A stretch of DNA of 64,000 nucleotides from Flavobacteriales bacterium (GTDB lineage Bacteria > Bacteroidota > Bacteroidia > Flavobacteriales_D > Sanyastnellaceae): positions 6,450 through 70,449 of the forward strand of contig JBDQOI010000012.1 in the NCBI GenBank assembly GCA_040261275.1, read 5' to 3'. Under the pieces are notes generated by a model. It did no database searches and was not told where the DNA came from. It saw nothing but the letters and a program-made list of their open reading frames with translations. The translations under genes and the position numbers were made by a program. Below are positions 1 through 64,000 of the stretch, piece after piece. The number at the start of each line of letters is the position of its first letter. Positions within the stretch are counted from its first letter, which is position 1.

Positions 1-33
1 GACGAAGGGGGGTTTCTTGAGCGAACGTGCCAT
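1..33 (-). CDS. rpsS: 30S ribosomal protein S19, N-terminal fragment (gene runs off the left edge)
   Basis: Reverse complement of 1-33 reads MARSLKKPPFV, the conserved S19 N-terminus. It lies directly downstream of rplB, as in the S10 operon. Confidence 0.8.
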   Translation of the reverse strand, partial: MARSLKKPPFV

Positions 34-36
34 GGC

Positions 37-861
37 TTACTTCTTACGGCGTTCGATGATGTACTTAGACGAATGCTTCTGCTTGTCGCGGGTCTTGTAA
101 CCCTTGGCTGGAATGCCATTCCGGCTGCGTGGGTGGCCACCGGCATTGCGGCCCTCACCACCACCCATCGGGTGGTCAACCGGGTTCATGACGACACCAC
201 GGACGCGGGGACGACGACCCAACCAACGGCTGCGACCGGCCTTACCGGACACCTGCTGGTTGTGCTCGCTGTTGCCCACACTGCCAATGGTCGCCAGACA
301 GGTCGTGAGGATCATGCGCACCTCTCCACTCGGAAGGGCAATGACGGCATACTTGCCATCACGGGCCTTCAACTGGGCGGAAGCTCCGGCTGAACGGGCG
401 ATGTTGGCGCCACGACCGGGGTGCAACTCGATGTTGTGGATCATGGTTCCCAGCGGGATGTTCGACAGGAACAAGGCGTTGCCCACCTCAGGAGCAGCCT
501 TTTCACCGCTCATGATTTTCTGACCCACCTGCAGTCCCTCAGGAGCTACGATGTAACGCTTCTCACCGTCCTTGTACTCGACCAGGGCGATGCGTGCGCT
601 GCGGTTGGGATCATACTCGATGGTCTTTACCTCTGCGGCCATGCCGTGCTTGTCGCGCTTGAAGTCGATCACGCGGTACATCCGCTTGTGACCGCCACCG
701 CGGTAGCGCATGGTCATCTTACCGTCGTTGTTCCGGCCACCGCGCTTCTTGAGCGGCTCCAGCAACGGCTTGTGCGGCTTGTCGGTCGTGATGTTGTCAA
801 ACTTGGACAACACCTTGTGCCGCATGCCGGGCGTGATGGGATTGAACTTGCGTACTGCCAT
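37..861 (-). CDS. rplB: 50S ribosomal protein L2
   Basis: 274-aa [20 protein letters not shown]... with a GGGEGR..HPRSRN C-terminal region; unmistakable L2; S10-operon order. Confidence 0.97.
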
Positions 862-867
862 GATTCC

Positions 868-1161
868 TTAGATGTTCTCGTAGAAGTCAATGGTGTCACC
901 GTCCACGAGACGAACGATGGCTTTCTTGTAACACTCGGAGCGGCCGCGAAGGACCCCCGTGCGGGTGAAGCGACTGCGGACCTTTCCGTCCACGCGCATG
1001 GTGCGCACACCCGCCACGGTCACTCCGTAGGTCTGCTCGACCGCGTCCTTGATCTCGGACTTGTTCGCGTCGTCGTTCACCACGAACCCGTAGGCATTGA
1101 TGCGCTCGCTCTCGGCGGTCATCTTCTCGGTGATCAACGGCTTGATGAGGATGTTCTTCAT
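868..1161 (-). CDS. rplW: 50S ribosomal protein L23
   Basis: 97-aa ORF MKNILIKPLITEKM...; position between L4 and L2. Confidence 0.93.
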   Translation of the reverse strand: MKNILIKPLITEKMTAESERINAYGFVVNDDANKSEIKDAVEQTYGVTVAGVRTMRVDGKVRSRFTRTGVLRGRSECYKKAIVRLVDGDTIDFYENI

Positions 1162-1164
1162 GGC

Positions 1165-1794
1165 TCAGGCGGTGAGGATGCCGGTGATGACTTCATGGGC
1201 GTTGTCCACGAAGACGATGTTCTGGCAATTCATGATGTCGTAGGTGCTCAGATCACCGGCCGTCATCACACGGTGCTTGGGCAGGTTGCGGCTGCTAAGG
1301 TAGAGGGCTTTGCTCTGCTCCGGAACCACCACGAGGGTCTTCTGGTCTGCGAGGCCGAGCTTCCCGAAGGTGCCGAGAAGCTCCTGCGTCTTGGGAGTGT
1401 CCATGGACAGACCCTTCACGACGCGGATCCCTCCGTCCTCCTTCGCCTTGTATGCGAGAGCGCTCTTCCTGGCGAGCTTGGTCACCTTCTTGTTGAGCTT
1501 GATATCGTACTTGCGGGGACGGGGGCCGAAAATCGTACCTCCTCCCACAAACAGCGGGTTCTTCAAAGAGCCAGCACGCGCTCCGCCCGTGCCTTTCTGC
1601 TTCTTGATTTTCCGTGTGGAGCCCTGAATCTCGGCGCGCTCCTTGGACTTGTGCGTTCCTTGGCGTTGTGCAGCGAGGTAGCGCTTCACATCCAGGTAGA
1701 TGGCATGGTCGTTCGGCTCGATGCCAAAAACGTCCTTGCTCAAATCCGCGCTGGCGGTCTTCTTGCCTTCCGTGTTGTAAACGTCGACTTTCAT
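1165..1794 (-). CDS. rplD: 50S ribosomal protein L4
   Basis: 209-aa ORF with the KQKGTGGARAGS motif typical of L4; operon order. Confidence 0.95.
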   Translation of the reverse strand: MKVDVYNTEGKKTASADLSKDVFGIEPNDHAIYLDVKRYLAAQRQGTHKSKERAEIQGSTRKIKKQKGTGGARAGSLKNPLFVGGGTIFGPRPRKYDIKLNKKVTKLARKSALAYKAKEDGGIRVVKGLSMDTPKTQELLGTFGKLGLADQKTLVVVPEQSKALYLSSRNLPKHRVMTAGDLSTYDIMNCQNIVFVDNAHEVITGILTA

Positions 1795-1797
1795 GAC

Positions 1798-2427
1798 TTA
1801 GGCTTCAGGCTTGCGAACGATGACAGTGGCACCCTTGTGTCCGGGCACAGCGCCCTTGACCACGATCAATCCTTCATCGGACATCACTTTGAGTACCTGC
1901 AAATTTTCAATGGTCACTTGACCGTTGCCCATCTGACCGGCCATGCGCATGCCCTTGTAGACACGTGCTGGCGTCGATGCCGCACCGATGGAACCGGGGG
2001 CGCGCATGCGGTTGTGCTGACCGTGCGTGGCCTGCCCAACACCACCAAAACCGTGGCGGCGTACCACACCTTGGAAGCCTCGGCCCTTACTGGTACCGAC
2101 GACCGACACGAACTCGCCTTCAGCGAAAACGTCTTCGATCTTGACCTCGTCACCCGCCTTGTATTCGGCGGCATATCCGGCGAACTCGGCCAAGTGCTGC
2201 TTGGCGTTGACACCCGACTTCTTGAAGTGTCCGGCCATGGCCTTGCTGGTCCGGCTCTCCTTGCGGTCACCAAAACCCACCTGGACGGCGTCGTAGCCAT
2301 CCTTCTCCGCGGTCTTGACCTGGGTTACCACGCAGGGACCCACCTCGAGCACCGTGCAGGGGAGGTTCTTGCCCTCCTCGCTGTACATGCTGGTCATACC
2401 GACCTTTTTTCCAATCAATCCAGGCAT
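1798..2427 (-). CDS. rplC: 50S ribosomal protein L3
   Basis: 209-aa [18 protein letters not shown]...[13 protein letters not shown]; classic L3. Confidence 0.96.
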
Positions 2428-2432
2428 GTCCG

Positions 2433-2738
2433 TCAGACTTTGATTTCAACTTCAACACCGCTGGGGAGTTCGAGGCGCATGAGCGCATCGACTGTAGCGG
2501 AGGAATTGCTGTAGATGTCCAGCAATCGCTTGTATGCGCTGAGCTCGAACTGCTCACGCGACTTCTTGTTCACGTGAGGCGAACGCAGCACCGTGTAGAT
2601 GCGCTGGTGGGTCGGCAGTGGAATCGGTCCACTGACAACGGCGCCCGTCGACTTGACCGTCTTCACGATCTTCTCGGCAGACTTGTCGACCAGGTTGTGG
2701 TCGTAGCTCTTGAGCTTGATGCGGATTTTCTGGGCCAT
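2433..2738 (-). CDS. rpsJ: 30S ribosomal protein S10
   Basis: 101-aa [23 protein letters not shown]...GPIPLPT; classic S10. Confidence 0.96.
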
Positions 2739-2749
2739 CTCTTCTTCTA

Positions 2750-4852
<2,103 letters not shown>

Positions 4853-4885
4853 GGTTTCGGAGGTGGTGTGGTGGGTGTGTCTTGA

Positions 4886-5353
4886 TTAGAAGCGGAAGTG
4901 GGAGAAAGCCTTGTTGGCTTCTGCCATCCGGTGGGTGTCTTCCTTCTTTTTGAAGGTGGCGCCTTCGCCTTTGTTCGCTGCGATGATTTCAGCGGCCAAG
5001 CGGTCCGCCATCGTCTTTTCGTTGCGGAGGCGGGCGTAGCTGATGATCCACTTCACCGCCATGCTGCGCTTGCGGCTATCGCGAATGGGCTGCGGAATCT
5101 GGAAGGTGGCTCCACCGACACGGCGGCTTCGAACCTCCACATTGGGGGTCACGGCGTCCACGGCTTGCTTCCATTGCTCCAGGCCATCCTCTCCTGTCCG
5201 TTCGGTCACCTTGTCGATGGCGGTATAGAAGATGTCGAATGCAGTGCTCTTCTTGCCCTGCAACATGAGGTTGTTCACGAAGTACGTGACGTCGGTGTCG
5301 TTGAACCTCGGATCCGGAATCAGCGGATGCTTTTTGGCTTGTCTACGGCGCAT
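4886..5353 (-). CDS. rpsG: 30S ribosomal protein S7
   Basis: 155-aa ORF MRRRQAKKHPLIPDPRFND...; str operon order. Confidence 0.96.
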   Translation of the reverse strand: MRRRQAKKHPLIPDPRFNDTDVTYFVNNLMLQGKKSTAFDIFYTAIDKVTERTGEDGLEQWKQAVDAVTPNVEVRSRRVGGATFQIPQPIRDSRKRSMAVKWIISYARLRNEKTMADRLAAEIIAANKGEGATFKKKEDTHRMAEANKAFSHFRF

Positions 5354-5359
5354 ATCGGA

Positions 5360-5734
5360 TTACTTCTTGGGGCGCTTGGTTCCGTACTTCGAACGACGCT
5401 GGTTGCGGCCTTCCACTCCTGCTGTATCCAATGCACCACGTACAATGTGGTAGCGGACACCCGGCAGGTCCTTCACACGACCTCCACGCACGAGCACGAT
5501 ACTGTGCTCCTGCAGGTTGTGTCCTTCTCCGCCGATGTAGGCATTGACCTCATTACCGTTGGTCAGGCGCACACGTGCCACCTTCCGCATGGCAGAGTTC
5601 GGCTTCTTGGGTGTGGTCGTGTACACCCTCACACATACACCCCTGCGCTGGGGGCACGAGTCGAGTGCAGCGGACTTGGAGGTATACACCTTGTCCGTAC
5701 GGCCTTTTCGGATCAACTGTTGGATCGTCGGCAT
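5360..5734 (-). CDS. rpsL: 30S ribosomal protein S12
   Basis: 124-aa [15 protein letters not shown]...[10 protein letters not shown]; classic S12. Confidence 0.97.
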
Positions 5735-5805
5735 TGCTTGTTAATGGCGTCGTTTTCAATCATTCAGGGACAAAAAGCCCACTGCCCCATTTTTCAACGG
5801 GGGTG

Positions 5806-5835
5806 CAAAACTACGTGAAATGCCGGGAATTCCAA
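5806..5835 (-). promoter_or_regulatory. Bacteroidetes-type promoter for the rpsL operon
   Basis: The minus strand reads TTG (5835-5833), a 19-nt spacer, then TAGTTTTG (5813-5806). This matches the TTG/TAnnTTTG consensus exactly, about 70 nt upstream of the rpsL ATG. Confidence 0.5.
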
Positions 5836-5916
5836 CATGTAATTGTGCAGTTCATTTCACTTATCTGGGTGCACGAGGGGCAATGTGTTGGAAGCCAATC
5901 CCGCTACCTTTGGAAA

Positions 5917-8223
5917 ATGCAGATGCTGGAAGGATTGAACGAGGCGCAAAAGGCGGCCGCCGGGCACGTGGAGGGCCCCATGATGGTGGTCGCGGGAGCG
6001 GGTTCTGGCAAGACGCGGGTGCTGACCCACCGCATTGCCCACCTGATTGACCAGGGCGTGGACCCCTTCTCCATCCTCTCGCTGACCTTCACCAACAAGG
6101 CGGCCCGGGAGATGAAGGTCCGCATCGGCCGAATCGTAGGAGACGCCGAGGCGCGCAACATATGGATGGGCACCTTCCACTCCGTTTTCGCCCGGATCCT
6201 TCGGATAGAGAGCGAGCGGATCAACTTCCCCTCCAACTTCACCATCTACGATACACAGGACAGCCGGAGCGTCATCAAGGACGTCATCAAGGGCCTCGGG
6301 TTGGACGACAAACTCTACAAGCCCAATTCCATCCACGGCCGCATCTCCGGTGCCAAAAACAACCTCATTGGCCCGGCGGACTATGCGCAGACCCCGGAGA
6401 TCGTAGGCGAAGACCAGCAGGCAGGACGACCCCGCATTGCAGAAATCTATGCCCGTTACGCAGCCCGTCTGCAGCGCTCAGGCGCCATGGACTTCGACGA
6501 CCTGCTCTTCAAGACCAATGTCCTGCTCCGGGATTTTCCCGATCTGCTCCACAAGTACCAGCAGAAGTTCGCCTTCATCCTCGTGGACGAGTACCAGGAC
6601 ACCAACTTCGCCCAGTACATGATCATACGCCAGCTGGGTGCGGCGCGTGAGAACGTATGTGTGGTGGGCGACGACGCGCAAAGCATCTACAGCTTCCGGG
6701 GAGCCAACATCCAGAACATCCTCAACTTCCAACGGGACTACCCCGATTGTGTGGTGTACAAGCTCGAGCAGAACTACCGCAGCACAAAGAACATCGTGGA
6801 AGCGGCGAACACGGTGATCGCCAAGAACCAGGACCAGATCCGCAAGGACGTCTGGACCGGAAATGACGAAGGGGAGAAAATCGATGTGCACCGCGCACTG
6901 AGTGACAATGACGAGGGCAGCTTCGTGGCGGACGCCATACTTACCACCCGATCGCGCAGGCAGGCAGAGAACAGCGACTTCGCCATCCTCTACCGCACCA
7001 ATGCCCAGAGCCGCTCCTTTGAGGAGCAGCTGCGAAAGCGCAATGTGCCCTACCGCATTTATGGGGGATTGAGCTTCTATCAGCGCAAGGAGATCAAGGA
7101 CCTCATCGCCTATTTCCGGCTCGTGGCCAACCCGACGGATGACGAGGGCTTCAAAAGGGTGGTCAACTATCCGGCCCGCGGAATCGGCAAAACCACGATG
7201 GACCGGCTCACGGTGGCGGCCGCCCATCACGAATGCTCCTTGTGGGACGTTTTGCGCGACCCCATGCGGAAGCCGGTAGACCTGAAAGGTGCAGCTTGGG
7301 GCAAGCTTCAGGACTTTGCCAAGATGATCGAGGGATTCGCCACGAAACTCGAATCCGCCTCTGCCTTCGACATCGGTCACCACATTGCCCAGCACACCGG
7401 ACTGTTGCGCGAGTTGCACAAGGACAGGACCCCCGAGGGCGTCGCCCGCTATGAGAACGTGGAGGAACTGCTCGCGGGGATGAAAGAGTTCTCGGAGCAA
7501 GTGGACCCGGCTGCCCCGGATGCGGTCCGGACACTTGGCGACTTCCTGATTGATGTAGCCCTGCTCACGGACGCCGATCAGGACGACGGTGATGACAACA
7601 AGGTGTCGCTCATGACGATTCACGCAGCGAAGGGCCTGGAATACCCTTACGTTTATATAGTGGGTCTCGAAGAGAATCTATTTCCGAGTCAAATGGCGCT
7701 GAATACGCGTGAGGAACTGGAGGAGGAGCGCAGGCTCTTTTACGTGGCGCTGACCCGGGCCGAGAAGAAGGCCACGCTCAGCTATGCCCTGACCCGCTAT
7801 CGCTGGGGTCAATTGCAGCAGAATGAACCCTCCCGCTTCATCGAGGAAGTCGACGAGCAATTCCTCAACCTCCCGGTGGTGGATGCCCGCAGGTCCGAGC
7901 CCTTCGACTTTCATTCTGCCCGCTCGTCTTTCTACAAGCCCATGCCTTCCGCCCGCACAGCAGGTGCGCCTCCCAAACCCGGGATGCGCAAGGTCTCGGA
8001 TGCCGGGGCCGGAATTGCAGGTGCCGGTGCGCCACCCGCTGCAACCGGCACTGCCGTTGGGGGCATCGAAGCCGGGGTGGAAGTGAAGCATGCAAGGTTC
8101 GGAAAAGGCAAGGTGTTGAAGCTCGAAGGAGAAGCACCCAATGTCAAAGCCACGGTCTTCTTCCCTTCAGCTGGACAGAAACAACTGTTGCTCAAATTCG
8201 CCAAGCTCGAGGTCGTTGCATGA
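5917..8223 (+). CDS. UvrD/PcrA/Rep-family ATP-dependent DNA helicase
   Basis: From MQMLEGLNEAQKAAAGHVEGPMMVVAGAGSGKTRVLTHRIAHLI (Walker A), plus DEYQDTN and the later helicase motifs. ATG at 5917 (a second ATG at 5923). The longer track ORF from 5575 is antisense to rpsL and was trimmed. Confidence 0.9.
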   Translation: MQMLEGLNEAQKAAAGHVEGPMMVVAGAGSGKTRVLTHRIAHLIDQGVDPFSILSLTFTNKAAREMKVRIGRIVGDAEARNIWMGTFHSVFARILRIESERINFPSNFTIYDTQDSRSVIKDVIKGLGLDDKLYKPNSIHGRISGAKNNLIGPADYAQTPEIVGEDQQAGRPRIAEIYARYAARLQRSGAMDFDDLLFKTNVLLRDFPDLLHKYQQKFAFILVDEYQDTNFAQYMIIRQLGAARENVCVVGDDAQSIYSFRGANIQNILNFQRDYPDCVVYKLEQNYRSTKNIVEAANTVIAKNQDQIRKDVWTGNDEGEKIDVHRALSDNDEGSFVADAILTTRSRRQAENSDFAILYRTNAQSRSFEEQLRKRNVPYRIYGGLSFYQRKEIKDLIAYFRLVANPTDDEGFKRVVNYPARGIGKTTMDRLTVAAAHHECSLWDVLRDPMRKPVDLKGAAWGKLQDFAKMIEGFATKLESASAFDIGHHIAQHTGLLRELHKDRTPEGVARYENVEELLAGMKEFSEQVDPAAPDAVRTLGDFLIDVALLTDADQDDGDDNKVSLMTIHAAKGLEYPYVYIVGLEENLFPSQMALNTREELEEERRLFYVALTRAEKKATLSYALTRYRWGQLQQNEPSRFIEEVDEQFLNLPVVDARRSEPFDFHSARSSFYKPMPSARTAGAPPKPGMRKVSDAGAGIAGAGAPPAATGTAVGGIEAGVEVKHARFGKGKVLKLEGEAPNVKATVFFPSAGQKQLLLKFAKLEVVA

Positions 8224-8891
8224 TGGGCCATTCCTCCTGCCGGGCCATGCTGGCGCTGACACTGTTGTGGATGTTCCTCGTGGGGTGCGAACGCCGCAGC
8301 GAAGGGATGCTCCTTCAGTTGGAGGGACAAGCCTTGACCTTGCCCGCGCGAGAGGCTCTGGACGGCTTGGACTTCAGCCTCTACGAAAGGGCAGTGGAGG
8401 ACGGTGCATTGCAAGCCGAGGTCATCATCGCGGAAGCGGAATCCGACGATGAAGGACGGTTCGCGGTGGAGTTTCCGAGGAAAAGCAGCTACAGCCTGCG
8501 ATGGACGTCTTCTGCCGAAAGCCATTTTCCGGCTTCTGGCACTTTGGACCCCGAAGATCTGTACCCCAATGTCCCTTATGAACTGGAGCTGGGAATGTAC
8601 CCCGTGTGCACCCTCCACGTGAACTTGGCCAGTGTTGCGCCGGAAGACAGCACGGACCGAATGCTGTTCAATTTGGGCGAGGAGTTCGACTGTGCCTGCT
8701 GCCCCACCGACCCCCTTGTTTTGGAAGGGGTGGGTGCGGATTCCTCTTGGTCCTGTGTGATGTATGGCGGCCATTGGATGACGTGGGGGGCCGACCTCGA
8801 GGTGGCCCTCATCGGACAACCCGAGGGCCTCTTCCTGGATTCCGTTTTCTGCCCGGCCTTTGGTTCGGCGGCGTTGAACCTGACCTGGTGA
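8220..8891 (+). CDS. Hypothetical lipoprotein
   Basis: 223 aa; N-terminal hydrophobic stretch ending in a lipobox-like LVGC. Its ATG overlaps the helicase stop (ATGA). No family recognised. Confidence 0.5.
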   Translation: MMGHSSCRAMLALTLLWMFLVGCERRSEGMLLQLEGQALTLPAREALDGLDFSLYERAVEDGALQAEVIIAEAESDDEGRFAVEFPRKSSYSLRWTSSAESHFPASGTLDPEDLYPNVPYELELGMYPVCTLHVNLASVAPEDSTDRMLFNLGEEFDCACCPTDPLVLEGVGADSSWSCVMYGGHWMTWGADLEVALIGQPEGLFLDSVFCPAFGSAALNLTW

Positions 8892-9574
8892 TGTCCACCC
8901 TGTCGGTCACGTCACACCGCATGGAGGTGCCGCGCTCAGCCCGGTATTGGATGCTTGAGCCCGAAGGAGTGGCGACCAAGGGAACCTTGTATGTACTGCA
9001 TGGCTACGGTCAGCTGGCGCAGTATTTCATTCGCAAATTCCAAGCGGTGGCGGACCATGGTTGGCGCATCGTGGCGCCAGAGGGCGCCCACCGATTCTAC
9101 TTGGAGGGCTATTCCGGACGCGTGGGAGCCAGTTGGATGACGAAGGAGGACCGACTCGCGGACATTGCAGACTATGTGCGGTTCCTCGATTTGCTCCGCA
9201 AAGGACGCGAGACCACCGATGGTTCCTTGCCCCACGTGCTCCTCGGTTTTTCTCAAGGGGTGGCCACCGCATTCCGTTGGATGGCCATGGGAGAAGGTGG
9301 ACCGGGCTCATGGCATGGAATTGTGGCGCACAGCGGCATCATTCCACCGGACCTTCCCCAAGATGAAGGCTTACTCGAAGATGCCCCGGCATTGCATCTC
9401 ATCGGTGGGCTGGAAGATGCCTTCATCACCTCGCTCGAAGATGGCTTCTCGACCTCCGAGCAAGAGTGGCAGCGATGCGGAGGACAACCCCACCAGACCT
9501 TGCGGCTCACCTTCAACGGAGGACACGACATTCACGCGGCCTCTGTCATTCAGGCGCTGGGTCATATCGGCTGA
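8891..9574 (+). CDS. Alpha/beta hydrolase (phospholipase/carboxylesterase-like)
   Basis: 227 aa from MSTLSVTSHRMEV...; HGYGQ oxyanion-type motif and a GFSQG nucleophile elbow. The start overlaps the upstream stop (TGATG). Confidence 0.65.
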   Translation: MSTLSVTSHRMEVPRSARYWMLEPEGVATKGTLYVLHGYGQLAQYFIRKFQAVADHGWRIVAPEGAHRFYLEGYSGRVGASWMTKEDRLADIADYVRFLDLLRKGRETTDGSLPHVLLGFSQGVATAFRWMAMGEGGPGSWHGIVAHSGIIPPDLPQDEGLLEDAPALHLIGGLEDAFITSLEDGFSTSEQEWQRCGGQPHQTLRLTFNGGHDIHAASVIQALGHIG

Positions 9575-9600
9575 CCCAAGTATTCGTGTAATTTCGGGCC

Positions 9601-10029
9601 ATGACTCGATTCACCCGTCCCCTTTTTGGCATGTGGCTGGCCGCATGCTGTGCCCTTGTGATTTCTTCCTGCGCTAGCGGAGACGCAAAGGCTGACACCG
9701 CCCAAGATGACGCCCTGGACACCACCTCCGAAGTGGTTTCCGCTGAGTTTCCTGGCGGTGCTGCTGCCGTCATGAACTTCATCTCCGGTGCCGTCACTTA
9801 CCCCGAATCCGCCAAAGCAGATGGTGTGGAAGGAAAGGTATTCGTTGAATTCACCATCTCAGAAAGCGGTGCCGTGACCAATGCACGTGTGCTGGAATCG
9901 CTCCACCCCGCCCTCGACAGTGCAGCTGTTGCCGCGGCCATGGCCATGCCCGCTTGGGCCCCCGCGACCAAGGAAGGGAAGGCCATCGCGACCACGATTA
10001 CGCTGCCTATTCTGTTCCGTATGGATTGA
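9601..10029 (+). CDS. TonB C-terminal-domain lipoprotein
   Basis: 142 aa; signal sequence plus lipobox (ISSCAS). The C-terminal part, EFPGG..YPESAKADGVEGKVFVEFTISESGAV..ARV, matches the TonB_C fold signature. No proline-rich spacer. Confidence 0.7.
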   Translation: MTRFTRPLFGMWLAACCALVISSCASGDAKADTAQDDALDTTSEVVSAEFPGGAAAVMNFISGAVTYPESAKADGVEGKVFVEFTISESGAVTNARVLESLHPALDSAAVAAAMAMPAWAPATKEGKAIATTITLPILFRMD

Positions 10030-10128
10030 CCCCATTCGGGAATGACATCCAAGGTGGTTCGGGACTTCGCGTCTCGGGCCACCTTTTCATTTGGGGCGGC
10101 GTTAACTTGACACCTGAAACCCGCACCC

Positions 10129-11937
10129 ATGAGATCCGCTGCTGTTCCTTGTCTGTTGCTCGTCGCCGTTTTCCTGTCAAATCCGGTCGTCCGAGCCCAA
10201 CACTTTGACTCTCCCCTCTCCCACGGGATTGACCCTCGAGAAGTCGAATACTACGAGGCCCATCCGTTCCAAACGGTAGCCACGCGTGGGGAAACCACGC
10301 CCCCGGAATTCGAGGGGCTCCGCACCATGGCCGAATGGGAGGAAATCGAAATCCTCTGCGTGGGCTGGGAAGGGTACAGCGCGATCCAAAAGCAGATCGT
10401 AGTCAACGCCGCCCAAGAGTGTGAGGTCATCGTACTGACCGAGGACCCGGCCTATGTCGAGGACTACATTACTTCCGCCAACAATGGAGGTGCCGCGGCG
10501 ACCCTGGACAATATCACGACGATCGAAACCCCGCTCAATACGGTGTGGATTCGGGATTACGGACCCAATACCGTTTACGGCACAGGGGTGGACGACCGCA
10601 TCATCGTCGATTGGCTCTACAACCGCCCGAGGCCGGATGACGATGTCTCGCCGCAGGTCATCGCGGACCACATGGGCATCACCCTGTACGAGACCACAGC
10701 GGAGCCCTACGACCTCATGAATACGGGCGGCAATTTCATGAGCGACGGGTTCGGTATGGGATTCGCTTCCAACCTCATCGTGGATGAGAATTCGGGGGGA
10801 GGCACCTGGTGGGGCACGCAGTTCCCGGACCAGAGCGTGGAAGAGATTGAAGGCATCCTTGCCGACTTCATGGGACTGCACACCTATGTGCGGATGGAAA
10901 ACCTGCCCTTTGATGGCATCCACCACATCGACATGCACATGAAGCTCCTCGATGAGGAGACGATTCTGATGGCGGAATATCCCGAAGGCATAGCGGATGG
11001 GCCCCAGATTGAAGCCAACCTCGAATACGTTCTCTCCAACCACAACAGCAAGTGGGGCACCCCCTTCGAGGTGTTGCGCATCCCATCGCCACCCGAGCCC
11101 GGCTGGGGGGGCGGCTTCCCGGATGAAGGGGGAGACTACATGACCTATACCAATTCGGTGTTCGTCAACAACACCATTCTCGTCCCCACCTATTATGAAG
11201 AGTACGATGCCATTGCATTGGGCATCTATGAAGAGGCCATGCCCGGCTACAATGTCGTGGGCATCGACTGCAATCAAATCATCTCCGCCAGCGGTGCCAT
11301 CCATTGCATCACCCACAGTGTGGGCGTCGAGGACCCGCTGCTCATCAGCCATCAGCCGCTCGATGACACGGAAGACACCGCCAATCCTTATCCGGTGGAG
11401 GCATTGGTTCAACACCGTTCCGGCATCGAATCCGCCCGCCTGTTCTGGCGTTTGGAAGGCCAGTCCGAGTACAATGAGGTGGCCATGACCGAGGGCATGG
11501 AGGACATGTGGTCCGCCGGCATCCCGGCGCAGCCCGAAAACACGGTGGTTCAGTACTACGTAGAGGGCACCTCCGTCAGCGGAAAGGTGCAGGACCGCCC
11601 CATGCCCGCGCCGGAGGGATACTGGCAGTTCCGGGTAGGGGAGATTGTGGTGAATGGTCTCGATGTGCTCCCTGCCTTCGCAGGATTCCAGCCCGCCTTT
11701 CCCAACCCCGCTTCTGCCATTACCTGCATTCCTGTAGCGTTGAGCCGAGCCGCCGAAGGCCGCATTGTCCTGCGCGATGCCGTGGGCCGCGAAGTCGCCA
11801 TTTTGTTCGAAGGGCAAGTTCCCGCAGGCATCAGCAAACACTTCGTGGATGCCGCTCGCCTGGTCGCCGGAGCCCATGTCATCACCCTCGAATTGGAGGG
11901 GCAAGGCGTTTGGTCCCAGCGCCTGATGGTACGGTAA
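10129..11937 (+). CDS. Secreted agmatine deiminase/Porphyromonas-type peptidylarginine deiminase family protein with a T9SS C-terminal sorting domain
   Basis: 602 aa; signal peptide MRSAAVPCLLLVAVFLSNPVVRAQ. Guanidino-modifying-enzyme motifs WIRDYGP, GGNFMSDG and the catalytic GAIHCITH (Cys codon 11305-11307). The last ~90 aa (FPNPASAITCIPVAL...GAHVITLELEG...RLMVR) look like a T9SS type-A CTD. Confidence 0.8.
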   Translation: MRSAAVPCLLLVAVFLSNPVVRAQHFDSPLSHGIDPREVEYYEAHPFQTVATRGETTPPEFEGLRTMAEWEEIEILCVGWEGYSAIQKQIVVNAAQECEVIVLTEDPAYVEDYITSANNGGAAATLDNITTIETPLNTVWIRDYGPNTVYGTGVDDRIIVDWLYNRPRPDDDVSPQVIADHMGITLYETTAEPYDLMNTGGNFMSDGFGMGFASNLIVDENSGGGTWWGTQFPDQSVEEIEGILADFMGLHTYVRMENLPFDGIHHIDMHMKLLDEETILMAEYPEGIADGPQIEANLEYVLSNHNSKWGTPFEVLRIPSPPEPGWGGGFPDEGGDYMTYTNSVFVNNTILVPTYYEEYDAIALGIYEEAMPGYNVVGIDCNQIISASGAIHCITHSVGVEDPLLISHQPLDDTEDTANPYPVEALVQHRSGIESARLFWRLEGQSEYNEVAMTEGMEDMWSAGIPAQPENTVVQYYVEGTSVSGKVQDRPMPAPEGYWQFRVGEIVVNGLDVLPAFAGFQPAFPNPASAITCIPVALSRAAEGRIVLRDAVGREVAILFEGQVPAGISKHFVDAARLVAGAHVITLELEGQGVWSQRLMVR

Positions 11938-11954
11938 CCCGCATCGCGGGTGTG

Positions 11955-11996
11955 CCATGAAAAAAGGCGGCCTTTTCGGGCCGCCTTTTTCATGGT
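11955..11996. terminator. Bidirectional rho-independent terminator
   Basis: Long perfect hairpin CCATGAAAAAAGGCGGCC-loop-GGCCGCCTTTTTCATGG, with A- and T-tracts on both sides, between convergent genes. Confidence 0.85.
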
Positions 11997-12007
11997 TATC
12001 GTTCCAC

Positions 12008-12754
12008 TCAGTCCCTGCGTCCGAGCAGACGAAGGAGGAAGAGGAAGAGGTTGATGAAGTCGAGGTAGAGGCTCGTGGCACCGAGCAAGGCCAGCTTGCG
12101 GCCGGTCTCGCTTCCGTATTCGACCCCAGCGGCGATGCGCTTGAGCTTCTGCGTGTCGTAGGCGATCAAGCCGGTGAAAATCAGCACGCCTACAATGGAG
12201 ATGATGAAGTCCAGGGCCGAAGAGGCCAGGAACCAATTGACCACCATGGCGATGAGAATACCGACCACGGCCATCATCAGGATGCTGCCGAATTTGCTCA
12301 AATCGGTGGAGGTAGTGTAGCCAATGATGGACATCACGAGAAAGGTGCCCGCCGTGATGCCGAAGACCTGCGCAATGCTGCCCATGCTGTAGATCAGGAA
12401 GATGCTGCTGAGCGAGGCGCCCATGGTGGCGCTGAAGGCCACGAAAAGCAAGGCCAGGCTGGAGGCACTCATGCGCTGCAGGCCGAAGTTCATGGCGAGA
12501 ATGAACCCCAGCGGGGCCAGGGTCACCACCCAACCGAGCATGCTCATGCCGCCGGTCTCACTGAAGAGGAGCATGATGGCGCCACTGGTGGCGAAGTACC
12601 AAGCCATGGCACCTGTGATGGCAAGGCCGCCGGCCATCCATCCAAAGACGCTGTTCATGAAGGCGCGTTCATCCGCGATGACGGGCACACCCGCAGAAGA
12701 GAAGTCCGAAGAATGGTTCCCGCCGAAAATGCGGGGAGGATCTTGATTCGACAT
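12008..12754 (-). CDS. BAX inhibitor-1/YccA family membrane protein
   Basis: About 7 hydrophobic segments; N-terminal FMNSVFGWMAGGLAITG and C-terminal LYLDFINLFLFLL typical of the family. ATG at 12754 preferred over the longer ORF start at 12802. Confidence 0.8.
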   Translation of the reverse strand: MSNQDPPRIFGGNHSSDFSSAGVPVIADERAFMNSVFGWMAGGLAITGAMAWYFATSGAIMLLFSETGGMSMLGWVVTLAPLGFILAMNFGLQRMSASSLALLFVAFSATMGASLSSIFLIYSMGSIAQVFGITAGTFLVMSIIGYTTSTDLSKFGSILMMAVVGILIAMVVNWFLASSALDFIISIVGVLIFTGLIAYDTQKLKRIAAGVEYGSETGRKLALLGATSLYLDFINLFLFLLRLLGRRD

Positions 12755-12782
12755 GCACGCAAATTGCGCAATTCCGACGAAA

Positions 12783-13385
12783 TCAGACGCCCTTTGTGTC
12801 AATCAAACGCATGAATTCCTTTCGCGTTTTAGGATCGTTCAGAAATGCACCGGTAAATGCGCTGGTCGTGGTCAGGCTGTGCTGCTTCTCCACCCCCCGC
12901 ATCTGCATGCACAGGTGACGCGCTTCAATGACCACGGCCACTCCCCTTGGGGATAAAGTCTCCTGCACGCAATCCCGAATCTGACGGGTCAAGCGCTCCT
13001 GAACCTGAAGCCGGCGGGCAAACACATCGACCACCCTGGGAATCTTGCTCAATCCGGTGATGCGCCCCTGTGGCAAATAGGCTACATGAGCCTTGCCCAA
13101 GAAGGGAAGCATGTGGTGCTCACACAAGGAAAAAACTTCAATGTCGCGCACGAGGACCATCTCCTCGCACTCTTCCTCGAACATGGCGGACCGGAGGATG
13201 GCGGAAGGATCCTGCCCCATTCCCTGGGTCAAAAAGGCCAGTGCCTTGGCGGCGCGCTCGGGGGTCTTGAGCAATCCCTCGCGCCCGGCATCCTCACCGA
13301 TGCCCTGGAGCAACTGACGGTAATGCCCGGACAGCGCCGCAATGGCGTCCTCGTCGTAGTGGTCTTCCCTTCGATACAGCGGCAT
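12783..13385 (-). CDS. folE: GTP cyclohydrolase I
   Basis: Motifs [11 protein letters not shown] and [23 protein letters not shown] at 13385; an alternative GTG at 13415 would overlap the upstream stop. Confidence 0.92.
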
Positions 13386-13411
13386 GGGCGCAAGGTAGCA
13401 CCCGTCGGGTC

Positions 13412-13834
13412 TCACTCACCTCCGTAGTAGTCGGCGTAGTTGTTCTCCGTTTCGTAGAGGCGAATGTGGTGAAGCTGACAGCCCGATTCACCAATGGGGC
13501 CCTCCAATCGATCCCAGATCGCGATGATCAGGTTCTCCGTCGAGGTCAGCACCCCTTTCATCCAAGGCACATCCATGTTGAGGTTACGGTGGTCCAGCGG
13601 TTCCTCCACCCGCTCCTTGATGATATCGCGCAGGTCCTTGAGGTCCATGCAGTAGCCGGTTTCCTCGGCGGGGACCCCCTTGATGGTCACATGCAACTCG
13701 TAGTTGTGGCCATGCCAGTTGGGGTTGGCGCATTTGCCGAATACGGAGAGGTTCTTCTCTTCGGACCAATCGTCGTTCCACAATTTGTGGGCGGCATTGA
13801 ATCGGGCGCGGCGGGTGACGTAAACGTATTTCAT
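13412..13834 (-). CDS. 6-pyruvoyl-tetrahydropterin synthase, eukaryote-like PTPS-II type (QueD/PTPS superfamily)
   Basis: 140 aa. [16 protein letters not shown] (Cx5HGH spacing) and [12 protein letters not shown]...STENL...ETENN align closely with mammalian PTPS as I recall it. Confidence 0.8.
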
Positions 13835-13863
13835 CGGGTGGGTTGCGAAAGTAACTTCGCACC

Positions 13864-14841
13864 ATGATTACCATCACAGGGGCCGCCGGGTTCATTGGCA
13901 GTGCACTCGCGGCGCAACTCAACGCCGAGGGATTCAATGATCTCGTCCTCGTTGACGACTTCTCGGCCCGTCCGGACAAGGCGCGTAACCACGAAGGCCG
14001 CACTTGTGCAGCCCGTATAGACCGGTCCGATTTCCCGGCGTGGCTCGAAGCCAACGAGGAGCAGGTACAATTTGTCTTCCACCTGGGTGCGCGAACCGAT
14101 ACCACGGAACAGGATGCTTCCATTTTCGATTCCCTCAATCTGGGTTACAGCCAGGAGATTTGGCGACTTTGCCACCGTTTCGGCCTACCCCTTGTTTATG
14201 CCTCCAGCGCCGCAACCTATGGCGGCGGCGAGCACGGCTACCGGGACGCCCATGATGTGGTCGACGTGTTGAAGCCCCTGAACCCTTATGGCGAGAGCAA
14301 GCAGCAATTCGACCGCTGGGCCCTGGCCGAGGCAAAAGCGGGGCGTGCGCCCTATTTCTGGGCCGGCCTGAAGTTCTTCAATGTTTACGGGCCCGGTGAA
14401 TACCACAAAGGGCGGATGGCATCCGTGGTCTTCCACGCCTTTCATCAGATTCAGAAGACGGGCGGCATGAAGCTGTTCCGCAGCCACCGGGAGGACTATG
14501 CAGATGGCGAGCAATTGCGCGACTTCGTCTATGTCCGGGATGTGGTCGATGTGTGCTGCTGGCTGATGCACCACCGGAAGGACAGCGGACTGTACAATCT
14601 GGGTTCAGGGAAAGCCCGCTCTTTCTTGGACTTGACCCGCGCCACTTTCGATGCCCTCGATACGCCACACGAGATTGGATTCATTGACACGCCAGAAGAC
14701 ATCCGCGACACCTATCAGTACTTCACCGAAGCGGACCTGTCCAAACTGAGAAGCATCGGATACGACCGAAACATGACATCGCTCGAGGAGGGTGTCGCGG
14801 AGTACGTGTGCGATTTCCTGAAGGGTGAGGCTGTGCTCTGA
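13864..14841 (+). CDS. hldD: ADP-L-glycero-D-manno-heptose 6-epimerase
   Basis: 325 aa. TGAAGFIGS, YASSAATYG, FNVYGPGEYHKGRMASV, RDFVYVRDV and FTEADLSKLRSIGYD parallel E. coli HldD/RfaD. Confidence 0.85.
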   Translation: MITITGAAGFIGSALAAQLNAEGFNDLVLVDDFSARPDKARNHEGRTCAARIDRSDFPAWLEANEEQVQFVFHLGARTDTTEQDASIFDSLNLGYSQEIWRLCHRFGLPLVYASSAATYGGGEHGYRDAHDVVDVLKPLNPYGESKQQFDRWALAEAKAGRAPYFWAGLKFFNVYGPGEYHKGRMASVVFHAFHQIQKTGGMKLFRSHREDYADGEQLRDFVYVRDVVDVCCWLMHHRKDSGLYNLGSGKARSFLDLTRATFDALDTPHEIGFIDTPEDIRDTYQYFTEADLSKLRSIGYDRNMTSLEEGVAEYVCDFLKGEAVL

Positions 14842-14847
14842 GAGAGG

Positions 14848-15192
14848 TCACGCTCCAGGCTCTTCGCTGGGCGGATTCAAATCACGCGCGATGTTGAGCA
14901 ATTCCTCCCGCGCGTGCTCCAGACGGTTGCGCAACTGCTCCATCTCTTGTTGCTCTTGCAAGGCCTTTCGCAAATGGCGCTTGGCACCATCGATGGTGAA
15001 GCCCTTCTCCTTGATCAAGTCGTGGAGAACGGTCACGACCTCGATGTCCTTCGCTGTGTAGGCGCGTTTGCCACTGCCCTGCTTCTTGGGGTCCAAGGCA
15101 GGGAATTCCTTCTCCCAATAACGGAGCAGGCTTTGGTTCACTCCGAATTGCTCGGCGACCTCAGATATGGACCAATAACGCTTGGAGACCAT
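14848..15192 (-). CDS. MerR-family transcriptional regulator
   Basis: HTH YWSISEVAEQFGVNQSLLRYWEKEF followed by a coiled C-terminus. ATG at 15192 chosen (MVSKRYW...). Confidence 0.8.
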   Translation of the reverse strand: MVSKRYWSISEVAEQFGVNQSLLRYWEKEFPALDPKKQGSGKRAYTAKDIEVVTVLHDLIKEKGFTIDGAKRHLRKALQEQQEMEQLRNRLEHAREELLNIARDLNPPSEEPGA

Positions 15193-15239
15193 GGCCTTGC
15201 AAGATGCGCAAGCCATGCGGGCGCTCCAAATCCCCGACG

Positions 15240-16211
15240 TCAGTCGAAGCTCTGGTTGGCACTTTCCGATGCTGCCAGCAGCTGCTCGTAGAGCTCAGGC
15301 GACAAATCGTTGAAATAATAATGGGCGGGATTGACCCGCTTGCCCTCCTTGAACACCTCGTAATGCAGGTGCGGCGCCACAGACGTGCCGGTCGAACCTA
15401 CCAGACCGATGACTTCGCCACGCTCCACCCTTTGGCCCTTTCTGACGAGGATTTTGGACATGTGGGCATAGAGCGTCTCATAGCCGAACCCGTGACGAAT
15501 GCGGACATGGTGTCCGTAGCCGTTGTATTTCTTCTTCACCTCGATCACCTCTCCGTCTCCGGTAGCAAAAATCTCCGTTCCCGTCGGGGCCGAGAAGTCC
15601 ATCCCCCAATGCATCTTCCGGACTTTGTAGATGGGGTGGATGCGGTAACCGTATCCGCTCGCCATACGCTTCAAGTCACTGTTCCTGACAGGTTGGATGG
15701 CCGGTATGCTCTTGAGCAGCTCTTCCCGGTTCCCGCTCAATTCCATCAACTGCTCAAAGCTCTCTCCCTGTGCCAACATCCTGCGCTCGAGTTCCGCAAT
15801 CTGCTCTCGCAAGGCAATGACCTGATCACTTTGCTCGAGTCCGCGCAGATCTCCATACCGGTCCGCACCTCCAATGCCGGGATTCCTCAAGTGCTCGGGA
15901 TAGGGTTCAGCTCCGAAGATGTTTCGATAGATGGCCTCATCCCGCTCGGTCAATTCTCCAAGTGCGCCGGTCATGCCCTGCACTTTTTGGTCCATGACCT
16001 CGACCTGAGACTCGAGGAAATCAATATGCCGCTGCTGACTTCGCACCTTGGGACTCTCGAAATATTGGTCGAAGGTCCAAATCGAAGCACCCGCGATCAT
16101 CGCCACTGCTACCAGCCTGCCGCAGAACCACTTGATGTAGTCCGAGGTCGCGTAGGGAATGGCCTCTGAACGCAGCTGCTCCCTGTTAAATCGTATGTGA
16201 TGCTTCCTCAT
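15240..16211 (-). CDS. M23-family (LytM-type) peptidoglycan metalloendopeptidase
   Basis: N-terminal TM segment and coiled coil, then HWGMDFSAP...GYGHHVRIRH...GSTGTSVAPHLHYEV. The start at 16211 is supported by the promoter box immediately upstream. Confidence 0.85.
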   Translation of the reverse strand: MRKHHIRFNREQLRSEAIPYATSDYIKWFCGRLVAVAMIAGASIWTFDQYFESPKVRSQQRHIDFLESQVEVMDQKVQGMTGALGELTERDEAIYRNIFGAEPYPEHLRNPGIGGADRYGDLRGLEQSDQVIALREQIAELERRMLAQGESFEQLMELSGNREELLKSIPAIQPVRNSDLKRMASGYGYRIHPIYKVRKMHWGMDFSAPTGTEIFATGDGEVIEVKKKYNGYGHHVRIRHGFGYETLYAHMSKILVRKGQRVERGEVIGLVGSTGTSVAPHLHYEVFKEGKRVNPAHYYFNDLSPELYEQLLAASESANQSFD

Positions 16212-16226
16212 CTGAAAAAGGCGATG

Positions 16227-16257
16227 CAAAAGTACGCGAAAGTCACTACTTTCACAA
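16227..16257 (-). promoter_or_regulatory. Bacteroidetes-type promoter for the M23 peptidase gene
   Basis: The minus strand reads TTG (16257-16255), a 20-nt spacer, then TACTTTTG (16234-16227). The box overlaps the longer ORF start at 16229, which argues for the ATG at 16211. Confidence 0.5.
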
Positions 16258-16336
16258 CCGCAAAGCCGCGGCTGACGCGGGTTTCACACTGTTTACCACC
16301 AACATCGGTTTGTGAACAACCCCAATGCAAGGAAAC

Positions 16337-18955
16337 ATGGACGCCGTCAACATCCGCCGCACCTTCCTCGATTTCTTCCGTGAGAAAGCCCATGAAATCG
16401 TTCCTTCCGCCCCCATGGTGCTCAAGGACGACCCTACCCTGATGTTCACCAATGCGGGGATGAACCCGTTCAAGGACATCTTTCTCGGAAACCGCCCCGC
16501 CAAGTCCCCTCGGGTCGCAGACACTCAGAAATGTCTCCGCGTCAGCGGAAAGCACAACGACCTTGAAGAGGTGGGAGTGGATACCTACCACCACACCATG
16601 TTCGAGATGTTGGGCAATTGGTCCTTTGGCGACTATTTCAAACAAGAGGCCATCGATTGGGCCTGGGAATTGTTGACGGACCGCTACGGAATTGATCAGG
16701 ATCGACTCTACATCACAGTTTTCGAAGGCGACGCCGGGGACAAACTGCCTTTGGATCAGGAAGCCATCGACATCTGGTCTCGCCATGTGCCCACCGAACG
16801 AATCCTCAAGGCGGACAAAAAGGACAACTTCTGGGAAATGGGGGAGATTGGGCCGTGCGGACCGTGCAGCGAAATCCATGTGGACATCAGAGGTGAAGCG
16901 GAGCGCGCAGCTGTCCCCGGATCCGAGCTGGTAAACCAGGATCACCCTCAGGTCATCGAAATCTGGAACTTGGTCTTCATGCAATTCATGCGGAAGGCGG
17001 ATGGTTCCCTCGAACCCCTTCCCGCACAGCACATTGACACCGGTATGGGATTCGAACGTCTCGCCACCGTGCTGCAAGGCAAGCAATCCAACTACGATAC
17101 CGACGTATTCCAACCGCTCATCGGCCCATTATCCTCGGCATCAGGACATCCCTACACAGGAGGGGATGACAAGGCCAATGTGGCCCTGCGTGTCTGTGCC
17201 GACCACGTGCGTGCGGTCGCATTCTCCATCGCCGATGGGCAGCTGCCTTCCAACGCGGGAGCGGGATATGTCATTCGCCGCATCTTGAGGCGCGCGGTTC
17301 GCTACGGTTACAGCTTCCTCGGTTTCGAGGCTCCTTTCTTGCACGCTCTGGTGCCGGTTTTGGCCGAGCAGATGGGCGACTTCTTTCCCGAACTGAGCCA
17401 ACAGGCCGACCTCATCGCCAAAGTGATCCGGGAGGAAGAAGAGGGGTTCCTCAGGACCCTGGACAAAGGCATTGGCCTGCTCGATGAGCGCATCGGTGCT
17501 GGCCAACGCCTTTCGGGTGAAGACGCTTTCGAACTTTACGACACCTACGGCTTCCCCATTGACCTCACGGCCTTGATTTGCGGTGAGAAGGAGGTCGAGG
17601 TGGACCACCCCGGCTTCGAGGCCGCACTCGCCCAACAAAAGGAAAGGTCACGGGCTGCCGGGAAGATGGATGCGGGAGACTGGACCGTGCTGGAAGACGA
17701 TAAGGTCGAGGAGTTCGTCGGATACGACCGGACTGAAGCCCAGGTGCGCATCACCCGCTATCGCGAGGTCAAGGTCAAGGACAAGACCCGCTACCAACTC
17801 GTGTTCAACCTGACCCCTTTCTACCCGGAAGGGGGCGGCCAAGTGGGGGATACGGGGCGGTTGACCGATGAACAGGGACAATCGACTCCCATCCTGACCA
17901 CCCGGAAGGAAAACGAGCTGATCCTCCACATCACGGACCGTTTGCCCAAAGCCCTCGGCGGCAACTTCACCGCAGCAGTGGATCCTGAAAAGCGGAGGGA
18001 AACAACGCTCAACCACACGGCCACCCACCTCTTGCACGAGGCCCTCAGGGATGTTCTCGGCACACATGTGGAGCAGAAAGGCTCACTTGTAAAAGATGAG
18101 GCCCTGAGGTTCGATTTCAGTCATTTCCAGAAGATGAGCGAGGATGAGGTGCGAGAAGTTGAGACCCGGGTCAATGCCGCGATTCGGGAAAACCGTCAGC
18201 GGGATGAACGCAGGAATACCCCCCTTGACGAGGCCAAGGCCGCAGGGGCCATGATGCTGTTTGGCGAGAAATACGGGGATACCGTTCGGATGATCGGGTT
18301 CGGGCCCAGTATCGAATTGTGCGGTGGAACCCACGTCATGGCCACAGGTGAAATCGGAATGTTCCGCATCACATCAGAAAGTGCGGTGGCTGCCGGAATT
18401 CGAAGAATTGAAGCGGAAACCGGAAACCGCGCCTACTCCGGAATGGCCGAAGAAAGAAACACCCTAAGGAGGGCAGCGGATGCGCTGAAACAACCCTCCG
18501 ACGTCGTGAAGGCCGTGGAAGAGCTTCAATCCAAGTTGGCCAGCCTCCAGAAAGAAGTAGAGGGGCACCGCAGAGAGCAGGCCGGCGCCTTGAAAAAGTC
18601 GTTGCTGGGCGAAATTGAAAGGCCGGGGGGGCCAGGGACGGCAGGCATGCTGGTTCGGGAAGTCCCGTTGGATGCAGGAGCCATCAAGGACATAGCGTTT
18701 CAACTGAAGGCCGAAGCAGCTCCTCTTTTTGCCGTTTTGGGCAGTCAAGCTGGGGGGAAACCCACCTTGACCTGTCTCATCACCGAGGAACTCGCCGCTG
18801 AGCGGGATTGGAATGCAGGTCAATTGATCCGGGACCTCGCCCGCCACATCCAGGGCGGCGGTGGCGGCCAGCCCTTCTTTGCCACCGCAGGAGGAAAAAA
18901 AGCAGAGGGCTTGCAAGATGCGCTGGACGCGGCCCGCGCGGTCTTCCATCCCTGA
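16337..18955 (+). CDS. alaS: Alanine--tRNA ligase
   Basis: MDAVNIRRTFLDFFREKAHEIVPSAP..., the WNLVFMQF motif, editing-domain HTATHLLH and a C-terminal DHHA1-like region. An alternative ATG lies at 16325. Confidence 0.96.
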   Translation: MDAVNIRRTFLDFFREKAHEIVPSAPMVLKDDPTLMFTNAGMNPFKDIFLGNRPAKSPRVADTQKCLRVSGKHNDLEEVGVDTYHHTMFEMLGNWSFGDYFKQEAIDWAWELLTDRYGIDQDRLYITVFEGDAGDKLPLDQEAIDIWSRHVPTERILKADKKDNFWEMGEIGPCGPCSEIHVDIRGEAERAAVPGSELVNQDHPQVIEIWNLVFMQFMRKADGSLEPLPAQHIDTGMGFERLATVLQGKQSNYDTDVFQPLIGPLSSASGHPYTGGDDKANVALRVCADHVRAVAFSIADGQLPSNAGAGYVIRRILRRAVRYGYSFLGFEAPFLHALVPVLAEQMGDFFPELSQQADLIAKVIREEEEGFLRTLDKGIGLLDERIGAGQRLSGEDAFELYDTYGFPIDLTALICGEKEVEVDHPGFEAALAQQKERSRAAGKMDAGDWTVLEDDKVEEFVGYDRTEAQVRITRYREVKVKDKTRYQLVFNLTPFYPEGGGQVGDTGRLTDEQGQSTPILTTRKENELILHITDRLPKALGGNFTAAVDPEKRRETTLNHTATHLLHEALRDVLGTHVEQKGSLVKDEALRFDFSHFQKMSEDEVREVETRVNAAIRENRQRDERRNTPLDEAKAAGAMMLFGEKYGDTVRMIGFGPSIELCGGTHVMATGEIGMFRITSESAVAAGIRRIEAETGNRAYSGMAEERNTLRRAADALKQPSDVVKAVEELQSKLASLQKEVEGHRREQAGALKKSLLGEIERPGGPGTAGMLVREVPLDAGAIKDIAFQLKAEAAPLFAVLGSQAGGKPTLTCLITEELAAERDWNAGQLIRDLARHIQGGGGGQPFFATAGGKKAEGLQDALDAARAVFHP

Positions 18956-19000
18956 TTTCAGGGGGTCGACCTGAAGGTCGAACAGATGTTCAGAAGGACA

Positions 19001-19375
19001 TCAGGCAAAGGCAGTCTCGCCCGATTTGGCGTAGACGGGACCTTCGTACTCCTCACTGTAGGCCAAGCCGAGGTTCAACACATAGAATGCGTTGAAGACC
19101 ACCACCAAGAGGTAGTCCAGCCAGTGCGACTTGCCGAAGCTTTGGGCGAGCTCAATCAACCATTTCGCCGCGAAATACAGGTTGGCGATAGGAACGAGAA
19201 TCCACAGGGCGTGCAGGTCGGGGCGACCGATGATGCGCATCAAGGCCACCACATTCAAGCCCGGAATCAAGGCGTGCCAGAAAGGTTGCCCCGCTTTGTC
19301 ATACAGACGAGCTGCACCGCAAGCGGCTATCATTCCCAGAAATACGATGAGGACGGCGCGTTGATTGATATCCAT
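19001..19375 (-). CDS. Small membrane protein, DUF5684-like
   Basis: YDKAGQPFWHALIPGLNVVALMRIIGRP...SFGKS pattern plus hydrophobic segments. ATG at 19375. Confidence 0.55.
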   Translation of the reverse strand: MDINQRAVLIVFLGMIAACGAARLYDKAGQPFWHALIPGLNVVALMRIIGRPDLHALWILVPIANLYFAAKWLIELAQSFGKSHWLDYLLVVVFNAFYVLNLGLAYSEEYEGPVYAKSGETAFA

Positions 19376-19483
19376 GGTGTAGAGAAGTTGCTCTGCAACA
19401 TAGACGGTGTATAATGGACATGGTTGCCTCCAATACATTACCCATCAACACCTTGACCTTAATTGCGGTCCAAAGACAGGGAA

Positions 19484-20650
19484 TCAGCCCTTTGTCACAT
19501 GCCGCTCGACATCCGCGCCCGTCACCTCTGGACCACACAGGATAACCAGGCGTTCGACCGCGTTGCGCAACTCCCGGATGTTGCCCGTCCACGGCGCCTT
19601 GGAAAGCCCCTTGAGGGCGTCCTGTGTGAATTTCGGAGCGGCTACGCCCAGTTCGTCGGCCACGCCGCCGAGAAAATGGGCCACGAGCTCTGGCACGTCG
19701 CTGCTGCGGTCCGCCAGACGCGGCACATGGATGGGAATGACATTGAGCCTGTGGAAGAGGTCTTCTCGGAACCTGCCCTCGGCAATCTCTTCCTGCAAAT
19801 CCTTGTTCGTGGCGGCCAGTACACGGACATCGACCTTGATGTTCTTGTCCCCGCCTACCCGCTGGATGACCCTCTCCTGGAGGGCGCGCAACATTTTGGC
19901 CTGAGCGGGCAGGGCCATGTCTCCGATTTCATCCAGAAACAGGGTGCCGCCTTGGGCCTGTTCGAACCGCCCTTTGCGCTGCTTGACCGCGCTGGTAAAC
20001 GCGCCTTTCTCATGACCGAATAGCTCGGACTCGATGAGCTCGGATGGGATGGCGGCACAGTTGACCTCCACGAAAGGTCCGCCTTGACGCCCACTCATCG
20101 CGTGGATCTTGCGCGCGACGACCTCCTTGCCCGTTCCGTTTTCCCCTGTGATCAATACCCGAGCATCCGTCGGTGCCACCTTGGCGATGATGGCGCGGAT
20201 TTCCTCGAGGGCCGGACTGCTGCCGATCATGTCGATTCCCCCTTTTTTGCCTTGCCGCTGGCGCAACACCACCGTCTCTTTTCGCAGCGCTTCCCTGTCC
20301 GTGGCATTGCGCAGCGCCACGAGAATCCGGTTCAGGTCGAGGGGCTTCTCAATGAAATCATAGGCTCCCGTCTTCAAGGCTTCCACGGCCAATTCCACCG
20401 TGGCGTGCCCCGTCATGATGATAACCGGTGTCTCGACCCCCTTCAACCTAAGGGCTTCCACCACTTCGATGCCGTCCTTTCCGGGCATCTTGACATCACA
20501 AAAAATCGCATCAAACTTTCCGTCGATGGCCCATTTCAATCCGGCCACTCCGTCTTCCGCTTCGGACACCTCGTGCTGCTCGTATTCGAGAATGTCACGC
20601 AATGCGTGTCGGATCAGCCTTTCGTCGTCTATGATCAGAATGCGGGACAT
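19484..20650 (-). CDS. Sigma-54-dependent response regulator (REC + AAA+), no C-terminal HTH
   Basis: REC domain (ILIIDDE...DVKMPGKDG), Walker A GENGTGKE, the GAFTSA sigma-54 contact motif and the NIRELRN sensor II. The protein stops about 20 aa later. Confidence 0.85.
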
Positions 20651-20684
20651 GGAGCGAATATCGGGTCGGACTCGGAGTTCGCCT

Positions 20685-21677
20685 TCAAAAATGGAACGGC
20701 CTCCAACCCGTCGGTAAGTCAACACCCCGGCTGCCCTGATCCGCCGCGTCGCAAATGACGCCTTCCGCCAAGGTGTGACGTGAGCGGAAAACGCGATCTA
20801 CCGTGGGAAAGGACACCAGTATGTGTTGAATCAAAGCGCAGGCCACCGCCATGTATTGCACCCTGTCGGGGTGCACCCCTTCGATTTCGCGGATTTCATC
20901 CATCGGCTTCATGGTCAAGGCATCACATCGGGCCATCAGCTGCTCTCGATCAAATTCGTCCGCCTTTCGCGGATGCCTCCACGGAGCTTGGGGGTCTTGC
21001 AGGGTCATGAGGGTATTGAATGCCCCGGAAGTACCCACCATGATGCGCGGTGGGTGGTCGGACAAAGCCTGCAGAACGGGCGCCCATGCCGCATCTGAAA
21101 TGCGCTGGATGGAGTGTACATCGGACCGTCGCAATGGATCAGCCGGCTTGATCCAGTCGGTTAACCGGGCCACCCCCAGGTCCAAACTCCACCTTCCCAG
21201 GACCCGTTGTTGCGTCCAATGGATGAGCTCGACACTGCCTCCCCCAATGTCAACAGTCAGCATGGATGTACCGCCCAGCTCGCGACCGGCCATGGAATCG
21301 GCCACACCCAAGTGGATCCAATGGGCTTCCGTAGGGCCATCCAAAACTTCAATCTCCCAACCCATGCGCCCGGCTGCCTTGGCGAATTCGGGCCCGTTCG
21401 ATGCGTCCCTGATGGCGCTGCATCCAAAGGCTCGGTAATGCTGGACACCGCAATTGCCCGCTGTCTCCCGAAACGAGGCCAGAACATCCAGCCCCCTCCT
21501 GAACCGCTGGGGCGACAAGCGTCCACTTCGAAAACTGTCGAGGCCCAAGCGCACAAACCTGCGTTGGCGAAATACCGAATTCCACTCTCCCCTTTCCGTG
21601 CATTCGGCGATGTGCAGGGTGAAGGTATTGGTACCACAATCGACCACCCCTACACGACGAGGGAAATCAGCGGTCAT
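20685..21677 (-). CDS. Ppx/GppA-family phosphatase
   Basis: VGVVDCGTNTFTLHIAE and DIGGGSVE, the ASKHA-fold motifs of exopolyphosphatase/GppA. ATG at 21677. Confidence 0.8.
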   Translation of the reverse strand: MTADFPRRVGVVDCGTNTFTLHIAECTERGEWNSVFRQRRFVRLGLDSFRSGRLSPQRFRRGLDVLASFRETAGNCGVQHYRAFGCSAIRDASNGPEFAKAAGRMGWEIEVLDGPTEAHWIHLGVADSMAGRELGGTSMLTVDIGGGSVELIHWTQQRVLGRWSLDLGVARLTDWIKPADPLRRSDVHSIQRISDAAWAPVLQALSDHPPRIMVGTSGAFNTLMTLQDPQAPWRHPRKADEFDREQLMARCDALTMKPMDEIREIEGVHPDRVQYMAVACALIQHILVSFPTVDRVFRSRHTLAEGVICDAADQGSRGVDLPTGWRPFHF

Positions 21678-23016
21678 CACCCTTGATCCAGTGCACCCAG
21701 AGCTTCCAACCGCTTCTGCCACCATCGTGCAAGACCCCCAAGCGGTACATCCGTCCTGCGATGCCCAGAATGAATCGGGCGGTCAACATCAGAAGTCCCC
21801 ATGAAAGCAGGGCCTCCCACCAGGTTACACCGGTCGCCAAACGGACCAACATCATGACGGGGGAGGTCAAGGGAATCCAGCCCAGCCAGACCATGATCGG
21901 CAGTGTGGGATTGCCCAATGCGCTGCTCCCCACGATGTAGGCAAACATCAAGGGCATGATGATGGCCATGACCATTCCCTGCCCCTCCTGCTCGGATTGA
22001 ACCGTAGCCCCGACAGCAGCATAGAGGCTACCGTACAACAAGAATCCCCCAATGAAAAAAGCCACAGTACCCGCCACCATGACACCCCATTGAATGTCCA
22101 ACAGGACGGCAAGGCCCTTATTCTGCGCCATAACCGTCATGAGGTCTGCGGGCACTTCATTCGCGGCCGATACAGCGCCTGCGTCACCGATCAACCCCGC
22201 ATCGAAAACCCACTGGAACAGAGCGAACGACCCCGTGGAGAGTATGGCCCATGCCATCAGCTGCGTCAAAGCAACGGCGCCGACGCCGATGACCTTGCCC
22301 AGAAGCAACTCTTCCGGTCGGATGGTGGCCACCAGTACCTCTACGACGTGATTCGACTTTTCCTCTACTACACTGCGCATGATCATGCCTCCATACACTG
22401 CGAGTACCACAAACAGAATCGCACTGAACATGAATCCAATGCCGCCCCTGATCTCATCGCCTCCCCCTTCTTCGCGGCCGGTTGCGGTGGACTCTCGCTC
22501 GTAAAGGGTCAGGTCCAGTTTGAGCCGCTGATAAGCCTCCCAATCCAATTCAGTGCTTCCCAAAACCCGGGCGTGCTCCAATGCTCGACTCAAATCCCGC
22601 TCGATGTTGCGTTTGGCTTTGACCCCAGGTGACTTGGCGTAGACGAGGTAGCCCGCTTTGTTCTGCATGACGGACTCGTCATACTCCACCAGGACCGTAT
22701 GGCCGGTCGCCTTCCAAACGCTGTCTTCCGGGGCCTCGCGCACAAACCTGTATTCGAGGTTTTCCCGCTCCGGAAAACACCCTGGGCATCGGGGAACGTA
22801 TTGTCCCGTGGCGGCATCCTGCCGGGTAATAAGCCCAGGTGCGTCCTCTACCAGGACCACATTGTGCACATCCACACCTTGGGTCAGAAGAACGCTGGCC
22901 GCAATGAGTCCAACGGAAAGCAACGGCGTCAGCAGTGTCCCCAACAGGAAACTGCGCTTGACCACACGGGTGCGCCATTCACGAAGAACGATGGTGCGGA
23001 TGAGCTTGCCCTTCAT
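21667..23016 (-). CDS. ABC-2 type transporter permease
   Basis: 449 aa; N-terminal TM, a large extracytoplasmic loop, then 5 C-terminal TM segments. Overlaps the ATPase gene (ATGA). Confidence 0.8.
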   Translation of the reverse strand: MKGKLIRTIVLREWRTRVVKRSFLLGTLLTPLLSVGLIAASVLLTQGVDVHNVVLVEDAPGLITRQDAATGQYVPRCPGCFPERENLEYRFVREAPEDSVWKATGHTVLVEYDESVMQNKAGYLVYAKSPGVKAKRNIERDLSRALEHARVLGSTELDWEAYQRLKLDLTLYERESTATGREEGGGDEIRGGIGFMFSAILFVVLAVYGGMIMRSVVEEKSNHVVEVLVATIRPEELLLGKVIGVGAVALTQLMAWAILSTGSFALFQWVFDAGLIGDAGAVSAANEVPADLMTVMAQNKGLAVLLDIQWGVMVAGTVAFFIGGFLLYGSLYAAVGATVQSEQEGQGMVMAIIMPLMFAYIVGSSALGNPTLPIMVWLGWIPLTSPVMMLVRLATGVTWWEALLSWGLLMLTARFILGIAGRMYRLGVLHDGGRSGWKLWVHWIKGDDR

Positions 23017-23963
23017 GACGCTTTGCTTTCTGACGCCTCCTCTTGCACTTCAACCGCTCGGATGAAGAGGGACTCCATCGTAGGTCGAACCTTGATGAAC
23101 TCCTGGACCTCCACTTGTCCCTGAAGGACTTCCAATACTGCGCTCGGCGACACCCCGTCACGCAAGCGAATGCCGGCCTTTCGAACGCCTTCCGCAGTCG
23201 TGGGCTCAATGCCATCCAAATGGGCCAGTGCCCCCAAGGCGTTCGTGAAACTCAGGTCATTGCCGCGGAACGCGACCTCTTGCAAGCCGTTCCATCCCTC
23301 CTCCCGAAGCCGGTCGGAGGCGCCCCTGAGGACCACGCGTCCCTGATTCAGCAGAACCACGTGGTCGCAAAGCTTTTCCACGCTGGGCATGTCGTGCGTG
23401 GAAAGCAGGATGGAGGTGCCTTCCGATGCCAAAGACCGAATGACTTCGATGATGCGCCTCGCATTGATGGGGTCGAACCCGCTGAGCGGCTCGTCCAGGA
23501 TGAGCAATTCCGGCCCGTGGACCACCGTGCAAATGAACTGGATCTTCTGGGCCATGCCCTTGGAGATGTCGGACACCTTCCGGTTCCACCATCCGTCGAC
23601 CTCGAGTCTCTCAAACCACTTTTTGAGGGACCGAACGGCATCCGGTCTGTCCATACCCTTCAGCTGGGCGAAATACACGGCTTGCTCGCCGACCTTCATG
23701 TCCTTGTAGAGTCCCCGCTCTTCAGGGAGATAGCCGATGCGCCGTGCCTGTGCCCTGGACCAGGGCTGACCTCCAATTCGGACCTCTCCTGCATCGGGCT
23801 CGACGATGCCCATGATGCTGCGAATCAAGGTCGATTTGCCCGCACCGTTCGGGCCGAGCAACCCCATGATTGATCCCTCCGGCACATCAAAATTCACGCC
23901 ATCCAAAACGCAGTGCTTCCCGTAGGACTTGCGCAGCTCGGCAATGTGGAGGGCAGAGGCCAT
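23013..23963 (-). CDS. ABC transporter ATP-binding protein
   Basis: Walker A GPNGAGKST, signature ISKGMAQK, Walker B LLILDEP. Confidence 0.92.
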   Translation of the reverse strand: MASALHIAELRKSYGKHCVLDGVNFDVPEGSIMGLLGPNGAGKSTLIRSIMGIVEPDAGEVRIGGQPWSRAQARRIGYLPEERGLYKDMKVGEQAVYFAQLKGMDRPDAVRSLKKWFERLEVDGWWNRKVSDISKGMAQKIQFICTVVHGPELLILDEPLSGFDPINARRIIEVIRSLASEGTSILLSTHDMPSVEKLCDHVVLLNQGRVVLRGASDRLREEGWNGLQEVAFRGNDLSFTNALGALAHLDGIEPTTAEGVRKAGIRLRDGVSPSAVLEVLQGQVEVQEFIKVRPTMESLFIRAVEVQEEASESKAS

Positions 23964-23966
23964 GAA

Positions 23967-25073
23967 TCAACTGAACATATCGCGGACCCGCTCAAAGAAT
24001 CCTTTGTCCTTCGGGTCGGGGTCGGGCTGAAAGTTGGCCGAATCGCGCCAACTTTCCAAAGTTGCGCGCTCATCCGCTGACAATTCCTGCGGCGTCCAGA
24101 CGTTGAGATTGACCAGAAGGTCGCCCCGACCATAGCTGTCCACGGAAGGCAATCCCTTGCCCTTGAGCCGAACGATCTTGCCGCCTTGGGTTCCAGGCTC
24201 GATTCGAACCTTGGCCTTGCCGCCCAGCAAGGGAATCTCCACTTGGGCCCCAAGGGCAGCGTCCACGAAGGTTAGGTGGTAGTCCAAATGAAGGTTGCGC
24301 CCATTGCGTGTGAACAGATCGTGGTCGGCCTCGCGGATCTGGACCAGCAAGTCTCCGGGAATGCCTCCGGCCGGCGCTGCATTGCCCTTTCCCCTCAAAT
24401 TGAGCTGCATTCCATCTTCCACACCTGCTGGAATCTCAATCTCCACGACCGACTCTTCGCGCTTCAGTCCATGTTCGTCGGCATCCTTCGGTTTGGACTT
24501 CACGCCCTTGCCCAAGCCGCCGCACGATGGACAAGTCGAAGCCGTTTGCATCTGGCCCAATATGGTGTTGGTCACCCGGCGTACCTGACCGGTTCCACCA
24601 CAGGTCCGACAGGTGTCGTATTCCACACCGTCAGCCTGGACCAAACGCGATACCCTGACCTTCTTGGCCGTCCCTTCCGCGATTTCCTCCAGGGTGAGCT
24701 GAACCTTGATGCGGAGGTTGGACCCTTTCGTGCGACGGGGTCCGCGACCGCCTCCGCCGAATGCATCGCCAAAAGCCCCTCCGAAGATGTCTCCGAATTG
24801 GCTGAAGATGTCGTCCATGTTCATTCCGGCACCGCCACCTGCGGCACCGCCCAGACCCGCATGCCCGAAGCGATCGTATTTGGCCCTCTTCTGCTGGTCT
24901 CCCAGCACCTCATAGGCCTCGGCCGCCTCCTTGAAGCGCGTTTCCGCCGCACTATCGTCCGGATTTTTGTCGGGGTGGAATTTGATGGCCAGTTTTCGGT
25001 AGGCCTTTTTGATATCGGCCTCCGAAGCCCCCTGGTCCACGCCCAGGACCTCGTAATAATCGCGCTTGGACAT
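23967..25073 (-). CDS. dnaJ: Molecular chaperone DnaJ
   Basis: J domain (DYYEVLGV...HPDKN), a G/F region and four CxxCxGxG zinc-finger repeats. Confidence 0.96.
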
Positions 25074-25082
25074 CTTTTCTGA

Positions 25083-25670
25083 TCAGTTCCCTACGACCAC
25101 CTTGGCGAATCGCAATACTGTGTCGTGCAGTTTGTAGCCGGGCTCCACCACATCGACCACCTTTCCCTTCAAGTCTTCTGACGGTGCTGGGATTTGGGTA
25201 ATGGCCTCGTGGAGGTCCGTATCGAACTCGGCCTCCTTGGCCTCCATCCGATTCAACCCCTTGGCCTCCAGAATTCCACGCAATTTCTGTCCGATCAACT
25301 GATAGCCTTCCCGAGCTTGCCCAGCTTCCTGGCCTTCGCCGGCTGCCCAAGCGCGCTCAAAGTCGTCGAGCACAGGCAACAATGCCTCCATCAAATCGCG
25401 ACCGGCATGACGGACGAGGTCTCCCCTCTCGCGCATGTTGCGCTTCCTGTAATTGTCAAAATCGGCATACAGACGGAGGTACTTCTCCTTCCATTCATCC
25501 GGGCTGCCTGCTTCGCTCCCTTCCTCGCTCGGTGCATCGGAACCTGCGTCTCGGGTTGTCTGGTCTTCGGCCGGCGCGTCCTGCGCTGTCCCTTCAGTGG
25601 ACGTTTCGCCTTCGGCCGTGGTGCCTTCCGCTTTTACGGCTTCTTCCTCATTCATGGATTCCTGAATCAT
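25083..25670 (-). CDS. grpE: Nucleotide exchange factor GrpE
   Basis: YLRLYADFDNYRKR...HEA...VVEPGYKLHDTVLRFAKV. The start is uncertain: ATGs at 25670, 25694 and 25655, and a GTG at 25712. Confidence 0.9.
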   Translation of the reverse strand: MIQESMNEEEAVKAEGTTAEGETSTEGTAQDAPAEDQTTRDAGSDAPSEEGSEAGSPDEWKEKYLRLYADFDNYRKRNMRERGDLVRHAGRDLMEALLPVLDDFERAWAAGEGQEAGQAREGYQLIGQKLRGILEAKGLNRMEAKEAEFDTDLHEAITQIPAPSEDLKGKVVDVVEPGYKLHDTVLRFAKVVVGN

Positions 25671-25787
25671 TGGGTTGCGAATTTGACCCGCCATTCGCAA
25701 TCCACATGCCACTCAAGCTCAGGGCGACATCGTGTCAGGCCCAGAAGAGGAATGTCAGTTGTTTCGACGCCGTACCTGACAAACTTG

Positions 25788-26327
25788 TCAGAGGCGTTCG
25801 ACGTGTTGGTCGATTTGAATGTGGAGCTCCATACCCCGGAGGTTCTTGGCGACAATGATGCCGTTTTCATCCACGAGGAAACTCATGGGAATGCTGCTCA
25901 CGCCGTACATGGCCGCGGCCTCACTGTCCCAACCTCCAAGATCGCTTCCATGCCAATCCCAATCGAGATCATCCTGCTTTACGGCGCGCTCCCAGCTGTC
26001 CTGCTTGCGGTCCAATGAAACGCTGGCGATGGTGAAGCCCTCGGCATTCTTGAACTTCGCTTTGCGGTATTTCTTGAATGCGTTGACCACGTTGGGGTTC
26101 TCCCTGCGGCAGGGACCGCACCAGCTGGCCCAAAAGTCAACGAGGACCAGTTGGCCGCGCAGGTCGCTGAGCTTTACCTCCCCTCCATCGAGGGAATTGA
26201 GCACGAGTTCCGGGGCGACGTCACCTACGGAAGTTCCAATGCGAGGGTCCTGCGCGAAAACATCGCTGCTGAAGGTGAAAAGGCCGACCGTCATTGCGGC
26301 CATCAGGAGGGAGCGGGTGGGCATCAT
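25788..26327 (-). CDS. TlpA/ResA-like thiol:disulfide oxidoreductase (thioredoxin fold), secreted
   Basis: Signal peptide, then VLVDFWASWCGPCRRENP (CxxC). Confidence 0.85.
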   Translation of the reverse strand: MMPTRSLLMAAMTVGLFTFSSDVFAQDPRIGTSVGDVAPELVLNSLDGGEVKLSDLRGQLVLVDFWASWCGPCRRENPNVVNAFKKYRKAKFKNAEGFTIASVSLDRKQDSWERAVKQDDLDWDWHGSDLGGWDSEAAAMYGVSSIPMSFLVDENGIIVAKNLRGMELHIQIDQHVERL

Positions 26328-26369
26328 GTTGAACCTAAAGTTACACAGGGAACGCAGGATGTCGGCGCT

Positions 26370-27683
26370 TCAGTCTGCCAATCGCTCAATGTTGGCTCCC
26401 AAAGCACGCAAACGATGCTCAATGTATTGGTATCCCCGGTCGATTTGGCCGATGTTGTGTATGGTCGACCGACCTTCGGCGGAAAGGGCCGCAATGAGCA
26501 GGGAGACACCCGCCCGGATGTCCGGTGAAGTCATGGTTACGCCGCGCAAAGGCGCCTTGCGGTCGAGTCCGATGACGGTGGCGCGATGGGGGTCACACAG
26601 GATGATCTGGGCGCCCATATCGATGAGCTTGTCCACGAAAAACAAACGGCTCTCGAACATCTTCTGGTGAACCAGCACACTTCCCCGCGCCTGCGTTGCC
26701 GTCACCAGCAGAATGGAAAGCAGGTCGGGCGTGAATCCGGGCCAAGGAGCATCGGCTACGGTCAGGATGGAACCATCGATGAAGGTGTCGATTTCATAGT
26801 GGTCCTGGGCAGGTACGAAAAGGTCGTTTCCGCGACGTTCCATGGCAATCCCCATCCGCTCGAACACCCGTGGAATCTGACCGAGATCATCCCAACTCAC
26901 GTCGTTGATGGTGACTTCGCCGCGCGTCATGGCTGCCAAACCGATGAAGCTCCCGATCTCAATCATGTCGGGCAGGCAGCGGTGATCACAGCCACCCAAG
27001 TTCTCGACCCCTTCAATGGTCAACAAGTTTGAACCGACGCCGGAGATCTTGCCCCCCATTCGGTTGATCATCTTGCACAGCTGTTGGAGGTAGGGCTCAC
27101 ATGCCGCGTTGTAGATGGTGGTGGTTCCACGGGCCAATGCGGCCGCCATGACAATGTTGGCCGTTCCGGTCACCGACGCCTCGTCCAGCAGCATATCCGC
27201 CCCCCGCAGCCCGTCAGGGGCCATGGCGCGAAAGAAGGTCTCGCCCGAATCGTAGCGGAATTCCGCACCGAGGTTCTCGAACCCGATAAAGTGGGTATCC
27301 ATCCGGCGGCGGCCGATTTTGTCGCCCCCGGGCTTGGGGATGTAGCCCTTTCCGAACCGCGCCAGCAAAGGACCCATGATCATGACAGAGCCGCGCAAGG
27401 CACGCCCCTTATCCTTGAATTCGGCGCCCTCGAGGTAATCCATATCTACGTCATCGGCCTGAAACCGGAAGGTCCCGGCATCCAGCTTTTCGACTTTGAC
27501 ACCCATGGAGGCCAACAGGTCGATCAGCCGATTGACATCCACGATGTCGGGCAAATTCGATATGACGACGGGATCCGGGGTGAGGAGTACGGCGCACACC
27601 ACCTGCAGCGCCTCATTCTTGGCGCCCTGCGGCGTGATGGATCCTTTGAGGGGATGCCCCCCTTCGATGACGAAAGTGCCCAT
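26370..27683 (-). CDS. murA: UDP-N-acetylglucosamine 1-carboxyvinyltransferase
   Basis: 437 aa; GAKNEALQ and typical MurA motifs throughout. Confidence 0.95.
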   Translation of the reverse strand: MGTFVIEGGHPLKGSITPQGAKNEALQVVCAVLLTPDPVVISNLPDIVDVNRLIDLLASMGVKVEKLDAGTFRFQADDVDMDYLEGAEFKDKGRALRGSVMIMGPLLARFGKGYIPKPGGDKIGRRRMDTHFIGFENLGAEFRYDSGETFFRAMAPDGLRGADMLLDEASVTGTANIVMAAALARGTTTIYNAACEPYLQQLCKMINRMGGKISGVGSNLLTIEGVENLGGCDHRCLPDMIEIGSFIGLAAMTRGEVTINDVSWDDLGQIPRVFERMGIAMERRGNDLFVPAQDHYEIDTFIDGSILTVADAPWPGFTPDLLSILLVTATQARGSVLVHQKMFESRLFFVDKLIDMGAQIILCDPHRATVIGLDRKAPLRGVTMTSPDIRAGVSLLIAALSAEGRSTIHNIGQIDRGYQYIEHRLRALGANIERLAD

Positions 27684-27792
27684 GATGGTCTTCTGGTTCA
27701 GGCCTCAATTTGGGCCAAAGCCAAAGGCCATCTGTGCGGCCATCAGGTTGTTTTCGACAAGGGACAGGGGAGCTTCTGCGCGTCCCGGGATA

Positions 27793-28437
27793 TCAGCGCT
27801 TTCGCTTGCCGCCGCCTCGATTGCGGAAGTTGTTGGACGTCTTCCGCTTGCTCTTCATGATTTCACTGGAACTCACCAATTCGATTTCAGCGGGAACGTC
27901 CAATGCCCCGCCCGACATTTCCCTCAACTGGGCGCGAATCAGCGGATCTTCCACCGCTCCCTTGTTCCAGGTCAGGTATTGACGCTTCAGCAGATTGGCG
28001 ATCATCATGGCGAGGGCGCTGCGCTCCTCGCCTTCCGGCATGGCTTTGGCTTTCTCAATGAGATCCTCGACGATGCGGCCATAGAAAGAGGGTCGCTTGG
28101 AAAGCTGTGTATAGGTCAATCGGTCCGGACCGGGATCTTCCTCGGGGCGCGATGGCGGCGGGAATGGTCCATCGATGTCCAATGACCAATTGGACATGAC
28201 GTGAAGATGGCCCCACAGTTTTTCCTCGTGGTCCACCATCTCCTTGGATCCGGGCACGAGGGTGCGCATTACACTGACAATGGCAGTGGCACACTTGGTC
28301 CGTTCTTCCTTATCCTCAATGGAGGCACAATGCGCGATGAGCTCGTGGACGACCCGACCGTATTCGGGAATGGCAATGTCCGTCTTGCTGCTGTTGTAGG
28401 TCAAGCCATCGAAGGCCGATGCTGTAGTCTGGGGCAT
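27793..28437 (-). CDS. DUF4290-domain protein
   Basis: YNSSKTDIAIPEYGRVVHELIAHC... and a basic C-terminal tail. The position directly upstream of murA is the usual Bacteroidota arrangement. Confidence 0.7.
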   Translation of the reverse strand: MPQTTASAFDGLTYNSSKTDIAIPEYGRVVHELIAHCASIEDKEERTKCATAIVSVMRTLVPGSKEMVDHEEKLWGHLHVMSNWSLDIDGPFPPPSRPEEDPGPDRLTYTQLSKRPSFYGRIVEDLIEKAKAMPEGEERSALAMMIANLLKRQYLTWNKGAVEDPLIRAQLREMSGGALDVPAEIELVSSSEIMKSKRKTSNNFRNRGGGKRKR

Positions 28438-28469
28438 GGGGGTTGCTTAGGGTCGGAAGATGTTCCGAT

Positions 28470-29309
28470 TCAGCGCTTTTTCAGGAGTTCCGTCCCGGCA
28501 CCGAAATTGACGAAATACTCGCCTTTTGAAAGATAGCGCAAGGTAGCTTGGCTTCCTACACCCCGCATGACAACGGTCCCGAATGCATCGACAAGCTCAT
28601 ATTGGGTCGGTCCGGAAAAGGTCAGCATTTGCTCCTTGGAATCGAAGCTCATCTCAATCTCCGGCACGTTGCCTTGGAAACTCACCTCGCCTTCCACCGC
28701 CAGGGTGCCATCCGGAGCAAGGTGGGTCAAGCGCAGGATATTCTCGCCGTTGACGGGCTGAATGGCTGTCGAATAGGTTTGTGTCCCTTCTCCACCGCGA
28801 CCATCAATGCGCACGACATCGACCCACTTGTCCCACTTGTACTGCTGAAGAACGAAGGGCATTCGCCCGCGTTCACTCTCGGTGGTCCACATGACTTCGC
28901 CGCTGGGTGCCGCCTCAAAAGAGACCAATTCGAATCCGGGTTCAGGCTGCAGGACTTCCGGGTTGAGGATGCGCGGTGAGCATCCGCTGCGGTGCTTCAA
29001 TCGCACAGCTACCCCTTTACCGAGTGGAATACCCAAAGCGGAGAGGTCAATTTCAAATGCGTGAGAATTGACTTCATCTGACGTCAGCATACCGTTTACA
29101 CGGGCCTCGTAACAGCAAAATCCAACACCGTCAGCGGTGGGCTCATTGACCACGAGCAAATTCTCGCCTTGGTACAAGCCTGCGATTTCAATTGACTGTT
29201 GGGCCAAGGAGGGGGTAATTCCCGAGCACAGCAAGGCGACACCAGCAAAGAGGGCAACCAAAGAATGCATAGCATTCGAAACCCACCCCTGAGCGATTCG
29301 ATTTTCCAT
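28470..29309 (-). CDS. Hypothetical secreted protein
   Basis: 279-aa ORF with a hydrophobic N-terminal signal-like segment (LVALFAGVALLCSGITPSLAQ). No family recognised; the start could be 29270. Confidence 0.45.
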   Translation of the reverse strand: MENRIAQGWVSNAMHSLVALFAGVALLCSGITPSLAQQSIEIAGLYQGENLLVVNEPTADGVGFCCYEARVNGMLTSDEVNSHAFEIDLSALGIPLGKGVAVRLKHRSGCSPRILNPEVLQPEPGFELVSFEAAPSGEVMWTTESERGRMPFVLQQYKWDKWVDVVRIDGRGGEGTQTYSTAIQPVNGENILRLTHLAPDGTLAVEGEVSFQGNVPEIEMSFDSKEQMLTFSGPTQYELVDAFGTVVMRGVGSQATLRYLSKGEYFVNFGAGTELLKKR

Positions 29310-29392
29310 GTTTCGAAACTACTGCATGCCATTCAATTCCCTTCACCCATCATTCGAGCCATACCTGTGGGAATGCCCCTAAACTTGCAATT

Positions 29393-30679
29393 GTGTCACG
29401 CCAGCGCATCCGTCTGTTGATTCTAACCGGTCTCATTTCCATCGGTGGGACACTTGCGCTCCAGTTGACGTGGCTCCGACAGGCGGTGGATCTTCAGGAG
29501 CGCGAGTTCAGCGATCGCGTGGTCACGGCCATGACAGGGGTCGTGGAGAATATCCAATCCATGCGGGGAGACAGTGCCCTGGTTGAGCCTGTCCGGCAGG
29601 CTTCATCCAACTACTTCATTGCGAACATCAACGATACGCTGCATCCCTTTTTACTGGAGGCACTGCTCCGTGAGTCCTTCGAGGGCGCCTCGCTTTCCAC
29701 CGACTTTGAATACGCCATCTACGACTGTTTCAGCGACAGCATACTCTATGGAGGCCGTATGGGACACAGCACCGATGGGTCCACGCCCCGATTTGACCGG
29801 GACGGGCATTACTTCGGCATCCGATTTCCAGAAAGACGGGGTGAAATCCTGATGTCCCTTGACCGTTGGCTGATGGCGAGCCTGCTCCAATTGCTGGTCC
29901 TGGGGACCTTCGTCTACGCGGTGGTGATTGTATTGCGACAGAAAAGACTCTCGGAAGTCCGGGACGATTTCATCAACAATATGACCCACGAGTTCAAGAC
30001 CCCCATCGCCTCTATTGAATCGGGCGCCCAATTGCTGCGCCGCGATGAAATCGGGTCGGATACAGCCTCGCGTCACAAGTACCTCGATCTCATCCTGGCC
30101 GAAAACAAGCGCATGCAGCGACAGGTGGAAAAAGTGATGGAGATTGCCACATTGGATGGCAAAGTGCAGCGCCTTTCCAAGGAGCCGATTGATGTCAGAA
30201 GTTGGGTAGAGGAAAGTGTGGCGGCCTTCCGACCGTCCGTAGACTTGGCCCAAGGGCAGCTACAAATGACGGTGGATGAGAACAATGTGCCGGAGGACGG
30301 CCCAGCCGGATTGTTCGTCACGGGCGATCGCACCCACCTTGATGGGGTATTGAGCAATCTGCTCGACAATGCGCTTCAACACCGGGGTGAACACCCCCCG
30401 AAGCTGCATGTAGAACTCGGCTTCGACCCCACTCGAGGGGGACGATGCAGGGTGTCGGTCACCGACGGCGGCCCGGGCATTCCCGAGGAGCATCGAGAGC
30501 GCATTTTTGAAAGGTTCCACCGCGTGCCCTCCGGTGATCGTCACGATGTGAAAGGCTTCGGATTGGGGCTGCATTACGTCCGCACCATCGTGGAAGCACA
30601 TGGGGGGACGGTCGCCTGCAACGCCGCGCCCGGAGGAGGCAGCACATTCACGGTCCACCTCCCTGTGCTTTCGAAATGA
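29393..30679 (+). CDS. Sensor histidine kinase
   Basis: Two TM segments, an H-box (NMTHEFKTP) and N/G boxes (LLDNAL, GFGLGL). GTG start; overlaps the downstream response regulator. Confidence 0.88.
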   Translation: MSRQRIRLLILTGLISIGGTLALQLTWLRQAVDLQEREFSDRVVTAMTGVVENIQSMRGDSALVEPVRQASSNYFIANINDTLHPFLLEALLRESFEGASLSTDFEYAIYDCFSDSILYGGRMGHSTDGSTPRFDRDGHYFGIRFPERRGEILMSLDRWLMASLLQLLVLGTFVYAVVIVLRQKRLSEVRDDFINNMTHEFKTPIASIESGAQLLRRDEIGSDTASRHKYLDLILAENKRMQRQVEKVMEIATLDGKVQRLSKEPIDVRSWVEESVAAFRPSVDLAQGQLQMTVDENNVPEDGPAGLFVTGDRTHLDGVLSNLLDNALQHRGEHPPKLHVELGFDPTRGGRCRVSVTDGGPGIPEEHRERIFERFHRVPSGDRHDVKGFGLGLHYVRTIVEAHGGTVACNAAPGGGSTFTVHLPVLSK

Positions 30680-31374
30680 CCTCGCCTCCTCCTCATATCC
30701 TGATTGTGGAAGACGACCCGGCATTGGGACTGTTGCTTCATGACTTGCTGCGGCTTGAAGGGTTCAAGGCCACTTTGGTTCGCGACGGTAAGGAGGCGCT
30801 GCCCACGTTTCATTCGGGACGCTTTGACCTGGCCCTCTTGGACGTGATGTTGCCGGGAAGGGATGGATTCGAACTGACCTCCGACTTGAGAAAGGTGGCA
30901 CCGGGATTGCCCATTGTTCTCCTCACGGCCCGAGGGAGGGTTGAAGACCGTGTCCACGGATTGAAATGCGGGGCAGATGATTACGTCACAAAACCCTTCG
31001 ATAACGAAGAGCTTCTGTTGCGGATCCGCTCCGTTATGAAACGCAGCAGCGGCTCCATGACTACCCCGAGTACTCTCCAAATCGGACGCCTTTCTTTTGA
31101 CTCTGAGTCCTACGAATTGACCTCTCCCGATGGAAAGAAGCGACTGACTCCCAAAGAAGGAGACGTCCTGAAGATTCTCATGCAACGCGCCGGTCGTACC
31201 ACGGAGCGGGATCTCATTTGCAAAATCGTGTGGGGTGAATCGGGGTATTTCGTCGGGCGAAGTATGGACGTCTACATCACCCGCCTGCGCAAAATTCTCA
31301 AGGCAGACCCCGATGTTTCCTTGGAGACATTGCACGGTGTAGGGTTCAGGCTGGACGGGCCCGACGCATCGTAA
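30676..31374 (+). CDS. OmpR-family response regulator
   Basis: REC domain (ILIVEDD...DVMLPGRDG) plus a winged-helix C-terminus (VYITRLRKIL...TLHGVGFRL). ATGA overlap with the kinase gene. Confidence 0.92.
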   Translation: MTSPPPHILIVEDDPALGLLLHDLLRLEGFKATLVRDGKEALPTFHSGRFDLALLDVMLPGRDGFELTSDLRKVAPGLPIVLLTARGRVEDRVHGLKCGADDYVTKPFDNEELLLRIRSVMKRSSGSMTTPSTLQIGRLSFDSESYELTSPDGKKRLTPKEGDVLKILMQRAGRTTERDLICKIVWGESGYFVGRSMDVYITRLRKILKADPDVSLETLHGVGFRLDGPDAS

Positions 31375-31380
31375 AATCGA

Positions 31381-33378
31381 TCAAGGACAGACCAAACCGA
31401 AGAAGGACAGGACGTCCAAAATGTCAGAGACCCCAACCATGCCATCAAAATCGAGGTCTTGGGGACAATTGTTACCCTCATCCCATTCGCAGGAGCCATC
31501 GTCAAAGAAGGCATTGGCGTCGTAATTGACTGCTTCAGAAGAGGTGCAACCCACCCAAGGACCCGGGCCGCAGCGCTCGTCATCTTCCGCAAATGGGCTG
31601 AATGAGGGGTCATCGGGATGGGTGCAGCCGGGGCATGATGACGCAGGCAATCCGAAACAGGAGCGCTGCTCGTCCAGTGGCTCGACTACGGGCCAAAGCA
31701 GGGACAGCGACCGATCGACAGAATCGACCTCGGTGCCCGTTGCATAGTGATAGGTCCAATCTCCATTACCCAGCGAGAGTGTCGCTTTCCAGGTTCCAAA
31801 TCCACCGGGAACCATGGCGTATGGTGCTCCCTCCATAAAGATGATCATGCTCGATGGGGCCGGTGACAGCGTCGAAGCATCCACCCTGAAATCGACGAAA
31901 TATTGACACGAGCCATCGTCCACATCCGAAAAGGCGCAGGGGTCGAAATTCAGCGCCGCTGGATCCGAGCATCCAATGGGCGTGCCGGGGCTGGGCAAAA
32001 CGCCCGCACAACCGCAGTTCCCTTGTATCTGATCGCCAATGGTGCAGGGATTGCCATCGTTGCAAGGGTCTCCAGTCGAAAAGCAGAAATCATTCAAAAC
32101 GGCGTCGGAATCGAAGTTGCAAGCATCAGAATTTGTGCAGCCCTGAATGAGTGGAATCGTTTCAGCAGGCACTTTCCGCGCCCGATAGGAAAAGTGATTT
32201 TCAGGGAAATGAATTTGACCCAAGAGATTTCCAGCTACATCGTACTCAGAGACCATCCCTCCTCCACTCAACTCCGAGGAAGCCGTACCCCACCCGATGA
32301 GGGTGCCTCCGGAATCGAGGCGCTGGATGCTTCCCTGGGACGCGGCATAATGCCCATCGGGGTGGGGCCACTCTTGGACCTGTACGAGTGAACCGGCCTC
32401 CTCGTCAAGGACGTACTCCACTCCCCTTGAAACCATGGGCATCGCTCCCGTTGCATTGTCAAATAGCAAGAGGTGGTTATTGGGCAGCAAATGCGCATCA
32501 TGGGGATGCCGAAACGCGTTCAGCGGATCGTCGAAAGCAAAATCCGACATCGGTCCACCCGCAACCCAAACCAATTCTCCGGTCAATCGATTGATGCGGA
32601 CAACAGCATCCATATTCCTGAGGCAGAGGAGAACATCTCCGTTTTCCAGCGTCTGGAAGGCGTTGTGATGATAAGCATCGAGGAGCGATGCATTCCAGTT
32701 GCAGTGGGTGCACCAAGTAGGGGGAATGTGATCAGAAGCCCGCCAGAACCACAGGATGTTTCCGAGGGCATCCTGTTCCTGAATCAAGCAATCAATCAAG
32801 GAGCGAGTTGAGTCTTGTGGGTCGGGTAAACTGTCCGCCAGCGTGACCGTAACGATTTCCTTTCCGAGCAACAAGCGGTGGCCATCCTCAAGCAACTCCA
32901 AGTCGTGATAGTCCGCTTCGGCTCCTAAAAATTCAATGGGCTCAAGAACTTGAAAGGAGCTATCCAGCTTTTCCCAAACACCGGTCAGGGTGGAAAACCA
33001 GGCCAGACTCCCATCGGGATGATGGTCGAAATTGAAACCTCGGAACGGGTTCAACTCATTGAGCAGAACTGTCCCGTCCTGCGCCACTACAATGGGATAG
33101 GTCTCGTTGGAACTGAACCGAGGGGATGCAATGATTTCGCCGGCTGTGAACTGAACGCCCGGCTCAAAAATGACTTCCATCGAAAGTCCCGAATTGACTT
33201 GAGACATCAATAAAGCCGGCATCACGGTGACCACGAGTACGGGTAACATCCCACGAAGAAATGCGCACAAAAAATACTTTACCCCCGCTCGAAACTGTTC
33301 TAAGGGTGCACCTTGCCGCAAACACTGGGCAATGGAAAGTAGGGGGGTTGGCAGCATTGGGTTTTTTGTGTAACTCAC
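31381..33378 (-). CDS. Arylsulfotransferase (ASST)-like beta-propeller protein with a cysteine-minimotif/dockerin-like tail
   Basis: 665 aa; N-terminal TM/signal. The central region (LENGDVLLCLRNMDAVVRINRLTGELVW, HPHDAHLL) resembles the ASST family. The C-terminal ~250 aa carry GCTNSDACNFDSDA-type motifs and end in CPQDLDFDGMVGVSDILDVLSFFGLVCP. Confidence 0.6.
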   Translation of the reverse strand: MSYTKNPMLPTPLLSIAQCLRQGAPLEQFRAGVKYFLCAFLRGMLPVLVVTVMPALLMSQVNSGLSMEVIFEPGVQFTAGEIIASPRFSSNETYPIVVAQDGTVLLNELNPFRGFNFDHHPDGSLAWFSTLTGVWEKLDSSFQVLEPIEFLGAEADYHDLELLEDGHRLLLGKEIVTVTLADSLPDPQDSTRSLIDCLIQEQDALGNILWFWRASDHIPPTWCTHCNWNASLLDAYHHNAFQTLENGDVLLCLRNMDAVVRINRLTGELVWVAGGPMSDFAFDDPLNAFRHPHDAHLLPNNHLLLFDNATGAMPMVSRGVEYVLDEEAGSLVQVQEWPHPDGHYAASQGSIQRLDSGGTLIGWGTASSELSGGGMVSEYDVAGNLLGQIHFPENHFSYRARKVPAETIPLIQGCTNSDACNFDSDAVLNDFCFSTGDPCNDGNPCTIGDQIQGNCGCAGVLPSPGTPIGCSDPAALNFDPCAFSDVDDGSCQYFVDFRVDASTLSPAPSSMIIFMEGAPYAMVPGGFGTWKATLSLGNGDWTYHYATGTEVDSVDRSLSLLWPVVEPLDEQRSCFGLPASSCPGCTHPDDPSFSPFAEDDERCGPGPWVGCTSSEAVNYDANAFFDDGSCEWDEGNNCPQDLDFDGMVGVSDILDVLSFFGLVCP
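31384..31467 (-). other. C-terminal cysteine-bracketed dockerin-like EF-hand repeat (single copy)
   Basis: CPQDLDFDGMVGVSDILDVLSFFGLVCP is the last 28 aa. DxDxDG Ca-loop plus a hydrophobic helix, flanked by Cys. Confidence 0.6.
31468..32142 (-). repeat. Degenerate GCTDxxACN[YF] minimotif region in the ASST-like protein
   Basis: GCTNSDACNFDSDAVLNDFC, GCSDPAALNFDPCAFSDVDDGSC, GCTHPDDPSFSPFAEDDERC and GCTSSEAVNYDANAFFDDGSC. Confidence 0.6.
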
Positions 33379-33408
33379 ATCTAAAATACGGAATTAACTC
33401 CACTAATC

Positions 33409-33975
33409 ATGTTTTTTAATCGCTCAAAAATATTCCGCGTCTTTTGTTTGGCCGTGATGGGTTGGCTCATGGCTGGCGGCGGCTTCGGCGAAATGAATCG
33501 CGTCCATGCCCAAATGGGAAAAACGGCATTGGACCGATTTGATGTGGTCAATGTGGGATTGGGAATGAGCAATCGGGGGTTGCCGATTTTCATCGAGCTC
33601 GAGCAGAGTTTGGACGACCATATCTCTGCAGGATTGCTCGCGAGCTACCGCAGCTATCGGGAAGGGGGAGCTTCCGGAACCTGGCAGCACCAGTTTGTCG
33701 GAATTGGGGCCCAGGGCCATTACCACTTCACTGAAATTGTCCCGCCGCCCTTCGACTTTTTTGCAGGCCTGACCCTCGCGTGGTACACGCACAACTTCCG
33801 TTGGGTCGGAGGAGCTGTGGAACCCTTCAGTTACACCGGAAATGTCGTTGGAGGGCTTCAATTGGCGGCTCATTTGGGAGGCCGATACACCTACAAGGAC
33901 TGGACTTTCTTCACTCAACTGACGGGGGGCTCGCTGTTGAGTGGATACACATTCGGCCTTTCCATCCCCCTGTGA
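33409..33975 (+). CDS. Hypothetical outer-membrane beta-barrel-like protein
   Basis: 188 aa; signal-like N-terminus and alternating aromatic/glycine-rich strands (GRYTYKDWTFFTQLTGG...YTFGLSIPL). Confidence 0.45.
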   Translation: MFFNRSKIFRVFCLAVMGWLMAGGGFGEMNRVHAQMGKTALDRFDVVNVGLGMSNRGLPIFIELEQSLDDHISAGLLASYRSYREGGASGTWQHQFVGIGAQGHYHFTEIVPPPFDFFAGLTLAWYTHNFRWVGGAVEPFSYTGNVVGGLQLAAHLGGRYTYKDWTFFTQLTGGSLLSGYTFGLSIPL

Positions 33976-34739
33976 TGAGGCCCTTCTCCGCCATGTTCCT
34001 GGCCTTGGTTCTCCTGGGGCATTTCAGAGCAGAAGGCCAATCCCAAGAAGTGAAACCCAAGGTTTGGTCGCCAGGATATCAAGCGGCTATCCATGTTGGC
34101 GGGCAGGTTCCCGCAGGTCCATTGGCCAATCGTTTCGGCCCTTCGAACACCGTGGGACTGTCAGCTTACCGCATAGCGGAATCGGGGTGGAGATGGGGGT
34201 GCCATTATCGGTTCCAGACCGGATCAGAAGTTCGGGAGCCCGGGCTGCTCGGAAATTTGACGGACCCCAGCGGTTTGTTGGTGGACAACGAAGGGCGCAT
34301 CGCCCTGGTCACCCCACAGCAAAGGGGCACGGTGTTGGCGTTTTCCGTGGGTCGCCTGCTCACGGCCAGTGCATTCCGCGAAGGTTCAGGATGGCTGGCC
34401 GAATTGGCTTTCGGGTTTTGGGAGCACAAGGTGCATTTTCAGAATCGAGGGAATCGAATTACCCAATTGGAGGAGCCCTATCTCGCTGGATATGACCGAC
34501 TTACTGGCGGGTGGATGATCGCACCGCGCTTTGGTTATTCTCACGATGCGCGCAACGGGCTTGTGCGTTTCCAGGCGGGTTTGGAGGCCATGTTTGGTCG
34601 ATTGCAACCCAACCGAACTTGGAATGTGGACACCATGACGACGGATGCTGGCCCTCGAGCGGACCGAACCGTGGGCCTGTTTGCAGCTTGGATTTTGAGG
34701 TTGAAGGCCCGATCGACGGAAGTGGATTACTATCACTGA
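33975..34739 (+). CDS. Hypothetical secreted/outer-membrane protein
   Basis: 254 aa from MRPFSAMFLALVLLGHFRAEGQ (signal peptide). The start overlaps the upstream stop (TGATG). The longer track ORF from 33780 was trimmed. Confidence 0.45.
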   Translation: MRPFSAMFLALVLLGHFRAEGQSQEVKPKVWSPGYQAAIHVGGQVPAGPLANRFGPSNTVGLSAYRIAESGWRWGCHYRFQTGSEVREPGLLGNLTDPSGLLVDNEGRIALVTPQQRGTVLAFSVGRLLTASAFREGSGWLAELAFGFWEHKVHFQNRGNRITQLEEPYLAGYDRLTGGWMIAPRFGYSHDARNGLVRFQAGLEAMFGRLQPNRTWNVDTMTTDAGPRADRTVGLFAAWILRLKARSTEVDYYH

Positions 34740-34764
34740 CTCCATCCCCAACAAACCGAAGACT

Positions 34765-36030
34765 TTGCTCCTTTACCGTTTCGTCCTTCTCCTGCTGCGC
34801 TTGGGGCTTCTCGTCGCAGGGTTGTTCGGGGTGCGCAAGGCGCGCAAAGCGATCCAAGGGCGCAGAGGTTGGTCAAAACGATGGGCATCCGCAGATGTCA
34901 AAGCCCGTCAGAACGGCCGCAAAGGGAGCTGGATCCACCTCCACTGCGCGTCTTTGGGTGAGTTTGAGCAAGGGGCGGAAGTCATGGCCGCATTGCGAAG
35001 ACACCAGCCTCAACGCCCCATTTTGCTCACGTTCTTCTCGCCCTCTGGTGTGGAGGGTGCATTTGCTCCCGAAGCCGACCACGTGGACTACCTGCCCTTC
35101 GATTCTGGCCCCGCCATGAGGCGGTTTGCATCCACAGTCGAAATTGGGGATTCCATCCTGGTGAAATATGAATTATGGCCGGGGCTCATCCAAGCCCTGC
35201 ACCGATCCGGAACCCGGGTTCACTTGGTTGCGGCTCGCTTCGATCATGGTAAGCACCCTTTGAATGCTTCTGGCTTTTTGGTGCGCTCCGCCATGCGCCA
35301 ATTGACCACCCTGCAAACCCAGGATATTGCTTCGCGGGATGTCCTTTCTGACTGGGGCTTCGATTCCCTGATGACCGGCGACCCCAGGGTCGATCGGGTT
35401 CAGCAGACCCGACGGATAGAACCGCCTGGCGAGGTAGCCACCGCGCTGACGGCCATGCAAGAATGGGCCAACGGGAGGCGGGTGATCGTGGTGGGCAGTG
35501 CTTGGCCACCAGAATGGGAATGTCTCCAAGCCATACTCGACGGACACCCGGAGTGGTGCGCATGGGTAGCGCCTCACGAAGTGGATGCTGCCCACGCCCG
35601 CCAATGGGGACGGACGGAGGGCACCACGACTTTGACAGCGCTGGAAAACCCCGAAATCGCAGCACCCGCTGGAAAGGTGTTGATCATGGATCGTATCGGC
35701 ATCCTCAAATTCGCCTACAGGCGGGGCCAGTTTGCCATCGTGGGCGGAGGATGGGGCAAGGGCGTTCACAATACGCTGGAGCCTGCCGCATTTGGACTGC
35801 CCGTTCTCTTTGGCCCAGCCATCGGCGGTTTCCGGGAAATCGATGCCCTGATGGAGGTGGGCGCCGCCCGGATGTGCGCAAACCGTGGCGAATTGACAGC
35901 GCATGCCCGACACTGGATGGAGGATGATGTGAAACTCCAGCATTCCGGTAACGCGGCTCGAACCTGGGTCGATGAGCAATCAGGCGCTGCTGAACGCATT
36001 GTGAAGGAGGTTCTCCGGCACATTCAATAG
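34765..36030 (+). CDS. waaA: 3-deoxy-D-manno-octulosonic acid (Kdo) transferase
   Basis: 421 aa; N-terminal TM, HCASLGEFEQG and GGSW..GVHNTLEPAAFG motifs typical of KdtA/WaaA. TTG start. Confidence 0.85.
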   Translation: MLLYRFVLLLLRLGLLVAGLFGVRKARKAIQGRRGWSKRWASADVKARQNGRKGSWIHLHCASLGEFEQGAEVMAALRRHQPQRPILLTFFSPSGVEGAFAPEADHVDYLPFDSGPAMRRFASTVEIGDSILVKYELWPGLIQALHRSGTRVHLVAARFDHGKHPLNASGFLVRSAMRQLTTLQTQDIASRDVLSDWGFDSLMTGDPRVDRVQQTRRIEPPGEVATALTAMQEWANGRRVIVVGSAWPPEWECLQAILDGHPEWCAWVAPHEVDAAHARQWGRTEGTTTLTALENPEIAAPAGKVLIMDRIGILKFAYRRGQFAIVGGGWGKGVHNTLEPAAFGLPVLFGPAIGGFREIDALMEVGAARMCANRGELTAHARHWMEDDVKLQHSGNAARTWVDEQSGAAERIVKEVLRHIQ

Positions 36031-36045
36031 CGCGCAGAGCAAATG

Positions 36046-36074
36046 AAAAAGGCATCCGAAATGGATGCCTTTTC
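36046..36074. terminator. Rho-independent terminator (bidirectional look)
   Basis: AAAAA-GGCATCC-gaaat-GGATGCC-TTTTC, between waaA and the 3-prime end of tRNA-Gly. Confidence 0.75.
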
Positions 36075-36076
36075 TG

Positions 36077-36149
36077 AGCGAGAAACGAGACTCGAACTCG
36101 CGACCCCAACCTTGGCAAGGTTGTGCTCTACCAACTGAGCTATTCTCGC
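36077..36149 (-). tRNA. tRNA-Gly (anticodon GCC)
   Basis: The reverse complement GCGAGAATAGCTCAGTTGGTAGAGCACAACCTTGCCAAGGTTGGGGTCGCGAGTTCGAGTCTCGTTTCTCGCT folds as a cloverleaf: 7-bp acceptor stem, anticodon loop TTGCCAA, GTTCGAGTC T-arm. Confidence 0.92.
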
Positions 36150-36304
36150 TTGGGTCGGCGAATTTACACCAAAACTCGGTCCCGCCAATGCGAGCGAAAA
36201 CAAATCGACAAAACGTGCAACGATATAATAACACCCCTCGTTCTCATTTCACGTTGCATCTTGTAGGACCATTCCGTCAAACTGCCGCAATCCTCAACCA
36301 AACC

Positions 36305-39300
36305 ATGAGAACTGTATTTTTCTTGGCGTTCATCGCCGCTTTTACCCTCGACGGCTTCAGCCAAGTCAAATCAAACACCGCTCCGGCCGAGCGCAATTGT
36401 GCGGCCCACGAGATGCACGTCCAGATGATGGGACTGGATGCCGCCTATGCCAAACGGCACATGGACATGGAGCAACAAACCGCCGCGTTTGTGTCCGCAC
36501 GTCAAGAAGCCCGTGCGAACGGAGCACAGCAGCAACCGGTGGTCATCACCATACCCGTGGTATTCCATGTGATCTACGCCAACGAGACGCAGAACATTCC
36601 CGATTCGGAGCTCCTGGAGCAATTGCAAGTACTCAATGAAGATTTCCGACGCACCAACGCCGACCAGGACAACATCTGGCCGCAGGGAGCGGATACGGAA
36701 ATCGAGTTCTGCATGGCTACGCGGGACCCCAACGGAGCACCGAGCAGCGGCATCCTCCGCGTACCCACTACCGTGTCGAGCTTCGGTTCCAACGACGCCA
36801 TGAAGTTCACGGCCCAAGGAGGTTCGGATGCCTGGCCAGCGAGCGAATATTTGAATTACTGGGTGTGCAACCTCGGCGGTGGTCTCTTGGGATATGCTCA
36901 ATTTCCGGGAGGTCCCGCGGCAACGGACGGAGTGGTTTGCGGATACCCTTATGTCGGGTTGAACGGTCCCGGAGCCGGCGCCTACAACTTGGGCCGCACG
37001 GGAACGCACGAGGTCGGTCACTGGCTCAATCTCCGCCACATCTGGGGCGATGGCCCCTGTGGCTCGGACGACTTCGTGGCCGACACCCCTGAGTCGGACG
37101 GCGCCAACTACGGCTGTGCCCTCGGCCACATCAGCTGCTCCACGGAAGACATGGTCCAGAACTACATGGACTACTCCGATGACGGGTGCATGAACATCTT
37201 CACCCAAGGACAAGGCGATCGCATGCAAGCCGTCCTGGCTCCCGGAGGGGCACGCGCGAGCATTGCCACTTCCAACGGTTGCCTGCCTGCCGTCCCCGAC
37301 TTTGATCTCGACGCCGCCATCATTGCGGTCAATGAGCCCAGTGGCTTCTCATGCTCGACGGAAGTCACGCCTTCCATCACCCTCTTCAACTACGGAGGAA
37401 CAGTGCTGACTTCAGCCACCATTACCTACGACATCGACGGCGCCGGAGCCCAGACCTTTGCCTGGACAGGCTCCCTGGAGTTTGGCCAGAGTGAGGACAT
37501 CACTCTACCCGCCCAGACGCCCGGCGATGGCAGCCACGTCTTCAATGTGTCCGTTTCCGCTCCTAACGGAGGCGTTGACGAGAACAGTGCCAATGATTCC
37601 GGTAGCAGCGACTTTGCATTGGATTCCCAAGGCGTAGACGTCACCATGACCCTCACCTTGGACAATTACCCGGGTGAAACCACATGGGAGCTGGCGGATG
37701 CAGCTGGAACGGTGGTCTTTTCTGGTGGACCTTACGCCGGTTCAGGCGTGGTCGTGGAGACCGGTTGTGTGGCAGAAGGCTGCTACACCTTAACCGTTTA
37801 CGACAGCTTTGGCGACGGCATGTGCTGTGCCTACGGAACAGGAGGTTATGAATTCGGCATCGGTGGATTGGTGCTGGCCTCGGGAGGCGAATTCGGCTCC
37901 AGTGAATCCACAGACGTCTGTGTAGGCGATGTCGTACTCGGCTGCACCGACGCCACCGCTTGCAACTACAATCCAGACGCCATCGCGGACGACGGTACTT
38001 GTGATTTCAGCTGCCTCGGCTGCACCGACTCCACCTTCTGCAACTTCAACCCCGACGCTACTGTAGACGATGGAAGCTGCGCGAACGAGGACATCTGTGG
38101 TGTGTGTGCCGGAGACGGATCCAGCTGCTCGGGTTGCACCGACAGCACTGCCTGCAACTACGACGACGAAGCCACCTTTGACGATGGCACTTGCTATTTC
38201 GCTCCTCCTGGAGGCGTATGCGACTGCTTCACCGATCTCTCCATTACCGAGAGTCTTGCCGGTGGTGTAGCTGGCACGCCTGTCACCTTTGAAGGCAGCG
38301 GTGAGGTCACTGGTTTCGATATCACCCTCGACTACACGAGCAGTGCCGGCAGCTGGGCAGCAGATATGCTTGTGGTCATCACATCACCCAACGGAGATTG
38401 CATCGAGTTTGGAGGGTTCACAAGCACCGTCACTGCAGGATGCACAGATTTGGGAGGTTACACCCTTTGGCCCGCAGGTTGGGCAGTGGATGCCAGTGGC
38501 GTTTACACCGCTTCCATCGACTTGAGTGCTTCCGGATTGACCGGAGACGGGACTTGGAGTGTACAACTTTGGAATGGCTATGCCGCTGGTGGAACGGTGA
38601 CATATATCGCGGACATCACCGTTCAGGATGTCTGCATCGGCGGTGTGATCAATGGCTGCACCGACCCGACGGCATGCAACTATGATGCGGACGCCACGGC
38701 CGACGACGGCTCCTGTGCGGACTTTGACCTCTGCGGCATCTGCGCCGGAGACAACAGTACCTGCGGGGGCTGCACGGACAGCACAGCCTGCAACTTCGAT
38801 CCGGCCGTAATCATTGATGACGGCTCCTGCGCAGACTTCGACCTTTGCGGCGTGTGTGCTGGAGACAACAGCACCTGCGGTGGTTGCACGGACAGTACCG
38901 CCTGCAACTTCGATCCGGCCGCGATTGTGGATGACGGATCCTGTATTCTGGATGGCCTGCCCTTCTCTTTAAGCATCCTGCTGGACAATTTTCCCGGTGA
39001 AACGACTTGGAGCCTCACCGATAGCTTAGGTGCATCGATTGCCTCCGGCGGTCCATATGCCGGAGCGGGAACCACTGTTGTGGAGAACTTCTGCGCACCG
39101 GAAGGGTGCTACACCTTGACCATGTTCGACAGCTTCGGCGACGGCATTTGCTGCTCCTATGGAATCGGCAGCTACGAACTGACGGCGGACGGAGGTGTCG
39201 TCGCTTCCGGAGGTGAATACGGGGCTCAAGAGGCCACCTCCTTCTGTGTGGGCGGAGACTTCGGCTGCACGGATGCAACGGCCTGCAACTATGATCCGGA

Positions 39301-41155
39301 TGCCGTTTTGGACAATGGCGCATGCGACTTCAGCTGCTATGGCTGCACGGACCCCGAGAGCTGCAACTACGACGCGGATGCGACCATTGATGATGGCAGC
39401 TGTGTCGGCGCAGGTGTGGGTGTGGTGGTCTCCATCACGACGGACAGCTGGCCCGAAGAGATTACTTGGAACATCACGGATGGTACAGGTGCAATCGTGG
39501 CCTCCGGCGGACCCTATGCGAGTCCGGCGACCACCTACAACGAAACCGTGTGCTTGGCCGAGGGGTGCTTCACCTTCACCATTGCGGACAGCTTTGGGGA
39601 TGGCATCTTCAGCCCGGGAGGTTACAGCCTGACCATTGACGGTGTGGTCATTGCGTCCGGAGGTGCATATGGCACTGGGGAATCTGTCGATTTCTGCACG
39701 GACAACCTCAATTTCGGCTGTACCGACCCACTGGCCTGCAACTACGATCCGGATGCCGGTATTGACAACGGCACGTGCGACTTCAGCTGCAATGGATGCA
39801 CCCTGCCGGCCGCTTGCAACTACAACCCGGATGCCACGGTGGACGATGGCTCTTGCCTTTTCGATGACGACTGCGGCGTCTGCGGTGGAGACAACAGCAC
39901 ATGTGGTGGCTGCACCGACCCCGCTGCCTGCAACTTCGACCCGGATGCCACCATCGACGATGGAAGCTGCATCATCGGTGGCATCGACTTCACCATGACG
40001 GTGGTGTTGGACAATTACCCCGCCGAATTCTCATGGGTCCTGGTCGACGCCAGCGGAGCTACGGTGGCTTCGGAAGGATATGGTGGACTGACCGGAACCG
40101 TGACGACAACCTACTGTCTGCCGGACGGTTGCTACGACCTGACGGTCAATGACAGTTTCGGAGATGGTATCTGCTGCTCCTTCGGTAATGGAAGCTACAC
40201 CCTGACCGTAGCGGGTTCCGTTGTGGCGACGGGAGGTGATTTCGGCAGCACGGAAACCACCAGTTTCTGCACGGGCGACCTGCCCGGTTGTACCGATCCG
40301 GATGCTTGCAACTACAATTCTGCGGCCACGGTAGACGACGGGTCTTGTACCTACCCGCCGGCGGACAACTTGGATTGTGACGGCAACTGCCTCAACGATG
40401 CGGATGGCGATGGCATTTGCGACGAGGACGAAGTGGCAGAGAGCAGCTTTGTCCAACTCGGATATGATGTGCTGGCACAGAACACCGTGGACGGAGCGAC
40501 GACCTATCGCGTTTGGGCCGAATTCTCCGACCCTACGGAGCAGCTGGTCGCCGTGTACGGATTTGACTCCGTACCCTTGACCATCAATACCACAACGGCA
40601 TTCTACCAGAACCCGCTCGGTGGAGCCTTGGCCGTTGACTTCAATCCAGCGTTGTTGCCCGTTGACTCCCTGCTCGCTTTCGACAGCTGGCTGACCGTCG
40701 GTGGACAGGACAACTCGGCCGATGTCAATTCCATCGGACTCGACTTCGGGCCGTTTGAGGGTTCAGGTGGCCCGGTCATCGCGGACAATGTCAATGGCGG
40801 TTCGGTCTTCATTTACCCTGACCTCGAGCCCGCTGCCTTCCCGGATGCGCAAGGCCATGTGCTGATTGCCCAGTTGACCACCGATGGAGAAGTCAGCCTG
40901 ACGGTCAATCTTCAATCCCGCACTGGCGATGGACAAAACCCGCAAATCCTTCAGCAAAGCCTCACCTTCCAAGAGGTCTACGAGTGCTTTGGCGACTTCA
41001 ACAACGACGGCCTGATCGGCATTGGTGACCTGCTGATGTTGCTCGGAGACTTCGGCTGTCCTTCCGATTGCAGCTATGACATGAATGGTGACGGTGGTGT
41101 GACCACCTCGGACATGCTCGTCATGCTCGCTGTATTCGGAACGGACTGCCCATGA
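36305..41155 (+). CDS. Giant secreted M43 (cytophagalysin/pappalysin-type) zinc metalloprotease with repeat modules and a dockerin-like C-terminus
   Basis: 1616 aa from MRTVFFLAFIAAFTLDGFSQ (signal peptide). Zinc site HEVGHWLNLRH at 37007-37039, then ADTP and NYMDYS motifs. Then four ~92-aa DSFGDG modules, 12 GCTDxxACN[YF] minimotifs, a P-domain-like module, a TSP3-like DCDGNCLNDADGDGICDEDE (40373-40432) and two dockerin-like repeats. The track ORF from 36065 reads through tRNA-Gly and was trimmed. Confidence 0.88.
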   Translation: MRTVFFLAFIAAFTLDGFSQVKSNTAPAERNCAAHEMHVQMMGLDAAYAKRHMDMEQQTAAFVSARQEARANGAQQQPVVITIPVVFHVIYANETQNIPDSELLEQLQVLNEDFRRTNADQDNIWPQGADTEIEFCMATRDPNGAPSSGILRVPTTVSSFGSNDAMKFTAQGGSDAWPASEYLNYWVCNLGGGLLGYAQFPGGPAATDGVVCGYPYVGLNGPGAGAYNLGRTGTHEVGHWLNLRHIWGDGPCGSDDFVADTPESDGANYGCALGHISCSTEDMVQNYMDYSDDGCMNIFTQGQGDRMQAVLAPGGARASIATSNGCLPAVPDFDLDAAIIAVNEPSGFSCSTEVTPSITLFNYGGTVLTSATITYDIDGAGAQTFAWTGSLEFGQSEDITLPAQTPGDGSHVFNVSVSAPNGGVDENSANDSGSSDFALDSQGVDVTMTLTLDNYPGETTWELADAAGTVVFSGGPYAGSGVVVETGCVAEGCYTLTVYDSFGDGMCCAYGTGGYEFGIGGLVLASGGEFGSSESTDVCVGDVVLGCTDATACNYNPDAIADDGTCDFSCLGCTDSTFCNFNPDATVDDGSCANEDICGVCAGDGSSCSGCTDSTACNYDDEATFDDGTCYFAPPGGVCDCFTDLSITESLAGGVAGTPVTFEGSGEVTGFDITLDYTSSAGSWAADMLVVITSPNGDCIEFGGFTSTVTAGCTDLGGYTLWPAGWAVDASGVYTASIDLSASGLTGDGTWSVQLWNGYAAGGTVTYIADITVQDVCIGGVINGCTDPTACNYDADATADDGSCADFDLCGICAGDNSTCGGCTDSTACNFDPAVIIDDGSCADFDLCGVCAGDNSTCGGCTDSTACNFDPAAIVDDGSCILDGLPFSLSILLDNFPGETTWSLTDSLGASIASGGPYAGAGTTVVENFCAPEGCYTLTMFDSFGDGICCSYGIGSYELTADGGVVASGGEYGAQEATSFCVGGDFGCTDATACNYDPDAVLDNGACDFSCYGCTDPESCNYDADATIDDGSCVGAGVGVVVSITTDSWPEEITWNITDGTGAIVASGGPYASPATTYNETVCLAEGCFTFTIADSFGDGIFSPGGYSLTIDGVVIASGGAYGTGESVDFCTDNLNFGCTDPLACNYDPDAGIDNGTCDFSCNGCTLPAACNYNPDATVDDGSCLFDDDCGVCGGDNSTCGGCTDPAACNFDPDATIDDGSCIIGGIDFTMTVVLDNYPAEFSWVLVDASGATVASEGYGGLTGTVTTTYCLPDGCYDLTVNDSFGDGICCSFGNGSYTLTVAGSVVATGGDFGSTETTSFCTGDLPGCTDPDACNYNSAATVDDGSCTYPPADNLDCDGNCLNDADGDGICDEDEVAESSFVQLGYDVLAQNTVDGATTYRVWAEFSDPTEQLVAVYGFDSVPLTINTTTAFYQNPLGGALAVDFNPALLPVDSLLAFDSWLTVGGQDNSADVNSIGLDFGPFEGSGGPVIADNVNGGSVFIYPDLEPAAFPDAQGHVLIAQLTTDGEVSLTVNLQSRTGDGQNPQILQQSLTFQEVYECFGDFNNDGLIGIGDLLMLLGDFGCPSDCSYDMNGDGGVTTSDMLVMLAVFGTDCP
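37652..37927 (+). repeat. DSFGDG-CC module, copy 1
   Basis: LTLDNYPGETTWELADAAGTVVFSGGPYAGSG..GCYTLTVYDSFGDGMCCAYGTGGYEF...ASGGEFGSSESTDVCVG. Confidence 0.8.
37940..38194 (+). repeat. GCTDxxACN[YF] minimotif array 1 (3 copies + CGVCAGD linker)
   Basis: GCTDATACNYNPDAIADDGTC, GCTDSTFCNFNPDATVDDGSC, NEDICGVCAGDGSSCSGC, GCTDSTACNYDDEATFDDGTC. Confidence 0.8.
38219..38634 (+). other. P-domain-like ~135-aa module (copy in the M43 protease)
   Basis: CDCFTDLSI...FDITLDYTSSAGSWAADMLVVITSPNGDC...LGGYTLWPAGW..SGVYTASIDLSASGLTGDGTWSVQLWNGY...DVC. Paralogous to 42697-43116. Confidence 0.6.
38654..38944 (+). repeat. GCTDxxACN[YF] minimotif array 2 (3 copies + 2 linkers)
   Basis: GCTDPTACNYDADATADDGSC, then twice ADFDLCG[IV]CAGDNSTCGGCTDSTACNFDPA..DDGSC. 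Confidence 0.8.
38702..38929 (+). repeat. Near-perfect 2 x 114-nt tandem duplication inside the M43 gene
   Basis: 38702-38815 and 38816-38929 both encode DDGSCADFDLCG(I/V)CAGDNSTCGGCTDSTACNFDPA(V/A)I(I/V). The nucleotide differences are mostly synonymous. Confidence 0.85.
38975..39253 (+). repeat. DSFGDG-CC module, copy 2
   Basis: ILLDNFPGETTWSLTDSLGASIASGGPYAGAG..GCYTLTMFDSFGDGICCSYGIGSYEL...ASGGEYGAQEATSFCVG. Confidence 0.8.
39263..39403 (+). repeat. GCTDxxACN[YF] minimotif array 3 (2 copies)
   Basis: GCTDATACNYDPDAVLDNGAC and GCTDPESCNYDADATIDDGSC. Confidence 0.8.
39428..39697 (+). repeat. DSFGDG module, copy 3 (lacks the CC pair)
   Basis: VSITTDSWPEEITWNITDGTGAIVASGGPYASP..GCFTFTIADSFGDGIFSPGGYSL...ASGGAYGTGESVDFC. 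Confidence 0.75.
39716..39970 (+). repeat. GCTDxxACN[YF] minimotif array 4 (3 copies + linker)
   Basis: GCTDPLACNYDPDAGIDNGTC, GCTLPAACNYNPDATVDDGSC, DDDCGVCGGDNSTCGGC, GCTDPAACNFDPDATIDDGSC. Confidence 0.8.
40001..40276 (+). repeat. DSFGDG-CC module, copy 4
   Basis: VVLDNYPAEFSWVLVDASGATVASEGYGGLTG..GCYDLTVNDSFGDGICCSFGNGSYTL...ATGGDFGSTETTSFCTG. Confidence 0.8.
40286..40348 (+). repeat. GCTDxxACN[YF] minimotif, single copy 12
   Basis: GCTDPDACNYNSAATVDDGSC. Confidence 0.8.
40985..41152 (+). other. C-terminal double dockerin-like EF-hand repeat, cysteine-bracketed (M43 protease)
   Basis: CFGDFNNDGLIGIGDLLMLLGDFGC-PSD-CSYDMNGDGGVTTSDMLVMLAVFGTDCP-stop. Confidence 0.65.
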
Positions 41156-43332
41156 TGCGTGCATCCATCCTATTCTTCTTTGCCCTCCTGATCGGAACTT
41201 CGGTTTCCGGTCAGGTGGCACAGGGGGGACATCCTTGGAAGTGGGGGCAATCCGGATTTGACTCGGAATACCCGCTTTTGACCACCGCGGAACTCGACCT
41301 CGAAGCCCTCGCTGCAGAAGATGCGGTCACCGACCAGTACAAAGAGGCGCCTTGGCGCTTTGGTGTAGAGCGGGAGGTCGACCTGAGGCTCACTGATTCG
41401 GGATCCTGGACCCAGGAAAAGGACCGTTGGATTTGGCGCCTTGGAATCCACTGTCCGGGCGCTACAGGTATCGCCATCAGGCTGAGCACTTTCGATGTCC
41501 CCAGCGGGGCCGCGCTGTATGTCTGGAATGCGGACCGCACCCATTTCCTCGGGGGATTCACCGAGGCCAATGAAAAGGAATGGGGAAGCCTGCCCTTGGG
41601 GCTGCTCGATGCTGAAGAAGTGGTCTTGGAATACCAGGAGCCCCTCGATGTCCATGGTGAGGGTGACCTCCGCATCGACCAGGTGGTCCATGGATATCGC
41701 AGCCTGCTGCGTCACCCCGAGAATGCAGCAGAGGAAGCGAGCATGGGGCCCTTTGGAAGCTCAGGGGCTTGCAACATCAATGTGAATTGTCCTTCGGGGA
41801 ACGACTGGCAGGTCGCCAAGCGTTCCGTCGCCCTCATCACCAATGGCGGATACGCGGTTTGCAGCGGGGCTTTGGTCAACAACACGGCAGAAGATGGCAC
41901 CCCGTACTTCCTGACGGCCAACCACTGCCTCGGCAATCCCAACACCTGGGTGTATTACTTCAACCACGAGAGCAGCACCTGTTCGGGTTCCACGGGTCCG
42001 ACCAACCAGAGCGTTTCGGGCGGCACCTTGTTGGTCAACAGCGGCAGCAGCGATGTGGCCCTCATCCAATTGAGCACAACACCCCCTGCCAGCTACAACG
42101 TAGAGTACGCGGGTTGGGATGCGAGTGGATCCCCCCCCTCTTCGGCTGTCGGAATTCACCACCCCAGCGGCGACGTGAAGAAGATCTGCTTCGAAAACAA
42201 TTCGCCCTACTTCTCCACCGCGGGCAGTGCCGCGGTATGGTGGATCGACCAATGGGAATCTGGTGTCACCGAACCCGGGTCCTCCGGCTCGCCCCTCTTC
42301 GACCAGAACCAGCGCATCATTGGTCAATTGTACGGTGGCGCAGCGGCGTGCAGCGGAAGTTCCAACAATGGCGCTTACGATTACTACGGCCGCATGAACG
42401 TGAGCTGGGGCGTTGGGGTATCCGGTTACCTCGATCCGTTGAATACCAACCAGCTCACCATTGACAGCTATCCTACGAACTCGAACTCTACGGCGGGCTG
42501 CACCCTTCCCTCGGCCTGCAATTACGACCCGGAGGCGCTGGAAGATGATGGCTCCTGCCAGATTGACGATGCATGCGGCGTCTGTGGTGGCGACGGAACA
42601 AGTTGTACGGGATGCACCGACAACACGGCCTGCAACTTCGACCCAGAGGCCACGATCGACGACGAAGGATGCCTCTACCCGCCGGCAGGCGAGCCTTGCG
42701 ACTGCGACGCCGAAGGGGCCCTCGACGCGACATTGTCGGCCAATGCCGCTTCGTCCATCTTTTCCTTCGATGCGGCAGGCGAACCCACCTCCTTGGACAT
42801 CACACTAAACTGGACCAACACGGGCGGAGGGGCCAATTGGCCTGCCGATCTCGCGATGGCCATCACCTCGCCGGAAGGAGCCTGTGCCTCGCTGGGTGGC
42901 TACAATTCTTCGCCCGCTGGGTGCTCCAGCTTGGGCAACTACACGCTTTGGCCCGCCTCATGGCAGGTCTCCACCAGCGGGACCTACACGGCCACCGTTG
43001 ACCTCTCCAGCAGTGGCTTGTCGGGCAACGGAACCTGGTCCGTCTACCTTTTCAACGGCTACGGCAGCTCTTCCGGCGCTCAATTCAACGCCTCATGGGT
43101 CGTCTCCGGCTTGTGCAACGGCTCGCCCGATGGCGGAGGTGGCGGTGGCGGCCCGAACGATTGCCCTCCCGATCTGGACGGGGACGGCACTGTGACCGTC
43201 TCGGATGCCTTGATTTTGCTCGGCGATTTCGGTTGCCTGTCCAATTGCACCGCGGATCTGAATGGCGACGACTTCGTCAACACATCGGACATGCTCATCT
43301 TCCTCGGCGCCTTTGGCGAACCTTGCGAATGA
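41152..43332 (+). CDS. Secreted S1-family trypsin-like serine protease (lysyl-endopeptidase-like) with the same C-terminal module stack
   Basis: 726 aa; signal peptide MMRASILFFFALLIGTSVSGQ and an N-terminal pro-region. Catalytic triad context: TANHC (His codon 41923-41925), DVALIQL, GSSGSPLF (Ser codon 42283-42285). Then 2 minimotifs, a P-domain-like module, a Gly7 linker and two dockerin-like repeats. Its ATG overlaps the M43 stop. Confidence 0.85.
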   Translation: MMRASILFFFALLIGTSVSGQVAQGGHPWKWGQSGFDSEYPLLTTAELDLEALAAEDAVTDQYKEAPWRFGVEREVDLRLTDSGSWTQEKDRWIWRLGIHCPGATGIAIRLSTFDVPSGAALYVWNADRTHFLGGFTEANEKEWGSLPLGLLDAEEVVLEYQEPLDVHGEGDLRIDQVVHGYRSLLRHPENAAEEASMGPFGSSGACNINVNCPSGNDWQVAKRSVALITNGGYAVCSGALVNNTAEDGTPYFLTANHCLGNPNTWVYYFNHESSTCSGSTGPTNQSVSGGTLLVNSGSSDVALIQLSTTPPASYNVEYAGWDASGSPPSSAVGIHHPSGDVKKICFENNSPYFSTAGSAAVWWIDQWESGVTEPGSSGSPLFDQNQRIIGQLYGGAAACSGSSNNGAYDYYGRMNVSWGVGVSGYLDPLNTNQLTIDSYPTNSNSTAGCTLPSACNYDPEALEDDGSCQIDDACGVCGGDGTSCTGCTDNTACNFDPEATIDDEGCLYPPAGEPCDCDAEGALDATLSANAASSIFSFDAAGEPTSLDITLNWTNTGGGANWPADLAMAITSPEGACASLGGYNSSPAGCSSLGNYTLWPASWQVSTSGTYTATVDLSSSGLSGNGTWSVYLFNGYGSSSGAQFNASWVVSGLCNGSPDGGGGGGGPNDCPPDLDGDGTVTVSDALILLGDFGCLSNCTADLNGDDFVNTSDMLIFLGAFGEPCE
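42496..42672 (+). repeat. GCTDxxACN[YF] minimotif array in the S1 protease (2 copies + linker)
   Basis: GCTLPSACNYDPEALEDDGSC, QIDDACGVCGGDGTSCTGC, GCTDNTACNFDPEATIDDEGC. Confidence 0.8.
42697..43116 (+). other. P-domain-like ~135-aa module (copy in the S1 protease)
   Basis: CDCDAEGALD...LDITLNWTNTGGGANWPADLAMAITSPEGAC...LGNYTLWPASW..SGTYTATVDLSSSGLSGNGTWSVYLFNGY...GLC. Paralogous to 38219-38634. Confidence 0.6.
43162..43329 (+). other. C-terminal double dockerin-like EF-hand repeat, cysteine-bracketed (S1 protease)
   Basis: CPPDLDGDGTVTVSDALILLGDFGC-LSN-CTADLNGDDFVNTSDMLIFLGAFGEPCE-stop. Confidence 0.65.
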
Positions 43333-43358
43333 GCTGACCAACACAACTCAACCCCACC

Positions 43359-43387
43359 AAAAAGCCCCGCAAATGCGGGGCTTTTCT
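43359..43387. terminator. Rho-independent terminator after the protease pair
   Basis: AAAAA-GCCCCGC-aaat-GCGGGGC-TTTTCT. Confidence 0.85.
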
Positions 43388-43419
43388 GTACCCCTAACGG
43401 GTCACTTCTCGATCTCTTT

Positions 43420-43445
43420 CCGTCAGGCGGTTGGTGGGTTAGTCT
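43420..43445. repeat. 26-nt direct repeat, copy 1 (spans the stop codon of the gene at 43439-44095)
   Basis: CCGTCAGGCGGTTGGTGGGTTAGTCT, identical to 44151-44176. Confidence 0.9.
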
Positions 43446-44095
43446 TCCCAGCGCCAGAAGGCTTGGGAATAAGCCGTTACAGCACTACTTCCTGCTCGCG
43501 ATGAAGGATTGCTGCACAATGGATACCAACCATCTACAACTTTCGAATCACAGCAAGTTGCGAATGCATCCTGAATAGTACTATGGCAATAGCTATACTC
43601 CACCTTGGGCCGCTCTTGGGTGGCGCAAAAACAACCCAACACAATGTTTCTGTTATAACTGCTGTAGGCGATCTCAGTGCCTTGAGATGGTGAATCGAAC
43701 ACGCTGTGGGAAGTGGAACTGCCTAGACCAAAGTTCTCGTTGAAGTCTGGAAGCATCCTCCAGACCAATTTATTAGGCGGGAAGTCCTCGTAAACGACTC
43801 CCACATCGGCGTCAGTTAAAACTCTCCACGATCCTGGCAATGATGAGCATTGCTCAATGCAGTTCCAAAGATTGTGGTTTCCTACGTCAAGCACCATGTG
43901 TGTGCTGTCATCATTGACATATATGCCGTCAGGAGTAAAGCTCTGGCCATAGAACGTGAGCAATTCAATAACATCAGCAGCACCAATAAAGCCATCGGGC
44001 TGCGCATCTGGATTGTATGGGAGTTGGAAGCCGTCGACCTGCGCGGTGACGTTGAACGCGGCGAGGATCACCAGGCATGCAAGTAGGTTCTTCAT
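43439..44095 (-). CDS. Small secreted Cys-rich protein with an N-terminal dockerin-like loop
   Basis: 218 aa from MKNLLACLVILAAFNVTAQ (signal peptide), then YNPDAQPDGFIGAADVIELLTFYG (43946-44017). Cys-rich C-terminal half; lower GC than the flanks. No family recognised. Confidence 0.6.
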   Translation of the reverse strand: MKNLLACLVILAAFNVTAQVDGFQLPYNPDAQPDGFIGAADVIELLTFYGQSFTPDGIYVNDDSTHMVLDVGNHNLWNCIEQCSSLPGSWRVLTDADVGVVYEDFPPNKLVWRMLPDFNENFGLGSSTSHSVFDSPSQGTEIAYSSYNRNIVLGCFCATQERPKVEYSYCHSTIQDAFATCCDSKVVDGWYPLCSNPSSRAGSSAVTAYSQAFWRWED

Positions 44096-44150
44096 GGTGC
44101 TACAAGTTCGGAAGAGCACTGCAGAATGCCATGCCGCTGGCGAAGTGGGG

Positions 44151-44176
44151 CCGTCAGGCGGTTGGTGGGTTAGTCT
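44151..44176. repeat. 26-nt direct repeat, copy 2 (spans the stop codon of the pentapeptide-repeat gene)
   Basis: CCGTCAGGCGGTTGGTGGGTTAGTCT, identical to 43420-43445. Confidence 0.9.
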
Positions 44177-44919
44177 GGCACTATGCGGTATCGGTTCGGC
44201 TCTGAACAGTCTGGATCAGGTTCGCAGATGTAGCCTGATGGGAGTTGCGATGGGCAGCCGATCTGGAGACAGGTCATAGTGGCACCAATGAGTTTGGCAT
44301 CAGCGAAGTTGGCACCAGGGAGGTTGGCAAATTTGGGGTTGACATTTTCGAGGTTGAAACCAGTGAGGTCCGCATCAAAGAGCTCGGCACCAGAGAGTTG
44401 GGAACCAGAGAGGTCGGCATGAGAGAGGTTGGCACCAGAGAGGTCGGCTTCAGAGAGTTCGGCACGAGTGAGGCTGGCACCAGAGAGGTTGGCACCAGTG
44501 AGGTTGGCATCAATGAGGAAGGCATCACTGAGTAAGGCAGATCTGAGGTTGGCACCAGAGAGGTTGGCAAGAGTGAGGTTGGCACCATTGAGGTCGGCAC
44601 CATTGAGGTCGGCACCAGAAAGGTCGGCATCCCAGAGGTCGGCACCAGAGAGGCCGGCACCAGAGAGGTTGGCACCAGAGAGGTTGGCATGAGAGAGTTG
44701 GGCATCAGAGAGGTTGGCACGAGTGAGGTTGGCACCAGTGAGGTTGGTTCCGCGCAGATCTAAATCTGAGAGGTCTACATGACCTAAGTTTTCATTTGGC
44801 TTTAGCCCATAATCACGCCGGTTCTGAACTATCTGTTTCTGTTCTTCTTTTGAAATCATCCAAGCAATATCGTCAAAGTGGTGCCGGTGTCTTAAATCTT
44901 GCGACGTCGCTTGGACCAT
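44170..44919 (-). CDS. Pentapeptide-repeat protein
   Basis: About 35 consecutive A(D/N)LxG-type pentapeptides ([37 protein letters not shown]...), with a Cys-containing C-terminal tail. No signal peptide. ATG at 44919 preferred; alternatives are a TTG at 44991 and an ATG at 44859. Confidence 0.85.
44284..44780. repeat. 15-nt periodic DNA repeat underlying the pentapeptide repeats
   Basis: Units close to GAGGTTGGCACCAGA recur head-to-tail about 30 times. The region stays open in several frames on both strands (track ORFs 44245-44535, 44274-44735, 44429-44692). Confidence 0.85.
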
Positions 44920-45166
44920 CGCCGATGTCAGGCGTGTGTGGTTAGACCTGTTTTGAATAAATCCCCACGTTACGATCCATTCAACTGCCAAGCACTGCCA
45001 TACTTCTGCATATACGGCAGTGGAAGTTTGCAGTGTTCGCGGGCCTTGTAGGCCATCGACTGCCGTACTGCCACACTTTTGCAGGTAGCTGGAGAGAGAG
45101 CAGCAGAGGACGGGTGTGAATAACTATGTGCCATGCAGGAAGGCACACAGCAAACCCCAAACAACA

Positions 45167-45193
45167 CGAAAGCCCAGTAAATACTAGGCTTTC
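45167..45193 (-). terminator. Possible terminator hairpin downstream of tRNA-Leu
   Basis: GAAAGCC-13-nt loop-GGCTTTC, followed on the minus strand by GTGTTGTTTGGGGTTT. The T-tract is only moderate. Confidence 0.4.
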
Positions 45194-45197
45194 AGTG

Positions 45198-45283
45198 TAC
45201 CCGGAGCGGGACTTGAACCCGCACGACCCGTTTGGGTCAACAGAGTTTAAGTCTGTCGTGTCTACCAATTCCACCATCCGGGC
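45198..45283 (-). tRNA. tRNA-Leu (anticodon TAA), class II with a long variable arm
   Basis: The reverse complement GCCCGGATGGTGGAATTGGTAGACACGACAGACTTAAACTCTGTTGACCCAAACGGGTCGTGCGGGTTCAAGTCCCGCTCCGGGTA has anticodon loop CTTAAAC, a long extra arm and a GGTTCAAGTCC T-arm. Confidence 0.9.
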
Positions 45284-45324
45284 AGAACGGCGAAGTTCAG
45301 CATTGGCGATGGAATTCGGTAAGG

Positions 45325-45804
45325 CTATTCCAAGTGATCGGAGACCCAGCACGTTCCCGACCAAACCAGCTCTGCAAAAATGCCGTTGGTCTCGTACTGC
45401 CTCGCGAGCGTGAGCCAGTTGCCCACGGAATCCTGCAGATAGACTTGCTGGTCATTCATATCGGGCTGTTTGGACACCGCCAAACGGAAGGACTGACCCG
45501 GATATTCGCCATCAGGCACCGTTACGTAGAGGTAAGGAAAGGTGAAATCTTCGGCGATGTAGAGGTCATATCCCAACGGCAGAATGCCGACGGTATCCGG
45601 ATCAAAATGAAGGACGGATGGACCCGTGAAAGGTGGATTGTAAGGCAGTCCATACACCGCCAAAACTGCGATGACATCTCCTGCACCGATGTTGCCGTCC
45701 CCGTTTGCATCGGGATTGAAGGCTTGCGCCTGGACTGCAGAGGCTAAAACCAAGGCCAATGTGACCCCAGCAGCGCGTAGACGAAGATGAGCTGTGCCCT
45801 TCAT
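45325..45804 (-). CDS. Small secreted protein with an N-terminal dockerin-like loop (paralogous tag to 43439-44095)
   Basis: 159 aa; signal peptide ending ASAVQAQA, then FNPDANGDGNIGAGDVIAVLAVYG (45649-45720). No family recognised for the rest. Confidence 0.6.
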   Translation of the reverse strand: MKGTAHLRLRAAGVTLALVLASAVQAQAFNPDANGDGNIGAGDVIAVLAVYGLPYNPPFTGPSVLHFDPDTVGILPLGYDLYIAEDFTFPYLYVTVPDGEYPGQSFRLAVSKQPDMNDQQVYLQDSVGNWLTLARQYETNGIFAELVWSGTCWVSDHLE

Positions 45805-45959
45805 TATAAGTTGCTTCGTCGCAATATATTATTAATTTAATTGCATTTTATATCCTTTTTGTAGGCGTAATCGGCGACCGGGTGGTCTGTTTTCCTCGCC
45901 CTTTTGGCCTTCACCACAGGCGCCCAGGGTCGGCTATCTTCGCACCACACAACGCGGAC

Positions 45960-47135
45960 ATGGTAAAGGATGCGCCCCTCCACATGGTGGACCTCAAGGG
46001 TCAGTATGCCCACATTCAGGAGCAGATTGACCATGCCGTCCTTGATGTCATCCGATCGGGCGCCTTCATTCAGGGGCCTGCGGTCAAGCATTTTGCCACT
46101 GACCTCGCCCATTGGATGGGTTCAACTCCGGATGAGCCGATTTATGTCATTCCCTGTGCCAATGGAACCGACGCCCTGCAGGCCGCCTTCATGGCGCTCG
46201 GCTTGGAACCCGGAGACGAGGTCATCACGCCGTCGTTCACTTACATCGCGACGGTGGAGGTCATCCAGCTGCTTCGGCTAAAGCCGGTCATGGTCGACGT
46301 GGATCCGCGCACTTTCAACATCGACACGGCGGCCGTGGAAGCGGCCATTACACCGCGCACCAAAGCCATCCTACCCGTCCACCTCTATGGACAGTGCGCC
46401 GATATGACCGCCATCTTGGACATCGCAGAAAGAAACGGATTATCCGTGGTGGAGGACACCGCACAAGCCATTGGCTCCGTGTGGAATCCAAATGGCGATT
46501 CGGCGGGGGGGGAAATGGCCGGCACCATGGGCAACATTGGTACGACGAGTTTTTTTCCGTCCAAGAATCTCGGTGGCTATGGAGACGGAGGGGCATGCTT
46601 TACCCGGGATGCGGCACTTGCGGAACGCTTGCGCATGATCTGCAACCACGGATCCAAGCAGCGCTATGAGCACGAGTTGATTGGCATGAACAGCCGGCTG
46701 GACAGCATACAGGCGGCCATCCTGGGGGTGAAGCTGCCGCATCTGAGCGGTTACAATGCCGCGCGGGTAGCTGCAGCGGACCGCTACGACGCCATGTTTG
46801 CCGACCATCCGCTGATTTCGACGCCCTTCCGCGACCCGCGTTCATCCCACGTTTTCCATCAATACACCCTGCAATTGGGTGCGGTGGGCGATGGGCCGGA
46901 AATGCGGGATGCCTTGGTTGCCCATTTGACCTCGGTGGGGGTTCCTTTCGGCATCTATTATCCAAAGCCAATTCACCGGCAAAAGGCTTTCATGGACTTC
47001 GATCAGTCCGCTGAAGGACTTGGCGTGACAGAGGATCTAACCCACGGGGTCTTCAGTTTGCCGTTGCTCACCGAACTTTCAATCGATTTGCAGACGCACA
47101 TCGCCGATGCCGTTCGCACGGGATTGAAGTCGTAA
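45960..47135 (+). CDS. DegT/DnrJ/EryC1/StrS-family PLP-dependent sugar aminotransferase (WbpE/WlbC-like)
   Basis: 391 aa from MVKDAPLHMVDLKGQY...; FFPSKNLGGYGDGG (PLP-lysine region). The longer track ORF from 45882 was trimmed. Confidence 0.85.
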   Translation: MVKDAPLHMVDLKGQYAHIQEQIDHAVLDVIRSGAFIQGPAVKHFATDLAHWMGSTPDEPIYVIPCANGTDALQAAFMALGLEPGDEVITPSFTYIATVEVIQLLRLKPVMVDVDPRTFNIDTAAVEAAITPRTKAILPVHLYGQCADMTAILDIAERNGLSVVEDTAQAIGSVWNPNGDSAGGEMAGTMGNIGTTSFFPSKNLGGYGDGGACFTRDAALAERLRMICNHGSKQRYEHELIGMNSRLDSIQAAILGVKLPHLSGYNAARVAAADRYDAMFADHPLISTPFRDPRSSHVFHQYTLQLGAVGDGPEMRDALVAHLTSVGVPFGIYYPKPIHRQKAFMDFDQSAEGLGVTEDLTHGVFSLPLLTELSIDLQTHIADAVRTGLKS

Positions 47136-47167
47136 TTTCGCGCGGGTACCCAAACACCCTTCCTGTC

Positions 47168-48478
47168 ATGAAAATCGCCGTTGTTGGAACCGGATATGTT
47201 GGTCTTGTGACCGGCACCTGTTTCGCCGAAACTGGAAATGACGTCATCTGCGTAGACATCGATGCGGCCAAGGTCGAGAAAATGCGCAACGGAGAGGTGC
47301 CCATTTACGAGCCCCATTTGGATGTGCTTTTCGAGCGCAACATCGCGGCTGGGCGACTGAGCTTCACCACCGACCTGGCCGAGGCCGTAGAGCCCGCCGA
47401 AGTGATTTTCCTCGCCCTTCCCACGCCTCCGGGTGAGGACGGCAGCGCCGACCTCAGCTACGTGCTGGGCGTGGCGGACCAGTTGGGAAAGATGATCACC
47501 GAATACAAGGTCATCGTGGACAAGAGCACGGTGCCGGTCGGGACGGCGGAGAAGGTGACGGCTGCGGTTGGGGCCAACGCCACCGTGGACTTTGACGTGG
47601 TGTCCAACCCGGAATTCCTGCGCGAGGGCTATGCGGTGGACGATTTCCTGAAGCCGGACCGCGTGGTGATCGGCGTGGGCAGCGACCGCGCCGAGGAGGT
47701 AATGACCCGCCTGTACAAGCCGTTCATTCGCCAAGGCAATCCGCTGATCGTCATGGACGAGCGCAGTGCGGAGCTCACCAAGTATGCGGCCAACAGCTTC
47801 CTCGCCACCAAGATCACGTTCATGAACGAGATCGCGAACTTCTGCGAGAAGGTCGGAGCGGACGTGGACAAGGTGCGCCGGGGCATGGGCACGGATACCC
47901 GGATCGGACCCCGCTTCCTCTTCCCGGGCATCGGATACGGCGGAAGCTGTTTCCCCAAGGACGTGCAGGCCTTGCACCGCAGCGGCCGCGAGGCAGACTT
48001 CGAATTCGAGATTCTCACCAGTGTGATGGACGTCAACGAACGCCAGAAGACGGTGCTCTTCGAGCCCCTCCTCAAGAAATTCAACGGCGACCTCAGTGGT
48101 GTGAAGATTGCGCTTTGGGGCCTCGCCTTCAAGCCGGAGACGGATGATATCCGCGAGGCTCCGGCGCTGTATATGATCGAGAAGCTACTCGATGCCGGTG
48201 CTTCCATCACCGCGTTCGACCCCGAAGCCATGGAGAATGTCCGCCAACGTGTGGGCGACCGCATTGCTTTCGCCGATGGCCAATACGCGGCCTTGGATGG
48301 AGCCGATGCCCTTCTCATCTGCACCGAGTGGCAGGTCTTCCGGACGCCCGACTTCGGACGCATGAAGGAGGCGATGAACAACCCCTTCATTTTTGACGGC
48401 CGCAACCTTTACGACGTGGATGACATGGCCGAAAAGGGCTGGGATTACGTTTCCATCGGTCGCCGCCCCTCCAGCTGA
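47168..48478 (+). CDS. ugd: UDP-glucose 6-dehydrogenase
   Basis: [25 protein letters not shown] (catalytic Cys); 436 aa. Confidence 0.92.
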
Positions 48479-48483
48479 ACTCC

Positions 48484-49467
48484 ATGAAGCGCGTCCTCAT
48501 CACCGGTGCGGCCGGATTCCTCGGCTCCCACCTTTGCGACCGCTTCATCGCGGAAGGCTACCATGTCTTGGGCATGGACAACCTCATCACGGGGGACCTT
48601 CGCAACATCGAACACCTGACAGGGCTGGACCGGTTCGAATTCCACCACCACGACGTCAGCCAATTCATCCACGTCAAGGGCGATTTGGACTACATCCTCC
48701 ACTTTGCCTCTCCAGCGAGTCCCATCGACTACCTGAAGATTCCCATTCAGACCTTGAAAGTGGGGTCACTGGGGGTACACAATTGCCTTGGGCTCGCGAA
48801 GGCCAAGGGCGCACGCATGCTCATCGCCAGCACAAGCGAAGTTTACGGCGACCCGGAAGTGCACCCCCAGCACGAGGAGTACTGGGGCCATGTCAATCCG
48901 GTCGGACCGCGCGGGGTGTACGACGAAGCCAAGCGTTTTCAAGAGGCAATGACGATGGCGTACCACACCTATCACGAATTGGAGACCCGCATCGTTCGGA
49001 TTTTCAATACCTACGGGCCGCGGATGCGCCTCAATGACGGCCGTGTACTGCCCGCCTTCATCGGCCAGGCCTTGCGCGGGGAGGACCTCACCGTTTTTGG
49101 GGATGGCAGCCAGACCCGTAGTTTCTGCTACGTGGACGACCTCGTGGAGGGCATTTATCGGTTGTTGCTGTCCGATGAAGTGCGGCCGGTCAATGTGGGC
49201 AACCCCGACGAAATCACCATTGCCGACTTCGCTGAGGAGATCATTGCCTTGACGGGAACCGACCAAAAGGTCATCTACAAGCCGCTTCCCACGGACGATC
49301 CCAAACAGCGCCGGCCGGACATCAGCCGCGCCAAGGAGATTTTGGGCTGGTCGCCCAAAGTGGGGCGTGCGGAGGGCCTCGCCATCACCTACGACTACTT
49401 CAAGGGACTCTCCGAGGAGGACTTGAGAAAGACCGAGCACAAGGATTTCACATCCTACAGCAAATGA
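48484..49467 (+). CDS. UDP-glucuronate decarboxylase (UDP-xylose synthase)-like SDR
   Basis: [24 protein letters not shown] and YDEAKR with the typical UXS layout, directly after ugd. Confidence 0.8.
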
Positions 49468-50062
49468 CGGAGCGGGGCGCGCACACAGACTGGTTCGCCC
49501 ACGAATCTGCTGTAATCGATCCGGGTTGCAGCATCGGTACGGGATGCAAAATCTGGCACTTCAGTCACATCATGCCCGGGGCTGTCCTGGGAGAAGGCTG
49601 CAACATCGGCCAGAACGTGGTCATCAGTCCCGATGTGGTGCTGGGCCGCAACTGTAAGGTCCAGAACAACGTCAGCCTCTACACTGGGGTGACCTGTGAA
49701 GACGATGTGTTCCTCGGACCGTCTTGCGTTTTCACCAACATCACCAATCCGCGGAGTGCGGTGGTGCGGCGCGGCCAATACGCCCGGACCCAAGTCGGTC
49801 GCGGGGCCTCCATTGGTGCCAATGCCACCATCGTGTGCGGCCATGACATCGGCGCCTATGCCTTCATCGGTGCGGGTGCGGTGGTGACCAAGGATGTGCC
49901 GCCCTACGCCTTGGTCGTGGGCAATCCCGCGCAGCACGTCGGCTGGATGAGCGCCTTTGGACATCGATTGGAATTTGACGAAGCCGGAAGGGCGACATGC
50001 CCGGAATCCGGCGAAGCCTTCGAACTTGTGGACAGCAAAGTCCGTCCCCTATCTACCACAGC

Positions 50063-50066
<4 letters not shown>
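49464..50066 (+). CDS. Left-handed beta-helix N-acetyltransferase, WbpD/WlbB-like
   Basis: Hexapeptide repeats. [23 protein letters not shown]...[11 protein letters not shown]...[13 protein letters not shown] closely parallels WlbB/WbpD as I recall them. Confidence 0.78.
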
Positions 50067-51376
<1,310 letters not shown>

Positions 51377-51377
51377 T

Positions 51378-52460
51378 ATGGCTGAAAGCGTACACAACCC
51401 TAAAGTCCTGTTGGTCACCGGCGGCGCCGGGTTCATCGGTTCGCACGTGGTGCGGCGTTGGGTCATCCGCCACCCTGAAGTGCGCGTGATCAACCTCGAC
51501 TCCCTTACCTACGCTGGAAACCTCGCCAACCTCAAAGACCTCGAGGGAGCGCCCAACCACCGCTTCGTCAAGATGGACATCCGCGATACGGAAGGGGTGA
51601 CGGCCTTGATGCGCGAGGAAAACGTGGACTCCGTGATGCACCTCGCGGCGGAGAGCCACGTCGACCGGAGCATCTCCGGCCCGATGGCTTTCTTGGAAAC
51701 CAACATCATGGGTACGGCTTCCATGCTGTCCGCCGCGCGTGCTGCCTGGTCCGAGTCGGAAGGCGGTTTCAAAGGCAAGCGGTTCCACCACGTCTCCACC
51801 GACGAAGTCTATGGCTCACTGGGTGCAGAGGGCTTCTTCACCGAGGACACGGCTTACGACCCACGGAGTCCCTACAGCTCATCCAAAGCAGCAAGCGACC
51901 ACATCGTAAGGGCCTGGTACCACACGTACGGAATGCCGGTGGTGCTGTCGAACTGCTCCAACAATTACGGATCGTACCAATTCCCGGAGAAGCTGATTCC
52001 GCTCTTCATCCGCAACGCCGTGCAGAAGAAGCCGCTTCCCGTCTACGGGAAGGGGGTCAACGTGCGCGACTGGCTGTGGGTGGAGGACCATGCCGCCGCC
52101 CTTGAGGTCATCATCACCACCGGCTCCGATGGGGAGACCTACAACATTGGCGGGGAGAACGAATGGCGCAACATCGACCTCATCCAGCTCATGTGCCGCC
52201 AGCTCGACGCCAAACTGGGCCGAGCTGAAGGAGAGACCGAGGAGCTCATCACCTACGTCACGGACCGCGCCGGCCACGATATGCGCTATGCCATCGATCC
52301 GACCAAGCTTCGGGAGGACCTCGGATGGCGCCCGTCCATCACCTTCGAGGAAGGACTGGCCAAGACCATCGATTGGTACCTGGAAAACGACGCCTGGCTC
52401 GAGGAAGTCACGAGTGGGGCTTACCGCGATTACTACGACCAGCAATACGGGGACCGCTGA
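51378..52460 (+). CDS. rfbB: dTDP-glucose 4,6-dehydratase
   Basis: LVTGGAGFIGSH, HLAAESHVDRS, STDEVYG, YSSSKAASD. Confidence 0.93.
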   Translation: MAESVHNPKVLLVTGGAGFIGSHVVRRWVIRHPEVRVINLDSLTYAGNLANLKDLEGAPNHRFVKMDIRDTEGVTALMREENVDSVMHLAAESHVDRSISGPMAFLETNIMGTASMLSAARAAWSESEGGFKGKRFHHVSTDEVYGSLGAEGFFTEDTAYDPRSPYSSSKAASDHIVRAWYHTYGMPVVLSNCSNNYGSYQFPEKLIPLFIRNAVQKKPLPVYGKGVNVRDWLWVEDHAAALEVIITTGSDGETYNIGGENEWRNIDLIQLMCRQLDAKLGRAEGETEELITYVTDRAGHDMRYAIDPTKLREDLGWRPSITFEEGLAKTIDWYLENDAWLEEVTSGAYRDYYDQQYGDR

Positions 52461-53224
52461 TGGGTTGGCTGTCGCGTTGGTTCGGGGGCAAGGACAATGC
52501 CAAGGAGGCCCAATGTGAGCCCATCGACCTGTCGGTTTTCCGGATTGACTACCACAGCCATATGGTTCCGGGTGTGGACGATGGCGCCCAGACCTTGGAG
52601 GAATCCCTCGAGATGATCGACGCCCTCGTCTCCCTCGGTTACGAGGGGGCCGTGACCACGCCGCATGTCTACCCCGGCATGTACCCCAACACCCCGGAAA
52701 CCCTGCGCCCTCCTTTCGGGCAACTGCAGGCGGCCGTGGCGCAGCGACACCCCGGCTTCCAATTGGCACTCGGGGCCGAGTACTTTCTGGACGACAGCCT
52801 GCTCGACGCCGTCAAATCGAACCGCGAATTGCTCACGCCGGGCGGTCGGCTGCTGTTCGAGTTGGCCTTTGTCGAGCCGCCGGACGCCGGACTGCTCCAG
52901 GAATTCCTCTTCGAAGTCCAGATGAAGGGTCTCACTCCGGTGATGGCGCACATCGAGCGCTACCCGTACTGGCACAATGAGCTGCACCGTTTCGAAGAAT
53001 GGCACGAGCAAGGGGTCACCCTGCAAGTCAATGCGGCCTCCATTGTTGGTGCCTACGGCCCTGAAATCCAAGAGGCTGCGGAGCAATGCATCGAGAAAGG
53101 GTGGGTCAGCATCCTCGGTACAGATGCCCATGGTATGCGCCACATCGATGCCCTGCATGCTTCACGGACGCATCCGGCCGTCCACACATTGGCCCGGCAG
53201 GCCAAGAATCCGAAACTGCTCTGA
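52460..53224 (+). CDS. CpsB/CapC-type PHP-family protein-tyrosine phosphatase
   Basis: 254 aa from MGWLSRWFGG...; IDYHSHMVPGVDDG, TPH, HIERY and GTDAHG metal-binding motifs. TGATG overlap with rfbB. Confidence 0.8.
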   Translation: MGWLSRWFGGKDNAKEAQCEPIDLSVFRIDYHSHMVPGVDDGAQTLEESLEMIDALVSLGYEGAVTTPHVYPGMYPNTPETLRPPFGQLQAAVAQRHPGFQLALGAEYFLDDSLLDAVKSNRELLTPGGRLLFELAFVEPPDAGLLQEFLFEVQMKGLTPVMAHIERYPYWHNELHRFEEWHEQGVTLQVNAASIVGAYGPEIQEAAEQCIEKGWVSILGTDAHGMRHIDALHASRTHPAVHTLARQAKNPKLL

Positions 53225-53273
53225 AGCGAAACGCATCGCCTGCCGCTCACAAAGGCGTGTGACGATGGGGCGG

Positions 53274-53600
53274 TCAGCCCACCGGGGCGAGGCGGATGAC
53301 GATGCCGTCCATGTCGTCCTTCAAATGCAACTGGCACCCAAGGCGGCTGTTGTCCTCCACGTGGAAGGCCTCGTCCAGCATGTCCTCCTCGTCATCCGAC
53401 TTCTCAGCCAGATCTGCCGAAGCGGCATCCTGAACATAACAGTGACAGCTCGCGCACATGGCCATGCCGCCGCACATGCCCTCAACGGGCAATTCTGCGC
53501 TCTTGCACAGTTCCATGACGTTCATATTCATGTCGGTGGGAGCCTCCAGTTCGTGGGAGACGCCTTCCCTGTCGATGACGGTGACGCGGATGATGGACAT
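53274..53600 (-). CDS. 2Fe-2S ferredoxin (adrenodoxin/putidaredoxin type)
   Basis: 108 aa from MSIIRVTVIDREG...; Cys ligands in GMCGGMAMCASCHC and ...RLGCQ. The longer track ORF was trimmed. Confidence 0.88.
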   Translation of the reverse strand: MSIIRVTVIDREGVSHELEAPTDMNMNVMELCKSAELPVEGMCGGMAMCASCHCYVQDAASADLAEKSDDEEDMLDEAFHVEDNSRLGCQLHLKDDMDGIVIRLAPVG

Positions 53601-53602
53601 GG

Positions 53603-54610
53603 TCAGAATCCGTTGACTCCATTGACCGTCGTGTACTTGAGCACGAGGTTCTTGTCGGGGTAAATGCGCTTGAAGGCACTCTGCACCATCAGGGTGGCCT
53701 CGTGGAAGCCACAGAGGATGAGCTTGAGCTTTCCCGGATAGGTGTTGATGTCGCCGATGGCGTATATGCCGTCGACGCTGGTGCTGTAATCGAAGGTGTC
53801 GACCTCGATGGCGTTCTTGGAGATGTTGAGGTTCCAATCCGCTATGGGCCCGAGCTTGGGGCTGAGGCCGAACAACGGAACCCAGTGGTCGGTCTCGAGG
53901 CGAATTTCACCTTCAGTCTTGTGCTTTACGGTCACGCCTTCGAGCTTTTCCTCTCCGTCCACACCTACCACTTCGCCGTTGGTGAGCAGTCGGATTTTGC
54001 CCTCCGCCGCCATATCCAGCACCTTCTGTACGCTGTCCGGGTGGCCGCGGAAGCCTTCTCGGCGGTGCACCAAGGTGACCTCGGAGGCCACGCCGTCAGC
54101 GAGGAAGTTGGTCCAGTCCAGGGCGCTGTCTCCACCGCCGCTGATGACCACCTTCTTTCCGCGGTAAAACTCGGGGTCCTTGATGATGTATTCCACGCCG
54201 CGGTCCTCATACTCCTCCAGACGGTCCACCGGTGGCTTGCGCGGCTCGAAACAGCCGAGGCCACCTGCGATGGCAATGATGGGCGCGCGGTGGACGGTGC
54301 CGCGGTTGGTCGTCACGATGAAGTGGTCCTCGTCGTCCTTGACGATGGTCTCGGCCCGCTCACCCAGCGTGAATCCCGGCTTGAATGGCGCCGCCTGTTC
54401 CATCAGCCGGTCCACGAGGTCGCCCGCCAGGATCTCCGGGTAGGCGGGGATGTCGAAGATGGGCTTCTTGGGATAAATCTCGGCGCATTGGCCTCCGGCC
54501 TGTGGCAAGGCGTCAATGAGGTGGCACTTGAGCTTGAGCAGGCCCGCTTCGAATACGGTAAACAGACCGCAAGGTCCCGCTCCGATGATGAGGATGTCCG
54601 TCTGGATCAT
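53603..54610 (-). CDS. Thioredoxin-reductase-like ferredoxin--NADP(+) reductase
   Basis: ILIIGAGPCGLF FAD site, GGGDSALDW NADPH site; about 335 aa, as in the YumC/TRLF FNR family. ATG at 54610. Confidence 0.82.
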   Translation of the reverse strand: MIQTDILIIGAGPCGLFTVFEAGLLKLKCHLIDALPQAGGQCAEIYPKKPIFDIPAYPEILAGDLVDRLMEQAAPFKPGFTLGERAETIVKDDEDHFIVTTNRGTVHRAPIIAIAGGLGCFEPRKPPVDRLEEYEDRGVEYIIKDPEFYRGKKVVISGGGDSALDWTNFLADGVASEVTLVHRREGFRGHPDSVQKVLDMAAEGKIRLLTNGEVVGVDGEEKLEGVTVKHKTEGEIRLETDHWVPLFGLSPKLGPIADWNLNISKNAIEVDTFDYSTSVDGIYAIGDINTYPGKLKLILCGFHEATLMVQSAFKRIYPDKNLVLKYTTVNGVNGF

Positions 54611-54677
54611 GATCGTTTGCGCGGCGAAGGTAGTTTCCACGCCGGCTGCCATGGCAACAACGGCAAAGGCCGTGTGT

Positions 54678-54947
54678 TCACCCCACCGACGAAGTCGGCA
54701 TGTTGACCGCGACGACCTCCTTGACTTCAGGAACCACGCGGCGTACGGCCTCTTCCACTCCGGCGCGCATGGTCATCGCCGCTTGGGCGCAATGGGCGCA
54801 GGCTCCCTGGAGCTCCACTTCCACGACGAGATCCTCCCTCACGTTGAGCACGGTGATGTCTCCACCGTCCGACCGGAGGAAGGGCCGAAGCTCGTCGAGG
54901 GCGCGGTCAATGCGCTCCACAAGGTCCATTGTGGAATCAGCGGTCAT
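54678..54947 (-). CDS. NifU C-terminal-domain (Nfu-like) Fe-S assembly protein
   Basis: LRSDGGDITVLNV...LQGACAHCAQAAMT (CxxC); 89 aa. Confidence 0.85.
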   Translation of the reverse strand: MTADSTMDLVERIDRALDELRPFLRSDGGDITVLNVREDLVVEVELQGACAHCAQAAMTMRAGVEEAVRRVVPEVKEVVAVNMPTSSVG

Positions 54948-56080
54948 GAAGGCGAATTTACGGCGGGTGACGCGGAAGCAGGTGGTGGGTCCGGCGCGGG
55001 CGCATCGGCAAGCACATCAAGCATCCGGTCCGTCAGGCTGGCGATGGCCCGGGCCGCCTCGGTCCCTTGCTGAAGGGCCGCAGGCCGGCCAACATCTCCG
55101 GCCTCGCGAATGGCTTGCACCAGTGGCAACTCGCCGAGGAAGGGCGTACCGGAAGCTTCTGCATACCGCTTCACGCCATCGCGGCCGAAGAGGTGGTACT
55201 TGCGGTCCGGCAAATCCGGTGGGGTGAAGTACGCCATGTTCTCCACGAGCCCAAGCACCGGTACGTTGATGCTGTCCAGCTGGAACATGGAGACCCCCTT
55301 CCGGGCGTCCGCCAAGGCGATGTCCTGGGGCGTGCTGACGACGACCACTCCGCTCAACGGAACGAGCTGCACCAGCGACAGGTGCACATCACCGGTGCCC
55401 GGAGGCAGGTCGATGAGCATGTAGTCCAGTTCGCCCCAATCTCCATCCGTAAACAACTGCCCCAACGCTTTTGAGGCCATGGGGCCGCGCCATACGATGG
55501 CCTGATCGGGATCGGCAAAGAAGCCAATGCTCAACATCTTCACCCCGTGGGCCTCAACGGGTCCGATCATGGATTTCCCACCCTTCTCCACCGGCAAGGG
55601 CTTCTCGCGCACCACATCGAACATGGTCGGCATGCTCGGACCGTGGATGTCCGCATCGACCAGGCCCACCTTGTGTCCGCGACGGGCGAGTTCCACAGCA
55701 ATATTGGCGGTGACCGTGCTCTTGCCCACGCCTCCCTTGCCACTGGCGATCGCGATGATGTGCTTGACCCCGGGCAACACCTTGCGGGTCTCCAGTGTGC
55801 GTTCGTTGCTGCCGATGGGCACCACCTCCACTTCCGCCGAAATGTCAACGCCTTCGCGCGTACCGAGCTTCTCCAGTGCGAACTCTGCTGCCTCCTTCAT
55901 CCGTTGACGGGCATGCATGGCGGGACTGCTGGACTTGACACGCACCCTGACCTTCCATTGGTTCTCGGTCTCTTCCACTGAAAGGACTTCGGCCAACTCG
56001 AGGGTGACGATGTCCTTACCGAGTTCGGGTTCCACCACGCCTCCCAGTGCCTCGAGGATATGCTGAGTTGTCAATGCCAT
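54944..56080 (-). CDS. Mrp/NBP35 (ApbC) family Fe-S cluster carrier ATPase
   Basis: N-terminal DUF59-like domain, the deviant Walker A SGKGGVGKST and the rest of the ParA-like fold. Confidence 0.9.
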   Translation of the reverse strand: MALTTQHILEALGGVVEPELGKDIVTLELAEVLSVEETENQWKVRVRVKSSSPAMHARQRMKEAAEFALEKLGTREGVDISAEVEVVPIGSNERTLETRKVLPGVKHIIAIASGKGGVGKSTVTANIAVELARRGHKVGLVDADIHGPSMPTMFDVVREKPLPVEKGGKSMIGPVEAHGVKMLSIGFFADPDQAIVWRGPMASKALGQLFTDGDWGELDYMLIDLPPGTGDVHLSLVQLVPLSGVVVVSTPQDIALADARKGVSMFQLDSINVPVLGLVENMAYFTPPDLPDRKYHLFGRDGVKRYAEASGTPFLGELPLVQAIREAGDVGRPAALQQGTEAARAIASLTDRMLDVLADAPAPDPPPASASPAVNSPS

Positions 56081-56083
56081 GGT

Positions 56084-56482
56084 TCAAAGTTCGGTTGTCG
56101 GGTCCCAGAAAATTGCGTCGAAGTCCACGACGCGGTCATGCTCCACCTTCGACCCCTCCGCGCCCAGGCGATCGGCCATGGTTGTCGGGGTGGGGAAGTG
56201 CATTCTCCCGGAGAGCAAGCCCTGTCGGTTCACCACGCGGTGCGCTGGAACGGGCTCTCCCTCCGCGCCGGGGTCCAGCGCCCGGTTCATGGCCCATCCC
56301 ACCATCCGGCTGGCCCGGGCCGCGCCGAGGTAGCGGGCAATGGCCCCGTAGCTGGTCACGCGGCCCTCTGGAATCAATCGGGCCACAGCGTGAACGTCCT
56401 GCTCGAAATCGCCAGAACCCGGGCGCGCCGTGGGCGAGGGCTGAATCGACCCCTGACCCTGGCTTTGGTCTTTTCCGCTCAT
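56084..56482 (-). CDS. Alkyltransferase-like (ATL) MGMT-family DNA-binding protein, active-site Cys replaced by Ala
   Basis: IPEGRVTSYGAIA...VPAHRVVNRQG. The canonical PCHRV is PAHRV here (Ala codon 56243-56245). 132 aa with no N-terminal MGMT domain. Confidence 0.75.
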   Translation of the reverse strand: MSGKDQSQGQGSIQPSPTARPGSGDFEQDVHAVARLIPEGRVTSYGAIARYLGAARASRMVGWAMNRALDPGAEGEPVPAHRVVNRQGLLSGRMHFPTPTTMADRLGAEGSKVEHDRVVDFDAIFWDPTTEL

Positions 56483-57162
56483 ACCGCCGTCCTGAGGTAA
56501 TGGATCTTCTTCCCCTCCTCGAGCCAGCGCTGTTCATAGAAAGTTCGGATGTTCAGGACTTCGGCAAAATCCGCATCCACACGGGGTGCGAGCTCTCCGT
56601 AGACATCTTGGGAATCCTCGAGGATGGGAAACCCGGCCTCCATCCAGCCCTCTCTGGACAAAGCATAGAGCAAGGGACTGTCACTCTTGACGTGCACGAT
56701 GCCACCAGGCACCATGAATCCCCTGTATCGCTCGAGGAAGACCTCAGAAGTGATGCGCTTGGTCCCCTTCTCATCTTTGGGCTGGGGATCGGAGAAGGTG
56801 AGCCAGATCTCGCTGACCTCACCGGGAGCAAAGAAGTGATGGACGAATTCAATCTTTGTACGCAGGAAGGCCACATTGGACAGACCCTCTTCTTCGCTGG
56901 TCTTCGCGCCACGCCAGAAACGGTGGCCCTTGATGTCCACGCCCATGAAGTTCCGCTCCGGATGACGTCGGGCAAGACCGACGGTGTATTCGCCCTTTCC
57001 ACAGCCCAGTTCGAGGGTGATGGGATGGTCATTGCCGAAGACGGAACGGGCCCATTCGCCGCGGTGCAGCCCCTCTCCGCCCGCGATGGCCTTGATGTCC
57101 GGTTCGAAGACGTGGGAAAATCTCTGGTTCTCCTTCCATTTGCGGAGCTTGTCCTTGCCCAT
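56479..57162 (-). CDS. trmB: tRNA (guanine-N7)-methyltransferase
   Basis: ELGCGKGEYTV SAM site and DPQPK...KRIT motifs. ATG at 57162. Confidence 0.88.
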   Translation of the reverse strand: MGKDKLRKWKENQRFSHVFEPDIKAIAGGEGLHRGEWARSVFGNDHPITLELGCGKGEYTVGLARRHPERNFMGVDIKGHRFWRGAKTSEEEGLSNVAFLRTKIEFVHHFFAPGEVSEIWLTFSDPQPKDEKGTKRITSEVFLERYRGFMVPGGIVHVKSDSPLLYALSREGWMEAGFPILEDSQDVYGELAPRVDADFAEVLNIRTFYEQRWLEEGKKIHYLRTAV

Positions 57163-57182
57163 GGCGGGCGAAATTACAGCGC

Positions 57183-58331
57183 ATGAGCGGAGCCGCAACG
57201 TCTTCCGAGCCCAGCAGACCGCACGTGTTGTTTGCCATCCTCGATTGGGGGATGGGCCATGCGACGCGGACCTGGCCCCTCATCGTGGCGGCTCGGAGCG
57301 CCGGCGCTCGTGTAACGGTGGCTTCGAGGGGGACAGCAGGGGCATGGCTGGACGCCCGCATGGCGGATTGGGACGAACGAAACGATACAGCATCAGCCCC
57401 TCCCTGGAGCCGGGTAGACAAGCCGGGGGTCACCATCCGCTATGCGAAGGGACGCGCCACTTTGCTGCGCATTGGTCTGCAAATCCCGAGATTCGTGGCC
57501 AGTTTCCGCAAGGAACGGCACTGGACCCACCGCTTTATCCTGCAAAACGGTGTGACCCATGTGCTCAGTGACAACTGCTACGGTTGTCATGCGGGGCCAA
57601 CAGGAGCCCGGAGTGTCTTCATGACCCACCAGTTCCAACCTCCTGTGCCCGGTCTTGCAAAGCCCATCGCCAGAGTATGGGTTCGCAAACTGACACAGGC
57701 CTTTGATGAGGCATGGGTCCCGGATTCTCCCGACCATGCTTTTGCCGGAAACCTCTCCGTCTCGACCCACCCCTGCACCCGATATGTCGGACCGCTCAGT
57801 CGGTTTCAAGTGAAGCAACCACAAGGGATCGAAGGGGCAACCCCTCCCGCTGCACTGCTCGGTCTCGTCAGCGGGCCGGAACCACAGCGGAGTGAAATGG
57901 CGGCGGCGTTGCGGCAATGCTTCCTCGAGGACGGGCGTCCTGCCCTGATTTTCTCTGGATGTCCCGGCAAAGGCGAAGAGCAAGACGCCAATGTGCTGAT
58001 TGTCCATGATCCGGATGACCAGCTATTTCGGGAAGCCGTCCAGGGAGCCGAGTGCATCGTCTGCCGAAGTGGATACAGCACCTTGATGGACCTTGCCGTC
58101 ATCGGGAAACCCGCAGTCCTCGTTCCCACCATAGGCCAGCCCGAACAGGAAAGACTGGCGCACCGATGGCAACGTGAATGGGGTTGGACCCTGCTTCACT
58201 CCGCGGAAATTGCGGACTTTCGCCCCGAGTCGGCAACAGGAAAATTTCCACCTGCCTCCATTTCTGACCCGATCCGGCTGATGGGCAATTGGCTGGGCAC
58301 CCCCCCTAGGATACCGAGATATGACGGATGA
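57183..58331 (+). CDS. GT-B fold glycosyltransferase (MurG/GT28-like, uncharacterised)
   Basis: HVLFAILDWGMGHATR N-terminal motif and C-terminal CRSGYSTLMDL...VPT.GQ.EQ, typical of GT1/GT28 enzymes. Confidence 0.55.
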   Translation: MSGAATSSEPSRPHVLFAILDWGMGHATRTWPLIVAARSAGARVTVASRGTAGAWLDARMADWDERNDTASAPPWSRVDKPGVTIRYAKGRATLLRIGLQIPRFVASFRKERHWTHRFILQNGVTHVLSDNCYGCHAGPTGARSVFMTHQFQPPVPGLAKPIARVWVRKLTQAFDEAWVPDSPDHAFAGNLSVSTHPCTRYVGPLSRFQVKQPQGIEGATPPAALLGLVSGPEPQRSEMAAALRQCFLEDGRPALIFSGCPGKGEEQDANVLIVHDPDDQLFREAVQGAECIVCRSGYSTLMDLAVIGKPAVLVPTIGQPEQERLAHRWQREWGWTLLHSAEIADFRPESATGKFPPASISDPIRLMGNWLGTPPRIPRYDG

Positions 58332-58770
58332 AGACTTCATGAAGCAGGCGTTGGACCAGGCGCATCGGGCGGCCGAAATGGGTGAAGTACCCGTGGGGGC
58401 CGTCATCGTGGCCGGCGGGCGCATCATTGCGAGGGCGCACAACCTGTGCGAGCGGCTGAACGACTTTACCGCCCATGCCGAAATGCAGGCCTTCACATCG
58501 GCCAGCGAATATCTGGGCGGCAAATTCCTGGACCAGTGCACGCTTTATGTCACGCTGGAGCCTTGTCCCATGTGCGCCGGGGCGTCATTCTGGACAAGGA
58601 TTGGACGCATTGTCTATGGCGCACGGGATGACAAACGCGGCGGCCTGGACTTCCGCGGAAAGCGTGATGAAGGGCTGTTTCACAACCGCACCGAGATGTT
58701 GGGTGGCGTGATGGAGGAGGAATGTGCGGAACTCCTCCGGACCTTCTTCGCCCGCCGCAGGAAAAGCTGA
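58321..58770 (+). CDS. tadA: tRNA adenosine(34) deaminase
   Basis: HAEMQA and PCPMCAGA zinc motifs; 149 aa. Confidence 0.92.
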   Translation: MTDEDFMKQALDQAHRAAEMGEVPVGAVIVAGGRIIARAHNLCERLNDFTAHAEMQAFTSASEYLGGKFLDQCTLYVTLEPCPMCAGASFWTRIGRIVYGARDDKRGGLDFRGKRDEGLFHNRTEMLGGVMEEECAELLRTFFARRRKS

Positions 58771-58794
58771 CCGGGCGCCACCTAATTTTGCGCC

Positions 58795-60147
58795 GTGGAG
58801 GAATTGACCCGCACATACCTCGATGCCGTCAGCGAAGAGATCGCAGGTCGCAAGGATGACCTCCTCCGCGCGCGGTTCGATGAGCTGCACCCTGCCGACG
58901 TCGCAGAGATTTTTGATCACCTGGGACTCGAAGAGGTGCAATACCTCTGGAAGCTCATCGACATGGAAGAGCGCGGTGACGTGCTCATTGAACTCGAGGA
59001 GGACGTTCGGGAGCAGCTGCTCGCCAATCTGACCAACAAGGAAATTGCCGAGGAGGTCCTCGAGCACATCGACTCGGATGACGCGGCGGACGTCGTTTCC
59101 GAATTGCCCGAGGACCGTGCCCAAAAGGTCATCCAACGGTTGGACAACGAAGACCGCGAGGACCTGCTGACCCTGCTGCGTTACCCCGAAGGAACGGCAG
59201 GGGCGCTCATGGGGACCGAGTTGATCCGCGTGGAGCTCGACTGGACCGTTTCCCATGCCATCCGCGAGATGCGGAAGCAGGCGGAAGAAGTGGAAACCGT
59301 CCACAGTGTCTACGTAGTGAATGCCTCGGGTCAACTGCTGGGCAGACTCTCGCTGAAGCGCTTGCTGCTCACCGCCACCAGCACCCGGAGCACCATTGGT
59401 GACCTTTTCAAGGAGGACGACACCCGCACCATCAAGGTGGACGAACCCGATGAGAAGGTGGTGCAGATGATGAAGAAGTACGACCTCGTGGCCCTTCCTG
59501 TGGTGGACGACCACAACCGCCTGCTCGGCCGCATCACCATCGATGACGTGGTCGACCTGATGGAGGAAGAGGCCGAAAAGGACTATCAATTGGCCAGTGG
59601 TCTGAGTGATGATGTCGAGAGCGACGACTCCTTGTGGGAACTGACCCGCGCCCGATTGCCGTGGCTGCTCATCGGGCTTTTCGGAGGTCTCGCAGGCGCT
59701 TACGTGATTGGAGCATTCGACATTGAGCGCTTTCCTTCCATGGCACTCTTCATTCCGCTGATCGCGGCCATGGGGGGCAACGTGGGCGTGCAGTCCGCCG
59801 CCATCGTGGTGCAAGGACTGGCCGCCGGCCGAAGTCCCCGCGACGCCCGGTTGGTGCCGCGCCTCACAAAAGAGTTTTCCGTTGCCCTGCTCAACGGCAC
59901 CATCTGCGCGGCCGTCATCCTGGGCGCGAGCATGGCGCTGGGATATGGATGGAACCTCAGCGTGACCGTCAGCCTCGCCCTGATTGCCGTCATCATCTTC
60001 GCCGCGCTGTTTGGCACTTTCATCCCCTTGACGTTGGACCGCTTCAAGATCGATCCTGCCCTCGCCACTGGTCCCTTCATTACCACAGCGAACGACATCA
60101 TTGGGCTCATCATCTATTTCGGCATCGGCGTGCTGATGGCCGCCTGA
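58795..60147 (+). CDS. mgtE: Magnesium transporter MgtE
   Basis: N-domain, two CBS domains and 5 C-terminal TM segments with the ATGPFITTANDIIGL motif. GTG start. Confidence 0.92.
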   Translation: MEELTRTYLDAVSEEIAGRKDDLLRARFDELHPADVAEIFDHLGLEEVQYLWKLIDMEERGDVLIELEEDVREQLLANLTNKEIAEEVLEHIDSDDAADVVSELPEDRAQKVIQRLDNEDREDLLTLLRYPEGTAGALMGTELIRVELDWTVSHAIREMRKQAEEVETVHSVYVVNASGQLLGRLSLKRLLLTATSTRSTIGDLFKEDDTRTIKVDEPDEKVVQMMKKYDLVALPVVDDHNRLLGRITIDDVVDLMEEEAEKDYQLASGLSDDVESDDSLWELTRARLPWLLIGLFGGLAGAYVIGAFDIERFPSMALFIPLIAAMGGNVGVQSAAIVVQGLAAGRSPRDARLVPRLTKEFSVALLNGTICAAVILGASMALGYGWNLSVTVSLALIAVIIFAALFGTFIPLTLDRFKIDPALATGPFITTANDIIGLIIYFGIGVLMAA

Positions 60148-60151
60148 CGGA

Positions 60152-61096
60152 ATGAAGGTGCTGTTCATCGATACGGTGCACCCGGTGCTCGCCGAGCGTC
60201 TGACAGCCGCAGGCATGCTTTGCGTGGACGGCACCTCCATTCGCGCCGACGAAGCCGTTCGAGCCCACGGAGACGCAGAAGGTCTCGTCATCCGAAGTCG
60301 AGTGAGGGTAGACGCCCCATTGATGGACCGTCTGCCCGGCCTCAAGTTCATCTGCCGTTCGGGGGCGGGACTGGAGAACATCGATCTCGCCGTGTCGCAA
60401 TTCCGAGGAATCAAGGTCTACAACAGCCCTGAGGGAAACCGCGATGCCGTTGGCGAACATGCACTGGGCATGCTGCTCTCGCTGCTCAACCTGCTCCGGG
60501 AAGCGGACCGTTCCCTGAGAGAGGGCCGATGGGACCGCGAAGGGCACCGCGGCATGGAGCTCGCCGGTCGAACGGTAGGCATTCTGGGGTATGGCAATAT
60601 GGGAAGCGCCTTTGCCGGCAAGTTGACGGGGATGGGATGCCGAATCCTGGCGCACGACCCTTACCGACCATCCTTCGACGGCGACCACGACGGAAAGGTG
60701 CAGGCTGTGGACCTGCCCACCCTGCAACGAGAAGCCGATGTACTCAGCTTGCATTGCAACCTCACGCCGGAGACCAAAGGCCTGGTGGACCGCACCTTCA
60801 TCTCTTCATTCGCCAAGCCCTTCATCCTGCTCAATTCGGCCCGCGGGGCCATCGTCCGCACGGTCGACCTGCTGGACGCTCTGCAAACCGGTCAGGTCAT
60901 GGCGGCAGGCCTCGACGTTTTTGAGCGGGAAACCAGCAGTTTCGAAACGGTCGCCAACGAGGGGGACCCGGTGTGGATGCGGCTGATGGCCCACCCCCGG
61001 GTACAGGTCAGCCCGCACGTGGCGGGCTGGACCGAAGAGAGTTACGTAAAGTTGTCGTCCGTACTGGCGGACAAGGTCCTCGCCGATTTCGGCTGA
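60152..61096 (+). CDS. D-isomer-specific 2-hydroxyacid dehydrogenase (phosphoglycerate dehydrogenase-like)
   Basis: GILGYGNMG NAD site; SARG, D..E and PH.AG catalytic motifs. Confidence 0.82.
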   Translation: MKVLFIDTVHPVLAERLTAAGMLCVDGTSIRADEAVRAHGDAEGLVIRSRVRVDAPLMDRLPGLKFICRSGAGLENIDLAVSQFRGIKVYNSPEGNRDAVGEHALGMLLSLLNLLREADRSLREGRWDREGHRGMELAGRTVGILGYGNMGSAFAGKLTGMGCRILAHDPYRPSFDGDHDGKVQAVDLPTLQREADVLSLHCNLTPETKGLVDRTFISSFAKPFILLNSARGAIVRTVDLLDALQTGQVMAAGLDVFERETSSFETVANEGDPVWMRLMAHPRVQVSPHVAGWTEESYVKLSSVLADKVLADFG

Positions 61097-61111
61097 TACC
61101 TTAACGGCGAA

Positions 61112-61573
61112 TCAATTCGTCCTTTCGCGGGAATTCGCGGAGTACAAGACCTTCAAGGCAGACGCCTTCCGGAGTTCCTGCTTGACGTCCGTCACGACCC
61201 CCATCTTGGTGTCTTGGTCGACTTTCATGGAAACCCACATCTTGGTCTGCTCGGCCTCCGCCAAAGTCAAACGCTCATTCTCCACCCAATCGCGGATTTG
61301 AGCCACATCGGAGAACTGGTCGTTGAGCTGGATGACCGGCTCAGTTCCATAACGCTTGTCCTGCGGCGGACCGATGTTGATGTAGCGGATCAGGTGCTTC
61401 TTCTCGATCTTATAGATCTCGGAAGCCTCCGGGCGCACCACCTTGACCATTTCTTCCTCGGTACGCAACACGGTCGCGACCATGAAGAAGAACAGGAGCA
61501 TGAAGACGATATCGGGGAGCGAGGCCGTGGAAATGGCCCCCATCTCGCGCTTCTTTTTCTTGAACTTGCCCAT
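61112..61573 (-). CDS. exbD: ExbD/TolR family biopolymer transport protein
   Basis: LPDIVFMLLFFFMV TM segment plus a periplasmic domain; 153 aa. Confidence 0.85.
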   Translation of the reverse strand: MGKFKKKKREMGAISTASLPDIVFMLLFFFMVATVLRTEEEMVKVVRPEASEIYKIEKKHLIRYINIGPPQDKRYGTEPVIQLNDQFSDVAQIRDWVENERLTLAEAEQTKMWVSMKVDQDTKMGVVTDVKQELRKASALKVLYSANSRERTN

Positions 61574-62325
61574 CAGTAATAACCTTGACTTGCATCACGC
61601 GGCTCCGCTTCCGAGATGCGTTGGGGATAAACGAGGCGAATCGCCTTGATCTTGTCGAGAAGACTCTCCTCTTTCGTCCGTCCATACCGCTCCTCCAATG
61701 AGGCATAGGATTCGTTGAACTTGGACAGAGACAACTCGTCGCGCAGCTCATTGACGGCCGCCTCGAGCTCGTTTTGCACCTGCAGGTACAAATCGTACGA
61801 GGTATTGCGGTCAGTCTGGAGGCTGATCAGCGCAGAACCCGGAAGCTCCTTGTAATCGCTGCCAAACAGCTCAATGGCCGTCAGTTTCTCCCGAACACGT
61901 TCAGCCGCCTTCGGCTGGCCTGCGGCGATGTAGCTCTGCTCCAACGCCACGAGCTCCACCTTGCGCACCCATTGGCGTTCGGGATACTTCATGTTGTCGT
62001 CTCCCAACGTCACATTCGGACGCTCGGGATGCAGGAGTCCTGTGCCCGTGGCAATGAGGAAATCCTTTGCTCCGTCCTTGAGCTCCCCAATGGACAACAC
62101 CTCTTTCTCGACGAGCAACTCATCGCGGAAGTTGGTCCGGACATTGTAGACGTCTCCGTCCTTCACCTCCTGCTGCTCCATGTCCGGCGGAACCGGAGGA
62201 GGCAGTTGGCGCTTGACACCCTCGTCGCTGTCAATGGTGGTGGTGACGAGCCAGAAAATCAAGAGCAGGAAGGCGATGTCCGCCATCGATCCCGCATTGA
62301 TTTCTGGTACTTCTCTACGTGCCAT
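61573..62325 (-). CDS. ExbD/TolR family protein (long form)
   Basis: INAGSMADIAFLLLIFWLV TM segment with an extended periplasmic region; 250 aa. Confidence 0.78.
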   Translation of the reverse strand: MARREVPEINAGSMADIAFLLLIFWLVTTTIDSDEGVKRQLPPPVPPDMEQQEVKDGDVYNVRTNFRDELLVEKEVLSIGELKDGAKDFLIATGTGLLHPERPNVTLGDDNMKYPERQWVRKVELVALEQSYIAAGQPKAAERVREKLTAIELFGSDYKELPGSALISLQTDRNTSYDLYLQVQNELEAAVNELRDELSLSKFNESYASLEERYGRTKEESLLDKIKAIRLVYPQRISEAEPRDASQGYY

Positions 62326-62331
62326 GAGCGG

Positions 62332-62784
62332 TCAGAGCCAGTTTTTGAGCAGGGACTTGCCCTCCACAACAAGGATGGATCCAATGGCCATCAGGCCGAG
62401 GATATAAATAAGTTGAATGCTCGCGTCGGCAATTTTCACGTCCTGCTCGGTCACCGTGGCGCCCCCGGCCAGCATGGCTGAAGTAACGGTGGTGTCCGCC
62501 ATGCTCCAGGCGATGATGCCTGCGACGATGAAGACGGCAAATCCGATGAGCGCTCCCATGGCCTTCTTGGGCTGGGTAGCGAGCTTCTGCCCGAAGTGGT
62601 AGAGCCCGAAACCGAGGATGGCGATGACGCAAACTGCCCCGGTGTACAGATTCAAGCTGACCAGACTCTCAACGGCCCCATTGGGGTCGTCGGCGTTGAT
62701 GGCCGACATGACCCAGATGCACCCCAATGCGATGATCAGGATGCGGAGGACGATGAGGGCCGTGCGGATGATGTTGGATTGCAT
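62332..62784 (-). CDS. Hypothetical 4-TM membrane protein within the exbB-exbD operon
   Basis: 150 aa with four hydrophobic segments, between exbB and exbD. Confidence 0.5.
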   Translation of the reverse strand: MQSNIIRTALIVLRILIIALGCIWVMSAINADDPNGAVESLVSLNLYTGAVCVIAILGFGLYHFGQKLATQPKKAMGALIGFAVFIVAGIIAWSMADTTVTSAMLAGGATVTEQDVKIADASIQLIYILGLMAIGSILVVEGKSLLKNWL

Positions 62785-62814
62785 GGTGCTGCTGTTTTGA
62801 GACCGCAGAACCGA

Positions 62815-63672
62815 TCAGCCGTTCAACTTCTTCCGGTACACGAGGTCAACGAGATCCATGGAGGCCTCCTCCATGTCGAAGACGATGCCGTCGATTTTGG
62901 AGAGGATGTAGTTGTAGAAGATCTGCAGGATGATGGCCACGACGAGACCTGAGACTGTCGTGATCAAAGCGACCTTAATACCGCCCGCAACGATGGAGGC
63001 GTTGATGGTGTTGGCCTGGGCAATTTTATCGAAGGCCTCGATCATACCGATAACGGTTCCCATGAAACCGAGCATCGGCGCCAGTGCGATGAACAGGCTG
63101 ATCCAGCTCAATCCACGCTCGAGCTTTGTGCTCTCGAGGCTGCCGTAGTCCTCCACGGCCTTCGCCAGCTCCTCGTAGCTACCGCCACTGCGGTCGAGGC
63201 CCTGGTGGAAGATCGCGGCCACGGGTCCGCGGGTGTCGGCGCACACCGCTTTGGCTGCGTCCACACCGCCACTGTTCATGGCTTCCTCTACGCTATTGAG
63301 GAGCGCCTTGGTGTTGGTGGTCGCCATGTTGAGGTAGATGATGCGCTCGACGGCAAGGGCCAATCCGAAGATGAGACAGAGTACAACGAAGCTCATGAAG
63401 AGCACGCCGCCCTCGATGATTCGGAGCTTGATCTGCTGGCGGGCACCGGTTACCTCTACGGTGTCTTCCATCGGAGCGGCGACCGGAGCTTCCGGTTCGG
63501 CTTCGACGGTCATGGCGGCGGAGTCGACAGCGGTGCTGTCGGCAGCCATGGTGCTATCGGCCGCCATCATGGTGGTGTCGGCGGACATTTCCATCGTGGA
63601 ATCGGCGTCCTGAGCGGAAACCGAGGCGGTGAACATAAGGGCCACTGCGAGGAGGGCGAACAACTGCTTCAT
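62815..63672 (-). CDS. exbB: MotA/TolQ/ExbB proton-channel protein with a signal peptide and a low-complexity N-terminal extension
   Basis: C-terminal ALAPMLGFMGTVIGMI...ALITTVSGL motifs. N-terminal signal, then ADSTM-type repeats. Confidence 0.88.
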   Translation of the reverse strand: MKQLFALLAVALMFTASVSAQDADSTMEMSADTTMMAADSTMAADSTAVDSAAMTVEAEPEAPVAAPMEDTVEVTGARQQIKLRIIEGGVLFMSFVVLCLIFGLALAVERIIYLNMATTNTKALLNSVEEAMNSGGVDAAKAVCADTRGPVAAIFHQGLDRSGGSYEELAKAVEDYGSLESTKLERGLSWISLFIALAPMLGFMGTVIGMIEAFDKIAQANTINASIVAGGIKVALITTVSGLVVAIILQIFYNYILSKIDGIVFDMEEASMDLVDLVYRKKLNG

Positions 63673-63803
63673 GGTGAAGATGTGGGTCGTGGTTGTGTCG
63701 TTGTATGCAAACCTTTGGGTTCGCGAGGGGCGAATTTAGGCAATCGACTTCCTCTCCGGCAATCGGCGTGCCATGAAGGTGGTGATTTCCTGTTCCGATC
63801 GTG

Positions 63804-64000
63804 TTAAAGTGTGCCCATCCGGCCAGCCCGGTAGTCCTCAATACACCGCTGGATCTGACTCCTGTCGTTCATGACGAAGGGTCCATAGGATACCACTGGC
63901 TCGTTGAGCGGGCGCCCACCCAATGCCAGAAATTCCGCGCCTTCCTGAGAATAAAAGCGGATGACATCTCCTCCCCTTTGATACAAAGCCAGCTGCTGGC
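63804..64000 (-). CDS. Pirin-family protein, C-terminal fragment (gene runs off the right edge)
   Basis: ...EPVVSYGPFVMNDRSQIQRCIEDYRAGRMGTL is a typical pirin C-terminus. The frame stays open to the window end. Confidence 0.7.
   Translation of the reverse strand, partial: QQLALYQRGGDVIRFYSQEGAEFLALGGRPLNEPVVSYGPFVMNDRSQIQRCIEDYRAGRMGTL

Follow-up and report, generated by a model that had tools for sequence, protein, structure and literature searches.

Introduction

What does the C-terminal tail of a secreted protease do when it resembles a dockerin, in a bacterium equipped with T9SS? The question is raised by a locus at 36076-45283 of the window, a 64,000-nt stretch of the Flavobacteriales bacterium assembly GCA_040261275.1 (JBDQOI010000012.1), whose host belongs to the uncultured marine Flavobacteriales. 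An earlier note had read the locus as a protease-centred, tRNA-bounded unit of dockerin-tagged proteins. In this work, gene structure, synteny, dockerin homology, C-terminal position, breadth of carriers, tail swapping, a fold match and domain architectures are taken as observations, from which we infer docking, a partner and the cell-surface location of the tagged enzymes.

Organization of the locus

The locus is flanked by the genes for tRNA-Gly(gcc) (36076..36149, reverse strand) and tRNA-Leu(taa) (45197..45283, reverse strand, 3' end towards the S1 gene). Both are genuine according to ARAGORN, and each starts 1 nt away from the position first given. On the forward strand lie an M43 metalloprotease gene (36305..41155, 1616 aa; Pfam Peptidase_M43, 61.7 bits) and an S1 serine protease gene (41152..43332, 726 aa), and the HMM scans that had been suggested recognized both enzymes, with E=9.7e-17 for Peptidase_M43 and 36.3 bits for Trypsin_2 (cutoff 27.6). 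The reverse strand carries sp1, a 218-aa secreted Cys-rich protein (43439..44095), a pentapeptide-repeat ORF without a signal peptide (44170..44991; Pfam Pentapeptide, E=1.5e-57) and, beyond tRNA-Leu, the 159-aa secreted protein sp2 (45325..45804). The four genes and sp2 have the sizes originally described. The S1 start codon overlaps the M43 stop as ATGA, also as described, and the two genes are a translationally coupled operon of two Sec-exported, multi-module enzymes. Sequence inspection shows a GC-rich hairpin followed by a T run 3' of S1 (43360..43386, forward strand), which is likely the operon terminator; the segment 43355-43420 is conserved in the related loci L001, L008 and L009, and L007 and L011 keep part of it.

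The C-terminal tail is a GC-type dockerin

Both proteases end in 56 residues with four Cys and two F-hands, CFGDFNNDGLIGIGDLLMLLGDFGCPSDCSYDMNGDGGVTTSDMLVMLAVFGTDCP in M43 (40985..41152, forward strand) and CPPDLDGDGTVTVSDALILLGDFGCLSNCTADLNGDDFVNTSDMLIFLGAFGEPCE in S1 (43162..43329, forward strand, behind a Gly-rich linker). As first noticed, each tail consists of two D-x-[DN]-x-D-...-D loops with helices, bracketed by the four Cys. The Ca-ligand positions 1, 3, 5 and 12 are intact in both, and AF2 predicts a helix behind each loop (residues 224-232 and 252-261 of the M43 model). By their sequence, the tails would bind Ca and form disulfides.

Homology searches identify the tails as dockerins, as had been proposed. 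The S1 tail matches NF041540 above the cutoff of 29 bits (30.4 bits within the full protein, 36.5 bits alone), the M43 tail matches it at E<=0.01 when scanned alone, and so do all 26 of the 26 tails tested at that threshold. Against the PDB, the S1 tail finds the dockerin 2y3n_B at E=5e-4, and a profile of the tails finds it at E=7e-8 across both repeats, with other dockerins ranking next; the dockerins matched by the profile include 2y3n_B, 2ccl_B, 1ohz_B and 6kg9. For the M43 tail, the NagH dockerin of C. perfringens (2jnk/2ozn, E=1e-4) ranks first among the PDB sequence matches. Pfam Dockerin_1 stays below its threshold of 22.9 bits for the window tails (15.9 bits for M43, 14.1 bits for S1), and 13 of 32 relatives match it at E<=0.001.

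The domain is less novel than the earlier note supposed, since NCBI already names the family of NF041540 'GC-type dockerin domain-anchored protein'. By homology the tail is a member of this catalogued family, and its mechanism we infer. Like the window tails, members of the family are C-terminal and carry G-C motifs (FGC, FGxxC); the family exists as a curated HMM and a name, whereas the Flavobacteriales tails carry a fixed four-Cys pattern, C...FGC-x3-C...FG-x2-C. The papers searched make no mention of the GC-type dockerin. Clostridial type I dockerins (PF00404/PF00963 pairs) resemble the tails in their two F-hand repeats of ~22 residues, the D at loop position 12 and the helix after the loop, but the window tails are bracketed by predicted disulfides and lie below the Pfam threshold. 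In clostridial cellulosomes the carriers are mainly CAZymes; the GC-type is carried by proteases and by many further classes of enzyme, here in an aerobic, Gram-negative marine host with T9SS, and no cohesin detectable by sequence was found.

Architecture of the two proteases

The M43 enzyme starts with a signal peptide and a pro/catalytic domain (catalytic domain aa 174-312, 36824..37240, forward strand; PF05572, E=9.7e-17), in which the motif HEVGHWLNLRH is seen by inspection. A CARDB-like domain follows, then four DSFGDG modules with minimotif arrays between them, one P-like β-sandwich, a TSP3-like acidic stretch, domain X and the dockerin, as placed by regex and BLAST. Each minimotif has ~20 aa with the pattern C-T-D-x2-A-C-N-[YF]-[DN]-x3-A-x3-D-D-G-x-C. 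The arrays that had been pointed out are borne out by 13 regex-matched copies, 11 in M43 (the first array at 37943..38194, forward strand, later ones at 38657-38944, 39266-39403, 39719-39970 and 40289-40348) and two in S1, where they lie with a CGVCGGDG motif at aa 450-507 (42499..42672, forward strand). No Pfam or NCBIfam family matches the minimotif, and in relatives its arrays grow long, up to 152 copies in a 5840-aa protein (L072).

Behind its minimotifs, S1 is predicted to fold into a β-sandwich (aa 517-656, 42700..43119, forward strand; AF2 pLDDT >90) that Foldseek matches to the C-domain of Tk-SP (3afg), the P-domains of Kex2 (2id4) and furin, and KP-43 at E=5e-5 to 1e-3. The module once called P-domain-like thus deserves the name at the level of fold, although a scan of the S1 and M43 regions with Pfam P_proprotein gave no match. 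The fold evidence comes from the S1 copy, and the M43 copy (aa ~642-781, approximate boundaries; 38228..38647, forward strand) is assigned by BLASTP homology to it. The subtilase P-domain or C-terminal jelly-roll of Kex2, furin, Tk-SP and KP-43 likewise stands behind a protease domain; unlike it, the domain described here lacks a P_proprotein match, sits on S1 and M43 proteases, and also occurs on non-protease T9SS proteins (e.g., L031 13131-15596). The idea of a shared terminal stack holds for S1, which does end in it, but in M43 the homologous minimotif and P-like segment is internal (M43 aa 520-824 against S1 aa 395-700; 42% identity, E=1.6e-69, BLASTP), and the dockerin is preceded by domain X, a different β-sandwich. 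Among the best 120 of 6983 S1 homologues (E<=1e-5), 117 have the same kind of dockerin tail; of the other three, P0082 and P0114 are truncated and P0110 is frame-shifted in the second repeat.

A probable C-terminal address that alternates with the T9SS CTD

The GC-type dockerin is abundant, with 24,215 cluster representatives at E<=1e-3. It ends within 3 residues of the C-terminus in 62 of 67 single-match top matches, and lies at the extreme C-terminus in 113 of the 127 dockerin-bearing ORFs in 1.28 Mb of related loci. The carriers comprise M12B, S8, S1 and M43 proteases as well as GH16, FG-GAP, sortilin-like, plastocyanin-like and VCPO-like proteins, a breadth that does not fit the protease-centred arrangement first suggested. 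A third tagged enzyme in the window, overlooked before, is an arylsulfotransferase-like secreted protein (31381..33249, reverse strand, start codon uncertain) with minimotifs and, at its C-terminus, a single Cys-bracketed repeat of the dockerin type, CPQDLDFDGMVGVSDILDVLSFFGLVCP; it is conserved in L001-L004.

Neither protease matched a T9SS CTD in Pfam and NCBIfam scans, as had been claimed. The CTD had been credited to the protein at 10129-11937, a PAD_porph-family secreted protein (forward strand; Pfam, E=9e-35) with a probable type-A CTD at aa ~528-602, the other C-terminal tag of this genome. That assignment is sub-threshold in Pfam (PF18962, E=0.2) and is upheld by our own iterated CTD profile (E=8.7e-12), which had drifted and gave weak extra matches inside M43 at the repeated DSFGDG modules. 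In more distant S1 orthologues, whose protease domain is 56-61% identical, a T9SS CTD forms the C-terminus (most of L039-L064). Sixteen contigs carry both dockerin and CTD, and no ORF has the two together at its C-terminus. The type A CTD (TIGR04183/PF18962) resembles the tag in its position and in the protein families that carry it, but the two folds are unrelated, a β-sandwich against a helical EF-hand pair. The tail behaves as a C-terminal address, because it is C-terminal in 62 of those 67 single-match top matches and is swapped for a CTD in orthologues. Since the CTD stands at the dockerin's position in relatives, the tag probably serves as an address for docking or anchoring, as far as sequence comparison can tell.

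Proposed docking and a candidate receptor

We favour, at a probability of roughly one half, the explanation that the tail is a portable address module acting through docking, with domain X as the most plausible class of receptor. M43 and S1 would be exported via Sec, each with a terminal, disulfide-bracketed pair of Ca-binding F-hands. The tail would be neither part of the catalytic machinery nor a T9SS signal, and would fill the slot of the CTD found in orthologues; most likely, Ca-dependent protein-protein docking by the tail would keep the enzyme within a complex or attached to the cell envelope. Domain X, on M43 and on large, often T9SS-anchored proteins, could receive the dockerins, and M43, with domain X and a dockerin, could hold S1, which has a dockerin only.

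Domain X spans aa 1382-1555 of M43 (40448..40969, forward strand; AF2 and Foldseek) and was modelled together with the dockerin (pLDDT 90, pTM 0.76). Its top Foldseek matches are the cohesins 2vo8 (E=1.3e-4), 2jh2 and 2o4e, with 4fl4_B, 4wi0_A and 5m0y_A also found, at modest TM values of 0.46-0.51, normalised to the target. Adhesin β-sandwiches, including MSCRAMM and AgI/II domains, follow close behind. By sequence, Pfam and a PDB profile search found no cohesin similarity in domain X, and hhalign gave a probability of 0.08%. The statement that the window holds no cohesin-like gene therefore stands by sequence, with no cohesin in the Pfam/NCBIfam scans of selected window proteins, but not by predicted structure, where domain X of M43 has a cohesin-like fold. 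Domain X, which has no sequence similarity to cohesins, is a candidate partner, the most plausible one.

A close precedent is found in the non-cellulosomal cohesin-dockerin pairs of C. perfringens, whose NagH dockerin (2jnk/2ozn) and cohesins (2vo8, 2jh2, 2o4e) are the best matches of the M43 tail and of domain X. Its glycosidases, like the proteases here, are secreted hydrolases with a cohesin-like module, a dockerin, or both. With such modules on the hydrolases themselves, enzyme-enzyme complexes would be possible without a scaffoldin. In contrast to the C. perfringens pairs, the cohesin similarity here is at the level of fold, domain X abuts its own dockerin, and binding is predicted.

Domain X may, however, not be the receptor at all. 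It could stabilize the dockerin, as in the type II/III X-module-dockerin dyads, or belong to long surface fibrils as a tip adhesin or a carbohydrate-binding module, with any partner elsewhere. We regard this as a serious possibility, if short of an even chance. In 52 of 56 ORFs with both domains, the gap between them is only 1-9 residues (<=10 aa), so domain X is a β-sandwich almost without a linker on the N-terminal side of a dockerin, as in those dyads; a receptor in trans explains this spacing no better than a stabilising X-module does, and the pTM of the two-domain model suggests a fixed arrangement. In very long minimotif stalks that end in a T9SS CTD (e.g., the L072 protein with its 152 copies), domain X sits distally, at the N-terminus, and the adhesin folds among its matches and its lack of sequence similarity to cohesins point the same way. 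Against this, the best three fold matches are cohesins, not X-modules, with more cohesins below. Unlike type II/III X-modules, domain X is also seen on its own, in arrays and together with T9SS CTDs. Its copy number on large proteins, of which many are T9SS-anchored, ranges from one to at least five, and what follows it is a dockerin, a CTD or nothing depending on the protein; because it occurs without any dockerin it is more than a dockerin accessory. Its arrays, in which linkers separate from 3 up to at least 5 copies and the complete 3-copy proteins (seven 1704-aa examples) carry a CTD, resemble scaffoldins. Gene neighbourhoods speak both ways. In favour of a receptor, a dockerin-tagged ORF adjoins X-CTD ORFs in L068, while its neighbour in L069 is an ORF whose domain X is incomplete and in L067 a truncated ORF with two X domains; against it, the contigs with X-CTD arrays (L119-L146) have no dockerin ORFs within 10 kb on either side.

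The tail might instead have no dedicated protein partner and be a Ca-binding structural or substrate-interaction module of enzymes released free, serving, for example, enzyme stability in seawater or as a Ca bridge to anionic algal polysaccharides or particles. This we consider unlikely. The missing sequence-level cohesin in the scanned window proteins would suit it, and PMC6487960, where it cites Peer et al. 2009, describes cohesin-free dockerin-like modules as widespread. Suited to it as well are the tail profile's matches to calmodulin-type EF-hands and the single-repeat variants, which occur at either end of a protein (the N-terminus in sp1 and sp2) and also inside proteins ahead of Fib_succ_major domains. 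A generic stabiliser is not expected, however, to sit at the extreme C-terminus in ~90% of carriers, nor to be exchanged for a T9SS CTD between orthologues, and across S1 orthologues of 72-88% overall identity the helix faces of the tail stay strongly conserved.

It is less likely still that the tail itself is an export or sorting signal, of a new T9SS C-terminal class or another outer-membrane route, possibly removed after transport. Its strict C-terminal position, often to the exact last Cys, its replacement by the CTD, and the Sec signal peptides of tagged proteins that show no other recognisable outer-membrane export signal would agree with such a role. But as a small pair of helical EF-hands the tail differs from the β-sandwich CTDs, and it is homologous to docking modules. 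P0342 carries four dockerin modules on its N-terminal side together with its own T9SS CTD, and the module also stands internally before Fib_succ_major domains. The multi-repeat top matches, which bear no taxonomic label, are of the 'WGxCP' repeat type, which we take to be typical of Planctomycetota, a phylum that is not known to have T9SS.

How CTD-less dockerin proteins cross the outer membrane in Bacteroidota is a separate difficulty that the docking explanation has to face.

Synteny and the insertion slot at tRNA-Leu

More than 16 MAGs of uncultured Flavobacteriales share the order tRNA-Gly, M43, S1, tRNA-Leu, sp2, with proteins 72-88% identical. The tRNA-Gly gene, a conserved left neighbour rather than an island boundary, precedes M43 in L001-L004 and in 14 of 18 relatives scanned. 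The tRNA-Leu gene lies <=65 bp past the S1 stop in L002, L003, L006, L011, L012, L014, L016, L017, L019 and L024, and equally close past a fused gene in L021-L023; an sp2 orthologue follows directly in 16 related loci. The comparison for a strain-variable block, which had been proposed, points to the tRNA-Leu 3' slot as the variable part, with insertions of 1.9 kb (window), 2.6 kb (L008), 3.7 kb (L001/L009) and >10 kb (L004, with an integrase and a DUF3987 gene). To judge from these comparisons, sp1 and the pentapeptide ORF are cargo of this slot, and the supposed four-gene unit dissolves into ordinary synteny plus hot-spot cargo. A discrete, possibly mobile protease-display system between the two tRNAs, which the flanking tRNAs and the integration at tRNA-Leu in L004 might suggest, is thus rejected as highly improbable: it is contradicted by the conserved order of the tRNAs, M43, S1 and sp2, by unremarkable composition across the locus, by the absence of sp1 and the pentapeptide gene from most relatives, and by tagged proteins outside the interval (31381-33249) and across genomes.

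The small proteins do share an N-terminal loop, as had been seen. In sp2 it is a canonical single F-hand loop, FNPDANGDGNIGAGDV, at the mature N-terminus, but in sp1 it is degenerate (D-A-Q-P-D-G, behind the signal peptide), and the two are not full-length paralogues, being similar only over the signal peptide and loop (48 aa, E=3e-8). Pfam and NCBIfam scans assigned no family to sp1, or to sp2 outside its loop. The 5' end of the sp1 gene is 84% identical to that of the L004 pentapeptide gene, and the pentapeptide ORF probably derives from a secreted pentapeptide protein, such as the 345-aa one of L004, either as a remnant without its leader or as a rearranged copy.

Significance

New here are, among others, the swap of a dockerin for a T9SS CTD on orthologues of one S1 protease, and the predicted cohesin-like fold of domain X.

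Two Proteases and the Identity of Their Tails

The two proteases of the locus, M43 and S1, each end in a 56-residue tail, and both tails are, judged by their sequence, dockerins of an already catalogued family. The metalloprotease M43 (36305-41155, plus strand, 1616 aa) belongs to its family by its match to Pfam Peptidase_M43 (PF05572; 61.7 bits against a cutoff of 23, E=1e-16) and by the zinc motif HExxHxxxxxH, which reads HEVGHWLNLRH in the translation. The serine protease S1 (41152-43332, plus strand, 726 aa) matches Trypsin_2 (PF13365; 36.3 bits, cutoff 27.6), contains the His/Asp/Ser triad motifs of the S1 family as TANHC, DVALI and GSSGSP, and shares the four nucleotides ATGA between its own ATG and the M43 TGA. 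Further along, all on the minus strand, are sp1, a 218-aa secreted Cys-rich protein (43439-44095), a pentapeptide-repeat ORF (44170-44991) and, beyond tRNA-Leu, the 159-aa secreted protein sp2 (45325-45804). ARAGORN places only two tRNAs, each on the minus strand, in the whole window: tRNA-Gly(gcc) at 36076-36149 and tRNA-Leu(taa) at 45197-45283. The GC content over the locus is nothing unusual. The gene and tRNA layout described in the earlier note is borne out by ARAGORN, the translations, Pfam and the ATGA overlap.

The tails share the pattern C-x2-D-x-[ND]-x-D-G-x-[VI]-x3-D-x-L-x2-L-x2-F-G-C-x3-C-x2-D-x-N-G-D-x-x-V-x3-D-M-L-x2-L-x2-F-G-x2-C-x, with FGC after the first repeat and FGxxC closing the second. 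Structurally, each consists of two tandem F-hand segments, a 12-residue calcium loop of the form D-x-[DN]-x-D-x6-D and then a helix, and AlphaFold2 (AF2) predicts a helix behind each loop; loop positions 1, 3, 5 and 12 are acidic or Asn in both repeats of both tails. The NCBIfam model NF041540, "GC-type dockerin domain-anchored protein", is exceeded by S1 (30.4 bits for the full-length protein and 36.5 bits for the tail alone, cutoff 29). It does not match full-length M43, and it matches the M43 tail scanned alone at E≤0.01, as it does all 26 of the diverse tails that include it. Among PDB sequences, the S1 tail finds the dockerin 2y3n_B (E=5e-4) and the M43 tail the C. perfringens NagH dockerin 2jnk/2ozn (E=1e-4), and a profile of the 26 tails aligns to 2y3n_B across both repeats (E=7e-8), with other dockerins next in rank and calmodulin EF-hands after them. 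Pfam Dockerin_1 (PF00404) itself stays below its threshold of 22.9 bits (M43 15.9, S1 14.1), and is matched by 13 of 32 relatives at E≤0.001, the best at 3e-17. The dockerin-like character first ascribed to the tails is upheld by these matches. The GC-type dockerin family is named but without a published study in the literature searched, where the term itself is absent. According to a passage in PMC6487960, citing Peer et al. 2009, dockerins had already been reported on non-cellulosomal proteins, including peptidases, and in rumen Bacteroidetes.

A Tag Shared by Many Secreted Enzymes

The tail is by no means peculiar to this pair. It is found at the end of 117 of the 120 best S1 homologues (the best 120 of 6983), where the last Cys is often the very last residue of the protein or the one before it. 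The three exceptions are P0082 and P0114, which are truncated, and P0110, which has a frameshift in its second repeat. Where an organism is named among these 120, it is always an uncultured member of the Flavobacteriales. The wider inventory of tails is based on cluster representatives, as the protein homologue search returned nearly only contig-end fragments below 100 aa. Among 1.84 billion, the tail profile matches 24,215 cluster representatives at E≤1e-3, a number that falls to 1,656 at E≤1e-10. In 62 of 67 single-match top representatives the tail ends within 3 residues of the C-terminus, and in three of the five non-terminal exceptions it is followed by a Fib_succ_major-type sequence.

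The carriers include M43, M12B, S8 and S1 proteases, GH16, FG-GAP/ASPIC, sortilin-like, plastocyanin-like and VCPO-like proteins. The window itself holds a third tagged protein, a secreted arylsulfotransferase-like protein at 31381-33249 (minus strand), with three minimotifs (a 20-residue Cys motif) and, at its C-terminus, one Cys-bracketed dockerin-type repeat instead of two. The protein is also conserved across the related loci L001-L004, and its lone F-hand might need pairing with another F-hand. The proposal of a protease-centred tag does not survive this spread of enzyme classes, and its supposed confinement to the tRNA interval is contradicted by the third carrier, which lies outside.

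Dockerin and T9SS CTD as Alternative C-Terminal Tags

Neither TIGR04183 nor PF18962, the models of the T9SS type A C-terminal domain (CTD), matches M43 or S1, so that the earlier observation of protease tails without a T9SS CTD holds. Most of L039-L064 hold S1 orthologues with 56-61% identity over residues 1-441, and these end in the type A CTD form and have no dockerin. PF18962 matches the one scanned, L040, at E=1.2e-4 over nearly its full length, and neighbouring proteins on dockerin-type contigs at up to E=6.7e-12. Using our own HMMs on 1.28 Mb of loci plus the window, a C-terminal dockerin was found in 113 ORFs and a C-terminal CTD in 60, and no ORF had both at its C-terminus. The iterated CTD HMM drifted, giving weak matches (E~1e-4) inside M43 and its orthologues, within the repeated modules described below, and CTD counts were therefore restricted to C-terminal matches with E<1e-5. 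In the window, the PAD_porph protein at 10129-11937 aligns to PF18962 near full length at a sub-threshold E=0.2 (12.4 bits), has no TIGR04183 match, and reaches E=8.7e-12 with our own, drifted, profile.

Both kinds of tag occur together on 16 contigs, in places side by side; L025 holds five dockerin ORFs and two CTD ORFs within 19 kb. No dockerin ORF was found in the flanks of CTD-type S1 genes, in about 0.4 Mb. Given the swapping between orthologues and the coexistence of the two tags, the C-terminal address slot can be filled by the dockerin in place of the CTD. Some lineages use the dockerin alongside T9SS, and it is not itself a CTD. The protein P0342 (L005, 255-1337, plus strand, 360 aa), with a signal peptide, four tandem GC-type dockerins and a type A CTD, is on its predicted domain order a T9SS-anchored dockerin array, the reverse of the usual arrangement.

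Modular Anatomy of M43 and S1

M43 consists of a signal peptide, a pro/catalytic domain, a weak CARDB/DUF11-like domain, DSFGDG modules with minimotif arrays between them, one β-sandwich shared with S1, a TSP3-like acidic stretch, domain X (175 residues) and the tail. S1 is simpler, with the protease domain, two minimotifs, the shared β-sandwich, a Gly-rich linker and the tail. The DSFGDG modules, of about 100 aa each and of the pattern …ETTW…GGPY…GCYTLT..DSFGDG…, are present in M43 in four copies (37637-37939, 38957-39259, 39413-39715 and 39977-40285), and are also found in CTD-type S1 orthologues such as L040. The minimotif reads C-T-D-x2-A-C-N-[YF]-[DN]-x3-A-x3-D-D-G-x-C, with 11 regular-expression matches in M43. 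No Pfam or NCBIfam model matches the minimotif, the DSFGDG module, the shared β-sandwich or domain X. The minimotif seems to build very long stalks. A protein of 5840 aa in L072 (758-18277, plus strand) has a single domain X at its N-terminus, together with 152 minimotifs and a T9SS CTD.

Both proteases had been thought to end in a common stack of minimotifs, P-domain-like module and dockerin. This is true of S1. In M43 the stack is internal, since S1 residues 395-700 align to M43 residues 520-824 (42% identity). The P-domain-like assignment stands at the level of fold: the AlphaFold2 model of the S1 tail region (mean pLDDT 84.5, above 90 across the β-sandwich) has as its best PDB matches for the sandwich the Tk-SP C-terminal jelly-roll, the Kex2 and furin P-domains and KP-43 (E=5e-5 to 1e-3). 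It does not extend to the family model, as Pfam P_proprotein (PF01483) matches neither M43 nor S1 even at E≤5.

Domain X, a Candidate Partner with a Predicted Cohesin-Like Fold

Domain X is the β-sandwich directly before the M43 dockerin (40448-40969). In the AF2 model of the last 267 residues of M43 (pLDDT 90, pTM 0.76), it occupies model residues 33-206 and is followed by the two dockerin helices. The top Foldseek matches in the PDB are the non-cellulosomal C. perfringens cohesins 2vo8 (E=1.3e-4, probability 1.0), 2jh2_B/2jh2_C (6.7e-4) and 2o4e, and the cellulosomal 4fl4_B, 4wi0_A and 5m0y_A are next in the ranking. The fold matches are modest, at TM 0.46-0.51 per target. Kinship with cohesins by sequence failed in every search: 22 domain X members gave no match to Pfam cohesin PF00963 or any other family at E≤5, the domain X profile found nothing among PDB sequences at E≤10, and hhalign gave a probability of 0.08% against three CipA cohesins, whose sequences were verified against the PDB.

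The predicted fold would fit a cohesin-like receptor for dockerins, and so would the architectures in which domain X occurs. A metagenome scan with the domain X alignment yielded 80 loci and 126 ORFs, of which 33 end in a dockerin, 23 in a CTD and 39 in neither, with 31 truncated. A dockerin follows domain X in M43 and in the small proteins P0260, P0261 and P0283, which resemble adaptors; a T9SS CTD follows it in P0329, P0331 and P0337, which resemble anchors, with TIGR04183 above cutoff in the two tested. A recurrent marine protein of 1704 aa (L121, 12376-17487, plus strand; also L119, L122, L133, L135, L141 and L146) combines three copies of domain X, 11-14 minimotifs and a T9SS CTD, and others have four or at least five copies. 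Its genes are flanked by more domain X ORFs, several with a T9SS CTD, in a layout that is scaffoldin-like. Dockerin-tagged ORFs adjoin X-CTD ORFs in L068, an incomplete domain X ORF in L069 and a truncated ORF with two domains X in L067. Against a receptor, X-CTD scaffold-like genes do not generally adjoin dockerin genes: the contigs with the three-copy protein (L119-L146) are without dockerin ORFs within 10 kb on either side.

The gap between domain X and the dockerin is 1-9 residues in 52 of the 56 ORFs having both, and domain X would also fit an X-module that stabilises the adjacent dockerin; in some proteins no module of any kind follows domain X. A tip adhesin carried on minimotif stalks would fit as well, and adhesin-type β-sandwiches occur among the lower-ranked fold matches, together with p53 core domains. 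A PEP-CTERM reading of P0300, a domain X protein from Phycisphaerae, received no confirmation from NCBIfam.

Conserved Synteny and the tRNA-Leu Insertion Slot

The genomic context was compared with L001-L004, which carry close S1 homologues, and with 77 loci from genomes that represent their species. Except for a few evidently mis-binned records, all of them come from MAGs of uncultured Flavobacteriales or Crocinitomicaceae. Flavobacteriales-type contigs occur in bins named Nitrosopumilus sp. or Comamonadaceae (L007, L042, L049, L053, L068 and L080), and these names probably reflect binning contamination in public MAGs. The order tRNA-Gly, M43, S1, tRNA-Leu, sp2 is kept in more than 16 MAGs with S1 proteins 72-88% identical, and tRNA-Leu begins at most 65 bp past the S1 stop in L002, L003, L006, L011, L012, L014, L016, L017, L019 and L024. 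Orthologues of sp2 are present in 16 loci, always just past tRNA-Leu and convergent with the protease operon. In L021-L023 the S1 protease domain is fused in one gene to an M43-type C-terminal half with its modules, domain X and M43-type dockerin (9860-14386, 9860-14500 and 9887-14944, respectively). The fused genes sit between both tRNAs, with tRNA-Leu equally near, and no separate M43 catalytic domain is present. In L003 (4982-10001), otherwise identical in layout, M43 is divided between a 932-aa ORF with the catalytic domain and an overlapping 893-aa ORF in another frame with domain X and the dockerin, probably through a frameshift or assembly error. The protease block is flanked, within 45960-52460 and 34765-36030, by a Kdo-transferase gene and a polysaccharide-biosynthesis cluster, an arrangement kept in L001 and L002; by synteny with these Pfam-annotated loci, the cluster encodes a DegT-type aminotransferase, UDP-glucose/ManNAc dehydrogenases and epimerases.

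This conserved synteny takes the place of the discrete tRNA-bounded system that had been envisaged, and it rules out the whole block 36076-45283 as a mobile island, as M43-S1 and both tRNAs are conserved. The marks of a tRNA island (variable presence, an integrase, insertion at a tRNA 3' end) are confined to 43333-45196, a segment missing from most relatives. It is inserted between S1 and tRNA-Leu, at the 3' end of the minus-strand tRNA gene, and the 3' end of a tRNA gene is the usual target of integrative elements. In the window the insertion measures 1.9 kb and holds sp1 and the pentapeptide ORF; at the same site, 2.6 kb in L008 and 3.7 kb in L001 and L009 encode LamG-minimotif-single-F-hand-Fib_succ_major proteins. 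The L004 insertion exceeds 10 kb and contains genes for a tyrosine-recombinase-like and a DUF3987 protein; its integrative element (12510-19954) also encodes a secreted pentapeptide-repeat protein of 345 aa, whose leader and F-hand loop resemble those of sp1.

By alignment with L004, the window insertion has a mosaic make-up. The beginning of the L004 gene for the 345-aa protein shares 84% identity with the 5' end of sp1 and the region upstream of it, and the window pentapeptide ORF matches the repeat body and C-terminus of that protein, with the leader missing. A perfect 26-nt direct repeat, CCGTCAGGCGGTTGGTGGGTTAGTCT, lies at 43420-43445 and 44151-44176, at the 3' end of each of the two window genes, sp1 and the pentapeptide ORF, where it takes in the final codon, the stop codon and the 19 nt that follow; it was found in no other locus among the 82 searched and could represent a cassette junction or recombination scar. 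Unlike sp1, sp2 is a conserved core gene. The two proteins had been regarded as paralogues, and they are alike in the signal peptide and the N-terminal loop, with no resemblance elsewhere. The mature N-terminus of sp2 is a canonical single F-hand (AFNPDANxDGxxGAGDV), and its C-terminal part of about 110 aa has no family match.

Proposed Mechanism and Significance

From the homology, position, breadth, swapping, architectures and fold match described here, we infer binding, a partner and a cellular location for the tagged enzymes. The operon would encode two Sec-exported proteases, each with a dockerin that would serve as an address for docking or anchoring. Ca loading of the dockerin and a disulfide clasp are suggested by its ligand residues and its invariant Cys pattern, the expected bonds being C1-C4 and C2-C3. 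The tag would probably keep the enzymes in association with the envelope or link them to one another. M43, with domain X and a dockerin, would be the natural candidate to hold S1, which has the dockerin only and is translationally coupled to M43. Co-export of CTD-less proteins from the periplasm on CTD-bearing partners is at most conceivable.

Taken to its full extent, this would be a T9SS-built, cohesin-dockerin-like display in marine Flavobacteriales, a reading to which we give a chance of roughly 15%. Large T9SS-anchored proteins, with one to several domains X on disulfide-rich minimotif stalks, would act as scaffolds, GC-type dockerins would dock many hydrolases, X-dockerin proteins like M43 would be adaptors recruiting enzymes such as S1, and CTD-less dockerin enzymes might cross the outer membrane on CTD-bearing receptors. 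The literature search returned no account of such a marine Flavobacteriales dockerin/T9SS system. The C-terminal dockerin type itself is already modelled by NCBI; what appears undescribed in the literature searched is the scale of tail use in uncultured marine Flavobacteriales, the exchange of dockerin and T9SS CTD between orthologues, the fixed X-dockerin dyad, and the predicted cohesin-like fold of a module that is also arrayed on T9SS-anchored proteins.

Uncultured marine Flavobacteriales play a major part in breaking down algal and particulate organic matter, and whether hydrolases are tethered or diffuse away decides who profits from the degradation products. A tag on thousands of secreted enzymes that is interchangeable with the T9SS anchor points to a second way of positioning them. 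The S1 dockerin and the M43 X-dockerin, encoded in one operon, represent a concrete and inexpensive test pair for what non-cellulosomal dockerins bind. Should domain X prove to be the receptor, Gram-negative T9SS organisms and protease complexes would join the known range of cohesin-dockerin assembly.

Follow-up and report, generated by a model that had tools for sequence, protein, structure and literature searches.

Probable GC-type dockerin modules with conserved cysteines at the C-termini of secreted hydrolases in Flavobacteriales

Cellulosomal dockerins (Pfam PF00404) are located mainly at the C-termini of secreted enzymes (PMC12270676). Every intact dockerin structure that has been inspected for it, 2Y3N among them, shows a non-covalent clasp between the C-terminus and the residues at −3 to −1 ahead of loop 1; when this clasp is broken, the Tm drops by as much as 20 degrees and cohesin is bound approximately 10-fold less tightly (PMC3821032). 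Functional single-repeat dockerins exist in Ruminococcus flavefaciens, where the partner of the group-2 "naturally truncated" dockerins is a known cohesin, ScaE, and one cohesin can carry two units (PMC12270676). A related NCBIfam family, NF041540 ("dockerin_GC", "GC-type dockerin domain-anchored protein"), is described by a model of 67 positions with a curated cut-off of 29 bits; no publication naming or testing it was found. In the phylum Bacteroidota, a further element at the extreme C-terminus of secreted proteins is the type A sorting domain of T9SS (TIGR04183 / PF18962), which is attached to the same kinds of cargo as the tails described here.

The window, by which we mean the whole 64,000-nt stretch of DNA that was analysed, contains three genes whose products end in Cys-framed dockerin-like repeats (Table 1). 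All three proteins have signal-peptide-like N-termini. The start of the M43 gene is only probable (MRTVFFLAF...); the mechanical ORF, which begins at 36065, overlaps the tRNA-Gly gene. The ATG of the S1 gene and the stop codon of the M43 gene share the letters ATGA; therefore, the two genes probably form one operon. Their order is syntenic across the related loci L004–L020. A small secreted protein with a Cys-less N-terminal half-dockerin is conserved beside the operon. The ASST-like protein was matched by Arylsulfotran_2 (55.7 bits) and Arylsulfotrans (54.8 bits) and has 43 close homologues with 51–100% identity.

Table 1. Positions of the tail-bearing genes, their tails, and the neighbouring tRNA gene in the window.
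Feature	Position	Strand	Cys codons	Description
M43 metalloprotease gene	36305..41155	+		1616 aa, secreted, multidomain; Peptidase_M43 61.7 bits
Trypsin-like (S1) protease gene	41152..43332	+		726 aa, secreted; Trypsin_2 36.3 bits
ASST-like (arylsulfotransferase beta-propeller) protein gene	31381..33378	-		ORF 665 aa, secreted
tRNA-Gly	36076-36149	-		
M43 tail, two-repeat Cys-containing dockerin	40985..41152	+	40985, 41057, 41069, 41147	C-x23-C-x3-C-x25-C-P, then stop
S1 tail, two-repeat GC-type dockerin	43162..43329	+	43162, 43234, 43246, 43324	single residue (E) after last Cys
ASST-like tail, single Cys-framed dockerin repeat ("half-dockerin")	31384..31467	-	31465, 31387	CPQDLDFDGMVGVSDILDVLSFFGLVCP, then stop

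In all three tails, a TGA stop codon follows one residue past the last Cys. The M43 and S1 tails share 52% identity, and both repeats of each contain the pattern D-x-[DN]-x-D-...-D, of which the ASST-like tail has one segment only. The first-pass annotation had given the positions and sequences of the tails correctly: the two protease segments of Table 1 are the 56-aa tails that it quoted, and the third quoted tail is the end of a minus-strand ORF, the plus-strand translation being unrelated. The regular expression it proposed for the Cys-framed repeat gave four matches in the six-frame translation of the window versus none in each of 200 composition-preserving shuffles. Repeat 2 of the S1 tail is a fifth, clearly homologous repeat, which is missed by the strict expression because DD replaces DG.

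The S1 protein passed the NF041540 cut-off both as the isolated tail (36.5 bits) and as the whole protein (30.4 bits). The isolated M43 tail scored 19.0 bits (E 0.0013), which is under the cut-off, and the whole M43 protein gave no match to this model. For the ASST-like single repeat, there was no NF041540 match at E ≤ 1 and no other NCBIfam or Pfam match to the tail. Our own profile, built from related tails, scored the M43 tail at 93.9 bits; the ASST-like tail matched only half of this profile (20.7 bits). NF041540 was matched end to end by all 31 diverse tails in one of our alignments (A2; E ≤ 0.01). With Pfam Dockerin_1, the isolated M43 and S1 tails reached 27.0 and 26.2 bits, above the gathering threshold of 22.9, and the full-length proteins scored 15.6 and 14.1 bits, under it. 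The EF-hand models PF00036 and PF13405 were rejected, as they scored 19.3 and 19.2 bits against cut-offs of 25.4 and 25, and the structural model lacks an entering helix before the loops. At E ≤ 1, none of the three proteins matched a T9SS sorting-domain model (TIGR04183 type A; type B). Taken jointly with the docking mechanism discussed below, it is with moderate confidence that we assign the tails as C-terminal GC-type dockerin modules of NF041540, a family that forms a Cys-bearing branch within the dockerin (duplicated F-hand) fold. The members of NF041540 are likewise C-terminal, Cys-containing double F-hands, although the model has 67 positions versus 55–56 residues in the tails. The M43, S1, and ASST-like tails are therefore new members of an already catalogued family and not a new family, and the freshest element is the conserved single-repeat variant. 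The first-pass annotation would have been contradicted by a match to an existing, functionally defined anchor family; the match to NF041540 contradicts it in part, as this family is named but not functionally defined.

The AF2 model of the S1 tail has a pLDDT of 94.9, helices at residues 13–22 and 41–50, and a beta-bridge between residue 10 in loop 1 and residue 54, which adjoins the fourth Cys (C4). The top matches in a Foldseek search of the PDB were all dockerins. The best of them was chain B of 2Y3N, the dockerin of a B. cellulosolvens family-48 glycoside hydrolase (TM 0.87, rmsd 1.0 Å, 38% identity), which is also the best PDB match by sequence (E 1.7e-9) and the closest solved structure. 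The S1 tail is thus predicted with high confidence to take the two-helix dockerin fold. Structure prediction had been proposed as a check in the first-pass annotation, and together with the Dockerin_1 scores of the isolated tails it bears out the earlier view of the tails as a dockerin variant. Both 2Y3N_B and the tails have a duplicated Ca-loop and helix with FG after each helix. However, the linker of 2Y3N_B is Cys-free and five residues longer than that of the tails. Whereas the termini of cellulosomal dockerins are clasped non-covalently (PMC3821032), the clasp and the linker of the tails are predicted to be covalent via the four Cys, and the chain of the tails ends at the clasp residue.

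Conservation was examined in a set of 108 unique tails, drawn from related MAG loci and the window. As the first-pass annotation requires, the bracketing Cys are conserved in homologues: all four are 99–100% conserved in this set, although the values for C2 and C3 are inflated because homologues were collected with profiles and DNA patterns that included Cys. Their spacing is 24/4/26 (C-x23-C-x3-C-x25-C) in 94 of the 108 tails. Asp or Asn occupies loop positions 1, 3, 5, and 12 of the Ca-loop/helix repeats, and D4, D15, D32, and D43 are conserved at 100%. Besides the Cys, conservation falls on the Ca ligands and the hydrophobic core, and the helix surface varies among the tails. The extreme C-terminal position also held: the module is terminal in 77 of 79 species-level loci and in 124 of the 128 tail-bearing ORFs found within 825 kb of related sequence. 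However, the accompanying statement that dockerin repeats rarely form the very last residues needs correction: dockerins are not uncommon at C-termini, which are their main location in cellulosomal enzymes (PMC12270676). The unusual feature is that the chain stops 0–1 residue past the last Cys, as it does in 103 of the 108 tails, and not the C-terminal location itself.

Other carriers of the tail include S8 (two), M12B, M36+PA, PETase-like, CotH, FG-GAP/VCPO, and LVIVD proteins. Altogether, the carriers are many unrelated hydrolases with N-termini that resemble signal peptides, and their hosts are uncultured marine Flavobacteriales/Crocinitomicaceae. In contrast to cellulosomal dockerins, the tails occur in aerobic marine Gram-negative bacteria and mostly on proteases. 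Neither a T9SS sorting domain nor a lipobox is present in the carriers, which leaves them without an evident route across the outer membrane to the cell surface, a point against the docking reading discussed below. By analogy with the ASST of E. coli, which is a periplasmic homodimer (PMC13426309), they could be periplasmic. The same genomes encode T9SS and ordinary T9SS cargo, and T9SS genes lie close by in the same MAGs (PorZ, 615.5 bits, in L057; PorP_SprF/CHU_C in L083). The module also occurs internally. In P0008, which consists mostly of tandem modules, and in P0118, NF041540 modules (77.9 and 40.8 bits) precede a TIGR04183 domain; the dockerin of P0017 is likewise upstream of TIGR04183, but its 24.2 bits are under the cut-off of 29. 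The T9SS sorting domains of P0008, P0118, and the L021 and L060 proteins scored 34–44 bits. L066, L076, and L081 have a FISUMP or esterase domain downstream of the module. Distant ASST homologues (P0308, P0310–P0312, and P0323) carry PF18962. A very strict terminal position, as seen in the tails, is also expected of a sorting signal.

The first-pass annotation assumed one disulfide per repeat. Such clamps (C1–C2 and C3–C4), which would make two independent stapled loop-helix units, are suggested by the periodic primary structure, with a Cys at −3 before each loop and another 1–3 residues past each FG, and by the single-repeat ASST tail, which has precisely one such pair, invariant in orthologues. 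They would also suit three variants that have only C3 and C4 (P0042, P0062, and P0089), which the pairing proposed below does not account for. However, the pre-loop and post-helix residues lie at opposite ends of a 10–14-residue helix in the dockerin fold and are therefore too distant for a disulfide, and in the model the C-terminus packs against loop 1 (bridge 10–54). The linker contains two Cys in 107 domains, none in 78, and one, the rare case, in 18, so that C2 and C3 are gained or lost together; among terminal units, C1 and C4 occur without C2 and C3 in 11 cases and C2 and C3 only in two. The variants without C1 (P0015, P0029, P0031, and P0010) have instead a Cys at loop-1 position 7, the bridge partner of the C-terminus in the S1 tail model, which substitutes for C1 and not for C3. 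We consequently regard per-repeat clamps as quite improbable. A metal site (Zn, Cu, or Fe) made by the four Cys in place of disulfides is highly improbable. The C-x3-C element and four invariant Cys do resemble metal sites, and adjoining Cys-rich linker motifs match the Pfam "putative metal-binding motif" PF11617. However, the C1/C4 and C2/C3 pairs lie at opposite helix ends in the predicted fold, so a single tetrahedral site is not possible; in addition, the two pairs occur independently, and Sec export would lead into an oxidising compartment. Cys co-occurrence and fold topology favour predicted C1–C4 and C2–C3 disulfides, as does the published clasp geometry (PMC3821032). The C2–C3 bond would staple the shortened inter-repeat linker, and C1–C4 would join the two end residues of the module, as a covalent form of the "intramolecular clasp" that stabilises cellulosomal dockerins. 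Such a tie between the ends would also account for the absence of further sequence beyond the last Cys.

With these disulfides, the likeliest role of the tail, and on balance a probable one, would be that of a Ca2+-dependent, disulfide-locked docking module. After Sec export to an oxidising compartment, the module would bind two Ca2+ and its two disulfides would form. The locked form may then serve as a portable docking or retention module that keeps secreted proteases and other hydrolases at the cell surface or within an enzyme complex by way of a receptor, cohesin-like or otherwise, and would not itself be a secretion signal. The opposite view appears unlikely, namely that the tail works mainly in sorting or export, as a C-terminal signal that a secretion or attachment machine recognises and perhaps removes, and represents a third T9SS signal class or the substrate of a sortase-like system. 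It gains from the strictness of the extreme C-terminal position, from the nearby T9SS genes, and from the carriers being without another evident outer-membrane route; moreover, the tail occupies the place that the T9SS sorting domain takes in homologous cargo of other Bacteroidota (the distant ASST homologues, with M36, S8, and other cargo types similar). However, the tail has no similarity to TIGR04183 or any other sorting-domain model, and its predicted helical, Ca-binding fold differs from the beta-sandwich of T9SS sorting domains. The two elements coexist in the same genomes and can share one protein (P0008, P0118, and P0017), and catalytic domains can come after the module. Internal copies upstream of sorting or catalytic domains are more in keeping with a binding module than with an export signal. 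A stabilising, Ca2+-binding, or self-association module without a dedicated receptor is rather doubtful. It might confer seawater-Ca2+-dependent rigidity or protease resistance, or oligomerisation via dockerin–dockerin or half-dockerin pairing. Unlike for cellulosomal dockerins, we know of no cohesin for these tails, and none turned up in the scanned ORFs of the window or in the neighbouring genes with Pfam annotation at three other loci; this weighs against docking and in favour of a receptor-free module. The variable helix surface beside a conserved core, the single-repeat version that needs a partner to complete its fold, and the largely tandem architecture of proteins such as P0008 point in the same direction. 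However, a pure stabiliser would not be expected to recur at one fixed position on cargo from so many unrelated families, and all dockerins characterised so far act by partner binding (PMC3821032, PMC12270676).

The single repeat of the ASST-like protein and both of its Cys are retained in full-length orthologues (41–72% identity), and the two Cys are invariant in the alignment of 42 sequences. This tail may complete the dockerin fold in trans, and the likeliest arrangement would be an ASST homodimer with two reciprocal post-helix-to-pre-loop disulfides, in keeping with the homodimeric state of E. coli ASST (PMC13426309). The R. flavefaciens group-2 dockerins provide a precedent for one functional Ca-binding repeat, as the ASST-like tail would need (PMC12270676). 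Unlike them, it keeps two conserved Cys, and these suggest that it pairs covalently in trans. A broader and decidedly tentative reading, to which we give little weight, is that the Cys-locked tail represents a second, T9SS-independent localisation system for exoenzymes in abundant uncultured marine Flavobacteriales, either a covalently cyclised dockerin in a putative surface receptor or an export or attachment signal of a new, C-terminal class, with the ASST half-dockerin assembling in trans via reciprocal intermolecular disulfides. The partner in such an assembly could be a second copy or the Cys-less half-dockerin of the small secreted protein adjacent to the M43-S1 operon.

The curated NF041540 model overlooks the M43-type tails and all of the single-repeat tails. 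Marine Flavobacteriales have a major part in the breakdown of algal and particulate organic matter, and the placement of their proteases and other hydrolases (cell-bound, complexed, or free) decides who gains the hydrolysis products. Across a large uncultured clade, the tail recurs at the C-termini of many kinds of secreted hydrolase. The 56-residue module, predicted to be a Ca2+-dependent, disulfide-cyclised dockerin, could make a compact and robust affinity or assembly tag. If it is true that half-dockerins assemble in trans, this would be a mode of dockerin assembly that has not been described so far, and if the tail anchors proteins in parallel to T9SS, surface display in pelagic Bacteroidota would be viewed differently.

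The C-terminal tails of the M43 metalloprotease, the trypsin-like S1 protease and the arylsulfotransferase-like (ASST-like) β-propeller protein are a real feature and represent additional members of a catalogued family, NCBIfam NF041540 ("GC-type dockerin domain-anchored protein"). The NF041540 model scored 36.5 bits with the S1 tail and 30.4 bits with the whole S1 protein, against a curated cut-off of 29 bits. The M43 tail scored 19.0 bits, which is under the cut-off, and the single-repeat tail of the ASST-like protein was not detected by this model. All 31 of the 31 diverse tails tested matched NF041540 at E ≤ 0.01. Pfam Dockerin_1 gave 27.0 and 26.2 bits on isolated tails (threshold 22.9), and the full-length proteins were sub-threshold. 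None of the three proteins matched the T9SS sorting-domain models of NCBIfam. The first-pass annotation regarded the tail as a new dockerin variant; because NF041540 already catalogues the family, the claimed novelty is reduced, but we found no publication on, or experimental function for, NF041540. The term "GC-type dockerin" was used in no paper in our literature search, and searches on dockerins in marine Bacteroidetes, with T9SS, or in Crocinitomicaceae and related taxa returned nothing relevant.

The M43 and S1 tails quoted in the first-pass annotation are exact translations of their coordinate ranges, and the quoted ASST-like tail is also real, its range being on the minus strand. The regular expression proposed there for the Cys-framed repeat matched four times in the six-frame translation of the window (58.4% G+C) and not once in any of 200 shuffles. 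An origin of the tails by chance or from low complexity was ruled out by these shuffles and by the deep conservation. In all three genes, the TGA stop codon lies one residue past the last Cys. The first 80 codons of the M43 ORF (36065–36304) overlap a tRNA-Gly gene on the opposite strand, and translation probably begins at 36305, with the signal-peptide-like sequence MRTVFFLAF…. The start codon of S1 overlaps the stop codon of M43 in an ATGA at 41152–41155, an arrangement of the sequence that suggests a translationally coupled operon. The M43–S1 pair, with both tails, is syntenic across the related MAG loci L004–L020. An exact look-up did not find an identical S1 protein in public assemblies. 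The three proteins also share a Cys-rich linker motif, CTDxxACNYDxxAxxDDGSC, with at least 10 copies in M43, at least one in S1 and at least two in the ASST-like protein, as counted by a strict regular expression that some variants escape. Related carriers match Pfam PF11617, a "putative metal-binding motif". M43 has 91 Cys in all and four copies of a module of about 100 residues with the marker motif DNYPGETTW.

Features of the window around the tail-bearing genes
Feature	Position	Strand	Remarks
Peptidyl-arginine deiminase homologue, Porphyromonas type	10129–11937	+	PAD_porph, 120.9 bits
ASST-like ORF	31381..33378	−	Arylsulfotran_2, 55.7 bits
Cys-rich linker motif carrier (ASST-like)	31384–33378	−	
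M43 ORF	36065..41155	+	Pfam Peptidase_M43, 61.7 bits
tRNA-Gly	36076–36149	−	
Cys-rich linker motif carrier (M43)	36305–41152	+	
S1 ORF	41152..43332	+	Trypsin_2, 36.3 bits
Cys-rich linker motif carrier (S1)	41152–43329	+	
226-aa secreted protein	43439–44119	−	N-terminal half-dockerin NPDAQPDGFIGAADVIELLTFYG and Cys-rich C-terminal part
Pentapeptide-repeat protein	44170–44991	−	NF052603 Alr5209 family, 131 bits; between the two small half-dockerin genes
tRNA-Leu	45197–45283	−	
159-aa secreted protein	45325–45804	−	Single Cys-less dockerin-like repeat AFNPDANGDGNIGAGDVIAVLAVYGLPY at the predicted mature N-terminus

Two small secreted proteins with half-dockerins are encoded near the M43–S1 pair. 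The 159-aa protein is found, with 69–82% identity, in convergent orientation directly downstream of the pair at no fewer than 17 related MAG loci. It had no Pfam or NCBIfam match, and a PDB profile search gave nothing significant; it may act on the dockerin-tailed proteases as partner, inhibitor or chaperone. The 226-aa protein matched no family, and none of the 81 loci encodes an orthologue.

A tail profile search of 1.84 billion proteins yielded 18,201 cluster representatives at E ≤ 1e-3, a set that takes in ordinary dockerins too, and 1,106 at E ≤ 1e-10. A search with the 56-aa tail alone was limited by the word index to five matches, and the profile search and an alignment query were used instead. 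The four tail Cys are numbered C1 (before loop 1), C2 and C3 (in the linker) and C4 (at the chain end). Among the best 150 matches, all four were present in 55 of 82 domains lying within three residues of the C-terminus versus 7 of 127 internal domains. Scanning a single genome of each species yielded 200 confirmed matches. The 79 best loci came nearly all from uncultured marine Flavobacteriales or Crocinitomicaceae MAGs, and the ORF ended 0–1 residue past the last Cys in 77 of them. Six-frame ORFs over 825 kb (81 loci and the window) included 128 with tails, only four of them non-terminal. The bracketing Cys pointed out in the first-pass annotation are conserved in homologues: C1 and C4 are present in 100% and C2 and C3 in 99% of 108 unique tails, although the DNA patterns included C2 and C3 and the profiles all four Cys, so that the observations are more independent for C1, for C4 and for the terminal position. 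The spacing is C-x23-C-x3-C-x25-C in 94 of these 108 tails, and the last Cys is followed by no residue in 36, one in 67 and two or three in 5. A tblastn search of the tail against plasmids matched nothing. Terminal dockerins that end in …WGPCP or …HFGPCP (P0023 and similar proteins) are a second Cys-framed subtype; it did not match NF041540 at E ≤ 0.01 and accompanies "choice-of-anchor" domains of NCBIfam (choice_anch_Q, 30.1 bits).

The S1 tail was modeled with AlphaFold2 from a 105-sequence alignment (pLDDT 94.9). The model has helices at residues 13–22 and 41–50 and a β-bridge between residues 10 and 54, and it shows the C-terminus packing on loop 1. In a Foldseek search with this model, the top matches were all dockerins. 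The best was 2y3n_B (TM 0.87, rmsd 1.0 Å, 38% identity), which was also the top PDB match by sequence (E 1.7e-9). Both have FG after each helix, whereas the linker of 2y3n_B is free of Cys and five residues longer. The two helices of the dockerin fold are antiparallel, an arrangement that brings the residue preceding loop 1 close to the C-terminus and loop 2 close to the end of helix 1. One disulfide clamp per repeat had been proposed in the first-pass annotation. Instead, this topology and the co-occurrence of the Cys point to C1–C4 and C2–C3 as the likely disulfides. The linker contains two Cys in 107 domains, none in 78 and one in 18. All four Cys are present in 155 terminal units, only C1 and C4 in 11, and only C2 and C3 in two. 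A few variants carry C3 and C4 only and do not fit this scheme. Four terminal metagenome proteins (P0015, P0029, P0031 and P0010) lack C1 and have a Cys at loop-1 position 7 instead. This position is the β-bridge partner of the C-terminal segment in the model, and the Cys looks like an alternative covalent clasp. Slutzki et al. (PMC3821032) showed that the three residues preceding loop 1 (−3 to −1) and the C-terminus make an "intramolecular clasp" in every intact dockerin structure that they examined, 2Y3N among them; when the clasp was broken, the Tm fell from 61 to 41 °C and cohesin was bound about 10-fold more weakly. The C1–C4 disulfide would be a covalent form of this clasp, and this would be the reason why the chain stops at C4.

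The single repeat of the ASST-like protein is no relic. All full-length orthologues (41–72% identity) have exactly one repeat, and neither Cys varies across a 42-sequence alignment. A metagenome scan with the C-terminal half of the protein gave 49 pattern matches, none of which was confirmed. The monomer model of this tail (pLDDT 80.7, pTM 0.40) contains only the loop and one long helix, of 14 residues (67–80), between the two Cys, which are unlikely to meet within one chain. When two tails are written head to tail, the sequence at the junction, C-P-N-N-C, matches the C-x3-C in the linker of tandem tails. The ASST of E. coli is a homodimer (PMC13426309), and functional single-repeat dockerins are present in R. 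flavefaciens (PMC12270676). Pairing of the half-dockerins in trans is therefore attractive by analogy.

The most probable role of the tail is to dock or retain secreted hydrolases as a Ca2+-dependent, disulfide-locked module. The carriers have signal-peptide-like N-termini, and their catalytic domains are mutually unrelated: M43, S1 and ASST-like in the window and S8 (two), M12B reprolysin-like, M36+PA+MAM, PETase-like, CotH, FG-GAP/VCPO and LVIVD at related loci. A search of ten unknown or secreted ORFs of the window and of the neighbours at three long contigs found no cohesin or other receptor. A rival explanation is that the tail has no partner and stabilises or oligomerises its carrier; another is that its Cys form a metal site rather than disulfides.

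A further rival explanation is that the tail is a genuine sorting signal. The carriers have neither a T9SS sorting domain nor a lipobox that would account for their passage across the outer membrane. The C-terminal element of distant ASST homologues is a T9SS sorting domain, and that of the close orthologues is the Cys-framed repeat. The T9SS and its ordinary cargo are present in the same MAGs as the tails; therefore, the tail is no substitute for an absent T9SS. PorZ (615.5 bits) adjoins a tail-bearing gene at locus L057, TIGR04183 proteins are encoded at L021 and L060, CHU_C with PorP_SprF at L083, and Por_Secre_tail at L084. A T9SS sorting domain weakly flagged by a home-made profile (26 bits) on the peptidyl-arginine deiminase ORF of the window was not confirmed by NCBIfam and was discarded as evidence. 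In the metagenome proteins P0008 and P0118, a genuine T9SS type A sorting domain follows the NF041540 modules, and P0017 has the same layout with a dockerin under the cut-off (24.2 bits). P0008, with four NF041540 stretches (77.9 bits), consists essentially of four dockerins and the sorting domain. A FISUMP or esterase/PHB-depolymerase-like domain lies C-terminal to the module at three further loci (L066, 6272–7510; L076, 2169–3389; L081, 5080–7110). The dockerin module can thus be separable from export, and the surface-anchored multi-dockerin proteins are scaffold candidates.

This analysis adds to NF041540 the M43-type tails and a conserved single-repeat variant, both of which are missed by the curated model. 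It also reveals the scale of the family and its taxonomic focus in marine Flavobacteriales, the coexistence of the tail with the T9SS, and a probable disulfide topology of the GC-type dockerin, in which the two ends of the domain would be joined by a covalent clasp.
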